Positions 1 to 64,000 of a stretch of DNA of 64,000 bases are shown piece after piece (position 1 is the stretch's first letter; every line of letters begins with the position of its first letter). The stretch lies in the NCBI GenBank assembly GCA_964486065.1, contig CAZAKN010000005.1, positions 60 to 64,059 on the forward strand. Reading direction: 5' to 3'. The position numbers were made by a program, and so were the translations under genes. The notes under the pieces are model-generated. The model worked only from the letters and a program-made list of their open reading frames with translations. It was not told where the DNA came from and did no database searches. The DNA comes from an uncultured Gammaproteobacteria bacterium (GTDB lineage: Bacteria; Patescibacteriota; Patescibacteriia; UBA11705; JABHMO01).

Positions 1-104
1 AATCAGCTAACAGCATATTTAATGAATTACGGCTTTTTATTATTTTTCTATAAAAATGACTTTTAAAAAGTCATTTTTATTTTCATGATTTTCAAGTTGA
101 TTTT

Positions 105-133
105 TTGAATAAATAGTTAAATTTTTGTATAAT
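105..133 (+). promoter_or_regulatory. Candidate sigma70-type promoter (TTGAAT-17nt-TATAAT) upstream of the large surface-protein gene
   Basis: TTGAAT at 105-110, 17-nt spacer, perfect TATAAT at 128-133, 30 nt before the ATG at 165. Read directly from the sequence. Confidence 0.4.
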
Positions 134-164
134 ATTAACAAATTATCCACATCTGGCTTTAATT

Positions 165-3100
165 ATGAAAAGCAATACTTTACTTAAATTATTTTTTATT
201 ACTTTTACGGCTTTTTTAATCGCTCCGTCTGTTTTGGCTCTTACCTGGACAACGGATTCACAAACCGACTTTAATCTGGGCAATTATCAGAATACCGCTT
301 TTTACTCTGATTCGGTTTCTCTGAAGCAATGGTCGGATACGGAAAAAGAATTACCTCACAATGAAACAACCGATGTCTGGGGAATTGACATGAGTGACAA
401 TATATTATTGATGCATATGAACGAAGCGTCCGGCACTATCTCTGATTTTTCCGGCAATGGCAATAACGGTTCATACAGCGGTTCACTGTATTCTCAAAAC
501 GGAGCTTTGAATTCTTCGCTTGGATTCAATGGCAATAATACCGGCGTAGCTTTGGGAGATTTTCAGGATTTTGATGATATCGGAACGGGAAATTTCGCCA
601 TTTGCGCCTGGGTGAAGATTCCTAACAGTGTCAGCACCGTACCCATGCGTATCGCGGAACAATACAACGGCAATCCGCCATTTAACGGTTTAACTTTTCA
701 TTATCGCCCTTCCGATAACCGACTCTTGGCTTGGACACAAAATTCCGTAGCCTGCCGAATTGAAACCACGGACTATAATCTGGATGATGATGAATGGCAT
801 CATGTTTGCTTCGGCAGAAAAAGCTCTTCCGAATTAACTCTCTACATAGATGGGGATGTAGCGCTTCATCAAACTGGCAAAACAGCCGGAGATTTGAATT
901 CCAACCATCACAATTTCGCGATCGGTTACTCTCCTCAATTCGGACAATACCTGGATGGCAATATTGATGAATTTGCCGTTTGGGCGAGAAGTGTGACTGA
1001 TCAAGAAATCTCGGATATTTATCAAAGGCAGACAAAAAAATATGGTGGCGCGAACGCGGGTGAATATTTATCTGGAATTTTCAATTCCGGAAAAAACTCA
1101 AACTGGGCGACAATTTCATGGATTACTGAAATTCCCTACGGGCAAGATTTGCCCGACAATCAAACTGCGGAAAGCGGAGCTTTTACCGAAGGTATGGATA
1201 TGACAGGCAACATCGGCTTATGGCATTTAAATGAAACTTCCGGCGCAATTGTTGATTCTTCCGGAAACAGCAATAACGGAACCGTAAACGGTGGAATCAG
1301 CTATAATCAAACCGGTAAATTCGGTACGGCCTTGGATTTCAACGGTTCCAACGGATTTATACATATCCCGCATGACAACTCGCTTAATCCGACGGATAAA
1401 ATAACCTTGTTGGCTTGGCTTAAATGGGATATAGATCCGTCGCTGGGTAACAGCTATGCTTCAATTATCAATAAATTCGCAGACAACCATTATCGCTTGC
1501 AGCATAATAATGCTAATGAAAATTTTGAGTTCGCCATAAGAACAACGCCAAACGGAGATCGGTGGGTGGACAGTACAACCATACCTCAAAAAGACAAATG
1601 GTACTTGTTGGTTGGTACTTACGACGGAGCGGATTTGAAAATCTATGTAAACGGAAACTTGGAAAATACTGCCTCGCATGGAGGTGATTTGGTAACTTCA
1701 ATCAGTGATTTGAATATTGGCAGAAGAACCGCCAATGATCGCTTTTTTAACGGTATAATTGATGAAGTGGCAATTTTTGATCGCGCGCTTTCCGAATCGG
1801 AAATTGAAAATATTTATTTAAGAGGCGTGGCGAATATCAATTTAAGCGTGCGCTCTTGCGATGACAGCTCTTGCTCCGGAGAAAGTTGGACCAATCTTGG
1901 TAACAATTTATCTTCACCTCAAAGTTTATCCGTGAGCGATAATCAATTCATGCAATACAAATTCGGATTTGATACGGATGATTATGATTTTACCGCTAAA
2001 TTGAATTCCACTTCCGTTCAATACAACGCGCCACCCGATACTCCCGTTCACAGTTCACCGCTTGACGCTTCAAGTGATAATATTTTAAATCCCATTTTAA
2101 CAAGTTCTACATACTCGGATCCTGAAACCGATACTCATATTGATACCGAATGGCAAGTGGATGATGACGCTGACTTTTCTTCCCCTTGCTGGGAACGAGT
2201 AAGTTCGGGCGCGGAAACTCAGACTACGATTAACGCGACCAACGGAACTTTCGGCAATGAATCGGTCGGCAAAACAAAATTGGAATATGAAACCGATTAT
2301 TATTGGCAAGTGCGCTACAAAGATAACGGTTCAAACAATTGGTCGAATTGGTCAACAAAAACATACTTCACCACCATCCCCGAATTTTATATTATTTCAT
2401 ATGATGCCAACGGAGCCGACAGCGGAACCGTACCGGCAAATCAAAACAAATCATATAATGTTAATATAAACATAAGAAGCAATACCGGCTCCCTTACCAA
2501 AGCCGATTCCGCTTTTAACGGTTGGAACACCGCGACCGACGGATCGGGTACTCATTATGCGGAAAACGCTATTTTCACCGTAAACGCGGACACTGTCCTG
2601 TATGCGGAATGGACAAGTGGCACCTGCCCCACAGTTGATCACGCCTTAACCTACAACTCCTATCCGACCTGTGGCGCGACTTCTTGCGCACTCGGGTATT
2701 ATTTAAGTAATGGACAATGCTATTTTGCCGGTGGTAAATCTTCTTCAAGGAAAACTTCTTCCGGTAAAGGTCATGATACATATTTTATTGAAAAATTCGG
2801 CCACCGAACTATCAATGATATCAATCAAGGCGGAATAAATATTTTGGCTTTTCCTTTTTCATCATTTGATTTCTCTTACACTTTTCCATATCACACAAAC
2901 AAACTGAACGGTGAAATAATGATTGAAGATTTGGATTATCAAAACGGAAAAGTGAAATTTAAAATCAAACCTCAAAATGAATCTTTTGAATTGAATGAAA
3001 AAGGTTTGCTTTTTGTTGACCTTGATCAAGATGGAAAATCTGATTTTGCTCTGTTTTTCAACGCCTTGGACAGCGGTATGGCTGATTTGACATTATTGCC

Positions 3101-3593
3101 CTTGAATCAATCATTGCAAAAAGAAACAATTGATAATGAAAAAGACCGGTTGCCGAGCAACGAAAGTCTGCTCAAAGAACCAAACGACCCTACGGTATTT
3201 TTAATTGAGAATAATGGTAAAAGGCCTTTTTGTAATGAACAAGCCTTTTTATCACGCGGTTATAAATGGGAAAACATTATCATTCGCTCGGATCTCACGG
3301 CTTACCCCGAAGGCGAAAGCATTTGTTATGATGAAAAAATCTCAGTTCCATTACTGACTCATTATTTATTCATGGGCATGAACGATGAACAAGTAAAATA
3401 TTTACAAGAATATTTAAATCGTAACGGCTATCTTTTGGCGGAATCCGGACCGGGATCTCCGGGACAAGAAACCTTTTATTTCGGAGCACTGACCCGCGAC
3501 GCCTTAATCAACTTTCAATCAGATAATCATATTACTCCGGCTATCGGACATCTCGGCCCGATTACCAGACATAAGATCAACAGCGTGCGTTAA
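165..3593 (+). CDS. Large secreted cell-surface protein with LamG/concanavalin-A-like lectin repeats, a Listeria-Bacteroides (Flg_new) repeat and a C-terminal peptidoglycan-binding (PG_binding_1-like) domain
   Basis: N-terminal signal peptide MKSNTLLKLFFITFTAFLIAPSVLALTW. Repeated LamG-type motifs (LLMHMNEASGTISDFSGNGNNGS, GLWHLNETSGAIVDSSGNSNNGT, DEFAVWARSVTDQEI, DEVAIFDRALSESEIENIY). Flg_new-like segment YDANGADSGTVPANQ...FNGWNTATDGSG. C-terminal PG-binding-like YLQEYLNRNGYLL...FGALTRDALINFQ. Confidence 0.6.
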   Translation: MKSNTLLKLFFITFTAFLIAPSVLALTWTTDSQTDFNLGNYQNTAFYSDSVSLKQWSDTEKELPHNETTDVWGIDMSDNILLMHMNEASGTISDFSGNGNNGSYSGSLYSQNGALNSSLGFNGNNTGVALGDFQDFDDIGTGNFAICAWVKIPNSVSTVPMRIAEQYNGNPPFNGLTFHYRPSDNRLLAWTQNSVACRIETTDYNLDDDEWHHVCFGRKSSSELTLYIDGDVALHQTGKTAGDLNSNHHNFAIGYSPQFGQYLDGNIDEFAVWARSVTDQEISDIYQRQTKKYGGANAGEYLSGIFNSGKNSNWATISWITEIPYGQDLPDNQTAESGAFTEGMDMTGNIGLWHLNETSGAIVDSSGNSNNGTVNGGISYNQTGKFGTALDFNGSNGFIHIPHDNSLNPTDKITLLAWLKWDIDPSLGNSYASIINKFADNHYRLQHNNANENFEFAIRTTPNGDRWVDSTTIPQKDKWYLLVGTYDGADLKIYVNGNLENTASHGGDLVTSISDLNIGRRTANDRFFNGIIDEVAIFDRALSESEIENIYLRGVANINLSVRSCDDSSCSGESWTNLGNNLSSPQSLSVSDNQFMQYKFGFDTDDYDFTAKLNSTSVQYNAPPDTPVHSSPLDASSDNILNPILTSSTYSDPETDTHIDTEWQVDDDADFSSPCWERVSSGAETQTTINATNGTFGNESVGKTKLEYETDYYWQVRYKDNGSNNWSNWSTKTYFTTIPEFYIISYDANGADSGTVPANQNKSYNVNINIRSNTGSLTKADSAFNGWNTATDGSGTHYAENAIFTVNADTVLYAEWTSGTCPTVDHALTYNSYPTCGATSCALGYYLSNGQCYFAGGKSSSRKTSSGKGHDTYFIEKFGHRTINDINQGGINILAFPFSSFDFSYTFPYHTNKLNGEIMIEDLDYQNGKVKFKIKPQNESFELNEKGLLFVDLDQDGKSDFALFFNALDSGMADLTLLPLNQSLQKETIDNEKDRLPSNESLLKEPNDPTVFLIENNGKRPFCNEQAFLSRGYKWENIIIRSDLTAYPEGESICYDEKISVPLLTHYLFMGMNDEQVKYLQEYLNRNGYLLAESGPGSPGQETFYFGALTRDALINFQSDNHITPAIGHLGPITRHKINSVR

Positions 3594-3637
3594 TAACAAA
3601 GAGTCGCTTCATATAATCATATTTTTAACCATTTTAT

Positions 3638-3675
3638 AAAGCCCTTTACGGATTGACCGTAAAGGGCTTTTTTAA
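3638..3675 (+). terminator. Rho-independent terminator hairpin (aaagccctttacgg / ccgtaaagggcttt + T-run)
   Basis: Perfect 14-bp inverted repeat followed by TTTTTT, immediately after the 165-3593 CDS. Confidence 0.6.
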
Positions 3676-3742
3676 AAATTAATTTCTTTTATCCAAATTG
3701 GGAATGATTTGCTATAATTAACAATAATATTATTATAAACTT

Positions 3743-4498
3743 ATGCAAATCAACAAATCCATAAAAATTATTTTACCGCTTATCGCGCTGACAATTTTGG
3801 TCGCTTTTTTCTTGAAATTTTTCTATCAAAAGAATCAGTCCGAACAAATTTTTGAAGCTCCACGAAAAGAAAAACCAGTCATTGAAGGCGAACAATTTAA
3901 AAACCGTTATTTGGAGGAAGCTATCACAGAGTATCTTCTCAGCGAAAAAAATTTCAGCTGGAAAACTAAAGAGGGAAGTCATAATCTTTGTGTAGTTGAA
4001 AATCTTGATCCGGAAAAAGAATTGTTTCCTTTATTTCTTTGGTCATATTGCGCGGAATATATCATGGAAAATCAAGAACTGAAAACAATCAGTGGTTCAT
4101 CAATCCCGATAAAACTTAATTATCCCAATGAATTATCATATTATGATATTAATAAATTTTCTCATGAAACGCCACGCGATGGAGCTGCTTATGCGGAAGA
4201 TGTTAAAACAATTTTTCCCGAAGATGTCCAAGAAAAAATATTTCAACACGATATTCGTCCTCTGATTGATAAAGCGGAAACTTACGCACTAACCAATATC
4301 ACCGATTGGAATTCCATCAAACAAGCGCTGACCGATTGCCAAGTAAAATTAATTATGCAAACACACAGCTTACATGTAACAGCTACATTAAAAAACGGAA
4401 CTACCATAAAAGCCAAGGAGCCGGCAATTGATGATATTTTTGAGCTTGTTAAAACACATGAAAAAAAATGCGGTAAAATTGAACTTGCCACTGAATAG
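3743..4498 (+). CDS. Hypothetical N-terminally membrane-anchored protein
   Basis: Long ORF with an N-terminal hydrophobic helix (IILPLIALTILVAFFLKFF). No recognisable domain. Confidence 0.35.
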   Translation: MQINKSIKIILPLIALTILVAFFLKFFYQKNQSEQIFEAPRKEKPVIEGEQFKNRYLEEAITEYLLSEKNFSWKTKEGSHNLCVVENLDPEKELFPLFLWSYCAEYIMENQELKTISGSSIPIKLNYPNELSYYDINKFSHETPRDGAAYAEDVKTIFPEDVQEKIFQHDIRPLIDKAETYALTNITDWNSIKQALTDCQVKLIMQTHSLHVTATLKNGTTIKAKEPAIDDIFELVKTHEKKCGKIELATE

Positions 4499-4537
4499 CA
4501 CACTTATAGAAATTAACAAAAAACCAATCAGCATCTT

Positions 4538-5290
4538 ATGCCCACAAGAAACATCCTATTTTATCCAAGTTTACCATGGAAATTCAGTACTATCTCCAAA
4601 ATTTTGAAAACACTTAATATTAAAATCACAAATAATCATCAACATGATTATCTGCTAGGCATACATTGGCACGACCGAACTTATACTGATTTCAACTGGC
4701 CGGAAAAAACGGAAAAACTTATCTTGAACAAAAACTGCAATAATATTTCCAAAAAACATGTTGATTTAATTCATGAAAAAATCTTGGGCTATAACAGTGA
4801 AATCAATCCTCGCGTTTATGATCGGGAATATGTCCAAAAACTTGATCTTAACGGTTTTCACTTGGGCTTTATCAGAAAACGGAAATCTCGCGCTTGGCCA
4901 CTGTTCTTTTATCAAAAAATTCCCGACAATTCAGTCGGAAATACGGTTATTGAATATCGCGTTCCCGTATTCGGCGATACCGTTCCCTTTGTTTACAAAA
5001 AAACCAAATCAATCAAAAAAAGATTAAGTTACAAAAATTTAAAAGTTGAACTGGCGTCATTTGAGGAAACCTTTAACAGTCAAGAAAGAAACTGGATTAT
5101 CGCTTTTGCCGAAGCAATGGGACTTGATTATGGAGAATTGGATATCCTACGGGACCATCCCACCAAAAAAATTTATATCATAGACGCCAACAAAACTCCT
5201 TTAACTCAGCCGAATAATTTATCAAAAAAACTGAAAAATAAAGCGATAAGTATAATGGCGGACACTTTCAAAAATGTCTTTTTGTCATAA
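4538..5290 (+). CDS. Hypothetical protein
   Basis: 250-aa ORF with no recognisable family. Followed by a terminator. Confidence 0.35.
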   Translation: MPTRNILFYPSLPWKFSTISKILKTLNIKITNNHQHDYLLGIHWHDRTYTDFNWPEKTEKLILNKNCNNISKKHVDLIHEKILGYNSEINPRVYDREYVQKLDLNGFHLGFIRKRKSRAWPLFFYQKIPDNSVGNTVIEYRVPVFGDTVPFVYKKTKSIKKRLSYKNLKVELASFEETFNSQERNWIIAFAEAMGLDYGELDILRDHPTKKIYIIDANKTPLTQPNNLSKKLKNKAISIMADTFKNVFLS

Positions 5291-5306
5291 ATAATCAAAC
5301 AAAAAA

Positions 5307-5338
5307 CCCACTCGTTCGTACGGGTGGGTTTGTTTTTT
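5307..5338. terminator. Bidirectional rho-independent terminator (cccactcg...cgggtggg flanked by A-run and T-run)
   Basis: Hairpin between the convergent CDSs 4538-5290(+) and 5338-5697(-). Confidence 0.55.
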
Positions 5339-5697
5339 TATAATTTGATCCCCAGTCTCTTACAATGATACCTGAAACTTCTAAAGGATATCCCCAAAAG
5401 TTTGGCTGCCGAAGTTTTGTTTCCCTCGGTCCTTTTCAGTGCTTCTTGGAAATACATTATTTTTAACTCTTCTTGAGCTTTTTCAAAATTAAGTTTTTCG
5501 CCAAGATTATTTCCAAATGAAATTGAACTTGCCCGGTAAAAGATCATCACCGTGCAAAAAACCCTTGAATTATCAGCAACACTTGCCACTTCACGATTGA
5601 TGATTTCCTTGTCGTCATTTTTCTCCAACCAATCGTTGACCGTTTTCTCAATCTCGCTAACCGACGCGCAGAAAAACTTAACTTTCTCCATGATCAC
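5338..5697 (-). CDS. Small DNA-binding protein with C-terminal Fis-type HTH (HTH_8)
   Basis: The C-terminus QEALKRTEGNKTSAAKLLGISFRSFRYHCKRLGI matches the Fis/NtrC-family helix-turn-helix pattern. Confidence 0.45.
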   Translation of the reverse strand: MIMEKVKFFCASVSEIEKTVNDWLEKNDDKEIINREVASVADNSRVFCTVMIFYRASSISFGNNLGEKLNFEKAQEELKIMYFQEALKRTEGNKTSAAKLLGISFRSFRYHCKRLGIKL

Positions 5698-5840
5698 TTC
5701 CTCCTAATTTAAATAAAGTGCTATTTACGGTCTATAATATTAACAAAAATAACATTTCATGTCAATTCTTTTCTTTTAAAATTATTAAAAAACTTGTAAC
5801 TTTGGTATAATTTAGGTAATAAAAAATAGATACTATTATT

Positions 5841-6215
5841 ATGAAAAAAGATATTTTAGCAGTTCTCTTGGCGGGTGCGTGGATCTCTTTATCCGAATTC
5901 CTAAGAAATGAATTGCTTTTCAAAGATTATTGGATAAATCATTACAACGCACTGGGGTTAAAATTTGAAACTTTGCCGATCAACGGACTTTTCTGGACGC
6001 TGTGGAGTTTTATTTTGGCTTATGTGGTTTACAAGCTCCTGCAAAAATTTTCCATCGGTCAAACCGTGTGGCTGACTTGGCTGGGAGCGTTTGTTCTGAT
6101 GTGGATAGCGGCTTATAATCTGCAAGTTTTTTCTTGGGGATTTTTAATTTTTGATATACCTTTAAGCTTGCTGGAACTATACCTCGCAACTTTAATCATT
6201 AAAAAATTTACATAA
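5841..6215 (+). CDS. Small integral membrane protein (hypothetical)
   Basis: 124 aa with about four predicted TM helices. Confidence 0.35.
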   Translation: MKKDILAVLLAGAWISLSEFLRNELLFKDYWINHYNALGLKFETLPINGLFWTLWSFILAYVVYKLLQKFSIGQTVWLTWLGAFVLMWIAAYNLQVFSWGFLIFDIPLSLLELYLATLIIKKFT

Positions 6216-6222
6216 TAATTTT

Positions 6223-6975
6223 ATGAAAAAATTTATTAGTCTATCCTTGGCCATTATTTTCTTACTGGCCGGTTGTTCTTTCGGAGGCTCGGAAAAAACG
6301 ATCAGCGTGTCTTTGGACAAACAAATTTATCAAGTAAATCCGGCCAATCCCAGCGCGTTCATGGAAGTTCAAGTGGAAAACAACAGCGGAAAAGAAATTT
6401 TCTATCACAGCCCGCGTCAAAAAAAATCCATTATTGCTCACCAAAAAAATGAGCAAGGTAAATGGATTGCCAAACCGGAATTGTTCACGGTTGATTTATT
6501 TTTAACCGGAGGAGACGCGAAAGTTTACACCATGAAAAACAATGAAACTAAAACTTTTAAAAAAAATTTAAGTGTAAGTGGTGAATTTAAATTGGAATTC
6601 ATTTATTACACAAGTGAAAAAGATTGCGCGAAGGAAAAAAATCAAAACAGTGTTTTCAGTCAACCGTTTATAATCGGTAACAGCGCTGATTTTGATAAGC
6701 AAACAATCATTGATACTTGCCACAGCAATTACTCAGCGACCAACCGGCGCGCCGAATGTTTATATATTGCAGCCAAGGATATTGCCATTACCGATCTACC
6801 CATTTCTCTGGATTTATGTAAGGAAATTGACAAAATGGAGCACAACTTTGATGGTTGCTACCAAGGCGTGGCTCTTGTTCTGAGTAATGCCGGATCACCT
6901 GAATTGGGTGAAAAAGTTTGTGAAAACTATCAAAATAAAGATCTTTATTCGGAGTGTCTCAATAAATTAAAATAA
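6223..6975 (+). CDS. Lipoprotein (hypothetical, Cys-rich C-terminal region)
   Basis: Signal peptide with lipobox LLAGCS. Confidence 0.45.
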   Translation: MKKFISLSLAIIFLLAGCSFGGSEKTISVSLDKQIYQVNPANPSAFMEVQVENNSGKEIFYHSPRQKKSIIAHQKNEQGKWIAKPELFTVDLFLTGGDAKVYTMKNNETKTFKKNLSVSGEFKLEFIYYTSEKDCAKEKNQNSVFSQPFIIGNSADFDKQTIIDTCHSNYSATNRRAECLYIAAKDIAITDLPISLDLCKEIDKMEHNFDGCYQGVALVLSNAGSPELGEKVCENYQNKDLYSECLNKLK

Positions 6976-6976
6976 T

Positions 6977-7411
6977 ATGCGCTTCAAAAAATTGCTCCAC
7001 GGAATTATCTGGGCGATCAGCATTTTGGTTCCTATGGCGTGCCTGATTTACTGTTTGGTTTTTTCCACTGCGTGGGGCTTTGCCCTATTTTTCCGACCAT
7101 TAAACCAAGTGGTAAATGAATCAAATAAACAATCCGTCTCACAAGAGAATTGGGGTAATTTTGATTATGAAACCTACACCAAACAAGCCTTCGCGCGAAA
7201 ATATTTTGAAGAAGATTATGTTTCCGACGCGCGATTGAAAGAGAAACTTAATGAACTCTATCCGGCTGATTCCAGCAACGACGGCTTAATTGTCTATCTT
7301 CATCATTATCTTTGCCCGGAAAATAACGGCGATATATTAATAAAAACATTCGGCATCAATAAATACACGGACTTTGTTTATGTAACCGATAAATTATCCC
7401 ATGAAAAATAA
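6977..7411 (+). CDS. Hypothetical membrane-anchored protein
   Basis: N-terminal TM helix. Translationally coupled to neighbouring genes. Confidence 0.35.
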   Translation: MRFKKLLHGIIWAISILVPMACLIYCLVFSTAWGFALFFRPLNQVVNESNKQSVSQENWGNFDYETYTKQAFARKYFEEDYVSDARLKEKLNELYPADSSNDGLIVYLHHYLCPENNGDILIKTFGINKYTDFVYVTDKLSHEK

Positions 7412-7958
7412 GCGGAAATTCAAATTGAAGCATTTTATCGCTTGGCTGATCATCATCGGCGTAATTTTTGTTTTATACCGCTTGAAACCGGAATTTTTCA
7501 GTTTAATCGTAATTGAAGGGCTATTCAATGATTACAAAATTATCATGGTGCTGATATACTTATTTATTTTATCAATCCTTGGTTTATTTTTTATTCCCTC
7601 AACTCCTTTTGCCATCGCCGGAGTATTTATTTTTTCACCCGCGGAAGCTTATATTTTTAATTTAATCGGTATTGTTACTTCTTCCACCATTGTTTATTAT
7701 TTCGCCAAATATTTGGGATTGGATCAGGCTATGAAAGAAAAATATCCCAAACAAATCAAGAAAACCAAAAAGACTTTACAACATAAAGAATTACCGATTA
7801 TCGCATCTTGGAGCTTTTTCCCGATTGTGCCTACCGATCTCATGATATATGTGGCGTCCACTTTAAATATTTCTTATAGAAAATGCTTGCTCGGAGTTCT
7901 GCTGGGAGAAGGGTTGCTAAACGCGTTTTACATTTTTTCAACTTTGGGTTTGACTTAA
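7401..7958 (+). CDS. DedA/TVP38 (VTT-domain) family membrane protein
   Basis: IPSTPFAIAGVFIFSPAEAYIFNLIGIVTSSTIVYYFAKYLG resembles the DedA/SNARE-associated VTT domain core. Confidence 0.5.
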   Translation: MKNKRKFKLKHFIAWLIIIGVIFVLYRLKPEFFSLIVIEGLFNDYKIIMVLIYLFILSILGLFFIPSTPFAIAGVFIFSPAEAYIFNLIGIVTSSTIVYYFAKYLGLDQAMKEKYPKQIKKTKKTLQHKELPIIASWSFFPIVPTDLMIYVASTLNISYRKCLLGVLLGEGLLNAFYIFSTLGLT

Positions 7959-7974
7959 AAATTGTTTCAATCAG

Positions 7975-8010
7975 AAAACTTCGCCGTAAAAGGCGAAGTT
8001 TTATTTTTTA
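7975..8010. terminator. Bidirectional terminator hairpin (aaaacttcgcc gtaaaa ggcgaagtttt)
   Basis: 11-bp perfect stem with flanking A/T runs between convergent genes. Confidence 0.55.
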
Positions 8011-8565
8011 AGTGATTTTTTTTCGCGGATGAAGCGCTTGTTTCAAGGCTTCAGTTAAAACCTCCAGTTCTTGCAGGTTTTCTTGTTTAACAACTTCCAA
8101 CGATTCAATTAACCCGAAAGGTTTAACGCCCGCTAACAAAAGCAAAAAAGGTTCCAACTGCAAAATTTCTTTGTCAGACAAACGATATTTCCAAGCACTG
8201 TTTATATCCGTAGTCTGCTGAAGGAAATCTTCGCCTTCTTTTTCATAGGCCATGACAAACTGCGTAATCCAACCCAATGGTTTTTGTTTGCGGATATTGC
8301 CAACCAGCCTTTGCAAAGCCCATTGGTCGTAGTTCATAAAAATCCGCTTAGATCTATCCCAGAGCACCAACCCGTCCTTGGGGGGTAAAATAATCGTATA
8401 TTTCCCATCAACCGTATGGCTTAATTCCAAACTTTTGAAATTAAGATGCCCCATGGTATCCGAAAGATTCAAATATTGATCGTCCGCCCAAGTTCGCCTA
8501 AACAGTGTGACGAAAGCTTTCAGTTGCTTACTCATGACACTTTGATTGCTCATGTTTTTCTCCAT
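8008..8565 (-). CDS. Hypothetical protein
   Basis: 185-aa ORF with no recognisable domain. Confidence 0.35.
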   Translation of the reverse strand: MEKNMSNQSVMSKQLKAFVTLFRRTWADDQYLNLSDTMGHLNFKSLELSHTVDGKYTIILPPKDGLVLWDRSKRIFMNYDQWALQRLVGNIRKQKPLGWITQFVMAYEKEGEDFLQQTTDINSAWKYRLSDKEILQLEPFLLLLAGVKPFGLIESLEVVKQENLQELEVLTEALKQALHPRKKIT

Positions 8566-8657
8566 GTTGAAAGGACTGCTTGCGATATAATGTTAATACA
8601 CCAATTCGGCAATGTCAAAACAAAAAAAGTCGGCTCTGAGCCGACATAATTTCATGT

Positions 8658-9122
8658 TTATATTTCTTCAAGATGATGCAAGCTTTGCGAAACAATTTTC
8701 GCCAAGTCATAAGCCATACGCACGATCTGTTGAAAAGCTCTGTTGCGGACGGAAAACATTTTTGCTTCATTTTTCGTTAAAAGCAACTTTCTGAAAAAGC
8801 TTTGATCTTCATAAGGAGAAGGATAACAATAACCGATTTGCGAATCCGCTAATATAGAGATGGATTTTAACGCGTTTTTGAACGAAAGCAAATGTTCATC
8901 ATTCAACCTGGCAACCTTGCTAATCAAATCCGCATACAATTCTACGGCGGTTTGTGTATCTTCATCGTTTCCAGGTTTCGGTCCCATGCAAATCACCAAA
9001 AAACTTTTGGTGATATTTTCAATAACACGAGAATTGTGATTATTTTTCATCGCCCTGACTGTTTCTTGAAAATAATGCATTAACGCTTTTTTACGGCTTT
9101 CCAAATGATCAATGGAAGACAT
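8658..9122 (-). CDS. Hypothetical protein
   Basis: 154-aa ORF with no recognisable domain. Confidence 0.35.
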   Translation of the reverse strand: MSSIDHLESRKKALMHYFQETVRAMKNNHNSRVIENITKSFLVICMGPKPGNDEDTQTAVELYADLISKVARLNDEHLLSFKNALKSISILADSQIGYCYPSPYEDQSFFRKLLLTKNEAKMFSVRNRAFQQIVRMAYDLAKIVSQSLHHLEEI

Positions 9123-9588
9123 CTTGCACCTCGCTTGTTATATAAAGAACAAACACTGATATATATTTATCATCTCCGCTAAAATAAGTCAATTAAAAAT
9201 GCCCCCCATCATTTTCGGGAGGCGTTAATACTCAACTTTTGAAAAACACACCCAGCTTCCGCAAAAACTTGATTAAAAGCCATGATCTGCCCCTTTGTTG
9301 AAATTAATTGATAAAAAGAACCGAATAAACAAGTTTAACTGCATAACATTGCGCTATCAAACAAAATAGCCTTTATCGCAATTTTTTAGGCTAATTATAG
9401 GTAAATATTTTTATAAAATAATTTATGAACAAGATTATTATCCACAAATATTGAAAAATCACTATATTTATCTAAATTTACAATATTGACATTTCACTAT
9501 ATATTTGATACGATATATATGTGAACGAAAAAGAGTGTTTCCCAAGCACTCTTTTTATCGTGTTCGCAAAATAGCATAAATTATTAGT

Positions 9589-11211
9589 ATGAAGACCAAA
9601 TATCAATCCTATCAATGGAACAAATCTTTGCAGGAAAAGATCAAAAAGGCTGAATCCTTTCATATTTCTTGGCATATTTTGTTTTCAATCTTAATAATTT
9701 TAGCGGTTTCTTTTGGATTAAGAATTTTGGAACACAATTTCTTCTCGGTAAATCAAGAAAATAAACCGGAACCTTGGAACATTCAAGTGGTTTCAGCCGC
9801 GACTTTATCACATCAAGCTGAATTGACTGAGCAATCTCACAGTTTCGTGAATATTATGCCCAATGGAGGTTTTACATTTATTCTAAAATATGAAAATACC
9901 GGCGAATCTACTTGGACGCGTGAAAATGTTTATTTAAAATCATTGACCACAGCTTTAAAATTCAGACATGAATTTTGGCCGGATCCTTTTTTACCGGCAC
10001 AATTGGAAGAAGAAATCGTGGAACCGGGCGAAATCGGCACATTTAAATTCGCTTTGACCGCGCCGGGAAATTATAATGAATATAATGGCGATTTCCTGTT
10101 GGTAAATGACAATATTTTGATCAAAGGTGGCAATGTCAGCTTAACCATGAATGTAGTGGAAGATCCCGCTGCCGCGGCGGAACAACAAAAAAAGCAAGCA
10201 TCCAATCAAATATCTCAAAACAATCTAACTATTAAAAATGTATGTACTCTAAGTTTAAATCCGGAAATTTTAAGTGTAGCCAGTGCATTGTCGGGCAACG
10301 AAGCCCTGGATAATGTAAGTTGTGTAGAGAAATTTTCCCTTCCGGAGAAAGGTCCCGATATCAGGGTCGGGCTTTTTCACTCGGAAGATCCCATTACCAT
10401 TAAAAACGACCACGCTTGGCAAGTTTACGATAAAAACGACAAATTGCTCGCTTCCGTGCCAAAGGATGTGGAATTGACCTTTCATTACCTTGAAGAAAAA
10501 ACGGAATATGTATTTGATTTTATTGACCGAACCGTTCGTACGGATTCTTATTTGAAATTTAATAATTTTAATGATGGAATGTTTACGGTAACCAGTTACG
10601 AAGATAGACCATCTTGGAACACCTCCATCAATTATAATGATTTTATCGGCGATCTGGAGATGCGACATAATGATTCCAAAGATCGCACTTGGTTGATTGA
10701 AATTTTACCGCTGGAAGATTATGTTGCGGGAATTAAGGAAACTTCCAATTATGATCCGGCGGAATATTTGAAAACCATGGCCGTAGCGGCTCGCACCTAT
10801 GCCATGTATCATCATAACAAAGGAACCAAACACGCGAATGAATATTTTGATGTTGATTCATATTACGATCAAGTTTACAAAGGATATGTGGCTTCTCTTG
10901 TTCTACCAAATCACGCTCAGGCCGTAGCCGATACCAGAGGCATTGTCGCCACTTATGATGATAATTTAATCGTAGCGGCCTACTTTTCACGCAGTGACGG
11001 TAGAACTCGCAGTTTCAAAGAAGTTTGGTACAATGATGTTCCGTATTTAATTTCTGTGCCAACTCCTTATACCGCAGATATGGAGCTTTGGGGGCATGGT
11101 GTCGGCATTGACGCTACCGATGCGCGTGCGCATGCAAAACATGAAGATTGGACTTATGATCAGCTTTTGAAATACTATTACACCGGCATTGATTTGGAAC
11201 AAATTTATTAA
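9589..11211 (+). CDS. SpoIID/LytB-domain protein (membrane-anchored cell-wall amidase enhancer / lytic transglycosylase-like)
   Basis: N-terminal TM helix. C-terminal SpoIID/LytB signature YLKTMAVAARTYAMYH ... AAYFSRSDGRTRSFKEVWYNDVPYLISV. Confidence 0.7.
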   Translation: MKTKYQSYQWNKSLQEKIKKAESFHISWHILFSILIILAVSFGLRILEHNFFSVNQENKPEPWNIQVVSAATLSHQAELTEQSHSFVNIMPNGGFTFILKYENTGESTWTRENVYLKSLTTALKFRHEFWPDPFLPAQLEEEIVEPGEIGTFKFALTAPGNYNEYNGDFLLVNDNILIKGGNVSLTMNVVEDPAAAAEQQKKQASNQISQNNLTIKNVCTLSLNPEILSVASALSGNEALDNVSCVEKFSLPEKGPDIRVGLFHSEDPITIKNDHAWQVYDKNDKLLASVPKDVELTFHYLEEKTEYVFDFIDRTVRTDSYLKFNNFNDGMFTVTSYEDRPSWNTSINYNDFIGDLEMRHNDSKDRTWLIEILPLEDYVAGIKETSNYDPAEYLKTMAVAARTYAMYHHNKGTKHANEYFDVDSYYDQVYKGYVASLVLPNHAQAVADTRGIVATYDDNLIVAAYFSRSDGRTRSFKEVWYNDVPYLISVPTPYTADMELWGHGVGIDATDARAHAKHEDWTYDQLLKYYYTGIDLEQIY

Positions 11212-11360
11212 TTGATAAACAATTAAATTTAATATACACGCGATGCGAAACATCGTTATCAAAGAAATTTCTCAGCCTCTCTGAGAGCTGTAACAATTCT
11301 TTTAAGTTTAAAGACCTGCTCTTTGGAAAACAAATTAAAAATTAGAATTTCACCACAACA

Positions 11361-11390
11361 AAAGCGCCCTCGTAAGAGGGTGCTTTTATT
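11361..11390. terminator. Bidirectional terminator hairpin (aagcgccctc gtaa gagggtgctt)
   Basis: Stem-loop with A-run upstream and T-run downstream, between convergent genes. Confidence 0.5.
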
Positions 11391-11408
11391 TGAAAAAATT
11401 TAATTATT

Positions 11409-11951
11409 TTAATCAAACACACCGTATTTTTTTCGGTATTCGGTTACAATCAAACTGATTTGCCGTGCAACTTCAGCCGCATGCGGAATTTGTTTAAAAA
11501 TAAATCTGTTTTTCTCTCCCGCGGTTTGAATCATGATATCGCCGTAATTAAAAACAGTGGGAAAAAAGCCGTCCACATTGGCGGTTATATCCTGCATTCT
11601 AGCTAAATCTTTTTCAGACATCACTCGCGTAAACAGACCTTTTTGTTCAATGTTAATAATCCTTTGATCCGTTACCACCCAAACATCCAAATAGTAATCA
11701 ACAAAATTATAAAAGCTGAACATGACCACAAATAAATAGTAAGCACTGATAATCAAAGTGAAAATCGCGCGAAAACCGGACATCAATAAAAAATTGGTTA
11801 AATAATAAGTTCCCGCCCAAACCGCCAACCCGAAAACCAAAAGGAGTAAGGAAAACATAATCAATTTGGCCGCGTGTACCCAGTGACGACGCAAAAACAA
11901 CAAAACCTTTTCATTTGGTCTTTGATCGGGTATTTGATTTTTTTTATACAT
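11409..11951 (-). CDS. Membrane protein with bacterial PH (bPH_2/YdbT-like) domain
   Basis: Two N-terminal TM helices followed by VVTDQRIINIEQKGLFTRV...YGDIMIQTAG, typical of bPH_2. Confidence 0.5.
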   Translation of the reverse strand: MYKKNQIPDQRPNEKVLLFLRRHWVHAAKLIMFSLLLLVFGLAVWAGTYYLTNFLLMSGFRAIFTLIISAYYLFVVMFSFYNFVDYYLDVWVVTDQRIINIEQKGLFTRVMSEKDLARMQDITANVDGFFPTVFNYGDIMIQTAGEKNRFIFKQIPHAAEVARQISLIVTEYRKKYGVFD

Positions 11952-11968
11952 ATGAACTTAAATTATAA

Positions 11969-12229
11969 TTACTCAAATGATGAATTCAATAATCCGCTCA
12001 CTTCACCATACAACCTTATTTCCGCGTTCCAATCAATCTGCGCGATATAATAAAAACAAATAAACAACACGACCAAAGTAACAATGATATAGATAAAGGT
12101 CAACAAACTACCGCCAAAACTTCGGAACCCGAAACGAAACACATGATATAAATTAAAAAAAGTAAAAAATAAAAATATCAATAAGTAAACAATAAACAGT
12201 AATAAGAATACATATAAAGAAACTGTCAT
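11969..12229 (-). CDS. Small hydrophobic membrane protein (hypothetical)
   Basis: 86 aa with two or three TM helices, immediately downstream of ruvB. Confidence 0.3.
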   Translation of the reverse strand: MTVSLYVFLLLFIVYLLIFLFFTFFNLYHVFRFGFRSFGGSLLTFIYIIVTLVVLFICFYYIAQIDWNAEIRLYGEVSGLLNSSFE

Positions 12230-12230
12230 A

Positions 12231-13265
12231 TTAAATTAAGGTATTTTCTTTTTTTATTTTTAAATGCTCGTAAGCTTTGTCGGTCGCCGTGCGACCACGA
12301 CCGGTGCGATTGATAAAACCGAGTTGCAATAAATATGGTTCATAAACATCTTCAATGGCTGACATTTCTTCAGAGGTGGAAGCGGCAATGGTGTTTAATC
12401 CGACGGGTCCGCCTTTAAATTTCTCAATTATGGTTGAGAGAATTTTACGATCTACTTGATCTAGTCCAAGTTCATCAATTTTCAGCATGTCCAAAGTTTT
12501 TTCCACTACCGAAGCGTCTATTTGCCCCTTGTTTTTCACTTCTGCGTAATCTCGCACTCGTTTCAAAAGACGGTTGGCGATACGCGGAGTTTTTCTCGCT
12601 CTTTTGGCTATCTCCAAACTGCAATCATCGGCAAACTCCACGCTTAAAATCTTGGCAGCGCGTCTGACGATCAAGTCAATATCTTCATGATTATAAAATT
12701 CCAAATGATAAACATTACCAAAACGATCACGAAGTGGAGAAGACAATTGAGACAATTTCGTGGTGGCTCCGATCAAAGTGAATTGAGGCAAATCCAATCT
12801 CAATGTGCGAGCGCTGGGCCCTTTGCCAATCACAATATCCAGCACAAAATCCTCCATGGCTGAATACAAAATTTCTTCCACCACTTTGTTCATGCGATGT
12901 ATTTCATCAATAAATAAAATATCGCCTTGTTCCAGATTGGTTAATATCGCAGCCAAATCTCCGCTTTTTTCCAAAGCCGGACCGGTAGTCACCTTTAAAT
13001 TTCCGCTCATTTCCCGAGCAATAATATGCGCCAAAGTGGTTTTGCCCAAACCGGGAGGTCCGTAAAGCAAAACATGTTCAATCGGTTCACCGCGCATTTT
13101 CGCAGCTTTCATAAAAATATCCAAATTTTCTTTAATCTGCAATTGCCCCACAAATTCATTCAAACATTGCGGTCTTAAAGTAATATCCAAAATATTTTCA
13201 CTGTTTTGCTCTTCCGGATCAACCAATCTGTTTTCATTATTTTCATTTAAATTTGACTCTATCAT
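12231..13265 (-). CDS. ruvB: Holliday junction branch-migration helicase RuvB
   Basis: Walker [18 protein letters not shown], Walker [10 protein letters not shown], and RuvB-type sensor/arginine-finger regions. Collinear with RuvB along the full length. Confidence 0.95.
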
Positions 13266-13332
13266 ATTTTGACTAAAGTTAAACCACTGCTACAATGGTT
13301 CCGTGTAATTCATTTTATCATGAAATCAAGAT

Positions 13333-13815
13333 ATGAAAAAGCAACCAAATCATAAATTAATCATTATCGCCAACCGTATTCGCAGTTTGTATAATGTGGG
13401 CGCGATTTTTCGCACTTGCGATGGCTTGGGCGTGGAAAAATTGTATTTAACCGGTTATACGGCCACCCCAAAAACAAAACCCGTACAATTAAGCAAAACT
13501 GCTCTGGGCGCGGATCAAAGCGTTCCTTGGTGTCACAGTCGCAGTCTCGGTCCAGTAATTACCAAATTAAAAAAACAAGGTTATGAAATAATCGGTTTGG
13601 AAGAGAAAGCGGGAATCAGTATTGATTATCGTGAATGGAAGCCGAATTACAAAACCGTTATTATTTTAGGCAATGAAGTAAATGGTATCTACTCTCACAC
13701 TTTGAAGCGTTGTGATAAAGTGGTTCATTTGCCCATGTCGGGCATAAAAAAAAGTCTGAATGTCAGTGTGGCTTTCGGCGCCATCGGCTACTATTGGCGA
13801 CAATTTCAAGATTGA
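13333..13815 (+). CDS. SpoU/TrmH-family RNA 2'-O-methyltransferase
   Basis: SPOUT-fold motifs: LGNEVNGI and a C-terminal trefoil-knot region. Confidence 0.7.
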   Translation: MKKQPNHKLIIIANRIRSLYNVGAIFRTCDGLGVEKLYLTGYTATPKTKPVQLSKTALGADQSVPWCHSRSLGPVITKLKKQGYEIIGLEEKAGISIDYREWKPNYKTVIILGNEVNGIYSHTLKRCDKVVHLPMSGIKKSLNVSVAFGAIGYYWRQFQD

Positions 13816-13840
13816 CAAAAGAGATTTTTCCTGCTATCTT
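13812..13840 (+). promoter_or_regulatory. Candidate sigma70-type promoter (TTGACA-17nt-TATCTT)
   Basis: Perfect -35 TTGACA at 13812-13817, 17-nt spacer, -10-like TATCTT. Lies upstream of a small ORF with an AAGGAG RBS. Confidence 0.35.
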
Positions 13841-13873
13841 ATGGTCATGTTCATTTATATAAGGAGAAGCAGA

Positions 13874-14002
13874 ATGACCCCGAAAAATCAGGAAAGAGTA
13901 CAATTCCTTTGGGAACTGAGCATTGTCTTGGTTGCCTATCCCGTAATGATCGGCGTGGCGGTGGGAAAAGCTCTTTTCGGCTGTAACGCCGATAACCGAT
14001 AA
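13874..14002 (+). CDS. Small (42 aa) membrane protein, hypothetical
   Basis: Strong SD AAGGAGAAGCAGA before the ATG at 13874. Single TM helix (LWELSIVLVAYPVMIGVAVG). Corresponds to the inner part of track ORF 13760-14002. Confidence 0.3.
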   Translation: MTPKNQERVQFLWELSIVLVAYPVMIGVAVGKALFGCNADNR

Positions 14003-14024
14003 ACCTTCACCGGAGAAAGAACAC

Positions 14025-14300
14025 ATGCAAAAACCTGTTGAATTTGACTCCTCGGAAAAACCATTGACCACGGAAGAACTATTGGAGCTTCTGAAAAAAC
14101 CGGAGAGTGAAATCCCGTGCTTGGATGCCAATAAGTCACCTTGCGTTGGTTGCGAATTTGAATCTCAAGATAAAAATCTTGACCCTTGCAATCTTGATTG
14201 TCCCGAGGACATTTGTCCTCGCCTGAAAAAATATCAACAGCTCCACTTTTTGCCTTTTGGCGGACATCTTCGCCCGAGTATTTGGGAGCTCTTTATTTAA
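14025..14300 (+). CDS. Small Cys-rich hypothetical protein
   Basis: GGAGAAAG RBS before the ATG. Contains CVGCEFES...CNLDCPEDICPR cysteines. Followed by a terminator hairpin. Confidence 0.3.
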   Translation: MQKPVEFDSSEKPLTTEELLELLKKPESEIPCLDANKSPCVGCEFESQDKNLDPCNLDCPEDICPRLKKYQQLHFLPFGGHLRPSIWELFI

Positions 14301-14313
14301 AACCAAAAAATCA

Positions 14314-14341
14314 ATGCGACTATTATGTCGCATTTTTTTAT
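14314..14341 (+). terminator. Rho-independent terminator (atgcgac tattat gtcgcat + T7)
   Basis: 7-bp perfect stem plus TTTTTTT directly after the 14025-14300 CDS. Confidence 0.55.
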
Positions 14342-14379
14342 TAAACAAAAAAGCGATCAAATTAATCGCTTTTTTGTCC

Positions 14380-14466
14380 TGGTGCCTCGGGCCGGAATCG
14401 AACCGGCACGATATTGCTATCACGGGATTTTAAGTCCCGCGCGTCTACCAATTCCGCCACCGAGGC
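14380..14466 (-). tRNA. tRNA-Leu (anticodon UAA), with long variable arm and encoded CCA
   Basis: Reverse complement reads GCCTCGGTGGCGGAATTGGTAGACGCGCGGGACTTAAAATCCCGTGATAGCAATATCGTGCCGGTTCGATTCCGGCCCGAGGCACCA. Cloverleaf with 7-bp acceptor stem and anticodon loop CTTAAAA. Confidence 0.85.
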
Positions 14467-14491
14467 CTATACGAAGATTTTATAAAAAAAA

Positions 14492-14567
14492 TGGAGCGGG
14501 AGACGGGACTCGAACCCGCGACCTCAACCTTGGCAAGGTTGCGCTCTACCAACTAAGCTACTCCCGC
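14492..14567 (-). tRNA. tRNA-Gly (anticodon GCC)
   Basis: Reverse complement reads GCGGGAGTAGCTTAGTTGGTAGAGCGCAACCTTGCCAAGGTTGAGGTCGCGGGTTCGAGTCCCGTCTCCCGCTCCA. Anticodon loop TTGCCAA. Confidence 0.85.
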
Positions 14568-14687
14568 AAATGTTCGCGACCAATCCAATTGCCTGATTAT
14601 CAAACCACGAAACAGATTTGTTGAAAAATTATATCAAAATTTCCGCAATTGTCAATCAAAAAATTCCGACGCGAAATCAAGATCTAA

Positions 14688-15815
14688 TTATTGCTTGATC
14701 GGCATGATGATATACAGAAAGCCCGTATCTTCCTTCCCTTTAATCGTACACGGAATATTATCATCAACTAAACTTATTTCCACCAAATCTTTTCCAATAT
14801 TATTTAATCCCTCCAAAAGGTATCGGAAATTTAAAACCGTTTCATTAACTTCACCTTGATATTCAACTTCCAGCATGGTGCTACTTTCTCCGACTTGAGC
14901 GTTATTGGCTTTTATTTCCAATCCGCGTCCCGGATCAAAAATCAGATTGATATCAAATATTCCGGTTTTGGAAAAAAGCGCCACGGTTTTTACGGCTTTC
15001 AATAATTCCGCTCTGTCAATTATAACTGAAGTTTTTCTTTCCGTGGGAATAATTTGCTTATAATCTGGATATTCTCCTTCAATTAAACGAGAAATCAATT
15101 CCACTCCGCCGATATTGAATAAAATCTGATTCTCCGACAAATAAATTTCCAAATTCGTATCTTCCGCGTTTTGCTCTTTGAAGTTTCCGATTATTCGCAA
15201 GACTTCTTGCAATGTTTTGGCCGGTACTATAACTTTTTTTTCTTCCTCCGAACCCGCGACTTGCAGATTTGTTTCAGACAAACGATAGCTGTCCGTTCCA
15301 ACCAAAGTCAAATTGTTTTTTGCTTGACCGTTAAATGACATTAACACGCCACTTATTTCCGGACGACTTTCAGAAGAAGAAACTGCGAATAAAACTTGAC
15401 TGACTGCTTTTTTAAAGGCGACCAAATCAATTTTATAGGGATTGTTTTTTTCAATCTCCGGTATAACCGGAAAATCATCCGCAGCAATGCCTTTAATATT
15501 GGTTTTATGATTTAAACAATTTATTTTTAAAAAATCATCCTTACTTAATTCCAAAGAAACTTGATCATTGGGTAAAAGATTAACATATTCACTTAAAAGT
15601 TTTGATTCAACCGTAAAAATTCCCGGTTCTTCAATTTTACAACGCACATTACAACGAATACCGATTTCCAGATTAGTGGTGGCTAATTTAAGATTTCCAT
15701 CTTTTACTTCCAAAAGAACATTATTTAAAATCGGTAAGTTTAAATTTTTATTTACCAGATGTCCTACGGTTTGCAAACCGAAGTTTAAATTTTCTTGAAG
15801 GCAAGTGATTTTCAT
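14688..15815 (-). CDS. dnaN: DNA polymerase III beta subunit (sliding clamp)
   Basis: 375 aa with three-domain clamp architecture. N-terminus MKITCLQENLNFGLQTV. Located immediately downstream of dnaA. Confidence 0.9.
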   Translation of the reverse strand: MKITCLQENLNFGLQTVGHLVNKNLNLPILNNVLLEVKDGNLKLATTNLEIGIRCNVRCKIEEPGIFTVESKLLSEYVNLLPNDQVSLELSKDDFLKINCLNHKTNIKGIAADDFPVIPEIEKNNPYKIDLVAFKKAVSQVLFAVSSSESRPEISGVLMSFNGQAKNNLTLVGTDSYRLSETNLQVAGSEEEKKVIVPAKTLQEVLRIIGNFKEQNAEDTNLEIYLSENQILFNIGGVELISRLIEGEYPDYKQIIPTERKTSVIIDRAELLKAVKTVALFSKTGIFDINLIFDPGRGLEIKANNAQVGESSTMLEVEYQGEVNETVLNFRYLLEGLNNIGKDLVEISLVDDNIPCTIKGKEDTGFLYIIMPIKQ

Positions 15816-16086
15816 ATTTATTTGTTTATTTATATTATTTAAATATATATATTAATTAATAATAATAATAAGTCTGTGGATGAAGTGGAAAACTATATGT
15901 TTTGCCATGATAAAAGGTTAAGATTCCTTTGCGGATAAGTATGTTTAAAACATTTTTAAAAGATGTGCGTAAGGTGACGAAAAAGAGGATAAGTTTTAAA
16001 GGATGGGTTATGCACAGTTTTTAGAGGATCTTTTCAACATATTTATAAAAGTTTTTCAGGCTTTTATCTACAGAATATACTCAAGA
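15816..16086. promoter_or_regulatory. Candidate oriC segment (dnaA-dnaN intergenic): AT-rich unwinding-element-like tract plus at least four DnaA-box-like 9-mers
   Basis: Five DnaA-box-like 9-mers: TGTGGATGA at 15875-15883; TTATCCGCA (reverse complement) at 15930-15938; TTATCCTC-type (reverse complement) at 15986-15994; TTATGCACA at 16008-16016; TTATCTACA at 16064-16072. Four of the five differ from the TTATCCACA consensus at one position; the box at 15986-15994 has two mismatches. The AT-only run 15836-15870 could act as an unwinding element. Confidence 0.55.
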
Positions 16087-17463
16087 TTAAGCGTACATTT
16101 TTTGTTTTAAAAGGTTGATTTCTTGGCGGACCTTTTCATCCAACTCTATTATTTTATTTATTTTTTCAAAGGCGTGCATGGCTGTGGTGTGATCGCGTCC
16201 GCCGAGTTCGGCGCCGATCATAGGATATGAGCAACCCATTTCTTCGCGCATTAAGTACATCATGATTTGTCTAGGGAAAGCTAAGCGTTTTTCACGACTT
16301 TTGCCGAGCAAGTCATCGTGGCTTATTTCATAAAATTCGGCAATTAAAGACATTAGTTGTTTGGGTGAAACATTACCGCCTTTTTTACTGGAATTGGAAA
16401 GTGAAAACAAAATCTTTTTTACATTTTCCAAGGTTGGGGTAATTTTGTTCAATTGATAATATGCGATTATTTTATTTAAAGCGCCTTCAAGTTCTCTAAT
16501 ATTATTTTGAATGTTTAAAGTCAGATATTGAATAATATCTCTTTCCAATTCAAATTCTTTTTCCACGCACTTCATTTCCAAAATGGCGATACGCGTTTCC
16601 AAGTCCGGTTGAGAAATATCAGCAATCATGCCCCATTCAAAACGAGTTAGCAAACGATCTTCCAGCGTGGGAATGGCTTTTGGCGGACGATCCGAGGTTA
16701 AGACAATTTGCTTTCCGCGCTGGTGTAAATCATTAAAAGTATGAAAAAAAGCTTCTTGCGTGCCTTCTTTTCCGGTTAGGAATTGAATATCGTCAATAAG
16801 TAAAACATCCGGAGTGCGATAAGTGTTGATAAAATCAGCCATTTTGCCGGAGGAAATGGAAGAAATAAAATCATTCGTAAATTTTTCACAAGTTACATAC
16901 AGAATTTTATGATTTTCATTTCGATCTTTGATTTTGTGACCAATGGCCTGCATGAGATGAGTTTTGCCCAAGCCTACGCCACCGTAGATAAATAAAGGAT
17001 TGTAGTTTTCTCCGGGTTTTTCCGCTACAGCGTGTGAAGCGGCATGCGCCAATTCATTGGCTTTGCCCACGATGAAGTTTTGAAAAATATAACGAGAATT
17101 TAGAGTTGAAGTTGTTGTTTGAAAAGAAGGTATGGATATCGTCGGTTGTTCTTTCGGTTGTTCGGAAATGGATTTTTTTAATTCGTTAGCTTGTTTTTCG
17201 TATTCTTTTTTGGTTTGAACTTTGTAAGTGATTTCTTTGACGCGATCTTCAGATTGCGTTTGGATTATTTTGTAAATTTGAGAATGATATTTTTGTTTGA
17301 GCCAAGCTTGTGAAAAAGTGTTGGGGACTCCAACGACAATGCGACCGCCGATATTTTCAATGATGAAAGTGTTTTTGAGCCAAGTGGTAAAGCTGGCTTT
17401 ACTTAAACTTAATTCCAATTCTCCGAGAACGGCTTGCCACAATTGTTCGTTTTTGTCCTCCAT
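16087..17463 (-). CDS. dnaA: Chromosomal replication initiator protein DnaA
   Basis: AAA+ Walker A GGVGLGKTHLMQAIGH, Walker B LLIDDIQF, and a C-terminal DnaA-box-binding HTH domain. N-terminus MEDKNEQLWQ. Confidence 0.95.
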   Translation of the reverse strand: MEDKNEQLWQAVLGELELSLSKASFTTWLKNTFIIENIGGRIVVGVPNTFSQAWLKQKYHSQIYKIIQTQSEDRVKEITYKVQTKKEYEKQANELKKSISEQPKEQPTISIPSFQTTTSTLNSRYIFQNFIVGKANELAHAASHAVAEKPGENYNPLFIYGGVGLGKTHLMQAIGHKIKDRNENHKILYVTCEKFTNDFISSISSGKMADFINTYRTPDVLLIDDIQFLTGKEGTQEAFFHTFNDLHQRGKQIVLTSDRPPKAIPTLEDRLLTRFEWGMIADISQPDLETRIAILEMKCVEKEFELERDIIQYLTLNIQNNIRELEGALNKIIAYYQLNKITPTLENVKKILFSLSNSSKKGGNVSPKQLMSLIAEFYEISHDDLLGKSREKRLAFPRQIMMYLMREEMGCSYPMIGAELGGRDHTTAMHAFEKINKIIELDEKVRQEINLLKQKMYA

Positions 17464-17749
17464 AAGTTTTTGCTTTTTATTTTTAAGATGATTGTAAATT
17501 TTGACTTTTGTATTTTAGCAATTATTGGAATTGTGGACAAGTAACGGAGAATTACACACTTTTTAAAACGCTTGTTGATAGCTTGTTGATAAAAAACATA
17601 TTGCAAAAAAAATAAAACAATATCTAAGTTTTTAAAACATGATTTTAAGCAAGACAAGATTATTGGTTTACGGTTGACAAAAATTTTCAATTTCTGTATT
17701 ATCTACTCATATTATTTTTTAATTAAGCGAAAAATTTACCATAAGCAGT
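17464..17749. promoter_or_regulatory. Second candidate oriC segment / dnaA upstream region with DnaA-box-like motifs and the rpmH promoter
   Basis: TGTGGACAA at 17532-17540. Direct repeat cttgttgata with TGTTGATAG at 17574-17582 and TGTTGATAA at 17585-17593. Rich in A-tracts. Confidence 0.4.
17674..17702 (+). promoter_or_regulatory. Near-consensus sigma70 promoter for rpmH (TTGACA-17nt-TATTAT)
   Basis: TTGACA at 17674-17679, exactly 17-nt spacer, TATTAT at 17697-17702, about 47 nt upstream of the rpmH ATG. Confidence 0.55.
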
Positions 17750-17896
17750 ATGCCGAAAAGAACTTATCAACCGAATACTCGGAAAAAATTGAAAAAACAC
17801 GGTTTTAGAAATAGAATGAGCGATAAAAACGGTCGCCAAGTTTTGAAAAGAAGACGAGATAAAGGGCGCGCCAGCTTGAGTTCATCAGATAGATAA
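17750..17896 (+). CDS. rpmH: 50S ribosomal protein L34
   Basis: Translation [48 protein letters not shown] (48 aa) matches the highly conserved L34. Absent from the ORF track because it is under 60 aa. Confidence 0.9.
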
Positions 17897-18055
17897 ATTT
17901 CAATATATAAAATCACTCGTTTTTCCGAGTGGTTTTTTATTTGTGTTTGACAAAGATTGTCAAAAATTGTAATTGAACAAAGGGGATTGACAAGAGATCG
18001 CGGATGTGTTTAAATAAATTAATCCTTTATTGCTTAACAAAACAAGGAGTGAACC

Positions 18056-18226
18056 ATGGAAAGGGAAAAAAATCAAAAAAGGAAAAAGCGTCGCTATTAT
18101 ACTCCTCTGGCGGAAATAAAACGACAAATGTTTCTTGATAGTTGGCTTGGACCGGGAACTTACGATGACTTCATGAAAAACCGCAGAGATGAGGATGAGC
18201 CGAAAGAAAAACAAGATGAAAATTAA
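18056..18226 (+). CDS. Small highly basic hypothetical protein (56 aa)
   Basis: Strong SD AAGGAGTGAACC before the ATG at 18056. Translation MEREKNQKRKKRRYYTPLAEIKRQMFLDSWLGPGTYDDFMKNRRDEDEPKEKQDEN. Not in the ORF track (under 60 aa). Followed by a terminator. Confidence 0.35.
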   Translation: MEREKNQKRKKRRYYTPLAEIKRQMFLDSWLGPGTYDDFMKNRRDEDEPKEKQDEN

Positions 18227-18278
18227 TTTTGCCACAAACACGGCGTGGATTTTTCCGCATAATCTTTTTGATAAATAC

Positions 18279-18310
18279 TGATTGGACTTTTCCAATCAGT
18301 TTTTTGTTTT
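18279..18310 (+). terminator. Rho-independent terminator (ctgattgga ... tccaatcag + T-run)
   Basis: 9-bp perfect inverted repeat followed by TTTTTTGTTTTT. Confidence 0.6.
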
Positions 18311-18360
18311 TAATAATTGTTTAAATAAGCTATAATTTAATAAAATTAATACTAGATATT

Positions 18361-20925
18361 ATGGAAAAAAAATTAAAGCTTTCTTCTGAAGAAATTGTGG
18401 AGTCTTCCATTAGTGATAAATTTAAAAGCAGAGAAAATCCCACCGATCAATTTGATCAAAATTTTATTTTGAAGAAAAAACAAGAAAAAGGTGAAGATCT
18501 GGAAAAGAAAGTCAATCAAATGGCAAGTGGATCATATCAAGCGGAGCATGATGAAATGAAAAACGCTGAATTTGTAAACCTGCCGGCTTGTCAAACATTC
18601 ATGGAAAAGTTTTTCAAAGAATCCGATAAAAGAGGGATAGATACTTTAACCGGTTTATATAATCGTTTACAGCTTTTTGACAAAGGAATTGATTTAATTG
18701 AAAGAATTGAATCAGGGAAAGAAAAAGAAAAAAGTATCTCGGTTATCAGTTTGGATATAGATTTTTTTAAAGCATATAATGAAATATCCCATACTTTTGG
18801 TGATTTGGCTTTACAAACAGTGGGTGAAACAATCAATGATTTTAATCAAGAAAAAGGTGGGGGTTTCGGTGTCCGTTTGGGAGGAGAAGAAATTTTTCTT
18901 TTGGTTGAAGGGGGGATGACTTATGATGAAGCTTCCGAACATGCTGAAGAATTGAAAAATCGGGTAAAAGAATCTTTGCAAAAGCTATTTCGTAGCGTGG
19001 ATGAACATCAAGGCGTATCCGATAAAACCGTTAAATTCATGGAAGAAAAAATTCTTACCGAAGATAGAAACCAAAAAAGTTTTAACGAAGAAATGGCGGA
19101 AAAGCCTCACTATCAAAAATTCAAAAACGAATTGGTAGCTTTGATGGAGAATGAGAAATACTTAGGCCAAGTTCCCGGCTTTAATTTAAAGTCGTCTCCG
19201 GCGGAATTGGTTTTTTCAGTTAATCAGGCAATTGAAAGCGTGGAAAATCCGGAAGTGAAAAAAAATTTACAAAATATCAAAGATATACTGCAAATTGAAT
19301 TGGGCACGGTAACCGTGGGAATGGCTTATGTGGAGTTTCCCGAAGAAGCCGAATTATTGCCCGAACAAGAGAGACAAGAATACTTGGATCAATTAAATAA
19401 AATTTTGGAAAATTATCCGGATGTTTATAATTTGATAGTCGTAAAAACAAAAGACGCTTCAGTTAATGATTTTTCAAAAAGTGTTTATAAGCTTATAAAA
19501 GATATTTCTGAAGATATAGTAAAGGAAAAAGCGGTTGATTACATCAGAAAAATCAATTTTGCCAGATTCGGCACGATCGTGGATCAAGCCAATAAGCTTG
19601 AAGAAGATCAGAAAAAACAAAAACGAAATTCCGTATCGGCAAAGAAGTTTCATTTTGAACAATTGAAGTCGCGAGAAATAACGGATGAAAATATCGTGGA
19701 AAGCTATGAAGATGTTTTGGATAAGGTCCAAACACTATTGGCGCAAAGATTACAAACGGCAAAACAAAAGCAAGAACCGCTATTTAATGATAACTTGGCG
19801 GATAGTTTTTTGTCGGGATTGGAAGAGGGAGGAAAAAAATTTAGAGATGATTTTTATGAAGAATTGATAATTTTGCAAAAAGATAAATATATTGAACCTT
19901 TGACTTTGGCTAAAAATTATAATTATTTGGCACAAGTAGTCCCGGAAGAAATGGAAAAAGTCAGACAAGAAAAGCATGATTACGCCATGGTTTCTTTTGA
20001 TGTTGATAATTTAAAAGCGGTTAATGATACTTGGGGGCATAAATTGGGAGATGTGGTGTTGATGAATATCAGCGGGGTCATGCAGGAAGAAATGGAAAAA
20101 TTATTAAATCCTTCTGAAGGACAAGATGATCCTTATAACGGTTTGGGAGAAAAAATAAAAAAAACGGGGATTGAACCGTCTGTGATTCGCGCGACCGGAG
20201 GAGAAGAATTTGTGGCTACTTTTCCCGGTTTGTCCGGATCCGAGTCACGCTTTGTTTTCCAACAAATGAACGAGAAATTAAAAAAAGAAATTTTGAAAAT
20301 CGTGGATCAGCCCGCGGAAACAGCTTCTTTGACTGGTTCGGAAAAAGATAAAGGTATAGAAGGGAAAAAATATCAAACTTATAAAGAAGGGATACAAGAA
20401 TTTATCGCCGGTTTAGATCTAACTTTGGCGGATGGTGAAACCAAGGTGAAAAGAAGCCAAGAAGAAATGACTCAATTCGGTTCGGTTACCGCCGGGATCG
20501 TGGCGCTAAGCGACTTACACGAATTGAGCGATGAAGGTCATATTGAAGAAAGGAATTATTTGCGTGAAGACGGGAAAATTAACGCCGGTAAGATCAGACA
20601 ATTGGCTGATAATATAGGCGAAGAAGCTAAAAAAGATATTCATTACAAAACAGAAATTAATGAAAAGGGAGAGCGTGTTTTGGTAGGAGATTCCGGGCGT
20701 GGCACGGTGGAGGGAGTTGATTATTTTATGAAACAATCCTCTTTGCGGGCTTTGGAACAAAAAGTCAAAGAATTGGGACATGAAAACAAAATTTTGCTTT
20801 CGGAAAAAGAAAAATTAAGTGAAGAATTGCGAAAATTGCGAGCGCTTTTGAAAAACAGACAATATGAGGAAAAGCATGAAGAACAATTACAAAATATTCG
20901 CGGTAGAATAAAAGAAATCGGATAA
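18361..20925 (+). CDS. Tandem GGDEF-domain protein (putative diguanylate cyclase) with C-terminal coiled coil
   Basis: GGDEF domain 1 has LTGLYNR ... DIDFFKAYNE..FGD ... RLGGEEIF (variant GGEEI). GGDEF domain 2 has FDVDNLKAVNDTWGHKLGD ... RATGGEEFVATF (intact GGEEF). The C-terminus is a heptad-rich coiled coil. Confidence 0.7.
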   Translation: MEKKLKLSSEEIVESSISDKFKSRENPTDQFDQNFILKKKQEKGEDLEKKVNQMASGSYQAEHDEMKNAEFVNLPACQTFMEKFFKESDKRGIDTLTGLYNRLQLFDKGIDLIERIESGKEKEKSISVISLDIDFFKAYNEISHTFGDLALQTVGETINDFNQEKGGGFGVRLGGEEIFLLVEGGMTYDEASEHAEELKNRVKESLQKLFRSVDEHQGVSDKTVKFMEEKILTEDRNQKSFNEEMAEKPHYQKFKNELVALMENEKYLGQVPGFNLKSSPAELVFSVNQAIESVENPEVKKNLQNIKDILQIELGTVTVGMAYVEFPEEAELLPEQERQEYLDQLNKILENYPDVYNLIVVKTKDASVNDFSKSVYKLIKDISEDIVKEKAVDYIRKINFARFGTIVDQANKLEEDQKKQKRNSVSAKKFHFEQLKSREITDENIVESYEDVLDKVQTLLAQRLQTAKQKQEPLFNDNLADSFLSGLEEGGKKFRDDFYEELIILQKDKYIEPLTLAKNYNYLAQVVPEEMEKVRQEKHDYAMVSFDVDNLKAVNDTWGHKLGDVVLMNISGVMQEEMEKLLNPSEGQDDPYNGLGEKIKKTGIEPSVIRATGGEEFVATFPGLSGSESRFVFQQMNEKLKKEILKIVDQPAETASLTGSEKDKGIEGKKYQTYKEGIQEFIAGLDLTLADGETKVKRSQEEMTQFGSVTAGIVALSDLHELSDEGHIEERNYLREDGKINAGKIRQLADNIGEEAKKDIHYKTEINEKGERVLVGDSGRGTVEGVDYFMKQSSLRALEQKVKELGHENKILLSEKEKLSEELRKLRALLKNRQYEEKHEEQLQNIRGRIKEIG

Positions 20926-20927
20926 TT

Positions 20928-21284
20928 ATGTTAAAAAGAATCAATCGCATTGGCAAGCAAAAAGACTTTGATCAATTTTTCGGTCAAAGCTTTAAAAAAC
21001 ATCGCGGACGCAATGCATCTTCGCGTTTTGCCATTTTGAAAACATATTTGAACGGACGGGATTATCCTCGTGTCACTTTCATTATTTCCAATAAAATTGA
21101 TAAAAGAGCCACAGCCAGAAACGCTATGAAAAGACAGTTTCGAGAAATCGTGCGAAAAAATTTGCCCGATATTAAAGAAAATTGTGATATGCTGTTTATA
21201 GCCAAGCCAGCCGCGAAAACCGCTTCTGTTCAAGCATTGCGCGATGATTTGCTCGGGTTGATGAAAAAAGCGGGAATTATATGA
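20928..21284 (+). CDS. rnpA: Ribonuclease P protein component
   Basis: 118 aa, basic, matching the RnpA pattern. In the conserved rpmH-rnpA-yidD gene order. Confidence 0.8.
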
Positions 21285-21544
21285 TTTTGAAAACTGTACA
21301 AAATTATACGGCTTTGATTGCCATGAAAGTGATTCGTCTTTATCAAAAACATTTATCATTTGATCATAGTCCACTCGGGAAAATATTTTTTCCGCACGGA
21401 TATTGTCGTTATAATCCCAGTTGTTCGGAGTATACATATCAAGCCATAAAAAAATACGGATTTTTTAAGGGAGCGACAATGGGAGTTTGGCGTATATTGC
21501 GTTGCAATCCATGGAGTAAAGGAGGTAATGATCCGGTCAAATAA
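21281..21544 (+). CDS. yidD: Membrane protein insertion efficiency factor YidD
   Basis: YidD/haemolytic-domain signature with conserved Cys pairs ([18 protein letters not shown]). Overlaps the rnpA stop (translational coupling). Confidence 0.8.
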
Positions 21545-21635
21545 TTATTGATAGGAAGCCGGCATGAGCCGGTTTTTGAATTGAAAAAATGCCTTGATTA
21601 TGTTAAACTTTAACTAAATTTGGCAAAAGTAAAAT

Positions 21636-23057
21636 ATGTCGCTTTTAAGGAAAATAGCTCATAATTCAATTATTCATTTGGCGGGAAAATTCGCTGTACT
21701 TTTGATCGGTCTCATGGCCGTTTTTATGATTACCAGATATTTGGGGCAAGAAGGGTTCGGCGCGTATACTACGGTTTTTGCATATTTGTTGTTTTTATCA
21801 ACTTTGGTTGATTTTGGTTTGACCATGGCCACCGTGCAATTGATTTCCAGACCCAGAGTTGACGAAAGTCGCATGATGAACAATATTATGAGTTTTCGCG
21901 TTTTACTGTCCGGAATATACATGATTTTGGCTTGTTCATTAATTTGGGTTTTACCTTATGGCAGGGAAGTTCAATGGGGAGCGGTGATTATGAGTTTTTC
22001 TTTTTTTGCCGTGACCATTCGCCAAGCTTTGACGGGAATTTTCCAAAAACATTTGCAAATGATCAAGATTACTATCGCCGAAGTTGCCGGTAAAGTCGTT
22101 ATGCTTGGTTTGGTGGCGCTTATCATTTATTTTGAAAAAAGCATTTATCATATTTTCGCGGTTTTTTCTTTGGAAGGTTTGGTAACGATTATTTTGGCTT
22201 TTTATTTTGCCGGTGAATTCGTGGATTGGCGTTGGCGTTTGGAGCCGGAAGTTTGGAAACAAATAATAAAGAAATCATGGCCCATCGCTCTGGCGATTTC
22301 TTTTAATTTGATTTATTTGAAAATGGACACTTTGATTTTATCTTTGTATCACGATAAGTCGACGGTGGGATTGTACGGAGCAACTTATCGGGTGATTGAT
22401 GTTTTAACCATGTTACCAGCGGTTTTTATGGGAGTGGTTTTGCCGCAAATTACAAAATTTTTTGAAGCCGGAAAAAAAAGGAATTTGTTTGATCTTATGC
22501 AAAAAGCCTTTGACGCATTAATGATTTTCGGCATCCCGACCGTGGTCGGAGGTTTGATAGTGGCCAATCCGCTAATGGTTTTCGTGGCGGGACAAGAGTT
22601 TTATTTATCAGGTGATATTTTACGAGTTTTATTACTCGCTTCAGCCGGGATTTTCGGAACCAGTTTGTTCGGTTATGCCGTGGTCGGGATTGATAAACAG
22701 CGTCGGATGGTTTGGGGTTATGCTATTACGGCAGTGATCACTTTGGTCGGTTATTTGTATTTTATTCCTCGCTTCGGCTATTGGGGCGCTGCTTGGATGA
22801 CGGTTTTTTCCGAAACTATGATTGTGATTTGGAGTGCAATTTTGGTTTATGTTTCAATTCGTTTTTTCCCGTCATTAAAGATTTTCGTTAAAGCCGTGCC
22901 GGCGGCTGCGATTATGGGATTTGTCGCTTGGCGGATTATTGATTGGCCGGTGGTGGCTATTTTGTGTGTTTCAGTGGTTATATATTTTTCGTTTTTATAC
23001 TTATTCGGAGGGATAAGAAAGGAAATCTTGAGACAGCTTGTGAGTCTCAAGGATTAA
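21636..23057 (+). CDS. Polysaccharide biosynthesis flippase (MOP-superfamily Wzx/MurJ-like, Polysacc_synt family)
   Basis: 473 aa with about 12-14 TM helices. The architecture and conserved Arg/Asp positions are typical of O-unit flippases. Confidence 0.65.
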   Translation: MSLLRKIAHNSIIHLAGKFAVLLIGLMAVFMITRYLGQEGFGAYTTVFAYLLFLSTLVDFGLTMATVQLISRPRVDESRMMNNIMSFRVLLSGIYMILACSLIWVLPYGREVQWGAVIMSFSFFAVTIRQALTGIFQKHLQMIKITIAEVAGKVVMLGLVALIIYFEKSIYHIFAVFSLEGLVTIILAFYFAGEFVDWRWRLEPEVWKQIIKKSWPIALAISFNLIYLKMDTLILSLYHDKSTVGLYGATYRVIDVLTMLPAVFMGVVLPQITKFFEAGKKRNLFDLMQKAFDALMIFGIPTVVGGLIVANPLMVFVAGQEFYLSGDILRVLLLASAGIFGTSLFGYAVVGIDKQRRMVWGYAITAVITLVGYLYFIPRFGYWGAAWMTVFSETMIVIWSAILVYVSIRFFPSLKIFVKAVPAAAIMGFVAWRIIDWPVVAILCVSVVIYFSFLYLFGGIRKEILRQLVSLKD

Positions 23058-23058
23058 T

Positions 23059-24222
23059 TTGTTTATGTTGCCGAAAAGCAAAATATTGATTACCAAGTTT
23101 CCCTTGTATTCCAGTTTGGGTGGTGTGGAAAAACATACTTTCCAATTGGTTGATGCGCTTAAGGATCAAGGTTGTCAATTTGGACTTTTGTCTTCTTGCC
23201 ATGTGATGTTGTCTGAATTTAAAAAGCGCGGATGGTGGGCGAAAAGATGGTGGCTCGGTTTGGCGCCGGTCAATAAGTGGACCAAGTTTTTGTTTTTTTT
23301 AGGCATGCCGTTTTTTACCATAAGTTCTTTTTTCATGCTTTGGTATTTGAAAAGAAAATATGGTTTCAATAAACTTTATTGTCTTAGCATTACTGAAAAA
23401 TTAATTATGACGCCTCTGGCGTGTTTGTTCGGATATAAGGTTTTCTGGCTGGAACATTTATCAGTTGATCCGGTGATTACGGCCAATATTTACAGTCCGA
23501 TTTATCGCGCTTGGGCCAAGCTCAAATGCGTGGAGCTTATCGCGATTTCCAATTTTGTAAAATGGGAATTGGCCAATATCGGGATTTATAAAACTAAAGT
23601 GATTTATCATGGTATTGATGCCGGACTTTTCAAAAAACAAGAAAATATTTTTTCCAGCATGGCCAACCGCAGGTTTCAATTTGATAAAAAATCCACTTTT
23701 CGCGTGGGTACGGTTAGTCGTTTGGAAAAAATCAAAGGCTTGGAATATTTGATTCGCGCCATGGCGCATTTAAAAGAAAATGAGGCCAATATTGATTTGG
23801 TTATCGTGGGAGAAGGTTCCGAGCGACAAAAATTACAATGGCTTATTGATCAGCTGGATTTGAGGCGAGAAGTTAAGTTGGTCGGCTATCAAGACAATTT
23901 TTTGGATTGGATTTATGATTTTGATATTTTTGTTTTACCTTCAATAAAAGAATCATTGGGAATTGTGCTTTTGGAAGCCATGGCTTGCGGTAAACCGGTG
24001 GTGGCCACCAATGTCGGTGGTGTTCCGGAAATAGTGGAACATGGAAAAGATGGAATCCTGGTACAGGTCGCCAGTCCCGCGACTTTGGCTGAGGGGATTG
24101 AAGAGTTAAAAAATAATAAGGATAAATGGCGCGATCTTGTTTCCGCTGGTCGTAAAACCGTTGAGCAGAAGTTTACTTTTGATAAAATGATCGCCGAATA
24201 TAAAAAAGAATTGATTTCTTAA
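23059..24222 (+). CDS. GT4-family glycosyltransferase
   Basis: C-terminal Glycos_transf_1 signature EAMACGKPVVATNVGGVPEIVEHGKDGILV. Confidence 0.8.
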   Translation: MFMLPKSKILITKFPLYSSLGGVEKHTFQLVDALKDQGCQFGLLSSCHVMLSEFKKRGWWAKRWWLGLAPVNKWTKFLFFLGMPFFTISSFFMLWYLKRKYGFNKLYCLSITEKLIMTPLACLFGYKVFWLEHLSVDPVITANIYSPIYRAWAKLKCVELIAISNFVKWELANIGIYKTKVIYHGIDAGLFKKQENIFSSMANRRFQFDKKSTFRVGTVSRLEKIKGLEYLIRAMAHLKENEANIDLVIVGEGSERQKLQWLIDQLDLRREVKLVGYQDNFLDWIYDFDIFVLPSIKESLGIVLLEAMACGKPVVATNVGGVPEIVEHGKDGILVQVASPATLAEGIEELKNNKDKWRDLVSAGRKTVEQKFTFDKMIAEYKKELIS

Positions 24223-24223
24223 C

Positions 24224-25579
24224 ATGAATATTTTACTTGTTTTATTTTCTTTTACTTACGCGCTTCTTGCTTGGCGCAAAATGAATTGGGCATTGGTTAT
24301 TTTAATAGCTTTTTTGCCGACATATTTGATCAGGTTTCAGGTTTTCGGTGTGCCCATGACTTTTTTGGAACTGATGATTTTGGTAGTTTTTTCGGTTTGG
24401 TTGTGTAAAAGCATAATAAATAAAGAATGGAAACAAATTATTTACAGTCAATATAAATGGCTGATAGTTTTTTTTGTTTTATCCGCCGTGGCGGGAGTTT
24501 ACGCTTCGCCCGATAAGCTGGCCGCATTGGGTATTTTCAAAGCTTATTTCGTGGAGCCGGTATTGTTGTTCATTGTCGTAATCAATCAAATAAAGAACCA
24601 AAATAATTTTTTCAATTTAATCAATGGTTTGGGTTGGGGGTCTTTACTGGTGGCGTTGCCGGCGATTATTCAAAAATTTACCGGTTGGGGTATAATCAAT
24701 CCTTTTTGGTTGGCAGAAGAAACCAGGCGGGTTACTTCATGGTATGGTTTTCCGAATGCGATAGGTTTGTTTTTGGGGCCATTGTCAGTTTTGTTTTTCG
24801 GGTTGATTCTTTATTCTTTTTTGGCAAAAATTAATTTTTCCGTTTGGCGAAAATTGTTTTATGCTTTAGTTTTTTTACTTAATTGTTCAGCCATATATTT
24901 TGCTGGTTCGGAAGGTGCTTTGCTCGCGGTGGTAGCTTCTTGTATAATGTTATTGTTTTGTTGGCCACAGCGGAAAATTAAGTTGGTGGCATTGCTGGTG
25001 GTGCTTTTGCTGGGTGGCACATTAAGTTTAAACTCCGATTTGCGTGAAAACTTTCGGGACAAGGTGACTTTGCAAGATTTATCAGGTCAAATCCGTTTGC
25101 AAATGTGGTCGGAAACTTGGCAAATGCTCAATCAAAATAAATTGCTTCAAGGGGCAGGTTTGTCAGGCTATCAAGAGGCGGTCGCGCCATATCATCAAGA
25201 AGGAATTTTTTTCAATAAACACAAGGATCCGGATTTCCATCGTAAAACCGTATTTAACGCCGAATATCGTCAAGAGGTATGGCAACCGGTGGAAATTTAC
25301 ATGTACCCGCATAACATTTTTTTAAATTTTTGGACGGAAATCGGATTGGCGGGATTGTTGGTTTTTGTGTTTATTGTCGGACGATTCTTCTTGTTGTATT
25401 TTAAAATACCCGTGGAGCGTAAAACCATATATTTGATATTATTGGCGATGATGGTGGAAATATTTATCCACGGCTTGGTGGATGTGCCGTATTTTAAAAA
25501 TGATTTAAGTGTTTTATTTTGGTTGTTAATTGCTTTGTCGGTTATTGTCAGCAGAAAAAAATTCGCATTGAAAAAATAA
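24224..25579 (+). CDS. O-antigen ligase/polymerase-like (Wzy_C family) membrane protein
   Basis: Polytopic membrane protein with a Wzy_C-like loop region (YFAGSEGALLAVVAS). Confidence 0.55.
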   Translation: MNILLVLFSFTYALLAWRKMNWALVILIAFLPTYLIRFQVFGVPMTFLELMILVVFSVWLCKSIINKEWKQIIYSQYKWLIVFFVLSAVAGVYASPDKLAALGIFKAYFVEPVLLFIVVINQIKNQNNFFNLINGLGWGSLLVALPAIIQKFTGWGIINPFWLAEETRRVTSWYGFPNAIGLFLGPLSVLFFGLILYSFLAKINFSVWRKLFYALVFLLNCSAIYFAGSEGALLAVVASCIMLLFCWPQRKIKLVALLVVLLLGGTLSLNSDLRENFRDKVTLQDLSGQIRLQMWSETWQMLNQNKLLQGAGLSGYQEAVAPYHQEGIFFNKHKDPDFHRKTVFNAEYRQEVWQPVEIYMYPHNIFLNFWTEIGLAGLLVFVFIVGRFFLLYFKIPVERKTIYLILLAMMVEIFIHGLVDVPYFKNDLSVLFWLLIALSVIVSRKKFALKK

Positions 25580-25594
25580 GAATAATATATCAAT

Positions 25595-26164
25595 ATGAGA
25601 AAAGGTTTAAAATTTTTACTGCACATGGATGCGTGGGCCACTTTGGCGATGGGCATGTTGGGTCCGATTTACGCGATTTTCGTGGAAGAGATCGGGGGAG
25701 ATATTTTGGATGCCAGTTGGGCTTATTTTGCGTTTATGTTGACTACCGGCGTGGCGATGTTTTTCGTGGGGCGTTGGGAAGACAAAGTGAAACACAAGGA
25801 AAAATTGATTACTTTGGGTTACGCTTTGAGCGCTCTTGGTGCGTTGGCCTATTTTTTCGTTAATTCCCAATTTGATTTGGTGATAACGCAAATTATCGTC
25901 GGCTTGTCGGAAGCTGTATTGATTCCCGCTTATGGAGCCATGTATACAGAGTTTATTGACCGAAACAGAGCCGCTTCGGAATGGGCGGATTGGGACGCCA
26001 TGCGTTACTCGGTTACCGCTTTCGCCGCTTTGTTGGGCGGATATTTAGCCAGTAATTTTGGATTTCGCACTTTGTTTTTGTTTATGTTCGTCGCTTCCAT
26101 GATCAGTGTGATTTCCTCACGCACCCTATATGTAAAGAAAAAAGATTTGCGTAGCTTTGATTGA
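25595..26164 (+). CDS. Half-size MFS-like transporter (six TM helices)
   Basis: 189 aa, six predicted TMs, resembling the C-terminal half of an MFS permease. Followed by its own terminator hairpin at 26175-26205. Confidence 0.4.
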   Translation: MRKGLKFLLHMDAWATLAMGMLGPIYAIFVEEIGGDILDASWAYFAFMLTTGVAMFFVGRWEDKVKHKEKLITLGYALSALGALAYFFVNSQFDLVITQIIVGLSEAVLIPAYGAMYTEFIDRNRAASEWADWDAMRYSVTAFAALLGGYLASNFGFRTLFLFMFVASMISVISSRTLYVKKKDLRSFD

Positions 26165-26219
26165 ATTTTAGTTTTTAAGCGGTTCTGACAAGAGCCGCTT
26201 TATATTTTGAAGAATAAAT

Positions 26220-27380
26220 ATGATCAAACAAGTACAAAAATTTTACTTGGCTTCTTTCCTTAAAAACCAAACATATTTCGTACCGATCATGATCGTTTTT
26301 TTCCAGGATTTGGGTCTCAGCTATTCGGAAATTTTTTGGATATATACCATTGGTTCGGGATTTTCATTTTTAATTGAAATTCCCACGGGATTGATAGCGG
26401 ATATTTTCGGAAAAAGAAAAAGCGTGATTGTTTCGCGTTTTTTTATTTTTCTAAGTTTCATGGTTTTCGGTTTTGCTTCGGGCTTTTGGAGTTTGGTTTT
26501 GGCCAATGTTTTGTATGAGTTTGGCAAAAGTTTTCGTTCCGGCACGGAAACCGCTTATGTTTTTGATTGTTTAAAACAAAATAAAGACGCACCCGGTTAT
26601 ACTTATGTTAAAGCAAATCAAAAATTCTATGCCCGACTGTCAGAGGCTATCGCCACGGCTATCGGCGGATTTTTAGCGGTTAATTTCGGTTTTAACTTTG
26701 TTTTTTTCATTGCCTCTGTCCCGGCGCTGGTTAATTTTTTACAAACTTTAACTTGGCGTAAAATCAAGGAAAATGAAGAAAAGTATCAATTTAAACAAAG
26801 CGCGATTTTTGCTTGGAATTCTTTGAAATCCGTTTTTCAAAACAAAATTCTGTCCAAAATAGTATTTAATATTTTGATATTCAGTTCCACTTTGTTTGCC
26901 GCGGACAAATTTATCCAGCCGTACATGCAAGCAGTGGGGATTGAGATCGCGTATTTTGGTTTGATTTATTCGGTTTCATTATTATTGATCGCTTTTTTCA
27001 TTAAATATATTTCAAAATTGGAAGAAAAATTTTCCGGAGAAAAAGTAATGAACTATATCACCGTGATAGCGATTATTCCTTTATTGATTTTGGCTACAGG
27101 TTATCAAGGTGTCCTCGGAGTGGCTCTATTTTTTGCTTTGTTGGTCGCGGAAAATGTTCGTTCTCCCATCGCCAATACGGTTTTCCATGGAAATATTGAT
27201 TCCAAAAATCGTGCTACCATGGGTTCCATTTTGGAGCTGATGAGAACAAGTGGTAAATTGATAGTTTTACCTTTGGCCGGTTATTTTACTGACACCTATT
27301 CCATGAACATAACATTGATGATTTTTGCCGGCTTGGTAATTTTGAACACATTATTTTTTCGCGCGAAAAAAGTCAAATAG
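26220..27380 (+). CDS. MFS transporter
   Basis: 386 aa, 12 TM helices, MFS-type loop motif GKRKSVIVSR between TM2 and TM3. Confidence 0.6.
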   Translation: MIKQVQKFYLASFLKNQTYFVPIMIVFFQDLGLSYSEIFWIYTIGSGFSFLIEIPTGLIADIFGKRKSVIVSRFFIFLSFMVFGFASGFWSLVLANVLYEFGKSFRSGTETAYVFDCLKQNKDAPGYTYVKANQKFYARLSEAIATAIGGFLAVNFGFNFVFFIASVPALVNFLQTLTWRKIKENEEKYQFKQSAIFAWNSLKSVFQNKILSKIVFNILIFSSTLFAADKFIQPYMQAVGIEIAYFGLIYSVSLLLIAFFIKYISKLEEKFSGEKVMNYITVIAIIPLLILATGYQGVLGVALFFALLVAENVRSPIANTVFHGNIDSKNRATMGSILELMRTSGKLIVLPLAGYFTDTYSMNITLMIFAGLVILNTLFFRAKKVK

Positions 27381-27396
27381 ATTATTGCGTCAAATA

Positions 27397-27426
27397 AAAA
27401 AGCGGTTCTTGCAAGAACCGTTTTTA
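27397..27426. terminator. Bidirectional terminator hairpin (gcggttcttg caa gaaccg)
   Basis: Between the convergent MFS gene (+) and cmk (-), with A-run and T-run flanks. Confidence 0.5.
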
Positions 27427-28041
27427 TTATCTGGTGCAGTTGATGACTGCACACATTTTTTCTACCACTTGCTCCAATGTTAAACCTGAAGAATCTATCA
27501 AGATGGCGTCCGTGGCTTGTTTGAGCGGTGAGATTTTTCTGGTTTTGTCCGTGAGGTCTCGCTCGGTCAAAGTTTTTCGCACTTGTTCCAAAGTAATATT
27601 TTGTTTATTTTTTACATCATGAAATCTTCTTTTAGCTCGAGTTTCCGGATCCGCGGTCAGAAAAAACTTAAATTCCGCTTGAGGAAAAATAACAGTGCCT
27701 ATATCGCGACCTTCCATGACAATATTTTGTTTATTAGCGATTTGTTTTTGCGCGCGTTCCACCACTTGGCGCAGTTCGGGAATCATACTGTAGTCTGCCA
27801 CGGCTTGATTTACTTGTTTACTGAATAATCCTGTTTGCGGAATGTTTTCAAAATCAACGGTTTTGGCTAAGGCGACGGCTTGTGAAACATCTTCCGGTTT
27901 TACTTTGTTTTGCAAACACAAATAAGCGATACGACGATAAAAATTGCCGGTATTAACATGAACAAAATTCAGTTTTTCGGCTAATTTGGCGGCGGTACTG
28001 CTTTTGCCCGCGGCCGAAGGACCGTCAATGGCGACTATCAT
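27427..28041 (-). CDS. cmk: Cytidylate kinase
   Basis: MIVAIDGPSAAGKSSTAAKLAEKL P-loop and a CMP-binding NMP domain. Full-length collinearity with Cmk. Confidence 0.9.
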   Translation of the reverse strand: MIVAIDGPSAAGKSSTAAKLAEKLNFVHVNTGNFYRRIAYLCLQNKVKPEDVSQAVALAKTVDFENIPQTGLFSKQVNQAVADYSMIPELRQVVERAQKQIANKQNIVMEGRDIGTVIFPQAEFKFFLTADPETRAKRRFHDVKNKQNITLEQVRKTLTERDLTDKTRKISPLKQATDAILIDSSGLTLEQVVEKMCAVINCTR

Positions 28042-28132
28042 GATAAGGAGTTATTTCAGGGCTATTTTAACAAATTTTGCACTTAACGACAAACATTGGG
28101 TAATTTTGAAATTTAGTGTAAGATAATAATGT

Positions 28133-29482
28133 ATGAAAGATTTAATAAAAAATTTTGAATTATTTGCCAGATTTGTTGATATTACGCAAAATTTGGTTTT
28201 TTATATTGATTCAAACAAAAAAATTCTTTACACGAATTCTATAGCGGATAGATGGCTGTTTGAACATAATATGGCCAATGCCAATGGTATTTTCAAGGTT
28301 TTGCCTGATAATATTCAAGAAATAATTCAAGAGCATTTAAAGGAAGAAAAAATATATAGAAATGTTTTGGGATATGAGGATGAATATTTCAAAATTCAAT
28401 TAACTCCGCTCAAAGACAAAGACGCGGTTTTTATAACTTTGACTGATATTACAGATACTCAAAAAATCAGTTTGGAAAACGAAATTTTCAACACGGCTTT
28501 TGAAAGTTCCTTGCAAGGCATGATGATTACCGATGTTTTGGGAACCATTGTTTACGCCAATAAAGCCTTGTCGGAAATGTATGGTTATGAAAAAAGTGAA
28601 TTGATCGGTCAAACTCCCAATATTTTAAATCCCGGAGTTGATGTGTATGAAGCGCAAGGGATTTCCAAAGAAGAATATCGTCATATATTTGAAAATATGT
28701 GGGATGACTTGAGAGATGAAAGTTTGGGGTCTTGGGAAGGTGAAGTCGTAAACAAAAAGAAAAACGGTGAATTGGTTTGGGTCAGTTTGTTTACCAGCGC
28801 CATCCGCAACAAAAGGGGCGAAATTATCGCTTATTTGGGTATGCCGGTGGATATTTCGGCTCGTCGTTTCAGAGAACATAGTATTCGTTTGGAATGTTAT
28901 AATGCTTTGACTCATATGGCGGAACAAAAAGATTTGGCCAATCGCGGACATTTGAAAACTATCGGTAAATTCGCGCGACTTTTGGCGGAAGAAATGAAAA
29001 TGCCCAAACAATTTTGTGAAGACATTGAGGTTTTCTCTTCTTTGCATGATATTGGTAAAGTTGGATTGGACAATAAGATTTTGGCCAAAGGCCATGAATT
29101 GCAAGGTGAAGAATTGGATCATTATAAAGAGCACACCAAGGTTGGTTATGAAATATTGCGTGGAGTTTCCACTTTGGAGATGGCCGCCGAGATTGCTCTT
29201 TCTCATCACGAACGCTGGGACGGACAAGGTTATCCGCATGGATTACGCGGAGAAGAAATTCCTTTATCCGCGCGAATTGTCGCTCTGGCGGATATGTATG
29301 ATACTTTACGCGCGCGACGCGAGTACAAAGACGCGTTGCCTCATGATCAAGCCGTGGAAATGATTATTGAAGAAAAAGGAGGCTATTTAAGTCCGGCAGT
29401 GGTGGAGGCTTTTGAAAGAATCGCGGATCAGTTCCGCAGTGTTTATCGGCGCGCCAATAAAAAGCTGGAAAATGGACGATAA
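28133..29482 (+). CDS. PAS-domain / HD-GYP-domain protein (putative c-di-GMP phosphodiesterase)
   Basis: PAS segment SLQGMMITDVLGTIVYANKALSEMYGYEKSELIGQ. HD-GYP motifs HDIGKVGL ... HHERWDGQGYPHGL. Confidence 0.75.
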   Translation: MKDLIKNFELFARFVDITQNLVFYIDSNKKILYTNSIADRWLFEHNMANANGIFKVLPDNIQEIIQEHLKEEKIYRNVLGYEDEYFKIQLTPLKDKDAVFITLTDITDTQKISLENEIFNTAFESSLQGMMITDVLGTIVYANKALSEMYGYEKSELIGQTPNILNPGVDVYEAQGISKEEYRHIFENMWDDLRDESLGSWEGEVVNKKKNGELVWVSLFTSAIRNKRGEIIAYLGMPVDISARRFREHSIRLECYNALTHMAEQKDLANRGHLKTIGKFARLLAEEMKMPKQFCEDIEVFSSLHDIGKVGLDNKILAKGHELQGEELDHYKEHTKVGYEILRGVSTLEMAAEIALSHHERWDGQGYPHGLRGEEIPLSARIVALADMYDTLRARREYKDALPHDQAVEMIIEEKGGYLSPAVVEAFERIADQFRSVYRRANKKLENGR

Positions 29483-29488
29483 TTCCTT

Positions 29489-30964
29489 TTGTTTGCTATA
29501 ATATATAGAAGAAATAAAAATAAATTTATGCGCAAACAAACAATTGTTTTCACAATATTAGTATTGATCGGAGGGCTTTTTTTATTTGGAGGAAGCATTC
29601 AAGCTGAGGAATTGGAACAACCTGAATCGGAAATAATGAAGGATACCAATGATCTGAGATTTTTTAATTTGTCTGATTTGGATAATCATATTGAAAAAAA
29701 TATTTTGCCGGATGATTTTCAGGGGAGAGTAAGTTTAGTCGCAGGAGATATTGATGGCGACAAAATTGATGAACTGGTGGTTGCTTACGGAGGGATCAAG
29801 GGAGCTGAGTTAAAAATTTTTAACCATCGCGGACAAGAATTGGATTCATGGCAACCTTTCGGAGAAAAATTTTTCGGAGAATTGGCCTTGGCGGTGGGAG
29901 ATTTGAATCTTGATGGGAAAGCGGAAATTGTTGTGGCGCCGAAATACGGTGGCGGACCGCAAATTAAAATATATGACAATGAAGGCCATGAATTATTTGG
30001 TTCGGGTTTTTTCGCTTATGGCGAAAGTTATAGAAACGGTTTAAAATTGGCGACCGGAGACATTGACGGTGATGGAAATAAAGATATTTTAGTTAGTTTA
30101 ATTTTAGATGGTCGGGCGGTGATTCGCGTTTACAATCGTTACGCTGAAGAAATAATTTCGCCGATTCATCTGGATTTGTCGGATGCGTTTGAACCGGTGA
30201 ATGTCAGTTGTTTGGACTTGGGTTATGACCGAATTGAAGAAATAGCGGTCGGTTTGGGCGTGGGAAATGAGCCTTGGGTGAAAATTTTACGCAAAGACGG
30301 ATCATTGATAAAAGAATTCCTGGTTTATGATAGGGGATTTCAAGGCGGGGTAAATTTGCAAGCTTTAAAATACAAAAATTTGCGCATGATTGTTACTATG
30401 CCCGGTTATGGTGGCGGACCGCATATAAGATTTTTCAATACTTACGGAGATCCGATTATTCGGCCGGATTTTTTTGCTTATGACCGAGATTTTACCGGTG
30501 GCGTAAATTTGGCATTGGGACAATTTGATGATGATTATGGTTTGGAAGTAGTTTCTTTGCCGGAAAAAATCAATGTTAGTCCGGATAAAGCTTGGTATAA
30601 ATATATTGAAATAGATTTGTCGGAACAAAAGTTGGCTTATTTTGCCAGTGATCGCAAAGTGGAAGAATTTATTATTTCTTCAGGTAAAAGAGGGATGGAT
30701 ACGCCGGTGGGTAATTACAAAGTGCTAAATAAAAGTGAACGAGCATATTCTGATGAATATGAGTTATACATGCCATTTTGGATGGGATTTCGTACTGATG
30801 GCTACGGGTTACATGAATTACCCGAATGGCCCGGAGGTTATAAAGAAGGAGCCAATCATTTGGGACAACCTGTGTCTCACGGTTGCGTCAGGTTGGGTGT
30901 GGGCGCGGCTGAGAAATTGTATAGATGGTCACCGATCGGAACTTTGATCAACATACATGAATAA
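29489..30964 (+). CDS. FG-GAP-repeat protein fused to a C-terminal L,D-transpeptidase (YkuD) catalytic domain
   Basis: Repeated GDIDGDKIDELVV / GDLNLDGKAEIVVAP / GDIDGDGNKDILVS FG-GAP motifs. C-terminal YkuD signature HGLHELPEW...SHGCVRL. The likely true start is the ATG at 29528 (MRKQTIVF... signal peptide). Confidence 0.75.
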   Translation: MFAIIYRRNKNKFMRKQTIVFTILVLIGGLFLFGGSIQAEELEQPESEIMKDTNDLRFFNLSDLDNHIEKNILPDDFQGRVSLVAGDIDGDKIDELVVAYGGIKGAELKIFNHRGQELDSWQPFGEKFFGELALAVGDLNLDGKAEIVVAPKYGGGPQIKIYDNEGHELFGSGFFAYGESYRNGLKLATGDIDGDGNKDILVSLILDGRAVIRVYNRYAEEIISPIHLDLSDAFEPVNVSCLDLGYDRIEEIAVGLGVGNEPWVKILRKDGSLIKEFLVYDRGFQGGVNLQALKYKNLRMIVTMPGYGGGPHIRFFNTYGDPIIRPDFFAYDRDFTGGVNLALGQFDDDYGLEVVSLPEKINVSPDKAWYKYIEIDLSEQKLAYFASDRKVEEFIISSGKRGMDTPVGNYKVLNKSERAYSDEYELYMPFWMGFRTDGYGLHELPEWPGGYKEGANHLGQPVSHGCVRLGVGAAEKLYRWSPIGTLINIHE

Positions 30965-30992
30965 ATATAAATAATTAAATAAAAATAAAATT

Positions 30993-32147
30993 ATGAAAAA
31001 GTTAATGTTATTTATGCTCGCCTTTTGTCTTTTGGCGACACCTTCGGGAATTATGGCGGCGCGTTTCGGTGGAGGCGAACAGTATGCCGTTTCCGGCGGA
31101 GAAGTGATTGAAGATAATGTTTACGCCGCGGGAACAATGGTTAATTTGTCCGGAGAAATAAGACAAGACGCTTTTGTCGCAGGTGCGAATTTAAACATCA
31201 GCGGTGAAGTGGGAGAAGATTTGATAGCAGTCGGCTCAAATTTAAATATTTTGGGAGCGGTTGGAGATGATTTACGAGCGGCGGGAGCCAATGTATTAAT
31301 CAATGGTCAGATCGGCGGTGAAGTTTTAGTGGCCGGAGGGTTGGTGCAATTGACCGCCTCTTCCGAAGTTGAACAAGATGTTCATGTGGCCGGCGGACAA
31401 CTCAGCATTGACGGTTTGATTAAAGGTGATTTGATGGCCGGTGGAGGTATGATTAACTTAAACGGAAAAGTGGAAGGAAATGTCGTGGTTAAAGCCGATG
31501 AAAAAGTGATTATCGGACCGAACGCGGAAATCGGAGGATTATTGGTGTATTCTTCGCCAATGGAAGCGGAAATTGACGAAAATGCCACCATTGTCGGAGA
31601 GATAACTCGCGAAGCTTACAAAAAAGCCAAACATCCATATCAAAAAACCGAAGCATTTAGCGCTTTCGGAGCATTGCTCGGTACTTTGGCAATCGCTAAA
31701 TTATTAGTCTTGCTGGTAAGTGGTTTGATCGCTGTGGCCGTGTTTAAAAAAGCTTCAGCCAATTTATTGCAGAGGACTTACAAAAATTTCGGATGGGATT
31801 TATTAACCGGTTTTGTGGTTTCCATTTTACTTCCTTTAGCCGGATTATTACTCATGTTGACCGTGGTTTTATCTCCGTTTGCTATTGGCGCGGGATTGTT
31901 GTTCGGTTTGTTTTTCTTGATTGCTCATGTTTACGCCGGAATTTTCTTGGGTATTTGGGTGTTTAAATTATTTACCGGCAAAGAACAAAAACTGAATTGG
32001 AAACATGCGCTGGTCGGTATTTTAATCATGGAAATTATTTGTTTCGTGCCTCTTGTGGGATTCTTGGTGAAAACGATTTTGGCCATGGCTTTGTTCGGAT
32101 CAATGTGGTATATGTTTTATAACGGTTTTTTCAAAAAACAAAAATAG
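30993..32147 (+). CDS. Secreted beta-helix-repeat (bactofilin-like / DUF4097-like) protein with C-terminal multi-TM anchor
   Basis: Signal peptide. About 12 tandem degenerate repeats of the form G(E/D)(V/I)..D..(V/A)AG.N(L/V).I.G. C-terminal segment with about four TM helices. Confidence 0.4.
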   Translation: MKKLMLFMLAFCLLATPSGIMAARFGGGEQYAVSGGEVIEDNVYAAGTMVNLSGEIRQDAFVAGANLNISGEVGEDLIAVGSNLNILGAVGDDLRAAGANVLINGQIGGEVLVAGGLVQLTASSEVEQDVHVAGGQLSIDGLIKGDLMAGGGMINLNGKVEGNVVVKADEKVIIGPNAEIGGLLVYSSPMEAEIDENATIVGEITREAYKKAKHPYQKTEAFSAFGALLGTLAIAKLLVLLVSGLIAVAVFKKASANLLQRTYKNFGWDLLTGFVVSILLPLAGLLLMLTVVLSPFAIGAGLLFGLFFLIAHVYAGIFLGIWVFKLFTGKEQKLNWKHALVGILIMEIICFVPLVGFLVKTILAMALFGSMWYMFYNGFFKKQK

Positions 32148-32167
32148 TTAAGAATCTCTGGAATAGA

Positions 32168-32200
32168 AAAGACGGCTTCGTTTTGACGAAGCCGTCTTTG
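32168..32200. terminator. Bidirectional terminator hairpin (gacggcttcg ttttga cgaagccgtc)
   Basis: 10-bp perfect stem flanked by A-run and T-run, between convergent genes. Confidence 0.6.
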
Positions 32201-32201
32201 A

Positions 32202-32408
32202 TTATTCGGCATGAGCCAAAGCCCAGCCACTTTTGCGCAACCTTTCGTTTTGCGCCAGTAGCCGGGGTGTTTGCAGAGCGTCTGGCCAATGGCTCTGCAG
32301 TTTTAAGTTCTCCCCCTGTTGACGGAAGAACTTGTTGATTTTTTTGAAGGACATGGGCCCTTCATATTCCAAGGTTTTCTCCTGTTTTTTAAAAGTGATT
32401 TTCATCAC
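32202..32408 (-). CDS. Small hypothetical protein (68 aa)
   Basis: ORF ending at the bidirectional terminator. No family recognised. Confidence 0.25.
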   Translation of the reverse strand: MMKITFKKQEKTLEYEGPMSFKKINKFFRQQGENLKLQSHWPDALQTPRLLAQNERLRKSGWALAHAE

Positions 32409-32538
32409 TTCCTCCTAGGTTTGGGGGTTGAATGATATTAAATTTTAACATATATTTACAACTTTGTCAACACTAAATAAATTTGCTATAATTAATCCAA
32501 GCTCATTTGCCAAACTTATCATAGAAAGGAGGTGAATC

Positions 32539-32895
32539 ATGTGTGCCGGTATTTCCGCTAAATTAGCGCAATATGAAGGCAGATGGATTGTTTTTCAGGA
32601 CAACCAAAATCAAGGTCATCACTGTGGTATTGTCATGAACGGCAATGTTTACAAAGTCGCATTAAGCAAAGACGGTTCAATCAAAGGCTTTGAATATGAT
32701 TTGCAAAAAAGGCGATTCCGTTTGCCTGTACGCAAATTTATCAATGTTTTTATTGAGCCGGAAACGATTACTTTGTATCAAGAAGCTCCGAGTCATCGGA
32801 TTTTTGCTTTGATCGGCAAAGCGTTGCTGGAAGGCAGAGAATTTGCCGGTTTGGATTGGCCGTTGGCTGTTTCACAAAACGGATTGGCGGGGTAA
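32539..32895 (+). CDS. Hypothetical protein (118 aa)
   Basis: Strong SD AAGGAGGTGAATC immediately before the ATG. No family recognised. Confidence 0.4.
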   Translation: MCAGISAKLAQYEGRWIVFQDNQNQGHHCGIVMNGNVYKVALSKDGSIKGFEYDLQKRRFRLPVRKFINVFIEPETITLYQEAPSHRIFALIGKALLEGREFAGLDWPLAVSQNGLAG

Positions 32896-33046
32896 ACAAT
32901 GAGAGAAAATTTTACTTAGCCGATATTCTTCAATGGAGTGTCGGCTTTTACTTTTGTGTGTGGGTAAAAAAGATGAAGAAATTTTGCTTTTTTGCTATAA
33001 TATTACTTAATAAAGGGTTTAATCAGTTTAAATTAACATATTTAAT

Positions 33047-33313
33047 ATGCCATTTGAATTTTTAAAAAATCTTTATTTTCATTTTCGCAACACTTTGATT
33101 TGGTTGGCTTTGTATTTTGTTTTACAAGCCGCGATTTGGGGCGGTTTAGCTTGGTTGATTTGGCAATACCCCAGCGCCCTATTTATTTTGGTGGTGGTGT
33201 TTTTAGTTTTATTCGCTTTGGCCAGTTTGTATTTGGGTTTGATTGTTTTGCGTTATGTTTTCAAATTGCGTTCTTTGAAAGCGCATTTGGAAGGTAAAAT
33301 TTCTTGGAAATAA
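33047..33313 (+). CDS. Small membrane protein (two TM), hypothetical
   Basis: 88 aa with two hydrophobic helices. Directly upstream of galU. Confidence 0.3.
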   Translation: MPFEFLKNLYFHFRNTLIWLALYFVLQAAIWGGLAWLIWQYPSALFILVVVFLVLFALASLYLGLIVLRYVFKLRSLKAHLEGKISWK

Positions 33314-34191
33314 ATATGAAGCAAAAAATTAAAAAATTAATAATTCCCGTCGCCGGCTATGGAACCAGATTTTTGCCAGCCACCAAAGCGCAACCCAAGG
33401 AAATGTTGCCCGTGGTGGATAAACCAATCGTGCAATATGTGGTGGAAAATGCGGTATCCGCGGGGATTGAAACCATTATCTTGGTAACGGGGAGCGGTAA
33501 AAGAGCGGTGGAAGATCATTTTGCTTATAATTATGAGCTTCAGAGTTTTTTGAAAAAAGTCGGTAAAGATGAAAAAAGAAAAGAGATCAAAAGAATCGCC
33601 GATCAAGCCAATTTTATTTTTATCCGACAGAAAGGACCATATGGCAACGGTACACCGGTTTTATGCGCCAAGCATTTGATTGGTGATGAGCCTTTTGCCG
33701 TGGCTTGGGGAGATGAATTTTTTTACAGCACCGGCAAGAAAAGTCAGCTGGCTCAATTGATTGATGTTTACGATAAATATCAAGATCCGGTTTTAACCGC
33801 TTACGAAGTGGATAAAAAGGACACGGATAAATATGGAGTGATTGATGGATTACAAATTGAAAACGGAGTTTATCAAGTGAAAAATATCGTGGAAAAACCG
33901 GGGCCGAAAAAAGCGCCGACCAATTTGGCGTCACTTGGTGGATATATTTTAACACCTGATATTTTTGACGAGTTGGAAAACACCAAACTCGGCAAAGGCG
34001 GAGAACTTTGGTTGGTGGACGCTATCTTCAAATTGTTGAAAAAAAGACCGATTTACGCTTGCAAGATCAAGGGAGATTATTATGACACCGGCTCCAAACT
34101 CGGTTACTTGAAAGCCAATGTGGAAATAGCCTTGCGTCGTCCGGATTTAAAAAACGATTTTAAAAAATATTTGAAAAGTTTAAATTTTTAA
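33304..34191 (+). CDS. galU: UTP--glucose-1-phosphate uridylyltransferase
   Basis: IIPVAGYGTRFLPATKAQPKEMLPVVDKPIVQYVVENAVSAGIE nucleotidyltransferase signature with GalU-like collinearity. The likely start is the ATG at 33316. Confidence 0.85.
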   Translation: MEINMKQKIKKLIIPVAGYGTRFLPATKAQPKEMLPVVDKPIVQYVVENAVSAGIETIILVTGSGKRAVEDHFAYNYELQSFLKKVGKDEKRKEIKRIADQANFIFIRQKGPYGNGTPVLCAKHLIGDEPFAVAWGDEFFYSTGKKSQLAQLIDVYDKYQDPVLTAYEVDKKDTDKYGVIDGLQIENGVYQVKNIVEKPGPKKAPTNLASLGGYILTPDIFDELENTKLGKGGELWLVDAIFKLLKKRPIYACKIKGDYYDTGSKLGYLKANVEIALRRPDLKNDFKKYLKSLNF

Positions 34192-34192
34192 T

Positions 34193-35617
34193 ATGTTTAA
34201 AAAAGCCGGAACAATTAAAATATTATTGACTTTGCTTTTGGCTTTTGTTTTTTTAACCGGCGCCAGTTGTACCAAAGGGGGTGATTCTTCCGCTCGTGAT
34301 GCTTATCGTCCCGTGACTATTACCTATTGGCGAGTTTGGGACAATGAAGATGATTTATTGGAATTGATGAATGCTTATCGCGCCTTGCATCCCAATGTTA
34401 GTTTTGAATATCGTAAATTGCGTTATGAAGAATATGAAGATGAGTTACTGAACGCTTTGGCGGAAGATCGCGGTCCGGATATTTTTTCCGTGCATAATAC
34501 TTGGATGGAAAGACATAAAGCAAAAATCCTGCCTATGCCTTCACAGGTTCGCACACCGGTTAAATTTATGTCGGGCACGGTGAAAAAAGAAGAAGTTTAT
34601 GAATTTCGCGCCAGACGCGGTTATTCACCAAGTGAAATGAGAAAAAGTTTTTTGGATGTGGTTTACGATGACGCGGTTATGCCTTACAATTCTGGCACGG
34701 CGGATAAACCGGTTTATCAAGATGTTGTTTGGGGAGTTCCTTTGGCATTGGATAACTTGGTATTATATTACAATCGCGATATTTTAAATACCGCCGGAGT
34801 GATTGAGCCGGCCAAGAACTGGACGGAATTTCAAGAGCATGTAAAAAGAATGACTAGAATTGACGGAAATTCGGGAGATATTTTGGTGGCGGGGGCGGCT
34901 ATCGGAACAGGTGAAAATGTAGCGCGCAGTTTTGACATTCTTTCATTGCTTATGATGCAAAATCAAGCGATCATGATTAATGATAATGATGATGTTGTTT
35001 TCAATCGCATGCCGGGCGCTTTATCCGAGCAATTGGAAGTGCCACCCGGCAGAGGGGCTTTGGAATATTATCTTCAGTTTGCTTCACCGCTCAGCGAGGC
35101 TTACACTTGGAATGAAAATATGCCTGATTCTTTGGAAGCTTTTATGGCCGGACGAGTGGGATATTTTTTCGGGTATGCTTATCACAAGGAATTCATTGAC
35201 GCTCAGGCACCACAACTTGATTATGAAATAGCGCCAATGCCTCAAGTTTCTGCCAATCAAAAAGTTAATTATGCCAATTATTGGCTTGAAACGGTTTCCA
35301 ATAAAACCGAAGTTGTTGATTACGCTTGGGATTTTCTGTTGTTTGCCACTTCGCCGGAAAATATTGAAAAATATTTGGATAAAGTCAAGAAACCCACGGC
35401 TTTGCGTTCTACGGAAATTATCAATAAACAATTGCAAGACCCCGTGTTAACGGTTTTTGCCGATCAATTGTTGACTTCTCGAAGTTGGTATCACGGAGCA
35501 AATTCCGCTGAAGCGGAACAGGCCTTCAATGAAATGATAAAAGTGACTTTGCAAGGAGAGTTAACTCCGGAGAGAGCTATGCTTAACGCTGTGGATAAAA
35601 TTGAAAGTACTAGATAA
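34193..35617 (+). CDS. Extracellular solute-binding lipoprotein (ABC transporter family-1 SBP, probable sugar/oligosaccharide)
   Basis: Lipobox LTGASC. Length and motifs typical of SBP_bac_1. No permease or ATPase partner genes adjacent. Confidence 0.65.
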   Translation: MFKKAGTIKILLTLLLAFVFLTGASCTKGGDSSARDAYRPVTITYWRVWDNEDDLLELMNAYRALHPNVSFEYRKLRYEEYEDELLNALAEDRGPDIFSVHNTWMERHKAKILPMPSQVRTPVKFMSGTVKKEEVYEFRARRGYSPSEMRKSFLDVVYDDAVMPYNSGTADKPVYQDVVWGVPLALDNLVLYYNRDILNTAGVIEPAKNWTEFQEHVKRMTRIDGNSGDILVAGAAIGTGENVARSFDILSLLMMQNQAIMINDNDDVVFNRMPGALSEQLEVPPGRGALEYYLQFASPLSEAYTWNENMPDSLEAFMAGRVGYFFGYAYHKEFIDAQAPQLDYEIAPMPQVSANQKVNYANYWLETVSNKTEVVDYAWDFLLFATSPENIEKYLDKVKKPTALRSTEIINKQLQDPVLTVFADQLLTSRSWYHGANSAEAEQAFNEMIKVTLQGELTPERAMLNAVDKIESTR

Positions 35618-36035
35618 TATGTTTAAAAAGTTTTTAATAATTATCTTGATTTGCAGTTGGTTATTGCCTTTCGGCGCAATGGCAAAAGAAACATCGGGCA
35701 ATAATTGTCAATTTGCCAATGATTGGAGCTTGTTGCCCGTAAAGTGCACGCAATCAACTTACAGTGAGGCGATAGAATGCGGTTTGGAGGAATTGCAATG
35801 CACTTTGATTCGTTTTGCCACCATAATTTTACGCTTGGCCGGGTCAGCCGCGCTCTTAATGTTTGTTATCGGAGGAATAATGTATATTCTTTCCGGCGGG
35901 GATCAGGGAAAAGTCCAGAAAGCTACCGGTTTTTTGAAATACGCGACCATAGGTTTGGCCATGATATTATTATCAGGCTTTTTTATCAGAGTTCTTTTGG
36001 AAGTTTTAACCAATAAAGGAGTATCATATAATTAA
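35601..36035 (+). CDS. VirB2/TrbC-like (T4SS-pilin-like) small secreted two-TM protein, paralog 1
   Basis: Signal peptide, Cys-containing ectodomain, then a TM1-GG..(K/Q)..A-TM2 core (AALLMFVIGGIMYILSGGDQGKVQKATGFLKYATIGLAMILLS). Confidence 0.5.
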   Translation: MKVLDNMFKKFLIIILICSWLLPFGAMAKETSGNNCQFANDWSLLPVKCTQSTYSEAIECGLEELQCTLIRFATIILRLAGSAALLMFVIGGIMYILSGGDQGKVQKATGFLKYATIGLAMILLSGFFIRVLLEVLTNKGVSYN

Positions 36036-36036
36036 T

Positions 36037-36471
36037 ATGAAATATAAGATTCTTTGTTGTGTAGTAATATTATTAAGTGTTTTTTTCTTGAGCTTGGATT
36101 TTTCTTTTGCTAAAGATTCGGCGGAAGCTAAAGATTCGGCGGAAGCTAAAGCGATTAAAGAAATTAGTAACTTGCAAAGAGATCTTGGTTTGACACTTGG
36201 CCATAATACCAATATTACCATAGGCAATTTTATCAAAGCTTTTTGGGGAATATTGGGATCAATTTCTTTGGCTGTTTTTTTGTATGGTGGTATAATGTGG
36301 ATGATCTCAGAAGGGGATGATACCAAAATAACCAAAGCCAAAAAGACCATGATTTGGGCGGCTTTGGGCTTGTTGGTTATGTTTACTTCTTATGTGATCA
36401 TTGAATTTTTAATAGATACATTGGGGAAACAGGATATTGGTTTTCACTATATTTCCAAATATATTATTTAA
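36037..36471 (+). CDS. VirB2/TrbC-like pilin-like protein, paralog 2 (contains AKDSAE tandem repeat)
   Basis: Core LAVFLYGGIMWMISEGDDTKITKAKKTMIWAALGLLVMF. An 18-bp tandem duplication gctaaagattcggcggaa x2 encodes AKDSAEAKDSAE. Confidence 0.5.
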   Translation: MKYKILCCVVILLSVFFLSLDFSFAKDSAEAKDSAEAKAIKEISNLQRDLGLTLGHNTNITIGNFIKAFWGILGSISLAVFLYGGIMWMISEGDDTKITKAKKTMIWAALGLLVMFTSYVIIEFLIDTLGKQDIGFHYISKYII

Positions 36472-36501
36472 TATTTAATTTAATAATTAATCATTAAAGC
36501 C

Positions 36502-36888
36502 ATGATTAACATTACAAAAGTAAAAGTGGTGGCCAAAGTCGCTTTTATGGTTTTTCTGCTTTTCGCGGTAGCTATGCCGGCCTTTGCTCAATTAGATTTG
36601 GGATTGGGAGAAGTAGGAGAAGCTACGGAGCTTGGAGATACGGATATTCGTACAACAGTGGGATCCATTATCAATGCTGCTTTGGGCTTCTTGGGCGTTG
36701 TCGCGGTGGTCATTGTTTTGATCGGTGGGTTTAAGTATATGATTGCCGGTGGCAGTGAAGACAAAGTGGCTGAAGCGAAAAAATGGATTATTTCCGGAAT
36801 TATCGGTTTGGCCATTATCTTGAGCGCTTATGCGATCACTACATTTGTAGTTGGCGAGTTGATTTCAGCAACTACGGGAGTAGAATAA
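36502..36888 (+). CDS. VirB2/TrbC-like pilin-like protein, paralog 3
   Basis: Core VVIVLIGGFKYMIAGGSEDKVAEAKKWIISGIIGLAIILSAYAITTFV. Confidence 0.5.
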   Translation: MINITKVKVVAKVAFMVFLLFAVAMPAFAQLDLGLGEVGEATELGDTDIRTTVGSIINAALGFLGVVAVVIVLIGGFKYMIAGGSEDKVAEAKKWIISGIIGLAIILSAYAITTFVVGELISATTGVE

Positions 36889-36900
36889 TCTTCTTAAATA

Positions 36901-36925
36901 AGGGAGGGCTTCGGCCCTCCCGGAG
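36901..36925. terminator. GC-rich hairpin (gggagggc ttcg gccctccc) inside the pilin-like array; possible terminator or processing site
   Basis: 8-bp perfect GC stem with tetraloop. The downstream U-tract is weak. Confidence 0.35.
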
Positions 36926-36965
36926 CTCCTATTTCATTCAGCCATTAGATAATTAGTTTAGTTAT

Positions 36966-37427
36966 TTGATGATTGTTATGAAAAAGAAACTATCTTTATT
37001 GAGTTTTTGCATACTTGTTTTCTTAATGATGGTTTTTGGTTCCATGCCCGCAATGGCGGACAATTATTTGCAACAGGGTTTGGATTATACGGCGAAGCAG
37101 GCGACTTTGATGGATGATTCAGTGGAGGCAGGAGGGGGAAAACAGATTAGTGAAAGAATCGGTTATTGGTTGGGAAGAGTTATGTCTTTTATTGGTATTT
37201 TGTTTTTGGTTTTAATTTTATATGGCGGACTTATGTGGCTAATCAGTCGTGGCGATAAAACTAAAATAGCCAATGCTAAAAGCATTATAATTGATGCCAC
37301 GATCGGTCTTTTGATCACCATGTCCGCTTATGCTATTGTTAACGGTTTATTTGATGTTTTTAAAAATAATAATTTAGGTGAAACTGTTGGAAAAGCAAAT
37401 GTGGAAAATAATAAGAAAATGGTATGA
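36966..37427 (+). CDS. VirB2/TrbC-like pilin-like protein, paralog 4
   Basis: Core LVLILYGGLMWLISRGDKTKIANAKSIIIDATIGLLITMSAYAIV. Confidence 0.5.
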   Translation: MMIVMKKKLSLLSFCILVFLMMVFGSMPAMADNYLQQGLDYTAKQATLMDDSVEAGGGKQISERIGYWLGRVMSFIGILFLVLILYGGLMWLISRGDKTKIANAKSIIIDATIGLLITMSAYAIVNGLFDVFKNNNLGETVGKANVENNKKMV

Positions 37428-37840
37428 AAAAAGTAAAAAAAATTTATCAAATATCATTATTGGCAATATTTTTATTTTCATTTCTTTTGCCTTTGCAAAG
37501 TGTAATGGCTCAGGGAGATAGCGCACAGGAAATGGCTGACCAGGGATTGCAAGTATCTGCCGGCAAAGCCGGATTGACCGCAGCGCCGGTGGAACAAATA
37601 GTGGGAAATATTATTGGTTATATGTTAAGTTTTATAGGCTTGGTTTTGCTTGTAATGATTGTTTACGGTGGTATTTTGTGGTTGACGGCCGGCGGCAAAT
37701 CTGACCAATTGGAAAAAGCCAAATCGGTTTTGGCTAATGCGGTTATCGGTTTGGCTATAGTTTTGTTGGCCTATAGTTTTACTTTCTATGTTACTTCTCG
37801 TTTTACCGCAGCCACTCAAACTACAGAACAAACTCCTTAA
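37424..37840 (+). CDS. VirB2/TrbC-like pilin-like protein, paralog 5
   Basis: Core MIVYGGILWLTAGGKSDQLEKAKSVLANAVIGLAIVLLAYSF. Its start overlaps the previous stop (ATGA). Confidence 0.5.
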   Translation: MKKVKKIYQISLLAIFLFSFLLPLQSVMAQGDSAQEMADQGLQVSAGKAGLTAAPVEQIVGNIIGYMLSFIGLVLLVMIVYGGILWLTAGGKSDQLEKAKSVLANAVIGLAIVLLAYSFTFYVTSRFTAATQTTEQTP

Positions 37841-37848
37841 TTATACCT

Positions 37849-38259
37849 ATGAAATATTTAATTAATTCAAAAGTAAAAAGTTTTACAGTTATTATTGCGA
37901 TTTTTTGTATTTTACTATTAGGTTTTGGATCTGTTGTATCAGCGCAAGATCCGCAAAGTAAACTGCAAGGAGCGTATAAAGCATCATTTGGTCAAGAATT
38001 GAATGATCCGGAAAACCTTTTCACTCAGCAAGTCGGTGGTATTATTAGGATTATTTTAGCTACAGTGGGTACGGTGTTTGTGGTTGTTTTAGTTTACGCG
38101 GGATATTTGTGGTTAACGGCCGGTGGTAATGATACGCAACTGGCCAAGGCGAAAAGTTTAATGATCAATGGAGTCATTGGTTTGGCCATAACTTTGGCCG
38201 CGTATTTGATTTCCGATTATGTCTTTATTCGTTTGGTGGCGTCCACGGTCGGAGGATAA
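37849..38259 (+). CDS. VirB2/TrbC-like pilin-like protein, paralog 6
   Basis: Core VLVYAGYLWLTAGGNDTQLAKAKSLMINGVIGLAITLAAYLISDYV. Confidence 0.5.
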   Translation: MKYLINSKVKSFTVIIAIFCILLLGFGSVVSAQDPQSKLQGAYKASFGQELNDPENLFTQQVGGIIRIILATVGTVFVVVLVYAGYLWLTAGGNDTQLAKAKSLMINGVIGLAITLAAYLISDYVFIRLVASTVGG

Positions 38260-38261
38260 AT

Positions 38262-38711
38262 ATGAAAATGAAAAAAATAATATTTATTTTAATTATTATC
38301 ATGTTGGTCGTGCCGTTTTTTTCACAAGCGGCGGGAACTTTTGATCCGAAAGGAGATTTAGCGCAAGCTGAAAAGGGACTTTATCAAGGCGCTCAGCCCA
38401 CTTCTTTACCGGTATATATCGGGATGATTATCAGATATGTTTTGGGGACTGTGGGAGTTGTTTTAACCGTAATTATCGTTTATGCAGGATTTTTATGGCT
38501 GACGGCCGGTGGTAATTCAGACCAAGTCGGAAAAGCTAAAAAATTATTAATTAACGGTTTTGTCGGGTTATTGATTACTTTGGGGGCGAATTCAATAGCA
38601 CATTTTGTTATTGACAGATTAACTGATAATTCGCAACCAAATGAATGGGTGGAAATAGGTGAACAACCATATAAACCTTTAAGCGAACAAGTAAGAGACG
38701 GAGATTTATGA
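38262..38711 (+). CDS. VirB2/TrbC-like pilin-like protein, paralog 7
   Basis: Core IIVYAGFLWLTAGGNSDQVGKAKKLLINGFVGLLITLGANSIAHFV. Confidence 0.5.
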   Translation: MKMKKIIFILIIIMLVVPFFSQAAGTFDPKGDLAQAEKGLYQGAQPTSLPVYIGMIIRYVLGTVGVVLTVIIVYAGFLWLTAGGNSDQVGKAKKLLINGFVGLLITLGANSIAHFVIDRLTDNSQPNEWVEIGEQPYKPLSEQVRDGDL

Positions 38712-39115
38712 AAAAGATATTATTAATTTTTTTAATTGTCAGCATATTGTTTTCATTAAAAATTGTCCCTGCGGAGGCTAAGAGTGGGCAAGACTTTGTT
38801 AATGATTTACGACAGGGTTCGGAAAATGTGGGTGCCAAGGGGTTCGGAGAAACCGGTGGAAGTAGCCAGTTGACATATAGAATCGGTACTTGGATTCAAA
38901 TAGTCTTGGGTACTTTGGGTATAATTGTGGTGGTAATTATCCTTTACGCCGGCTTTTTATGGATGACCGCCGGAGGCAATACCGATCAAGTCGGGAAAGC
39001 TAAAAGCTTATTGATCAACGGAGCAATAGGATTGCTTATAGCCATTAGTGCGTATGCCATAACGGATTTTGTTCTGGATAGGTTTGTGGAAGACGCTCAA
39101 GTTCAAGAGCGTTGA
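38708..39115 (+). CDS. VirB2/TrbC-like pilin-like protein, paralog 8
   Basis: Core IILYAGFLWMTAGGNTDQVGKAKSLLINGAIGLLIAISAYAITDFV. Confidence 0.5.
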   Translation: MKKILLIFLIVSILFSLKIVPAEAKSGQDFVNDLRQGSENVGAKGFGETGGSSQLTYRIGTWIQIVLGTLGIIVVVIILYAGFLWMTAGGNTDQVGKAKSLLINGAIGLLIAISAYAITDFVLDRFVEDAQVQER

Positions 39116-39164
39116 TTGAAATATTAAATATTTGCTATAATATTTTTAATAATAATTAAAAAGA

Positions 39165-39566
39165 TTGCGTTTTATGAAAAATATTTTTATTGTTTTGGCC
39201 ATGCTGTTCTTGGTTTTGTTCAGCGCCAACGCGGTTTTCGCTATCAGCGATGATGTCGCCAGGGAAATAAGAGGAGGAGCCGATACTATCGGTAATGTGG
39301 GATTTGGAGAGTCAAGTGGTGAAGGAGAATTATTGTCAAACAGAATCGGCGGAATAATTAAAGCGGCTTTGGGCTTGGTGGGTGTTATCGTAGTGGTGAT
39401 AATTGTTTACGCCGGCTTTTTATGGATGACCGCCGGAGGCAATACCGATCAAGTTGGGAAAGCCAAAAGCTGGTTGATTAACGGTGTTATCGGTTTGGTT
39501 TTGGTTTTAAGCGCTTACGCTATCACGGATTTTGTTATCAGCAGATTGATTGAAGCATCCGCATAA
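39165..39566 (+). CDS. VirB2/TrbC-like pilin-like protein, paralog 9
   Basis: Core IIVYAGFLWMTAGGNTDQVGKAKSWLINGVIGLVLVLSAYAITDFV. Shares a 48-nt identical DNA stretch with paralog 8. Confidence 0.5.
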   Translation: MRFMKNIFIVLAMLFLVLFSANAVFAISDDVAREIRGGADTIGNVGFGESSGEGELLSNRIGGIIKAALGLVGVIVVVIIVYAGFLWMTAGGNTDQVGKAKSWLINGVIGLVLVLSAYAITDFVISRLIEASA

Positions 39567-39581
39567 ATATCATATTAAAAA

Positions 39582-39620
39582 AGCTCCCCTCCAAGCATGG
39601 ATAAGGGGAGCTTTTTATTT
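39582..39620. terminator. Bidirectional terminator hairpin (agctcccct ... aggggagct + T-run)
   Basis: 9-bp perfect stem between the end of the pilin-like array (+) and the end of the PGI/PMI gene (-). Confidence 0.5.
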
Positions 39621-39645
39621 TACACGAGAGGCGCGAGCTTCTCGA

Positions 39646-40653
39646 TTATTTCAACTGTTTTTTAAAGTGTTCCACCAGTTCCACGGGTGCCGGATCAATA
39701 CCTTTGTTTATGGCCAACCGATAAGAAGTCCATAATCCCAAAGACAAAGTTTGTAAAAATTTATCAAAGGCATCATCTCCCGGCATAGTAATGATTTTCG
39801 TGGCAATTTTATTGCCTAAAATATTTTGAAAAACTTGCATGCGCTTTTTATTTCTTTCAGCTGTTTGATTGTCTTGCAAAATAATAATTTGATAATCAGC
39901 CAAAAGGTCGGTAAATCCCACCATTTCATTATGATTCAATTCCGGAAAAACATTATAAAAACTCTGAGTTTTGGCGTTTTCGTTAAAATTGATTTTCCAG
40001 ACCATGGCCAATGCTTGCCAAGTCGTATCGGTATAGATAAGCGGAATTTTGCCGTTCAGATCGGTGGCCAGATCCTCCGCGACTTCAAGTAAATCAATAT
40101 TTTGCGCCAGCGCTTTTTCAATGCTTTGGTTAAGTTGATTATAATCAAGAGCAATACAACCGCTATCATGCATTATTTTCAATAACGCGCCGATGGTGTA
40201 ACCATAGGCCAAGCGAGGCTGTTTCGTGTCCGGAATGGAGATATAAGCATAATTGTTTTGTTCCGCGATTCTTTTCAGTTCTCCGTCATGAGCAAAAATA
40301 ATTATTTGTTTTAAACCGATTTTTTTCGCTTCTTGCAAAGTAGCTAAAGTTTCTTCCGTATTGCCGGAATATGAATTAAAGATTCCGATCCAATTCTCAT
40401 CAACTTCCGCTGGTAAACTGTAATTTTTATTGATAATGAATTTTTGTTTTAACGATTCTTTTAAATGAGGTAAAAGCATTAAAAAAAGATCGGCCGGTAA
40501 GGCTGATCCTCCCATTCCACAGAATACAATATTAGCATCTTTGGCGGTTAGCTTTAAATTAACTTCGGCAAACGCATTTTTAAATTGATTTGGTAAGTTC
40601 TCAATTATTGAGTGGATATTTTGAGAATCCAAATTGTTTTGCGTTTTTGGCAT
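39646..40653 (-). CDS. Bifunctional phosphoglucose/phosphomannose isomerase (SIS-domain, archaeal-type PGI/PMI family)
   Basis: SIS motif IVFCGMGGSALPADLF. 335 aa, collinear with the bifunctional PGI/PMI family. Confidence 0.65.
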   Translation of the reverse strand: MPKTQNNLDSQNIHSIIENLPNQFKNAFAEVNLKLTAKDANIVFCGMGGSALPADLFLMLLPHLKESLKQKFIINKNYSLPAEVDENWIGIFNSYSGNTEETLATLQEAKKIGLKQIIIFAHDGELKRIAEQNNYAYISIPDTKQPRLAYGYTIGALLKIMHDSGCIALDYNQLNQSIEKALAQNIDLLEVAEDLATDLNGKIPLIYTDTTWQALAMVWKINFNENAKTQSFYNVFPELNHNEMVGFTDLLADYQIIILQDNQTAERNKKRMQVFQNILGNKIATKIITMPGDDAFDKFLQTLSLGLWTSYRLAINKGIDPAPVELVEHFKKQLK

Positions 40654-40913
40654 AAGAAAAAAATGAGGTATAAATTAAACTTATCAAATCGTTTTGATTC
40701 CTGCAAAGCATTTATTCACATATTACGGATGAATCCGTTGATTTTCCGCAGGTTGACGGGATCCGATAAAATTTGTTTGACAGCTTGATTTTCAGCTTGG
40801 TATTTGATATGATTTAAATGCTATTTTTAGCTTAATTTTGTAATAATTAATGAGAATAAACAGGGAAAGTTAATATTAATCAATCAAATATTAACTTTTT
40901 TGCATTTAACAAT

Positions 40914-41627
40914 ATGAGCGGACATAGTAAATGGGCCAAAATACATAGGCAAAAAGGCGCGGCTGACGCCAAGCGAGCGAATTTATTCACTAAATTATCA
41001 AAAAATATCACTCTGGCTGCCAGGAATGGCGGAGATCCGGAGATGAATTTTGCTTTGCGTTTGGCCGTGGATAAAGCCAAAGCCGCTAGTATGCCAAAAG
41101 ATAATATTGAGAAAGCCATTAAAAGAGGTACGGGTGAATTGGATGGAGAAGCTTTGGAAGAAGTGATGTATGAAGCGTATGGTCCGGGAGGGTTGCCTTT
41201 ATTGATTGAAGGCGTTACGGACAATAAAAATCGTACCACTCCCGAAGTTAAAGCGATTTTAACGAAAAACGGCGGTAGTCTCGGAGCGCAGAATTCGGTT
41301 AAATGGATGTTTGAACATAAGGGAGTTATTTTTATAAACAATCAAGAAATAGAGGATAAAGATGATTTTATTATGCAAATGATTGATGCCGGAGCTGAAG
41401 ATGTGAGAGAAGAAGATGACGGATTGACCATATATACCGGTTATGAAGATTTTGAAAAGGTTAAAAAAGTAATTGATGAAAAAAACATTGGATTTGAATA
41501 TGCGGAAATGGATTGGATCTTAAAAGACGAACAAGAAGTGGAAAAAGATGCGGCGGAAAAGTTGGAAAAAATAATTGAACTCTTAGAAGACCATGATGAT
41601 GTAAATTCGGTGTATAGTGTTTTATAG
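40914..41627 (+). CDS. yebC: YebC/PmpR-family DNA-binding transcriptional regulator
   Basis: N-terminus MSGHSKWAKIHRQKGAADAKRANLFTKLSKNITLAAR matches the YebC family. In the conserved yebC-ruvC pair. Confidence 0.9.
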   Translation: MSGHSKWAKIHRQKGAADAKRANLFTKLSKNITLAARNGGDPEMNFALRLAVDKAKAASMPKDNIEKAIKRGTGELDGEALEEVMYEAYGPGGLPLLIEGVTDNKNRTTPEVKAILTKNGGSLGAQNSVKWMFEHKGVIFINNQEIEDKDDFIMQMIDAGAEDVREEDDGLTIYTGYEDFEKVKKVIDEKNIGFEYAEMDWILKDEQEVEKDAAEKLEKIIELLEDHDDVNSVYSVL

Positions 41628-41645
41628 AAATCAAAAATTCAAAGT

Positions 41646-42137
41646 ATGTCAAAAATAATTTTGGGCGTTGATCCCGGCTATGGCATCACTGGATATGGAA
41701 TTTTACAAGTCAACGGTTCCCAAATGAAATGTTTGCAATATGGAGTAATAACAACTCCGGCTGAAGTTGATTTTGCTTGGCGTTTGCATGATTTACACAA
41801 TGATTTGAAAAAAATAATTATGCAATACAAGCCCAATGTTGTGGCGGTTGAAGAATTGTTTTTTTATAAAAATGTAAAAACAGCCATTAATGTCGGACAA
41901 GCCAGAGGCGTGATTATGTTAACCGCCATGCTCGCCAAACTACCTGTTTTGGAATGTACGCCTTTGCAAGTCAAGCAAGCCATAACCGGATACGGTAAGG
42001 CCGATAAGTCCCAGGTTCAGCAAATGGTGAAAAATTTTTTAAAACTTGAAAACATACCCAAACCGGATGATGCCGCCGATGCTTTGGCGGTTGCCATTTG
42101 GGCCGCGCACGCGGAAAAACTAACAAAACATTCTTAA
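41646..42137 (+). CDS. ruvC: Crossover junction endodeoxyribonuclease RuvC
   Basis: ILGVDPGYGITGYGIL RNase-H-like fold start and catalytic acidic residues. 163 aa. Confidence 0.9.
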   Translation: MSKIILGVDPGYGITGYGILQVNGSQMKCLQYGVITTPAEVDFAWRLHDLHNDLKKIIMQYKPNVVAVEELFFYKNVKTAINVGQARGVIMLTAMLAKLPVLECTPLQVKQAITGYGKADKSQVQQMVKNFLKLENIPKPDDAADALAVAIWAAHAEKLTKHS

Positions 42138-42141
42138 ATTT

Positions 42142-43710
42142 ATGAAAAAAATTTTTTTAGCAATATTGATTATCTTGTTTGCCATGCCTTTTGTGTCGGT
42201 TTACGCTCAAGAAGTTCGGCAAGAAAGCCAAGAACAAGTCGTGGAAATAAAAGCGGAAGCGGGTAGCGATAAAAATGTTATTGTAAACAGGCAAGTTTCT
42301 TTCAGTTCAATAGGTTCGGTGGTGCAAGGAGAAGTTGGCGAAATTAAATATGTTTGGAACTTGGGTGATGGAACCGTATTACAGGGAGAAGAAATAGTTC
42401 ATACATATTCCCAGGCCGGAGTATACAGAGTTAAACTGATAATTTCCGGGAAACATGAAGAAAACGAATTAGTATCAGAGGATGAAATTATAGTTAATGT
42501 GGACAAAGATATTTTGGTCTTGATTACTGATCAAAGCGTGGATGATAAACAACTGTCTTTGATCCAAAACTTGGCTTCTTCGCAAGGAATTTTATTAGTA
42601 AAAATTCAAGAAACGGAAAATCAAATTGATTATGTTGCGGAAAAAGAATTGGCGCAAAAAATCATTAAAAATAAAGATGAAATTTTACAAGCCGGAGGAG
42701 TGGTAATCTGGACTTCCGGAAACATGGGCGTAAATTCTTTTCTGGAAGCCGGACAAGTTTTATCGGCGGAAGATAACGGGACCAAACTAAGTGATTTTGG
42801 TTTTCAAAATAAGCATATTGTTGTAATAACCGAACAAAACTTTACCGCGGCCGCCAAATTGTCTCAAAATTTATATAATATTTTGGAACCGCAATTTATC
42901 GTTTTAACTCATGAAGATGCCAAAGACGAAGTTTTTTTAAGTTCAAATATAAACGATTTATTAACCAAATTACAAAACAGTGAAACGGATTATAAATTGG
43001 TCGGTTTGCATACCAAAAGAGAATTGAGCGAAAAAGGGTATTGGAATTTTTTGTCGCGTATTGTCAGTTACATGGTTGACAGAGGAGTGCCTTTAAACAC
43101 CATATATTTGATTTTGGTTTTACCGGTAATTGCTACGATTTTAGCTTTTACGCGTCAAGTTATAGGGATCAAAGCTTTGGGTATTTATGCGCCTTCAATC
43201 GTGGCGGTTTCATTTTTGTCCACGGGTTTGGAATATGGTTTGTTGATTTTTTTGATAACTTTATTGGTGGGAACATTAACTAGAATTTTTGCTCGTAAAG
43301 TCAGGCTTTCATATTTACCTCGCATGGCCAATGTGCTTATCTTGGTGAGTTTCGCGGTTTTATTCATGTTTTGGGTTGGAGCTTATTTGGGCAAAAGTTC
43401 CATGATCAGTATTTCCGTTTTTCCGATTTTGATAATGGTTTTATTGACCGAGAAATTCATTAACGCTCAGATTGAACGAGGTAGTAAGGCAGCGGTTGTA
43501 TTGGTTTTGGAAACTTTGATGTTATCCATGGCTTGTTATTTTTTGGCCAATTGGCAAACTTTGCGAATTTTTGTATTGGCATATCCCGAGCTGGTTCTTT
43601 TGACCATAATAATTAATATCTTAATCGGTAAATGGAAAGGTTTGCGACTTTTGGAATATTACCGATTTAGAAAAGTAATAAAAAATGTTGAGTTACTTGA
43701 GAAAAAGTAA
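42142..43710 (+). CDS. Secreted PKD-domain protein with C-terminal polytopic (about 7 TM) membrane region (7TM_transglut-like partner of RimK-like ligases)
   Basis: Signal peptide. PKD-like segment KYVWNLGDGTVLQGEEIVHTYSQAGVYRVKLII. The C-terminal 220 aa has six or seven TM helices (AFTRQVIGIKALGIYAPSIVAVSFL...). Confidence 0.45.
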   Translation: MKKIFLAILIILFAMPFVSVYAQEVRQESQEQVVEIKAEAGSDKNVIVNRQVSFSSIGSVVQGEVGEIKYVWNLGDGTVLQGEEIVHTYSQAGVYRVKLIISGKHEENELVSEDEIIVNVDKDILVLITDQSVDDKQLSLIQNLASSQGILLVKIQETENQIDYVAEKELAQKIIKNKDEILQAGGVVIWTSGNMGVNSFLEAGQVLSAEDNGTKLSDFGFQNKHIVVITEQNFTAAAKLSQNLYNILEPQFIVLTHEDAKDEVFLSSNINDLLTKLQNSETDYKLVGLHTKRELSEKGYWNFLSRIVSYMVDRGVPLNTIYLILVLPVIATILAFTRQVIGIKALGIYAPSIVAVSFLSTGLEYGLLIFLITLLVGTLTRIFARKVRLSYLPRMANVLILVSFAVLFMFWVGAYLGKSSMISISVFPILIMVLLTEKFINAQIERGSKAAVVLVLETLMLSMACYFLANWQTLRIFVLAYPELVLLTIIINILIGKWKGLRLLEYYRFRKVIKNVELLEKK

Positions 43711-45085
43711 AAAGGTTTTGGGCATGAATGCCCGTAATTTGTCTTTCATTCGGCCGAGCAACTCAAAAAAAGCGGTTCGTTTGGTTGATGATAAATTGCG
43801 CAGTAAAGAAGTTTTGAGAAAAAACGGATTACCGACTGTTGAACTTTTGGGCGTGGTCAGGAACCGCAAAGAATTTTACAAATTCCCTTGGCATAAATTG
43901 GAAAACAGTTTTGTTCTAAAGCCCAATCGTGGTTTGGGTGGTGGCGGAATCTTGGTTACTTACGGACGCAAGAAAAACGGTCGTTGGGTTTTGCCGAATA
44001 ATAAAGAAGCGGAATTGAAAGATGTTATTTTACGCGTATCCAATATTTTGGACGGAGATTTTTCTAAAACCAATATTCCGGACAGTGCTTTTTTTGAAGA
44101 AAGATTAAAAATTCATCCGGCTTTTAAATTATATTGTTATAAAGGCGTGCCGGATATTCGGGTGATTGTTTACAATAAAGTCCCGATTATGGCTATGCTC
44201 AGATTGCCAACCAAAAATTCTGATGGAAGAGCCAATTTGCATAAAGGAGGTATTGGTGTGGGTATTGATATTGAATCAGGCATTACTACGCATGCCATAC
44301 AATATGATAGAGAAATTGAATATTTACCTGAAATGAAGTTGCCCTTGCGTGGTTTGCAAATCCCGGAGTGGAATAATATTTTGGAATTGGCGGTTAAGTC
44401 CGTTGATGCTTGCGGTTTGAATTACGCAGGTGTTGATTTGGCCGTGGACAAAAAAAAAGGCCCGGTTATCATGGAATTGAACGCTCATCCCGGTTTGTCC
44501 ATTCAGATCGCCAACATGGCGCCACTTAAAGATCGTTTAAAACGCGTAAAAGGATTAAAAATTCGCACCGCGCAAAAAGGTATCAGTGTGGCCAAGGAAT
44601 TGTTTGGTGGAGATCTGGCTCAAGAAGTTAAAGAATTGACCGGCAAAAAAATAATCGGCATTATTCATCAAATCGGGGTGAAGAAAAAAAGTGAAAAAAA
44701 ATTTACTACCGTTGAAGCAAAAGTGGATACCGGAGCGGGGATTACCGCAATTGATGAAGAATTGGCCAGACAATTGGGATTCGCGGAGGCCATTGAATAT
44801 TATCATTCTTTTAATATAAAGAGAGTGCTTACAAAAGAAGAAGTGGACGAGCTAAGTGAAAAACAGGTTTGGAAAGAAATAGTAAAACATAAAGACATTG
44901 TGGAAGTCGTGAAAATATTCAGCAGTCATGGTATTTCTTATCGCATTGAAGTCCCATTGGTCATTAAATTGGCGGGACATGAAATACATTGTCATGCATC
45001 TGTTATTGAAAGAGAAAATTTGAAATACCCGGTGATTTTGGGAAGAAGAGATTTGAATAAATTTTTAATAGATCCCGGTAAATAA
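43685..45085 (+). CDS. RimK-like ATP-grasp amidoligase (alpha-L-glutamate-ligase-related) fused to C-terminal retropepsin-like Zn_protease/DUF785 domain
   Basis: N-terminal LGMNARNLSFIRPSN motif and ATP-grasp core (NYAGVDLAVDKKKGPVIMELNAHPGLS). C-terminal segment FTTVEAKVDTGAGITAIDEELARQLGF ... YPVILGRRDLNKFLIDP is retropepsin-like. The probable start is the ATG at 43724. Confidence 0.6.
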   Translation: MLSYLRKSKKVLGMNARNLSFIRPSNSKKAVRLVDDKLRSKEVLRKNGLPTVELLGVVRNRKEFYKFPWHKLENSFVLKPNRGLGGGGILVTYGRKKNGRWVLPNNKEAELKDVILRVSNILDGDFSKTNIPDSAFFEERLKIHPAFKLYCYKGVPDIRVIVYNKVPIMAMLRLPTKNSDGRANLHKGGIGVGIDIESGITTHAIQYDREIEYLPEMKLPLRGLQIPEWNNILELAVKSVDACGLNYAGVDLAVDKKKGPVIMELNAHPGLSIQIANMAPLKDRLKRVKGLKIRTAQKGISVAKELFGGDLAQEVKELTGKKIIGIIHQIGVKKKSEKKFTTVEAKVDTGAGITAIDEELARQLGFAEAIEYYHSFNIKRVLTKEEVDELSEKQVWKEIVKHKDIVEVVKIFSSHGISYRIEVPLVIKLAGHEIHCHASVIERENLKYPVILGRRDLNKFLIDPGK

Positions 45086-45117
45086 TCAGTGGAAATAATC
45101 ATTAATTCAATATTATT

Positions 45118-46125
45118 ATGTTAAAACCGGAACAATTTAATTATTTCAGTACATATTTGCTGGGAGCTGAAGCTGAGAGCCGAGGAATTAAAGTTACCAA
45201 AATTTTTACCAAAGGAGGATTGGCAAAACACAGTCATTTGGTTTTAACTTATAAAAAACATGAAGAGGTTATAATCGGACAAAGAACTCGTCAAACCGAT
45301 TGCATCGGATATTGGATTTCAAAAAATAAACAAGTCGCCAAATATTTCTTTTCCAGAGCCGGTTTGCAAGTTGCTAAAGGTGGAATTTATGACGCCAATG
45401 ACATGGATGAAATAACCAAACAAGCCAAAAGGATCAAATATCCCGTGGTATTGAAGCCGGTGGCGGGGATACAAGGAACGAAAGTTTTTTTGGGAGTTGA
45501 TTCGGATAAAAAATTGAAAAAAATAATTAAAGAAAATTTTAAAGGAAAGGTTCTTTTGGAAAAAGAATATTTTGGTAAAGAGTATAGGCTTTTGGCAATT
45601 CGCGATAAGTTTTTAGCGGCCATTTATCGTGTACCTGCCAATGTTCAAGGTGACGGAATTCACGGTATAAAAGATTTGATTGAATTGAAAAATAAAGATC
45701 CGAGGCGAGGTTCCGGACATAAGAAGAGCTTGGTCAAGATTAAAATTGACGGAATTGTCAAAGATTATTTAAAAAAACAAGGAAAAAAATTATCTTCCGT
45801 ACCCAACAAAGATGAAATTGTTTATCTTCGTCCCAATTCCAATATTTCCACGGGAGGAGATAGTATTGATGTAACGGACTTGGTTAATCCAGAGGTGAAG
45901 AAGTTGGCTGTTAAAGTTATTAAGTCCATTCCGGGCTTGGCTTATGGTGGGATTGATTATTTGACCAAAGATATTACCGCTAAGCCGACTACCCGCAATT
46001 ATATTGTTATAGAAGTCAATGATTCCCCCATGATTTCCATGCATCATTTCCCGTATCAGGGTAAAGAAAGAAATGTGGCGGCGTCGATAATTGATCAAAT
46101 TTTTCCGGAAACCAAAAATAAGTAA
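45118..46125 (+). CDS. Cyanophycin-synthetase-N-domain-like ATP-grasp ligase (no Mur-ligase domain), paralog A
   Basis: YPVVLKPVAGIQGTKVFLGV; ANVQGDGIHGIKDLIELKNKDPRRGSGHKKSLVKI; NISTGGDSIDVTDLVNPE; VIEVNDSPMISMHHFPYQGKERNVAASIIDQIF. These are collinear with the CphA ATP-grasp B/C subdomains. Confidence 0.6.
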   Translation: MLKPEQFNYFSTYLLGAEAESRGIKVTKIFTKGGLAKHSHLVLTYKKHEEVIIGQRTRQTDCIGYWISKNKQVAKYFFSRAGLQVAKGGIYDANDMDEITKQAKRIKYPVVLKPVAGIQGTKVFLGVDSDKKLKKIIKENFKGKVLLEKEYFGKEYRLLAIRDKFLAAIYRVPANVQGDGIHGIKDLIELKNKDPRRGSGHKKSLVKIKIDGIVKDYLKKQGKKLSSVPNKDEIVYLRPNSNISTGGDSIDVTDLVNPEVKKLAVKVIKSIPGLAYGGIDYLTKDITAKPTTRNYIVIEVNDSPMISMHHFPYQGKERNVAASIIDQIFPETKNK

Positions 46126-46128
46126 AAT

Positions 46129-47058
46129 ATGAAAAATGAATTTAATGATTTTTTATGTGAATATGCCGAGAAAAAAGGCATTATTTGTGAAAAAGTGGAT
46201 AAAGGCGCTGAATTTGTTTTATTAAAAAAAGGTGGAAAGAAAAAATTGATTTATGGAGGAGTGGTGACGGATCAATCCGCGGCGACGGGATATGTTTTGT
46301 CTAAAAACAAGTTTTTTACACATGAATATTTAAAAAAGAACAAATATCCGGTTTTACCGAAGATTAGAACCAACAAATATTCCGAAGCTGAAAAATTTTT
46401 AAATAAACATAAAGTTGTTGTTGTTAAACCTCCTTTTTTGAAACAAGGCAAAGGAATATCAGTTAATTTGAAAACCAAAAAAGATTTGCGTCAAGCTTGG
46501 AATTTAGCTCGTAAATACGCCGGCAATATTATTGTTGAAAAATTTTTCGCGGGAGAAGATTTAAGGGTTTTAGTGATTGATTATAAACATGTTTTCGCCG
46601 TAAAAAGATATCCGGCTTATGTGATGGGTGATGGGAAAAGTAATATTAAAAAATTGATTGAAATAAAAAATAGAAAAGGCTATCCTGGTAAAAGATTTAA
46701 AAAAATCATGATAGATAATGCTTTGCGAATGTTTTTAAAACAATCAAAACTGACTTTGCAAAATGTGCCTGCGGAAGGCGAAAAAGTGGTAGTGAGAGGA
46801 ACCGCAAATGTGCATACAGGTGGAGAAACGGAAGGTTTTACCGATAGTTTAAGTTCAGATATAAAAAAACAAGCCATTGCTTTAGCCAAAGAATTAAGAT
46901 TACCCGTTGTCGGAGTTGATTACCTGGTCTCGCCAAATCAGAAAACCAAGTATATAATTGAATTAAACGCTGATCCCGGTTTTAAATTGCATCATTTCCC
47001 TATTTTGGGAAAACCGGAAGATCCAACTGAAAAATTTTTACAAATGATATTTAAATAA
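46129..47058 (+). CDS. Cyanophycin-synthetase-N-domain-like ATP-grasp ligase, paralog B
   Basis: YVMGDGKSNIKKLIEIKNRKGYPGK ... VHTGGETEGFTDSLSSD ... IIELNADPGFKLHHFPILGKPEDPTEKFLQMIF. Same architecture as 45118-46125. Confidence 0.55.
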   Translation: MKNEFNDFLCEYAEKKGIICEKVDKGAEFVLLKKGGKKKLIYGGVVTDQSAATGYVLSKNKFFTHEYLKKNKYPVLPKIRTNKYSEAEKFLNKHKVVVVKPPFLKQGKGISVNLKTKKDLRQAWNLARKYAGNIIVEKFFAGEDLRVLVIDYKHVFAVKRYPAYVMGDGKSNIKKLIEIKNRKGYPGKRFKKIMIDNALRMFLKQSKLTLQNVPAEGEKVVVRGTANVHTGGETEGFTDSLSSDIKKQAIALAKELRLPVVGVDYLVSPNQKTKYIIELNADPGFKLHHFPILGKPEDPTEKFLQMIFK

Positions 47059-47059
47059 A

Positions 47060-49981
47060 TTGAAAAATATGCCACATATGCATTACCGAAGTCCCAGACC
47101 CAGAGGATCATTTTCTTCAAGTCCCGGAGGAGGAGGTGGAAATTGGTTTAAAAAAATTTGGCGCTCTTTGAAGTCTTTTTACAAAAGACATAAAAAGCCC
47201 ATTAACAAAACTTTAAAAAGACTCTTATTGCTGGGAGTAATCTGTTTTATTTTGTTTTCTATTTATGTTTTGGTAGCGTTTGCTTGGTATTCGCGTGATT
47301 TACCGGATCCAAATAAAGTTATTGAACGCAATATTTCTCAAAGCACCAAAATTTATGATCGCACGGGAGAGCATTTGCTTTATGATGTTCATGGAGATGA
47401 AAAAAGAACTTTGGTTAAATTAGAAGATATTCCTGATATGATTAAATGGGCGACCATTTCCGCGGAAGATAAAAATTTTTATGAACACCATGGATTCAGT
47501 CCGTTGGCTATATTTAAAGGCGCGGTGATAGATCCTTTAATGGGGAAAAGAGCTCGTGGCGGGTCAACGCTGACTCAGCAATTCGTAAAAAATTCTTTAT
47601 TGACCAATGAACGCAGTATTTCAAGAAAAATTAAAGAATTGGTTTTGTCTTATAAAATTGAAAACATGTTTTCAAAGGATGAAATATTGCAAATGTATTT
47701 GAATGAAATCCCTTACGGTTCAGTGGTTTACGGAATTGAGTCTGCGGCGCAAACATTTTTTGGCAAATCCGTTCAAGAATTGACTTTGGCGGAAATTACG
47801 GTGTTGTCCGGTTTGCCACAATCGCCGACTTATTATTCTCCTTATGGCTCTAATTTTGACGCTTTGAAAAATCGTCAAAAATATGTTTTGGATCAAATGG
47901 TGGCCAATGATTATATTTCTCGTGAGGAAGCTGACGAGGCTTTTCAAGAAGAACTTGTTTTCACGGAACAAAAGAACGCTATCCAAGCGCCACATTTTGT
48001 TATGTATGTGAAAGAATTATTGGCTGAAGAATTGGGCGAAGATTTATTGGAAACAGGTGGTTTAAAGGTTCTTACCACTTTGGACATGGATAAGCAAAGG
48101 ATCGCCGAAGAAGCGGTGGAAAATGGTGTTAGTACCAAAGGTGAATATTATGAATTCCACAACGCGGCCTTGTTGTCTCTTGATCCGCGAAATGGACAAA
48201 TTTTGGCTATGGTTGGTTCTCGTGATTATTTTGATCGCGAAAATGACGGCAATGTTAATGTTACTTTGCGTCCACGACAACCCGGTTCTTCCATGAAACC
48301 ATTGGTTTATACGGCCACTTTCCAAAAAGGTTATACTCCCAATACGGTTTTGTACGATACTGTCACTACTTTTAAAACCGATACCAAAGATTACCGACCG
48401 CTTAATTATGATTTAAGAGAACACGGTCCGGTAACCATTAGAAAGGCTTTGCAAGGATCACTGAACATTCCCGCCGTGAAAGCCACTTATTTGGTGGGGA
48501 TTGAAAAAGTTTTGGATTTTTTGGAACTTATGGGTTACAACACTTTTGAAGATCGCCATCGTTTTGGGTTGTCCATTGTTTTGGGCGGAGGAGAAGTAAC
48601 ACTTTTGGAACACGCGGCCGCTTATGGCGCCTTGGCCAATGGCGGAGTTTATCATGAGCCGTCGGCAATTCTACGAGTGGAAGATAGTCGTGGTAATGAG
48701 CTTATGCGGTTTGAAGAAAATGAACGCAAAGTCATGGAGCCCAATTACGCATACATTATTTCTAATGTTTTGTCGGATAATGGCGCTCGTGCGTATGCTT
48801 TCGGTTTACAAAACCATTTAACTTTGGGTGAAAGACCGGCGGCGGCTAAAACCGGTACCACCAATGATTATCGTGACGCGTGGACCATGGGATATACTCC
48901 TTCCTTGGTAGCCGGAGTTTGGGCGGGGAATAATGATAATTCGGAAATGAAGCGAGGTGCCACCGGTGGAGAGATAGCGGCTCCCATTTGGAATGAATAT
49001 ATGCGTCGCGCTTTGGAAGAAACAGAAATTGAATATTTTCCGAACGCTTCAATCCCTCAAACCGGCAAACCGATTTTAGACGGAGATGTGATGCCGGAAG
49101 TTACTTTGAAAATAGATAAATTCACCGGCAAGTTGGCAACGGATTTGACACCGGAATCATATATTGAAGAAAAAAAATATCGCCAAGCGCATAGTATTTT
49201 GCATTATGTTTACAAAGATAATCCGCGTGGCACCGTGCCGGAAGACCCCGCGTCAGCGGACCCCGCTTATCAGTATTGGGAAAGCGGTATTCAAGAATGG
49301 CTTAAGAAAAAAGCCGAGGAAGAAGGTGAAAGCGATATTGAGATTTCAGAAGAAGAGCCTCCGACCGAATATGACGACGCGCATACGGAAGAAAATCGTC
49401 CCACCATATTTATAAATTCTCCCGACAGCAATGAACGGATTGACAGTGAAACTTTAACCGCCAGAGTGAATGTTTCCGCTCCGCGGGGAATAGGCAGAGT
49501 GGAGTATTATTTGGATGATAAATTGATTCAAACAGTTACTGGCAGACCATATTCGTTAAATTACAGTTTGAGCAGTTATTTTGGTAAAGGTTATCATACT
49601 TTGCGAGTCGTGGCTTATGATGATATTGACAATTCCAATGAGGCGACCGTGGAAATAAATATTACCGCGGATATTGATGAACCGTCGGTTATTTGGCGAT
49701 CTCCGCGCAATCATCAAATTTTCAGGCAAGCTGATTTTCCGGTTACCATTAGAGTTACATTGACTGATTTGATGGTGACAAAACAAGCCAAATTCATTGA
49801 GAAGAAAAAAGGAGAATCAGAAGAAAGAATGATCTCCACGGTTATTTCTCCGGATAGTCAAGATCAAGTGATTAATTGGGGTAGCGCCTTTGAAAGAGGT
49901 GAATATGAATTGATCGTGGAAATTACGGATATGAATAATAATAAATATCGCAGTTTGGTCAGAGAGATTGTGGTTAATTAA
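47060..49981 (+). CDS. Class A penicillin-binding protein (PBP1A-type bifunctional transglycosylase/transpeptidase) with C-terminal Ig-like extension
   Basis: GT51 motifs EDKNFYEHHGF, RGGSTLTQQ. Transpeptidase motifs SSMKPLVY (SxxK), SLN, KTGTT. A roughly 250-aa C-terminal beta-rich extension. Gly/Ser-rich cytoplasmic N-terminus. Confidence 0.85.
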   Translation: MKNMPHMHYRSPRPRGSFSSSPGGGGGNWFKKIWRSLKSFYKRHKKPINKTLKRLLLLGVICFILFSIYVLVAFAWYSRDLPDPNKVIERNISQSTKIYDRTGEHLLYDVHGDEKRTLVKLEDIPDMIKWATISAEDKNFYEHHGFSPLAIFKGAVIDPLMGKRARGGSTLTQQFVKNSLLTNERSISRKIKELVLSYKIENMFSKDEILQMYLNEIPYGSVVYGIESAAQTFFGKSVQELTLAEITVLSGLPQSPTYYSPYGSNFDALKNRQKYVLDQMVANDYISREEADEAFQEELVFTEQKNAIQAPHFVMYVKELLAEELGEDLLETGGLKVLTTLDMDKQRIAEEAVENGVSTKGEYYEFHNAALLSLDPRNGQILAMVGSRDYFDRENDGNVNVTLRPRQPGSSMKPLVYTATFQKGYTPNTVLYDTVTTFKTDTKDYRPLNYDLREHGPVTIRKALQGSLNIPAVKATYLVGIEKVLDFLELMGYNTFEDRHRFGLSIVLGGGEVTLLEHAAAYGALANGGVYHEPSAILRVEDSRGNELMRFEENERKVMEPNYAYIISNVLSDNGARAYAFGLQNHLTLGERPAAAKTGTTNDYRDAWTMGYTPSLVAGVWAGNNDNSEMKRGATGGEIAAPIWNEYMRRALEETEIEYFPNASIPQTGKPILDGDVMPEVTLKIDKFTGKLATDLTPESYIEEKKYRQAHSILHYVYKDNPRGTVPEDPASADPAYQYWESGIQEWLKKKAEEEGESDIEISEEEPPTEYDDAHTEENRPTIFINSPDSNERIDSETLTARVNVSAPRGIGRVEYYLDDKLIQTVTGRPYSLNYSLSSYFGKGYHTLRVVAYDDIDNSNEATVEINITADIDEPSVIWRSPRNHQIFRQADFPVTIRVTLTDLMVTKQAKFIEKKKGESEERMISTVISPDSQDQVINWGSAFERGEYELIVEITDMNNNKYRSLVREIVVN

Positions 49982-49996
49982 ATATAAATAAAATAG

Positions 49997-50031
49997 AAAG
50001 CCTCGCCGATTAGGGCGAGGCTTTTGTTTTT
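49997..50031. terminator. Bidirectional terminator hairpin (aaagcctcgcc gatta gggcgaggcttt + T-run)
   Basis: 11-bp perfect stem between the convergent PBP1A gene (+) and the 50031-50264 gene (-). Confidence 0.6.
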
Positions 50032-50264
50032 TACAAAGAACGGCGGATGCTTGGTTGTTCCATTCGCCTGATCCAGAGATTATATTCTCCTTTCTCCACG
50101 AAGACGGGAATTTTGCCCGGTAAGGGTTCGCCTTTATGGTCAAAAGCATGATGACCGAAGCGACGGGTAAACCAAGATATTTTCGATTTTTCATTTAAAG
50201 AACAATTGCCGAGAAAGACTTCATTTTCTCCCTGTTCGGGATGTGCTTTGAAAGATTGTTTCAT
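50031..50264 (-). CDS. Small hypothetical protein (77 aa)
   Basis: SD AAGGAGGTACCTG before the ATG at 50264 (internal to track ORF 50031-50306). No family recognised. Confidence 0.35.
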   Translation of the reverse strand: MKQSFKAHPEQGENEVFLGNCSLNEKSKISWFTRRFGHHAFDHKGEPLPGKIPVFVEKGEYNLWIRRMEQPSIRRSL

Positions 50265-50407
50265 CAGGTACCTCCTTGTTTTGTTTACAATACTATTTAT
50301 TATCATATTTGAATTTAGTGGTCAAGATTTGGTTTGAGGAATTATTAACATTTTTCAATTGAGCCAAAGCCTGTTTTTTGATATAATTCACTATATTTAG
50401 ATAAAAT

Positions 50408-53400
50408 ATGTATTTATCAAGATTGGAAATCCAAGGCTTCAAGTCTTTTGCTCAAAAGACGGTTTTTGAGTTTCCCGAAAAGTCTCATCATGACGCTAAA
50501 GCCAAGAGTATAACCGCCATAGTTGGTCCGAATGGTTCGGGCAAATCCAATTGTTCGGACGCTATTCGCTGGGTAATGGGTGAGCAAAGTTTAAAACTGC
50601 TTCGTTGTAAAAAAGCCGATGATGTGATTTTCGGTGGTTCGCCGACCAAGGCGCGGCAGGGAGTAGCGGAGGTTTCTATGGTTTTTAATAATGAAGATCA
50701 TGAATTGCCGATTGATTTTGCTGAAGTGGTTTTGACCCGTCGTGTTTATCGTGATGGTGAAGGTGAGTATTTGATCAATAAAAAGAAAGTTAAACTTTTT
50801 GATATTTTAATGCTTTTGGCCAAATCAAATTTCGGACAAAAAAGTTATAGTATCGTGGGGCAAGGCATGGTTGATCATATTATCAATATTTCACCGTATG
50901 AAAGAAAAGATTTTTTTGACGAAGCCACCGGAGTGAAACAATATCAAATAAAAAGAGATCAGGCGGTTAACAAACTTCGTCGTTCGCGTGAGAATTTGTC
51001 ACAAACCAATCAAATTATGCAGGAATTGGAACCGCGATTAAGGTTATTGACCAGACAGATTAAAAAATTGGAAAAAAGGCAAGAATTGGAATTTGAGTTA
51101 AAGGGTTTGCAAGAAAAATATTACGCACACATTTGGCAAAATCTTCAAAAAAATCGTAAAGAGCAAAAGGAGCAATTCGGCGTACAGGATGCTTTGAAAA
51201 AAAACTTGGAAATTGAATTGACTCGCGTACAAGATGAATTGGCACAAATGGCGAGAGAGGAATCACGCAAAGATGTATATAATGAATTGCAAAAAGATTA
51301 TAACCGACATTTGTCGGAGAAAAACGAATTATTAAAAGAGTTGGCTTTGGTTAAAGGAAAAATGAATTTGGAATATGTCAAAGCAGGTCAGCAAAATTTA
51401 TCTTGGTTGGAAGATAAAAAAGAGGAAATAGAGAAGCGCTTGGCGGAAATTCAAGAAAGTCGCAATAACGCGGATAATCGTTGGCGACAGAAAAAAGGAC
51501 TTTTAAGTGAAAACGAGAGCCAAATTGCGCAAATAAATCAAGAATTACAGGTTTTGGAAAACAATTTACAATTGGCTCAATCTGAATTGGATAATATTAA
51601 AAAAGGAGGTAAAGTGAATTTCGCTTTGGAATCGGTAAAAGCTTTGTTAAGGCAAAAAGATTTTATTAAAGGAGTTTGCGGGACGGTCAGTCAATTGGGA
51701 ACGGTGGAAGAAATGTACGAAGCGGCGTTGAGTTCCGCGGCCGGGGGAAAATTGAATGCTTTGATCGTGAAAGATGATGAAACGGCGGTTCGGTGCATTA
51801 AGTATTTAAAAAAGAATAAATTGGCGCCGGTTACTTTTTTGCCATTAAATAAATTAAAAGTTACCAGACCGGATAAGCGGTCCAAAGAACTTTTGCAAAT
51901 GAATGGAGCGATCGGTTTCGCCGTTGATTTGTTGGCTTTTGATCCGAAGTACGCCAAAGCTTTTGAATTTGTTTTCAGTACTACCATCGTAGTTGATAAT
52001 GAGGAAAATGCTAAAGCCATAGGCGCGGGAAAAGAAAGAATGGTTACTTTGGCCGGAGATATTTTTGAAAGAAGCGGTATGATTAAGGGCGGGTACAGAG
52101 AAAGTAAGTTTTTGCGGTGGCGAACCTTGAACAGTCAAGAGGCGCAGTCTACCCAAAGTGAAAAAATTCGTGAAATCGCGCTTTTGGAATCAAAATTAAA
52201 CGAGAAACGAAGGCAAAAAGAATTGCTTGGGGAAGAGATCCAAAATTGTCGCGTGGAAATAGAAGTCGCTGATACCAAATTAAAAGGTTTAAATAATGAT
52301 TTTGATGAATTGCAAAAAGAAAAAAACAAGATTCAAGCTGAAATAGCGGAAAATCAGTTGGCTCCGGAAGATCAAGATGAGTTCATGAAATTATTGAATA
52401 AAAAGAAAAATGAATTTGATGAAAGAATAGAAGCGCAAGAAAAATTTTTGGTGGAAATAAGAAAAAAAATTGATGAATTTAATTTAGAAGAAGAGAAAAA
52501 GAAAGCGGTGGTTTTCAGGTTGCAGAAAGAGATGCAGGAACATCAAATGAAATTGAATGAGGTAAATCAATTATTGAACGAGGTGAATATTGCTTTGGCC
52601 AAATTGGATACCAAAAAAGAAGATTTGGAAAAAGAAATACAAACCGAATTGGGTTCGGAAGTAAATTTGAATGAAATAAAACTGGATAGCCTGGTGAATG
52701 TGGATCAACTTTGGTTTCAAATCGGCAAGATTAAACACAATTTGGAAATTATCGGTGGCATTGATCCTGAAATAGAAGAAGAGCATAAAGAAGTCAGTGA
52801 ACGCTATGAGTTTCTCAGCAAGCAAGTGGTTGATTTGGAAAAAAGCATTGATGATTTGGAAAAAATTGTGTTGGAATTGGACGCGGTGATCAATAAGCAA
52901 TTTGACACTACTTTCAAGAAAATAAATTCAGCATTTCAAAATTATTTTTCAAAAATTTTTGATGGTGGCAAAGCTAAATTGCAAATGGTGCAAAAAGAAA
53001 AAAAGGAAATAGCTGAAGAGTATGAAAATCAAGAAGACATGGAGCAAAAACTACCGGAAAATAAATCAAAATTGGTAAACACGGGCATTGAAATAATGGT
53101 GGCACCGCCGAACAAGAAAATTAACAATATTGCGGTTTTATCGGGAGGCGAGAGAACTATGACCTCGTTGGCATTAATTTGCGCTATTATTGAAAGTAAT
53201 CCGGCGCCGTTTATTGTTATGGATGAGGTGGATGCCGCCTTGGATGAAGCCAATTCGGAGAAATTGGCGCGAATTTTGCAAGAATTATCTTATCGGTCTC
53301 AATTTGTGGTTATTACACACAATCGGGTGATTATGCATGTTTCAGATGTTCTATACGGAGTAGCCATGAGCGATGATGGTGTCAGTAAAATAATGTCGCT

Positions 53401-53440
53401 TAATCTGGAAGAAGCGAAAAAAGCGGTAGAAGAAAAATAA
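50408..53440 (+). CDS. smc: Chromosome segregation ATPase SMC
   Basis: N-terminal Walker A GPNGSGKSN. Long coiled-coil arms with a central hinge (GVCGTVSQLG...). C-terminal signature LSGGERTMTSLALI and Walker B FIVMDEVDAALD. Confidence 0.9.
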   Translation: MYLSRLEIQGFKSFAQKTVFEFPEKSHHDAKAKSITAIVGPNGSGKSNCSDAIRWVMGEQSLKLLRCKKADDVIFGGSPTKARQGVAEVSMVFNNEDHELPIDFAEVVLTRRVYRDGEGEYLINKKKVKLFDILMLLAKSNFGQKSYSIVGQGMVDHIINISPYERKDFFDEATGVKQYQIKRDQAVNKLRRSRENLSQTNQIMQELEPRLRLLTRQIKKLEKRQELEFELKGLQEKYYAHIWQNLQKNRKEQKEQFGVQDALKKNLEIELTRVQDELAQMAREESRKDVYNELQKDYNRHLSEKNELLKELALVKGKMNLEYVKAGQQNLSWLEDKKEEIEKRLAEIQESRNNADNRWRQKKGLLSENESQIAQINQELQVLENNLQLAQSELDNIKKGGKVNFALESVKALLRQKDFIKGVCGTVSQLGTVEEMYEAALSSAAGGKLNALIVKDDETAVRCIKYLKKNKLAPVTFLPLNKLKVTRPDKRSKELLQMNGAIGFAVDLLAFDPKYAKAFEFVFSTTIVVDNEENAKAIGAGKERMVTLAGDIFERSGMIKGGYRESKFLRWRTLNSQEAQSTQSEKIREIALLESKLNEKRRQKELLGEEIQNCRVEIEVADTKLKGLNNDFDELQKEKNKIQAEIAENQLAPEDQDEFMKLLNKKKNEFDERIEAQEKFLVEIRKKIDEFNLEEEKKKAVVFRLQKEMQEHQMKLNEVNQLLNEVNIALAKLDTKKEDLEKEIQTELGSEVNLNEIKLDSLVNVDQLWFQIGKIKHNLEIIGGIDPEIEEEHKEVSERYEFLSKQVVDLEKSIDDLEKIVLELDAVINKQFDTTFKKINSAFQNYFSKIFDGGKAKLQMVQKEKKEIAEEYENQEDMEQKLPENKSKLVNTGIEIMVAPPNKKINNIAVLSGGERTMTSLALICAIIESNPAPFIVMDEVDAALDEANSEKLARILQELSYRSQFVVITHNRVIMHVSDVLYGVAMSDDGVSKIMSLNLEEAKKAVEEK

Positions 53441-53456
53441 ATGTATTTTCAAATAG

Positions 53457-53490
53457 AAAAGCGAACTGCTTAGGCAAGTTCGCTTTTTGG
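53457..53490. terminator. Bidirectional terminator hairpin (aaagcgaact ... agttcgcttt)
   Basis: 10-bp perfect stem with a T-run, between smc (+) and 53495-53941 (-). Confidence 0.55.
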
Positions 53491-53494
53491 TTTG

Positions 53495-53941
53495 TTAATC
53501 TTTGATTTCCATCTTTTTAATCAGTTTTTCAAGCGCTTTTTGTTTCGCTTCTATTTCTTGACGCAAAGCCCTTTGTTTTTTTTCGGTTAAACCGAAGATG
53601 CCGATTTCCGCTTTATCCAATTCTTCCAAGGCGTCATCCATGGCTTCGGAAGCGGTCATAAGAGCGGTTTGAGCGGAAAACACGCCTTGTAAGTCGCGAA
53701 TATATATTTTTCGCGTAGCTAGAAGTTCTTTGATTTTGAGCACTCTTTGCAGGGTAGTTTCCGAATATACTCCATAGGAGCCTCTTTGCCCTCGTTCGGT
53801 GAAGCCGATTCTTTTGGTACCGCCGACCAATTTGTCTTGGATGTATTTCCTTAAATTGGGAGCGGAAAAGCGTTGTCCGGTTTTCTTGCAAACAGCGTTC
53901 ACGAATTCTTTCAAGGTGTAGGTTTTTTGTTTTTTAGCCAT
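53495..53941 (-). CDS. Hypothetical protein with basic N-terminal region and C-terminal coiled coil (possible DNA-binding)
   Basis: 148 aa. No confident family assignment. Confidence 0.3.
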   Translation of the reverse strand: MAKKQKTYTLKEFVNAVCKKTGQRFSAPNLRKYIQDKLVGGTKRIGFTERGQRGSYGVYSETTLQRVLKIKELLATRKIYIRDLQGVFSAQTALMTASEAMDDALEELDKAEIGIFGLTEKKQRALRQEIEAKQKALEKLIKKMEIKD

Positions 53942-54014
53942 CTTTTTGCTCCTTGCTGGGGGAAAGCACTGAAATTGACATCACTGGGAATGAACAAGCC
54001 GATAGCAAATTTTA

Positions 54015-54533
54015 TCACCTTAAAAGACCTTTGTCAATCGGTTGAAAATTATCGGATTGAGGGTATTTACGATGGTATTCATCCAGAAAGGATTCTTTGA
54101 GATCCAATTCCAAATTATGAATTTTTTCCTCAAGATTGTCAAAGTCCTCGGCATGATAATCATCTCCCCATTGTTCGGCGATTTCATCCAGCTTATCTTG
54201 ATCTTTCAGTTCTTTGAAATATTGCATTTTTTCAAGTTCCAACATTATTTGTTCACATCGTCTTGCTTCGGCGATTTCTTCAAGGCGATCAAATTTTGTT
54301 TTTTCTTTTTTTTCCTTATGTTCTTTGACAGCTTGTTCCACATCTTGAATAAGCGCTTTGAAATATTTATTTTTGAAAGCCTGTTCGTCGTTTGGAAAAG
54401 CATTATCAATGGCTCGCCATGTCGCGGGACGAGCTTCGTAATCTTCGGCCAATGCCAAAGCGTTTTTTCTTATTTTTTCCAGATAAGGTAATTTTTGCAT
54501 AGATGAATTTATTATGTGTATATATTTTAGCAT
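54015..54533 (-). CDS. Hypothetical acidic coiled-coil protein
   Basis: 172 aa with a charged-residue-rich helical pattern. Confidence 0.3.
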   Translation of the reverse strand: MLKYIHIINSSMQKLPYLEKIRKNALALAEDYEARPATWRAIDNAFPNDEQAFKNKYFKALIQDVEQAVKEHKEKKEKTKFDRLEEIAEARRCEQIMLELEKMQYFKELKDQDKLDEIAEQWGDDYHAEDFDNLEEKIHNLELDLKESFLDEYHRKYPQSDNFQPIDKGLLR

Positions 54534-54590
54534 TTATCAATGTAATGAAAAAGTTTATTAAAAAAATAGAAAATTGTATAATGTAAATAT

Positions 54591-55097
54591 ATGAAAAAAC
54601 AAAAAATTACAGTGAAAGATAAGATGCAAAAAGGTTATTTATATTATTTGACCGAACCGATCGGTCGTAATTTTGATCCTAAATTCAAACCCGAATTAAC
54701 ACCGAAACAAATGTTGGAGTTGGGTGTATTCGGGGGAAAATACATGACTGATTGTCGCAAAGAATTTCCCAAAGCTTGGTATTTCAAGGCAAAACTTAAT
54801 TCCAAATTTCATGAAGCGGGATTGAATTATTTTAAAGTAAATGCCAGCCAACCATTGTATATCTGGCGTCAAAAGGGTTGGATACATCCTGATGATCCGC
54901 GCGGTTGGTTTCAATGGTATTGCCGTTACTATCTTGGCAGACGGCATGAAGACGATACTCGGCAGATTAGGCGTTGGCGCGCATTTAAAAGGCATTGGTC
55001 CGCCGTGAAAAAGAATTGTCGTAAGGGAGATTATGCTTGCCGTCGCAAGCAAAGGCAAGCTCTTTTGCATTGGGCTTATGATAGTAGGAAAATTTAA
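54591..55097 (+). CDS. Hypothetical basic Trp/Arg-rich protein
   Basis: 168 aa. Conserved-looking block KGWIHPDDPRGWFQWYCRYYLGRRHEDDTRQIRRW. No family recognised. Confidence 0.35.
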   Translation: MKKQKITVKDKMQKGYLYYLTEPIGRNFDPKFKPELTPKQMLELGVFGGKYMTDCRKEFPKAWYFKAKLNSKFHEAGLNYFKVNASQPLYIWRQKGWIHPDDPRGWFQWYCRYYLGRRHEDDTRQIRRWRAFKRHWSAVKKNCRKGDYACRRKQRQALLHWAYDSRKI

Positions 55098-55113
55098 ATT
55101 GATTGGGTAACGA

Positions 55114-55146
55114 AAAACCCTTGTCAAACAAAGGGTTTTTTATTTT
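55114..55146. terminator. Bidirectional terminator hairpin (aaaaaccctt gtcaaac aagggttttt)
   Basis: Perfect 9-10-bp stem with T-run. Confidence 0.55.
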
Positions 55147-55157
55147 AAATAATAATA

Positions 55158-55499
55158 TTAATTACCCAGCTTAACGGCTGTTCCGTAGGCCAGCATTTCA
55201 GAAGCGCCATTCATAACCATTGAAGTTGTGAAGCGGATATTGATAATTGCGTCGGCACCCATTTCAATCGCTTCGTTTACCATACGGTTGTAGGCTTCGT
55301 TGCGAGAATCTTTGGTCATTTCGGTATAAGTTTTAACTTCACCTCCCACGACACTTTTTAAAACCGCGGAAATGTCGCGTCCGATATTTCTGGCACGGAC
55401 AGTGCTACCTTTTACCACACCTAAAATTTGTTTTATTTCTTTGTCGGGAATATTTTCTCCCGTAGTTACAATCATGTTTTCCATACTATTTATTTTCAT
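55158..55499 (-). CDS. YbjQ/UPF0145-family protein
   Basis: 113 aa. TTGENIPDKEIKQILGVVKGSTVRARNIGRDI...GGEV..YT pattern typical of the UPF0145 (YbjQ_1) fold. Confidence 0.65.
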   Translation of the reverse strand: MKINSMENMIVTTGENIPDKEIKQILGVVKGSTVRARNIGRDISAVLKSVVGGEVKTYTEMTKDSRNEAYNRMVNEAIEMGADAIINIRFTTSMVMNGASEMLAYGTAVKLGN

Positions 55500-55756
55500 T
55501 ATTATTATTAATTTCTTCTATTTTATCTTCATTTTTATTGAACAAAATGAAAAAGCCGATAATAAAAATAGGCAGACCGTAAATTGAAATCCAAATACTC
55601 CATAATATTCCCACATAAATTAAAAACCCTCCCCAAACGATTGTCGCGATTCCGCTTATTGTCCGACTGACTTTATTCATCGTAAATTTATTTAATTATA
55701 TGGTTATTTTATAACAATCTTGGAGTTATTTAAACATAAAGCCAAGAGATGGATCA

Positions 55757-57544
55757 TTATTTACGATAATTTTTATTGCGATCATTTTTTGTTAAATATT
55801 TTTTTCTTAATCTTATGTTTAGTGGAGTTACTTCCAAATATTCATCATCTTTCATAATTCCCAAACCTCTTTCAATGGTAATTTTGAAAGGCGGTGTTAA
55901 GTTTATCGCTTCATCGGATCCGGAAGCTCGCATATTGGTCAGGTGTTTCCCTTTTATGGGATTTACTTCCATATCGTTTCCTTTGGTAACATTTCCAATG
56001 ACCATGCCTTCATAAACATTGGTATTGGCTTCAATAAATAAGGTGCCTCTATTTTGTAAATTGAATAAAGAAAAACCCAAAGCCTTACCAGTAGCCATGG
56101 AAATCATTGAACCTGTGTCGGTTTTTTCAATATGTCCCACATATGGTTTGAAGCCGATCATTCTACTACAGAAAATTCCTTCACCTTTGGTGTCAACAAC
56201 AAATTCCGTGCGATAACCGAGTAAACCGCGGACGGGTATCTCAAATATTATTCTGGAGCGATCATTTTTAGAAGTCATATTTGTTAAAATTCCTTTTCTT
56301 TTTGACATTTTTTCAATAATAGCTCCGGACATATTATCCGGTACATCAATAGTAACTTCTTCAAACGGTTCATGTTTTATTCCATCAATTTCCTTGATAA
56401 TAACATTTGGTTGAGACACTTGAAGTTCATAGCCTTCTCTTCTCATATTTTCAAGTAAGATGGCAATATGCAATTCTCCGCGACCAAGGACTTTATAGTG
56501 GGTTGTTTCATTAAAATCTATTTTTAATCCCACATTAACTTCAAGTTCTTTTTCCAATCTTTCTTTTAATTTACTATTTGTAACATGTTTTCCTTCTCTG
56601 CCCGCAAAAGGAGAATCATTTACAAAAAAATTTAATGAGATAGTCGGTTCGTCAATTGAAATATGAGGTAGCGCTTTTTGTTTTTCGTTTTCGCAAATTG
56701 TTTCTCCAATAAAAATATCAGGTAGTCCGGCAAGCATAACAATTTCTCCTGCTTTTGCTTCGGGAACTTCTTTTCTTTCCAGTCCATGAAAAGTAAAAAG
56801 CTTGGTAATTTTTCCCGTTCTATTTTCGTCATCTTCATTGATGATTGTTAAGAGTTGTCCTTTGGAAATTTTCCCTTCATAAATTCTGCCAACCGCTAAT
56901 CTGCCAAGAAAATTATCATAAGCTAAATTAAAAGGTTGTAATCTGAGTTGTAGGTTTTCTTTTTCCGGAGAAGACGCCGGTTGTACATAGTCTAAAATTG
57001 TATCAAGGATCGGCATGAGATTTTCCCCTTGCTCTTCTTTTTTCTTGGTAGCAATGCCTTCTCTTGCTATTGCATAAAGAGTTGGAAAGTTTAATTGTTC
57101 ATCAGTTGCTTCAAGATCAAGAAAAAGTTCATAGACCATTTCTTCCACTTCTTTTATTCGTGCTGCCGGTTTATCAATTTTATTTATTACAACAATAGGT
57201 TTTAAACCAAGTTCTAAAGATTTTTTTAAAACAAATCTGGTTTGAGGCATGGGACCTTCTTGCGCATCAACAACAAGAAGGACAGAATCAATTGACCTTA
57301 AAACTCGCTCCACCTCAGAACCAAAATCAGCATGGCCGGGAGTATCCACGATATTTATTTTCGTATCTTTATAAATTACGGAAGTGTTTTTTGAATAAAT
57401 GGTAATTCCTCTTTCTTGCTCAAGTTTATCGCTATCCATACTTTGGCCTTCTTCGCACATTCCGGTTTGTTTCATTAAAGCGTCTGTTAAAGTTGTTTTT
57501 CCGTGATCCACATGAGCAATAATCGCGATGTTTCTGATATCCAT
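55757..57544 (-). CDS. typA: Translational GTPase TypA/BipA
   Basis: [25 protein letters not shown]1 motif, [13 protein letters not shown]. 595 aa, collinear with BipA. Confidence 0.9.
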
Positions 57545-57615
57545 ATTTAAAAATTTCTAAATTTAGGCTAAATAAGTGGCTTAATAATAATTTTTTTAGA
57601 GTAGAATGTCAAATG

Positions 57616-58887
57616 TTAGCTTCGTTTTTTGCGTCTTCCGGGCCGTTTGTGGCCAGACCTTTTCCAAGAGTTTGTATTAGACCGCTTATTTTTCTTAGAT
57701 GTTTTTGCTGATTTCCACTGGGGACGACCAGAGTGTTTATTTCTATTTCCTTTTCTATCATTAATAAATTTTTCTGGACCACTATTTATAGTAATGGATT
57801 TTTTAATTACTTTTTCTACACTTAACAGTTTAAATTTTTCATCCGGTTCTATAAATGAAATTGCTTTACCATTTTTACCGGCTCTACCGGTTCTCCCAAC
57901 TCTATGTACATAGTCTTCTGAACAGTCTGGTAAGTCAAAATTTATAACAATTGAGATATCATTAATATCTAAACCTCTAGAAGCAACATCTGTAGCTACC
58001 AGAACTTTGAATTTACCTGATTTGAAACCGTTTAATGCATTTTTTCTTTGAGCTAGAGATCTATCAGAATGCATTTCAATTGCAGTAAATCCTTTACATC
58101 TTAACGCGCGTGAAACTTTTTTAGCTTTGTGTTTAGTTCTGGTAAAAACAAGAATACTACCAGAATTTTCTTTTATTGTTTTTTCTAATAAATCCAACTT
58201 ATTTGAAGCAGAAACTATATAAGCTTCTTGTTTAACATTTTTAGCACTTGTACCGGCAGGAGAAACTTCGATTCTGATTGGGTTATTCATGTATTTTTCA
58301 GATAGATTTGAAATTTCTGTTGGCATAGTTGCAGAGAACAGCATAGTTTGTCTTTGTTCGGGAACAGATTTAAGAACTTCCTTGATCTGAGGCATAAACC
58401 CTATATCAAGCATTCTATCAGCTTCATCAAGTACTACAATGCTGATGTTTCTAAGACTTACATTTTTTTGATGTAGATGATCAATCATTCTACCAGGGGT
58501 AGCAATGATAATTGATGGATTTTTTCGTAAGGCTATTTTTTGTGAACGAGAAGACACTCCTCCGATTAAGAGAGCAGTGTTAATTCTAAATCGTCTTCCT
58601 AGGTCGGATAATACTTGATTTACTTGTATGGCTAATTCTCTGGTTGGCAACATTATTAAACATTGGCTTTTATTTTTTCTAATTTGTTCTATAACTGGTA
58701 AACCAAAAGCTAGGGTTTTGCCTGTACCTGTTTGAGCAATCCCTACAATGTCTTTGCCTTCAAGACCAATAGAAATACATTTAGCTTGAATTGGCGTTGG
58801 ATTAATTAAGTTTTGGTTTTTCAAGATCTTTAAAAGATCGATTGAAATACCAAGATCACCAAAAGTGATTGAATCATTTTGCATCAT
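57616..58887 (-). CDS. DEAD-box ATP-dependent RNA helicase
   Basis: Q-motif/PTPIQ, AQTGTGKT, DEAD, SAT, HRVGRTGRAG motifs. Basic C-terminal tail. Confidence 0.85.
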   Translation of the reverse strand: MMQNDSITFGDLGISIDLLKILKNQNLINPTPIQAKCISIGLEGKDIVGIAQTGTGKTLAFGLPVIEQIRKNKSQCLIMLPTRELAIQVNQVLSDLGRRFRINTALLIGGVSSRSQKIALRKNPSIIIATPGRMIDHLHQKNVSLRNISIVVLDEADRMLDIGFMPQIKEVLKSVPEQRQTMLFSATMPTEISNLSEKYMNNPIRIEVSPAGTSAKNVKQEAYIVSASNKLDLLEKTIKENSGSILVFTRTKHKAKKVSRALRCKGFTAIEMHSDRSLAQRKNALNGFKSGKFKVLVATDVASRGLDINDISIVINFDLPDCSEDYVHRVGRTGRAGKNGKAISFIEPDEKFKLLSVEKVIKKSITINSGPEKFINDRKGNRNKHSGRPQWKSAKTSKKNKRSNTNSWKRSGHKRPGRRKKRS

Positions 58888-59074
58888 ATATATTTTCTGT
58901 AACCCGATTTCCGACTAGGTGACAGATATGACACAAAAGTGGTTCGAGTCATTACATTCCGTAAAAGGAATGTAATATGTAATAAGACTTAAGTATAGAA
59001 CAAAAATATGGCATTGTCAATACATAGCTTTTTATAGATTGACCTGATTTTTATTAACATTATAATAGGTATGT

Positions 59075-60832
59075 ATGTCATTGTTGTTGCAAGTGAATAA
59101 AGTCTCAAGATCATATAATCAGCAGGTCGTTTTGGATCAAGCGAGTTTTACTGTTGGTTCAAAACAAAAGATAGCGGTAATTGGACGAAACGGTACCGGT
59201 AAAACAACTTTGTTTAAAATTATAACCGGACAGGAAAAGGCGGATGACGGAGAAATAATTTTTGGCCAAGATCTGCTTATAGGCTATTTAAAACAAGAGT
59301 CTGATTTTCGAGAAGAAGATACTGTTTTATCATATTTAATGAGAGAAAGTGATAAGGAGGAATGGGAATGTTCTAAAATTGTTTCTCAATTTGAACTTAA
59401 AAATGAAAAGTTGAATGAGCAAATAAAAAGTTTGTCTGGAGGATACCAGATGAGGGTGAAATTGAGTTTGATGTTATTAAAGAATCCTAATTTAATATTA
59501 CTTGATGAACCAACTAATTATCTTGATCTAAGTACGATGTTGTTATTGGAAAAATTTTTAATTAATTATCGCGGTGCGTATTTAATCATTTCTCATGATA
59601 GGAAATTTATCGGAAATACTTGCAATGAAATAATTGAACTTGAAAGAGGTAAGGCTCATTATTTTCCCAATACATTGGAACATTATTTTGCGCATAAAAA
59701 GGAAAAATTGGAGGGAGCGGAAAAATTCAATAAAAAACAAGAAAGAAGAAAGCAACATTTACAGAAATTCATTGATAGATTTGGCGCTAAGGCGACTAAA
59801 GCAAAACAAGCAAAATCAAAAGAAAAACAAATTGAAAAAATAGAAAAAATTAGCATTGGGCAACCTCTGTCAATGGTGCGTATGCGGATTAAAGATGCGA
59901 AAACCGACAATGGTTTTGCTTGGCGATTAGATAAATTGGCCATAGGTTATGGGGAAAAAGTTATTGCGGATGATATTTGCATTGATATTGAAAGAGCTTC
60001 TCGTTTTGCCGTCCTTGGTGATAATGGTCAAGGGAAGAGTACTTTTTTGAGAACTCTAGCCGAAGAAATCCCAATCATTGCCGGTAAATATAAAAAGTTG
60101 GCGAATCTAAAAGTAGCTTATTATGCGCAACATGTTGCGGAAAATTTAAATAACAAAGAAACTGTAAAACAACATTTGGAGCGATCCGCGGATTTTAATT
60201 ATACTGATGAAGATATTTTTAAAATGGCTGGAAATTTTCTTTTCCATGATGATGATTTGGAAAAACCAATATACATTTTGTCCGGCGGAGAAAAAGCAAG
60301 ATTGTGTTTAGCCGGTATTTTATTAAACCAAAATGATGTTTTACTTTTGGACGAACCAACCAATCATCTTGATTTTGAAACGGTTGAAGTCTTGGCTCGT
60401 TCTTTGGCAAGGACCAATGTTACGATTTTATTCATAAGTCATGATCGGACATTTATTAACCTATTGGCAACGCGCATATTGGAAGTAAAGAATGGCAAGG
60501 TTAAATATTTTAGCGGATATTTTTCAGATTATGTGGAACATTTGACAAAAAAAGAATTAATAACAGAAACAGACAATAATACGAATAATTTTGATTTGGC
60601 AAAAGAACAAAAGCGATTAATTTATGAAAAAGAAAAGGAGATAAAAAGAGAATTGGATAAAATTGAAAAAATGTTGGACAACATCTGTCACGAGCAAGAT
60701 GTTTTATTGATAAAATTTGAAAATAATCCCATCAATCCGAAAATTGAATGGGGGAAACGATTAAAAGAATTGGATGAAAAAAAACAAGAGCTTGAGGAAC
60801 AGTGGTTGGAGATAAGTAAAAAGATAGTATAA
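59075..60832 (+). CDS. ABC-F family ATPase (tandem ABC domains, no TM; translation/antibiotic-resistance factor type)
   Basis: Two Walker A sites (GRNGTGKTT, GDNGQGKST), two ABC signatures (LSGGYQMR, LSGGEKARL), and an inter-domain linker with K/E-rich helix. Confidence 0.85.
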   Translation: MSLLLQVNKVSRSYNQQVVLDQASFTVGSKQKIAVIGRNGTGKTTLFKIITGQEKADDGEIIFGQDLLIGYLKQESDFREEDTVLSYLMRESDKEEWECSKIVSQFELKNEKLNEQIKSLSGGYQMRVKLSLMLLKNPNLILLDEPTNYLDLSTMLLLEKFLINYRGAYLIISHDRKFIGNTCNEIIELERGKAHYFPNTLEHYFAHKKEKLEGAEKFNKKQERRKQHLQKFIDRFGAKATKAKQAKSKEKQIEKIEKISIGQPLSMVRMRIKDAKTDNGFAWRLDKLAIGYGEKVIADDICIDIERASRFAVLGDNGQGKSTFLRTLAEEIPIIAGKYKKLANLKVAYYAQHVAENLNNKETVKQHLERSADFNYTDEDIFKMAGNFLFHDDDLEKPIYILSGGEKARLCLAGILLNQNDVLLLDEPTNHLDFETVEVLARSLARTNVTILFISHDRTFINLLATRILEVKNGKVKYFSGYFSDYVEHLTKKELITETDNNTNNFDLAKEQKRLIYEKEKEIKRELDKIEKMLDNICHEQDVLLIKFENNPINPKIEWGKRLKELDEKKQELEEQWLEISKKIV

Positions 60833-60839
60833 TATAAGT

Positions 60840-62078
60840 ATGATAAAAAAATATAATTTAGCGGTAATCGGTGGCGGTCCTGCCGGAATGATAGCGTCGG
60901 GAAGAGCTGGGACAAATGGTTTCGGTGTTGTTTTGCTTGAGAAGAATGATCGTTTGGGTGTTAAATTATCAATTACAGGTAAAGGAAGGTGTAACATTAC
61001 AAATGCGGAAGAAAATTTGCGAAAAATGATAGAGGCATATGGAAAAAATGGTAAATTTTTGTTTTCAGTATATAATTATTTTTCAAATTCAGATGTAATT
61101 GATTTTTTTGAAGAAAGAGATCTTAAGACAAAAGTTGAAAGAGGGGGTAGGGTTTTTCCTGTGTCAGATAAATCAGTTGATGTGCTGAATTGTTTAATTA
61201 AGTATTTAAAAAAAGGAAAAGTACAAGTCCAAACTAAGACGGAAGTTAAGAAAATTGTTTTGAAGAAAAATAAAATTGAGAAAATAATTTTAACAAATAA
61301 TCAGGAAATTATTGCAGATAATTATTTGATAGCAACCGGAGGTAAGTCTTATCCCGTAACGGGATCAACCGGCGATGCTTATAAATGGTTACAAGAATTG
61401 GGGCATGCTATTGTTCCTCCGAAGGCTGTATTAACGCCAATAATCGTAAAGCAAGATTTTGTTAAAAGGCTGGAAGGATTAAGTTTGAAAAATGTGGAAA
61501 TAAGTTTGTGGGGAAAGAAAAAAATAGCTTCTAAGTTCGGCGAAGCAATTTTTACGGCTAATGGTTTAAGTGGGCCGATTATTTTGGATCTTAGTAAAAT
61601 TGCGCGCGAGTCAAAAGAAAAAGATATGAAAATTAATATTGATTTTAAACCGGCTCTTGATTATTCTGTTTTGGATAAACGATTATTAAAAGATTTTGAA
61701 GAATATAAAAATAAGAAATTTATAAATAGTTTGGATAAATTATTGCCGAAAAAAATAATTCCAATCATTGTCAAATTATCCGGTGTGGATGGAGCAAAAA
61801 AAGTTTGTGATATTACTAAACAGGAGCGTAAAAAAATAGTAAAATTATTAAAGCAATTTGAATTAAGTTATGAAAAAAATGCCGGATTTGAAAAAGCGAT
61901 CGTTACGGCCGGTGGGGTGAGTTTAAATGAAATTGATCCAAAAACCATGAAATCAAAAATAATTGAAAATTTATATTTTGCGGGAGAAGTTATTGATTTA
62001 GATGGTCCAACCGGTGGATATAATTTACAAGTGGCTTGGAGTACCGGCTACTTGGCGGGTGATAATATGTTCAATTAA
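60840..62078 (+). CDS. HI0933-family FAD-dependent oxidoreductase (aminoacetone-oxidase-like flavoprotein)
   Basis: N-terminal Rossmann motif YNLAVIGGGPAGMIA. C-terminal GGY..Q..W..G motif typical of the HI0933 family. Confidence 0.7.
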   Translation: MIKKYNLAVIGGGPAGMIASGRAGTNGFGVVLLEKNDRLGVKLSITGKGRCNITNAEENLRKMIEAYGKNGKFLFSVYNYFSNSDVIDFFEERDLKTKVERGGRVFPVSDKSVDVLNCLIKYLKKGKVQVQTKTEVKKIVLKKNKIEKIILTNNQEIIADNYLIATGGKSYPVTGSTGDAYKWLQELGHAIVPPKAVLTPIIVKQDFVKRLEGLSLKNVEISLWGKKKIASKFGEAIFTANGLSGPIILDLSKIARESKEKDMKINIDFKPALDYSVLDKRLLKDFEEYKNKKFINSLDKLLPKKIIPIIVKLSGVDGAKKVCDITKQERKKIVKLLKQFELSYEKNAGFEKAIVTAGGVSLNEIDPKTMKSKIIENLYFAGEVIDLDGPTGGYNLQVAWSTGYLAGDNMFN

Positions 62079-62086
62079 TTTTTTTA

Positions 62087-62118
62087 AAACCCGCTACCGA
62101 AAGGTAGCGGGTTTTTTA
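62087..62118 (+). terminator. Rho-independent terminator (aaacccgctacc gaaa ggtagcgggttttt)
   Basis: 12-bp perfect stem with GAAA tetraloop and T-run. Confidence 0.6.
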
Positions 62119-62212
62119 TGGAGTTCTAAGTCAATACAAAATTTTACAAAGAAAAAACGCTAAGTTAGTAAATAAGTTAGCGTTTTTCTATGGAGTTTTT
62201 TAGTATGGGAAG

Positions 62213-62800
62213 TTAGGATTTACTTTTTATCGCAATAGCCTCCATTCCGACCTTGCCCTTCCAATATTTGAAGTGAACTATTCTAAATCCATTTTTTCTA
62301 AGTAATTCCTCAAAAGTTTTTTTGGTTATCATTTTTCTAGTAGATCCTCGTAATTCATACTCATAATCTTTTCTTTTATCTGATGGTGTAGCAGTAATAT
62401 AAAGGATTCCTCCTGGTTTAAGAAGAGAGTATATTTTTTTAATAACTGCTGATGATTCTTTGAGTGGGATATATTTAAAAGCTTTTGAGAACCAAACACC
62501 GTCAAATTTTCGTTTAGATGAAAAAGCTTTGATTGAAGATTGTTTAAAAGTAGTATTTGGGTGTTTTGCCTTTTTCTTAGCCAACTTAATAATTTCAGCG
62601 GTGATATCAATTCCCAGTATGTTGTGACCCTTTTTAGCAAGGAATAATGAGTCTTGTCCTCCACCACAGGCAAGATCTAGGATTGAAGATTGAGAAGGAA
62701 GGTGTTTTAAAAATTTGTTTAAACCTGGTACATTATACATCTCTTTGTAGCTTTCATTAACAAATTTTACAACTTCTTTTTGGGGAAATTTAAAAGTCAT
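62213..62800 (-). CDS. Class I SAM-dependent methyltransferase
   Basis: Motif I ILDLACGGGQDSLFLAKKGHNILGIDI. Post-I acidic residue and motif II pattern. Confidence 0.7.
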   Translation of the reverse strand: MTFKFPQKEVVKFVNESYKEMYNVPGLNKFLKHLPSQSSILDLACGGGQDSLFLAKKGHNILGIDITAEIIKLAKKKAKHPNTTFKQSSIKAFSSKRKFDGVWFSKAFKYIPLKESSAVIKKIYSLLKPGGILYITATPSDKRKDYEYELRGSTRKMITKKTFEELLRKNGFRIVHFKYWKGKVGMEAIAIKSKS

Positions 62801-62901
62801 AAAAGATTATTATTAATATTTGTATATGTTGATTATATCATAAAGTTCTAACTTGCTTTAGGGGTAAAGAAAAAAACAGCTAAAATAAGCTGTTCTTTTC
62901 C

Positions 62902-62976
62902 TGGAGCGGGTAAGGGGGATCGAACCCCTATCATCTGCTTGGAAGGCAGAGATAATAGCCATTATACGATACCCGC
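62902..62976 (-). tRNA. tRNA-Gly (anticodon UCC)
   Basis: Reverse complement reads GCGGGTATCGTATAATGGCTATTATCTCTGCCTTCCAAGCAGATGATAGGGGTTCGATCCCCCTTACCCGCTCCA. Anticodon loop CTTCCAA. Confidence 0.85.
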
Positions 62977-62977
62977 A

Positions 62978-63054
62978 TGGTGGGCGCGGGAGGAATTGAA
63001 CCTCCGACCTCTACATTATCAGTGTAGCGCTCTAACCAACTGAGCTACGCGCCC
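62978..63054 (-). tRNA. tRNA-Ile (anticodon GAU)
   Basis: Reverse complement reads GGGCGCGTAGCTCAGTTGGTTAGAGCGCTACACTGATAATGTAGAGGTCGGAGGTTCAATTCCTCCCGCGCCCACCA. Anticodon loop CTGATAA. Confidence 0.85.
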
Positions 63055-63156
63055 TGAATTATTTACTGTTCAAATTTAGATTATTATATTTATTGCGCAC
63101 TGTTTAGAATCTAGATTGTATGGTTTGCCATGAATTTGAGCAATGTGACTATTGCA

Positions 63157-63233
63157 TGGTCGGGGCGGAGGGACTCGAACCCTCGACCTCATGCTCCCAA
63201 AGCACGCACGCTAGCCAACTGCGCCACGCCCCG
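63157..63233 (-). tRNA. tRNA-Pro (anticodon UGG)
   Basis: Reverse complement reads CGGGGCGTGGCGCAGTTGGCTAGCGTGCGTGCTTTGGGAGCATGAGGTCGAGGGTTCGAGTCCCTCCGCCCCGACCA. Anticodon loop TTTGGGA. Confidence 0.8.
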
Positions 63234-63357
63234 AAGTTAGTATTTTCTTGGTTCATTCGACTTCGGGACAAGCCTTTTGTTATGGCTTGATGAATGTTGA
63301 GCTTAAACGCCGAATGTTTTCCGATATATCATTAATTTATGCGAAGCAAAGATTTCA

Positions 63358-63432
<75 letters not shown>

Positions 63433-63484
63433 TGATATTATTACCAGAAATTAATTGCCAATTTTGAGATTCGTAACTAGTTTC

Positions 63485-63561
63485 TGGTGGGTCCTCTGGG
63501 ATTCGAACCCAGGACGCCCAGCTTAAAAGGCTGGCGCTCTAACCGACTGAGCTAAGGACCC
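63485..63561 (-). tRNA. tRNA-Lys (anticodon UUU)
   Basis: Reverse complement reads GGGTCCTTAGCTCAGTCGGTTAGAGCGCCAGCCTTTTAAGCTGGGCGTCCTGGGTTCGAATCCCAGAGGACCCACCA. Anticodon loop CTTTTAA. Confidence 0.85.
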
Positions 63562-63663
63562 TTGAGTTACAGATTTTGTTTAAGTTCGGGGTGAACCTAT
63601 TATTCAAACAAAGTTGCATGGTTTACCAAGTACCGGTAGCCGACAAAATCGGCAAACGGTACC

Positions 63664-63740
63664 TGGTGGGTGACAAGGGATTCGAACCCCTGACCCCTTC
63701 GGTGTAAACGAAGTGCTCTAACCAGCTGAGCTAGTCACCC
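63664..63740 (-). tRNA. tRNA-Val (anticodon UAC)
   Basis: Reverse complement reads GGGTGACTAGCTCAGCTGGTTAGAGCACTTCGTTTACACCGAAGGGGTCAGGGGTTCGAATCCCTTGTCACCCACCA. Anticodon loop TTTACAC. Confidence 0.85.
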
Positions 63741-64000
63741 ATGAATAATTATAAAAATGTATGCTTAGTATAGCAAGGAAAATATTAATTTTCAAGTGTT
63801 TTTGTGCGTTAAATATGGAAAAATTATAACAAAAGCAAAATCGATTTGCAAGGATGAAAAGATAATAAAATAAAAAATTCGGCATAAAGCCGAATTTTTA
63901 TATTTAACAACAAAGCAGTAATGGAAAGAGCTTGAAACTGTTCAGAATGAACAGATCATCGACCGATTATTGATAGAAAATTAACGAGAATCCTATCAAA

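Follow-up and report, generated by a model that had tools for sequence, protein, structure and literature searches.

Four tightly packed genes at positions 42142–47058 of the window, the 64 000-nucleotide stretch of contig CAZAKN010000005.1 analysed here, belong to a cluster that is real and widely conserved in ultra-small (Patescibacteria/CPR) bacteria. This cluster is a Patescibacteria variant of the Rlo/Rim type of system found in Pseudomonas, and probably works at the membrane, where it would build short acidic peptide tails and trim them. We put at roughly one in two the probability that it is a membrane-coupled Rlo/Rim-type module, which would carry out template-independent addition of amino acids followed by trimming, with genes 3 and 4 extending or capping the product.

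In such a module, the ligase half of gene 2 would be an ATP-driven enzyme that extends a C-terminal carboxylate by one amino acid at a time, most likely glutamate, so that an acidic alpha-linked chain forms, free or attached to an acceptor. Retropepsins require dimerisation, and the retropepsin half of gene 2, once dimerised, would cut polyanionic chains and thereby limit, recycle or stimulate their synthesis, as RimB does for RimK. The seven-transmembrane (7TM) protein of gene 1 would be the obligatory membrane partner, as anchor, acceptor or export route, and genes 3 and 4 would be accessory ligases that lengthen or cap this product with different residues, which may be acidic. The amino acid used, the acceptor, any export and any link to a penicillin-binding protein (PBP) are what we infer.

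Layout of the locus

The ORF list and translations place four co-oriented, tightly spaced or overlapping plus-strand genes exactly where the earlier note had put them. These genes and their surroundings are as follows.

40785..40813, +, promoter-like site before yebC (TTGATT-17-TATGAT with an upstream TG; consensus scan)
40914..41627, +, yebC/TACO1-family gene (Pfam TACO1_YebC_N and Transcrip_reg; synteny kept)
41646..42137, +, ruvC (Pfam RuvC, 4.8e-53), a conserved upstream neighbour
42142..43710, +, gene 1, 522 aa, RloB-like membrane partner
43685..45085, +, gene 2, 466 aa, ligase–protease fusion
45118..46125, +, gene 3, 335 aa, stand-alone CphA-G-domain-type ATP-grasp ligase
46129..47058, +, gene 4, 309 aa, second, more diverged CphA-G/Ngg/GshF-type ATP-grasp ligase
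47069..49981, +, class A PBP (Pfam transglycosylase, transpeptidase and Big_7; start per gene caller)
49996..50025, +, strong terminator-like hairpin plus T-run (12 bp, 7 G–C pairs)

Gene 1 begins 4 nt after the end of ruvC and overlaps gene 2 by 26 nt, or by 14 nt if the gene caller's 462-aa start is taken for gene 2. The spacing is 32 nt between genes 2 and 3 and 3 nt between genes 3 and 4, and the PBP gene, which starts 10 nt downstream of gene 4, is probably co-transcribed with it. The terminator-like hairpin lies directly 3' of the PBP gene; no hairpin of comparable strength was found on the plus strand from yebC to the end of the PBP gene, where the other matches have 5–6 pairs. Transcription of the unit may begin at the promoter-like site, although the evidence is weak, because such sites are no commoner than in shuffled sequence. 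The yebC gene is likewise a conserved neighbour on the upstream side; we do not regard it as a functional component of the system.

The ligase–protease fusion and its membrane partner

HMM searches upheld the domain assignments made previously for all four genes, and the motifs quoted for gene 2 (LGMNARN, VDTGAGITAIDEELARQLGF and ILGRRDLNKFLIDP) are all present in its translation. Three features of gene 2 matter here.

43733..44584, +, RloC-type ATP-grasp domain (residues 17–300; ATPgrasp_ST, 2e-66)
44648..45082, +, retropepsin-like domain (residues 322–466; profile search against PDB)
44726..44737, +, catalytic DTGA motif, D348–A351 (from the translation; K346 precedes it)

The model TIGR02291, 'alpha-L-glutamate ligase-like', matches gene 2 at 3.3e-84 with 282.6 bits, below its curated cut-off of 314.2 bits. 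The best Foldseek match of the ATP-grasp domain is RimK (5zct, 1e-11; the pLDDT of the AF2 model of gene 2 is 86.4), and the Mg/ATP motif residues are invariant across 40 homologues with 49–71% identity to gene 2. For the RloC type, 'glutamate ligase' is a family name and not a function established by experiment; we know of no RloC-type ligase, those of Pseudomonas included, with a demonstrated product, acceptor or activity.

The fusion of this ligase to a retropepsin is real, as had been claimed. A single-sequence PF05618 search with the C-terminus remained sub-threshold (23.4 bits, cut-off 27), and a 20-sequence profile of the domain matched 9g58 (4e-8), 9g59 (4e-7) and 2pma (3e-6) in the PDB; judged from this profile, the domain is homologous to the solved PF05618 structures. 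Residues D348, G350, A351, R420 and R443 are invariant in the 40 homologues, and the K346 position is Lys or Arg throughout. Since the chain numbering of 9g58 plus 20 gives that of P. aeruginosa RloA, K346, D348, R420 and R443 correspond to RloA K46, D48, R114 and R137, the catalytic aspartate and the residues that coordinate polyglutamate, which are needed both in vitro and in vivo (PMC12239564). By this alignment, gene 2 keeps the catalytic DTGA motif and all of the polyglutamate-binding residues of RloA.

Gene 2 has neither a signal peptide nor a transmembrane segment, and the ligase–protease is cytoplasmic. This location would suit tailing of a soluble protein, a reading that we consider unlikely, in which the ligases extend the C-terminus of the protein, peptidases remove the extension, and the 7TM protein is only a regulator or sensor, on the model of RimK and ribosomal protein S6 or of tubulin tyrosination/glutamylation. 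RimK/RimB and RimBK (PMC11957791) are precedents, genes in some clusters score above the rimK_fam cut-off (176 versus 143 bits), and several related clusters carry additional MATCAP/DUF1704-type carboxypeptidases, of the tubulin detyrosinase family. However, gene 2 itself scores only 31.5 bits with the RimK equivalog, far below its cut-off of 331, and the cluster encodes no protein with an acidic C-terminus that could serve as acceptor. Moreover, the invariable pairing and frequent overlap of gene 2 with a membrane-protein gene favour a membrane-linked role. Because the window encodes no run of at least five acidic residues, and the C-terminal tails of the 7TM proteins are basic, no acceptor is evident.

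Gene 1 combines a signal peptide with a PKD domain, a flavodoxin-like domain and a 7TM_transglut bundle (PKD_4, 2.4e-13, and Pfam PKD; AF2 model pLDDT, 83.7).

42244..42504, +, PKD domain (residues 35–121), extracellular by prediction
42508..43029, +, juxtamembrane alpha/beta domain (residues 123–296), flavodoxin/receiver-like fold
43039..43704, +, seven-helix membrane bundle (residues 300–521; Pfam 7TM_transglut, 1e-29, and AF2-model helices)

The NCBIfam RloB model matches only the 7TM part (model positions 305–507), and the basic cytoplasmic tail has a conserved GLRLxEYxRFRKV sequence. Residues 125–509 align to residues 364–740 of a 751-aa Transglut_core plus 7TM protein, and the alpha/beta domain is common to 7TM relatives with a transglutaminase core; the AF2 model of gene 1 contains no papain/transglutaminase fold. 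The proposal that a PKD ectodomain replaces the transglutaminase is borne out for this protein, but the ectodomain is a minority feature, found in eight of 76 loci. It is therefore accessory, most relatives having a bare 7TM protein.

The extracellular PKD and alpha/beta domains predicted in gene 1, together with its obligatory pairing, could also point to an exported polyanion, which we consider unlikely: the ligases would make poly-alpha-Glu or an Asp-rich polymer, and the 7TM protein would export it to the surface, where it would buffer osmolarity or ions or form a capsule-like coat, with the fused protease confined to setting chain length before export. The Pfam label of ATPgrasp_ST is 'sugar-transfer associated', and Pfam ties this family to cell-surface polysaccharide synthesis. 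The Pseudomonas protease works outside the cytoplasm, which requires the RloC/RloB-dependent substrate to reach the periplasm there, and protease loss is lethal in low-salt medium (PMC12239564). Nevertheless, the protease here is on the cytoplasmic side, the ectodomain is absent from most relatives, and no system of this kind is known to export such a polymer; comparison of the membrane bundle with solved structures gave no structural match, and it is unlike any solved transporter.

Accessory ligases and gene neighbourhood

Ligases of the CphA-G/GshF/Ngg type each lengthen a short peptide by one amino acid at its C-terminus. Genes 3 and 4, 32% identical to each other, match the cyanophycin synthetase model TIGR02068 at positions ~160–476 only (293 and 216 bits), and match CphA1 G-domain structures (gene 3, PDB 7lgm, 8.5e-54; gene 4, PDB 7wac, 2.6e-30). 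The cyanophycin-synthetase-like motif string reported previously is complete in gene 3 and has diverged in gene 4, which lacks DPRRG.GH. Their description as truncated CphA-type ATP-grasps stands; assignment to Ddl or GshB was rejected, as these models score 16–40 bits against cut-offs of at least 243. Both genes keep the ATP, Mg and acyl-phosphate residues of TeCphA1 (K220, K261, R309, D431 and E450) and the R323/N394 pair, which in TeCphA1 binds the side-chain carboxylate of the incoming aspartate. These two residues suggest a specificity possibly for acidic residues; other substrate-contacting positions differ, and gene 4 has His in place of S396. Glu215, which binds the arginine branch of cyanophycin, is replaced by Trp in gene 3 and by Val in gene 4, and HMM searches found no N domain and no Mur-ligase (M) domain in either, so the short cyanophycin-like polymer suggested in the earlier note is unlikely.

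It is very unlikely that genes 3 and 4 merely lie next to the Rlo-like pair and independently make a small soluble peptide or storage polymer, be it a glutathione-like or N-acetylglutaminylglutamine-like osmolyte or a cyanophycin/poly-Asp reserve. Their best family matches are indeed cyanophycin synthetase, GshAB and Ngg (TIGR03103, NAGGN synthetase, 193 bits for gene 4), and the Rlo system is linked to osmotic stress (PMC12239564). These matches, however, are limited to the ATP-grasp part and fall far under the curated cut-offs, the arginine-branch residue is lost, and HMM searches detected no GshA, GNAT, AsnO-like, Mur-ligase or CphA N domain. Furthermore, all six CphA-G-like ligase loci that were looked up lie inside the cluster, and one such ligase, in L006, has its own retropepsin, fused to it and of the same kind as the protease domain of gene 2.

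The fusion gene is present in 80 of 80 related species-level loci, and the 7TM gene lies immediately upstream of it, frequently overlapping, in 76 of 77. The linkage of this core pair is thus tight and conserved, in agreement with the expected co-occurrence in related genomes, and recurrence across dozens of independent genomes shows that the arrangement is not due to chance. A non-CPR relative has the same order in three separate genes (Transglut_core-7TM, ATPgrasp_ST and a DTGA retropepsin without a signal peptide). The core pair is followed by zero to three accessory ATP-grasp genes in 58 counted loci and by four in L003, L089 and L091, drawn from CphA-G-like, RimK/LysX-like and biotin-carboxylase-like families. 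Several clusters also contain carboxypeptidases of the MATCAP/DUF1704 type, and such a combination of ligases and peptidases fits a cycle of addition to and removal from peptide tails. The two extra ligases noted previously are present here, but represent one state of a variable set; seven of the 58 loci have none, so the accessory ligases are inessential to the core function.

The core pair is usually flanked by ruvC and a class-A PBP gene: RuvC is upstream in 55 of the 64 loci with sufficient upstream sequence, and PBP1A is within 6 kb downstream (inverted in three) in 47 of the 54 with sufficient downstream sequence. This setting, the position of our PBP1A gene between gene 4 and the sole strong terminator, and the ligase repertoire differing among lineages raise the quite unlikely possibility of peptidoglycan peptide ligases. 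The ATP-grasps would add side-chain or cross-bridge residues to lipid II or UDP-MurNAc-peptide, the 7TM protein would bind the lipid-linked precursor, the PBP would polymerise it, and varying ligase number would mirror lineage-specific bridges. Rlo mutants of Pseudomonas have cell-shape, beta-lactam and hypo-osmotic phenotypes, and a peptidoglycan link is a speculation of the authors of that study (PMC12239564). However, the cluster's linkage to ruvC and yebC is about as tight as its linkage to the PBP gene, and the neighbourhood may thus reflect an inherited order of genes and not a functional link. No PBP was found nearby in seven of those 54 loci, nor in the expanded clusters L089 and L091, and three loci have no accessory ligase between the fusion and PBP genes. 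In addition, the RloC, CphA-G and RimK families are known to act on peptide alpha-carboxylates, not stem-peptide side chains, and a polyglutamate-type endoprotease would have no obvious role.

Comparison with the Rlo, Rim and RimBK systems

The earlier note's domain calls have held, while its cyanophycin-like product is unlikely and its view of a functionally uncharacterised triad is out of date, the triad having since been described in P. aeruginosa as the rloABC operon (mBio, 2025; PMC12239564). There, the RloA protease cuts runs of at least eight glutamates, and deletion of rloB or rloC, which are epistatic to the rloA protease genes, suppresses loss of the proteases (PMC12239564). For the expanded architecture, and for the system in Patescibacteria, our literature search found no paper, in line with the claim that this architecture is uncharacterised.

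RimB cleaves polyglutamate and also enhances the formation of poly-alpha-glutamate by RimK. Hybrids of a ligase and a protease are not new in themselves: RimBK is one, although its domains are in the reverse order relative to gene 2 and its ATP-grasp belongs to another family (PMC11957791). The protease is secreted in Pseudomonas Rlo, whereas that of gene 2 is joined to a cytoplasmic enzyme; its site of action therefore differs, and the logic of the Patescibacteria system may differ from that of Pseudomonas Rlo.

Organization of the cluster and its surroundings

An earlier note had described a block of four co-oriented genes, and all four ORFs were recovered with exactly its start and end positions, all on the + strand. 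The genes and their flanks are as follows.

40914-41627, yebC, upstream flank
41646-42137, ruvC, upstream flank, ending 4 nt before gene 1
42142-43710, + strand, gene 1, ORF of 522 aa
43685-45085, + strand, gene 2, ORF of 466 aa
45118-46125, + strand, gene 3, ORF of 335 aa
46129-47058, + strand, gene 4, ORF of 309 aa
47069-49981, class-A PBP gene (Transgly, Transpeptidase and Big_7 domains), starting 10 nt after gene 4
49996-50025, terminator-like hairpin of 12 bp, directly 3' of the PBP gene (pattern match)

Gene 1 runs 26 nt into gene 2 (14 nt if gene 2 starts where an independent gene caller puts it), and gaps of 32 nt and 3 nt separate gene 2 from gene 3 and gene 3 from gene 4, respectively. 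By pattern matching, the hairpin at 49996-50025 is the only strong terminator-like one of the region, and a promoter-like site is found upstream of yebC. These two pattern matches and the tight spacing suggest that yebC through the PBP gene may constitute one transcription unit.

Positions 35601-39566 are occupied by nine small paralogues arranged in tandem (128-153 aa), just upstream of a PGI-like gene on the - strand (39646-40653). The eight that were scanned (all but that at 38708-39115) match PF18895 (T4SS_pilin / TrbC-VirB2-like); one such pilin gene likewise lies upstream of the cluster in L001, a related locus from another genome. Positions 18361-32147 carry cyclic-di-GMP-type signalling and envelope genes, including the following.

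18361-20925, GGDEF protein
21636-25579, Wzx-like, GT4 and Wzy-like polysaccharide genes
28133-29482, PAS + HD_5 (HD-GYP-like) protein
29489-30964, FG-GAP + YkuD L,D-transpeptidase

A mur/dcw cluster at 18-34 kb was rejected, since polysaccharide synthesis, GGDEF, HD-GYP-like and L,D-transpeptidase genes are present there instead. Neither the domain content nor the conserved chromosomal position of the four-gene cluster gives any hint of a defence system or mobile element.

Domains and functional residues of the four proteins

The gene 1 product matches PKD_4 (2.4e-13) and 7TM_transglut (PF14402; 1e-29). The RloB model NF052267 aligns to it over positions 305-507 alone, i.e. in the C-terminal 7TM part, while the first 300 model positions have no match, and the score reaches 79 bits where the cut-off is 900. 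In an AF2 model made with 40 homologues (pLDDT 83.7), the protein consists of an N-terminal signal/TM helix, a beta-sandwich PKD domain (residues 35-121), a flavodoxin-like alpha/beta domain (residues 123-296) and seven membrane helices (residues 300-521). No Transglut match was obtained in the HMM search. The distant relatives of 740-758 aa possess Transglut_core, then the same middle domain and then the 7TM bundle, and residues 125-509 of gene 1 align to residues 364-740 of one of them with 30% identity. The earlier reading that a PKD domain takes the place of the transglutaminase module is thus right, with the refinement that the juxtamembrane domain is kept in gene 1. The cytoplasmic tails of the 7TM proteins carry a conserved basic motif, GLRLxEYxRFRKV, found at the C-terminus of gene 1 (43630-43707) and in its homologues, and mostly end in Lys residues; the ligase or a polyanionic product might dock at this tail.

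Gene 2 begins with an ATP-grasp ligase that matches ATPgrasp_ST (PF14397; 2e-66, 224.5 bits against a cut-off of 31.4) and TIGR02291, 'alpha-L-glutamate ligase-like' (3.3e-84, 282.6 bits). The latter score falls just under the curated cut-off of 314.2, because a linker takes the place of the last 23 model positions. The best structural match of its AF2 model (pLDDT 86.4) in Foldseek is RimK. Gene 2 was rejected as a true RimK or RimBK: it scores far from the RimK equivalog NF007764 (31.5 bits against 331) and from TIGR00768 (64.9 against 143.4), and its domain order, ligase and then protease, is the opposite one. The match to RimK in the PDB (5e-5) extends over 39 residues only.

Foldseek with the whole gene 2 model gave ATP-grasp matches alone, and the retropepsin domain was judged instead by a domain-profile search of PDB sequences. 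As a single sequence, the C-terminal 145 residues are sub-threshold for PF05618 (23.4 against 27), and a profile of 20 homologues of this domain matches the PF05618 structures 9g58, 9g59 and 2pma at 4e-8 to 3e-6, which bears out the retropepsin/DUF785 fold previously claimed for it. Adding 20 to the residue numbers of the 9g58 chain gives those published for Pseudomonas aeruginosa RloA, and in the profile alignment K346, D348, R420 and R443 of gene 2 pair with K46, D48, R114 and R137 of RloA, respectively. These are the catalytic Asp and the polyglutamate-coordinating residues, which are needed in vitro and in vivo (PMC12239564). Residues D348, G350, A351, R420 and R443 are invariant in 40 homologues 49-71% identical to gene 2. 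The N-terminus is basic and non-hydrophobic and the protein has no TM segment or signal peptide, which places both activities of gene 2 in the cytoplasm.

Genes 3 and 4, which share 32% identity, match the cyanophycin synthetase model over positions about 160-476 of 862 only (293 and 216 bits; cut-off 850), so that the N domain and the Mur-ligase-like M domain are absent. In the PDB they match the CphA1 G-domain structures 7lgm / 7wac (8.5e-54 for gene 3 and 2.6e-30 for gene 4). The ATP-grasp parts of GshAB (PRK02471, 226 and 170 bits, model positions 434-755 only) and Ngg (TIGR03103, 122 and 193 bits, model positions 243-545 only) match nearly as well, at scores far below the curated cut-offs; by the same model coverage, neither protein has an N-terminal GshA or GNAT domain. 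Ordinary Ddl (23-40 bits against cut-offs of 243-246 or more) and GshB (22.6 bits against 272) were rejected on their scores, which sets aside the housekeeping identities that would have undermined the earlier assignment.

Residue definitions for TeCphA1 (PMC9427784) were mapped by alignment onto both proteins. The ATP, Mg and acyl-phosphate residues K220, K261, R309, D431 and E450 are conserved in genes 3 and 4, as is the pair R323/N394, which in TeCphA1 binds the beta-carboxylate of the incoming aspartate (PMC9427784). In place of Glu215, which binds the arginine branch of cyanophycin (PMC9427784), gene 3 has Trp and gene 4 has Val. Both have Gln for His267, and gene 4 has His for Ser396; Gly456/Arg458 are Met/Ser in gene 3, and gene 4 keeps Gly456 and has Lys for Arg458. 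The two proteins look like active ligases, not cyanophycin-elongating enzymes. Cyanophycin synthesis by them was rejected: with no N or M domain and with the changes at Glu215, His267 and Gly456/Arg458, they are predicted to be unable to make cyanophycin, and binding of this polymer is probably absent. Ligases of the same subfamily in related loci have differing residue combinations at the substrate positions, a variation which suggests that the amino-acid specificity of the CphA-G-like subfamily has diversified.

The most likely mechanism for the cluster, to which we give a probability of about one half, is a cycle, coupled to the membrane, in which peptide tails are added and trimmed. Amino acids, with glutamate as the likeliest, would be joined to a C-terminal carboxylate by the RloC-type half of gene 2, and the fused retropepsin, with its polyglutamate-binding residues kept, would cut the polyanionic chain and probably modulate the ligase as RimB does. 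The 7TM protein would be an obligatory partner, whether it anchors the product, accepts it or conducts it across the membrane. The product would be extended or capped with other residues by genes 3 and 4, whose subfamily has three characterised members, all of which lengthen a short peptide by one C-terminal amino acid. Of this picture, the sequence analysis shows the domain identities, the catalytic competence at sequence level, the topology and the linkage, whereas the amino acids used, the acceptor, any export and the part of the PBP are inferred. A search for an encoded acceptor found no runs of acidic residues in the ORFs of the window and no acidic C-termini on the cluster proteins or the 7TM homologues.

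Conservation and variation across related loci

Among the 120 best relatives of gene 2 in the database, nearly all have lengths of 450-505 aa, and most have precomputed PF14397 and PF05618 matches; their named hosts are Kuenenbacteria, Falkowbacteria, Moranbacteria and other Patescibacteria. When each species was represented by one genome, a scan gave at least 589 pattern-matched stretches that encode gene 2 relatives, and the ligase and protease halves are both present in all of the best 80 of these loci, for which linkage was counted.

Linkage in the best 80 loci (denominators are the loci with enough sequence)
fusion gene directly preceded, and often overlapped, by a 7TM gene: 76/77 loci
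7TM protein with a long PKD-type ectodomain: 8/76 loci
ruvC upstream: 55/64 loci
class-A PBP gene within 6 kb downstream: 47/54 loci, on the same strand in 44

The first count shows the 7TM and fusion genes to co-occur in related genomes. The other 7TM proteins are about 218 aa long and comprise the 7TM bundle alone. The minimal core is the 7TM bundle plus the ligase–protease fusion, with a dispensable ectodomain. The strict pairing of the ligase–protease gene with a membrane-protein gene also speaks against the tailing of a cytoplasmic protein, of the kind that RimK performs on S6; we regard this reading as improbable, although the cytoplasmic location of gene 2 would suit it. At three loci (L019, L033 and L039), the class-A PBP gene is on the opposite strand, still adjacent to the cluster.

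Most of the divergent accessory ligases escape phmmer searches that use only genes 3 and 4 as queries, and accessory genes were found by clustering all ORFs between the fusion and PBP genes and annotating representatives. Among 58 loci, the number of accessory ATP-grasp genes in this interval is zero in 7, one in 23, two in 21 and three in 7; outside this count, L003, L089 and L091 have four. CphA-G-like ligases, the type of this window, are present in 19 of the 58. The other accessory ligases belong to several RimK/LysX-like groups, one of them above the rimK_fam cut-off, and to a biotin-carboxylase-like group. MATCAP/DUF1704-type carboxypeptidases (a related QEGLA-motif family) were recognized in 7 of the 58 loci, and extra stand-alone retropepsins in L010, L015 and L054. 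Elsewhere in the present window, no MATCAP-like, biotin-carboxylase-like or further RimK-like genes were found. The variable set of ligases, together with the endo- and carboxypeptidases of the relatives, argues for a 'writer/eraser' logic acting on peptide tails, added and trimmed in a cycle, and not for a soluble small metabolite.

Several loci show further rearrangements. L089 and L091 are expanded clusters with four extra ATP-grasp genes and no PBP nearby, and contain MATCAP/DUF1704 genes (L089, 4604-6037 and 10239-11948; L091, 3539-4972; PF08014, 51 bits). In L006, the gene at 8001-9488, directly after the RloC-type fusion, encodes a CphA-G-like ligase (a gene 3 relative of 495 aa) fused to a second PF05618 retropepsin (31.8 bits), and three glycosyltransferase genes follow. 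L092, on a 1.6-Mb contig that is apparently non-CPR, has the same gene order at 6001-9673 as three separate genes, encoding a Transglut_core + 7TM protein (758 aa), an ATPgrasp_ST protein (314 aa) and a DTGA retropepsin of 128 aa that lacks a signal peptide. Cytoplasmic proteases of this system are therefore not confined to Patescibacteria.

Genes 3 and 4 might instead produce a small peptide or a cyanophycin-like polymer independently of genes 1 and 2, as their kinship with cyanophycin synthetase and GshAB could indicate. This is very unlikely: the partner domains are missing, Glu215 is lost, and the CphA-G-like ligases cluster exclusively with the Rlo-like pair, all six proteins whose genomic location was looked up lying inside this type of cluster.

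Another reading of the cluster, as a set of ligases for peptidoglycan peptides or cross-bridges, draws on the probable co-transcription with the PBP gene. However, ruvC and yebC are linked about as tightly as the PBP gene, no PBP is nearby in 7 of the 54 loci, and three loci are without an accessory ligase. It also leaves the polyglutamate-type protease without a role, and we consider it quite unlikely. A more far-reaching reading, which we also think improbable, is a membrane-anchored, template-free, Patescibacteria-specific 'writer/eraser' of a short hetero-peptide and not of polyglutamate alone, the sequence of which would be set by the accessory ligases of the lineage. The acceptor would lie in the envelope (the 7TM protein, a lipid-linked precursor or peptidoglycan), and the system would act with the probably co-transcribed class-A PBP. 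If true, this would be a previously unrecognised route of peptide decoration of the cell envelope, in bacteria with very few biosynthetic pathways. The module is in any case a very common, envelope-adjacent one in Patescibacteria, and it adjoins the gene for the main peptidoglycan synthase.

Comparison with the Rlo, Rim and cyanophycin systems

The triad of ligase, protease and 7TM protein, which the earlier note had called uncharacterised, corresponds to rloABC, an operon now described in P. aeruginosa (Lormand et al., mBio 2025, PMC12239564). The RloA proteases are secreted retropepsins that cleave runs of eight or more glutamates; a mutant that lacks three of them cannot survive in low-salt medium and is impaired in cell shape, in biofilm formation and in its tolerance of beta-lactams, and deletion of rloB (7TM inactive transglutaminase) or rloC (ATP-grasp) suppresses these defects (PMC12239564). 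Such genetics are consistent with an exported surface or extracytoplasmic polyanion as the product, but the 7TM bundle resembles no known transporter, and we think this reading improbable for the present cluster.

The cluster has in common with RloABC a TIGR02291/ATPgrasp_ST (PF14397) ligase, as in RloC; a seven-helix 7TM_transglut protein, as in RloB; and a PF05618 retropepsin, which in gene 2 retains the catalytic Asp in its DTGA motif and the polyglutamate-binding Lys/Arg residues of RloA. The differences are several. RloA is secreted and encoded by a separate gene, whereas the protease here follows a cytoplasmic ligase as the C-terminal domain of one fusion protein and lacks a signal peptide. 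RloB has an inactive transglutaminase ectodomain; HMM searches and the AF2 model show none in gene 1, which has a PKD + flavodoxin-like ectodomain, and most relatives lack an ectodomain. The cluster also includes further ATP-grasp ligases, of which this window has two. Its host is a Patescibacterium, while Proteobacteria accounted for 96% of the RloB hits reported (PMC12239564). Strict membership of RloABC was rejected for want of a transglutaminase domain and a secreted protease. Our literature search found no paper on an occurrence in Patescibacteria or on the expanded architecture.

More is understood of the related RimK/RimB pair: RimB not only cuts polyglutamate tails but also stimulates RimK in making poly-alpha-glutamate, and in the natural RimB-RimK hybrid RimBK the protease is N-terminal, at residues 1-163, and a true RimK is C-terminal (Little et al., JBC 2025, PMC11957791). 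The Rim systems also combine an ATP-grasp glutamate ligase with a cytoplasmic, polyglutamate-cleaving and ligase-modulating retropepsin, and among them, too, the two activities occur in a natural fusion. Unlike RimBK, gene 2 has the opposite domain order, an RloC-type ligase and no RimK N-domain; and the Rim systems have no 7TM partner and act on ribosomal protein S6.

Genes 3 and 4 share with CphA1 the whole G domain, including the G-omega insert, the catalytic residues and R323/N394, but they are without the N and M domains and Glu215. One ATP-grasp subfamily unites them with the C-terminal ATP-grasp part of GshF/GshAB and the ATP-grasp domain of Ngg, enzymes that extend a short peptide by a single C-terminal amino acid; in contrast to these, genes 3 and 4 stand alone, with no GshA or GNAT partner domain. 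In the tubulin code, several ATP-grasp ligases (tubulin tyrosine ligase/TTLL) add C-terminal tails and dedicated peptidases (MATCAP/CCP) remove them. The MATCAP family, which includes the tubulin detyrosinase, occurs inside related clusters. This is an analogy only: the window has no MATCAP gene and the ligases come from other ATP-grasp families.

The observations and domain calls of the earlier note stand; its triad is no longer uncharacterised, and the cyanophycin-like product that it offered as one option is unlikely. In Pseudomonas, the Rlo system influences how well cells tolerate antibiotics, form biofilms and survive osmotic stress, and this natural, minimal and rearranged version of it, in which the protease can work on the cytoplasmic side, narrows the models of what RloC and RloB make; its ligase and protease in a single polypeptide would also provide a convenient protein for in vitro work. 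Neither a RimBK nor a cyanophycin synthetase, the cluster is a new and widely conserved variant of the Rlo/Rim kind.
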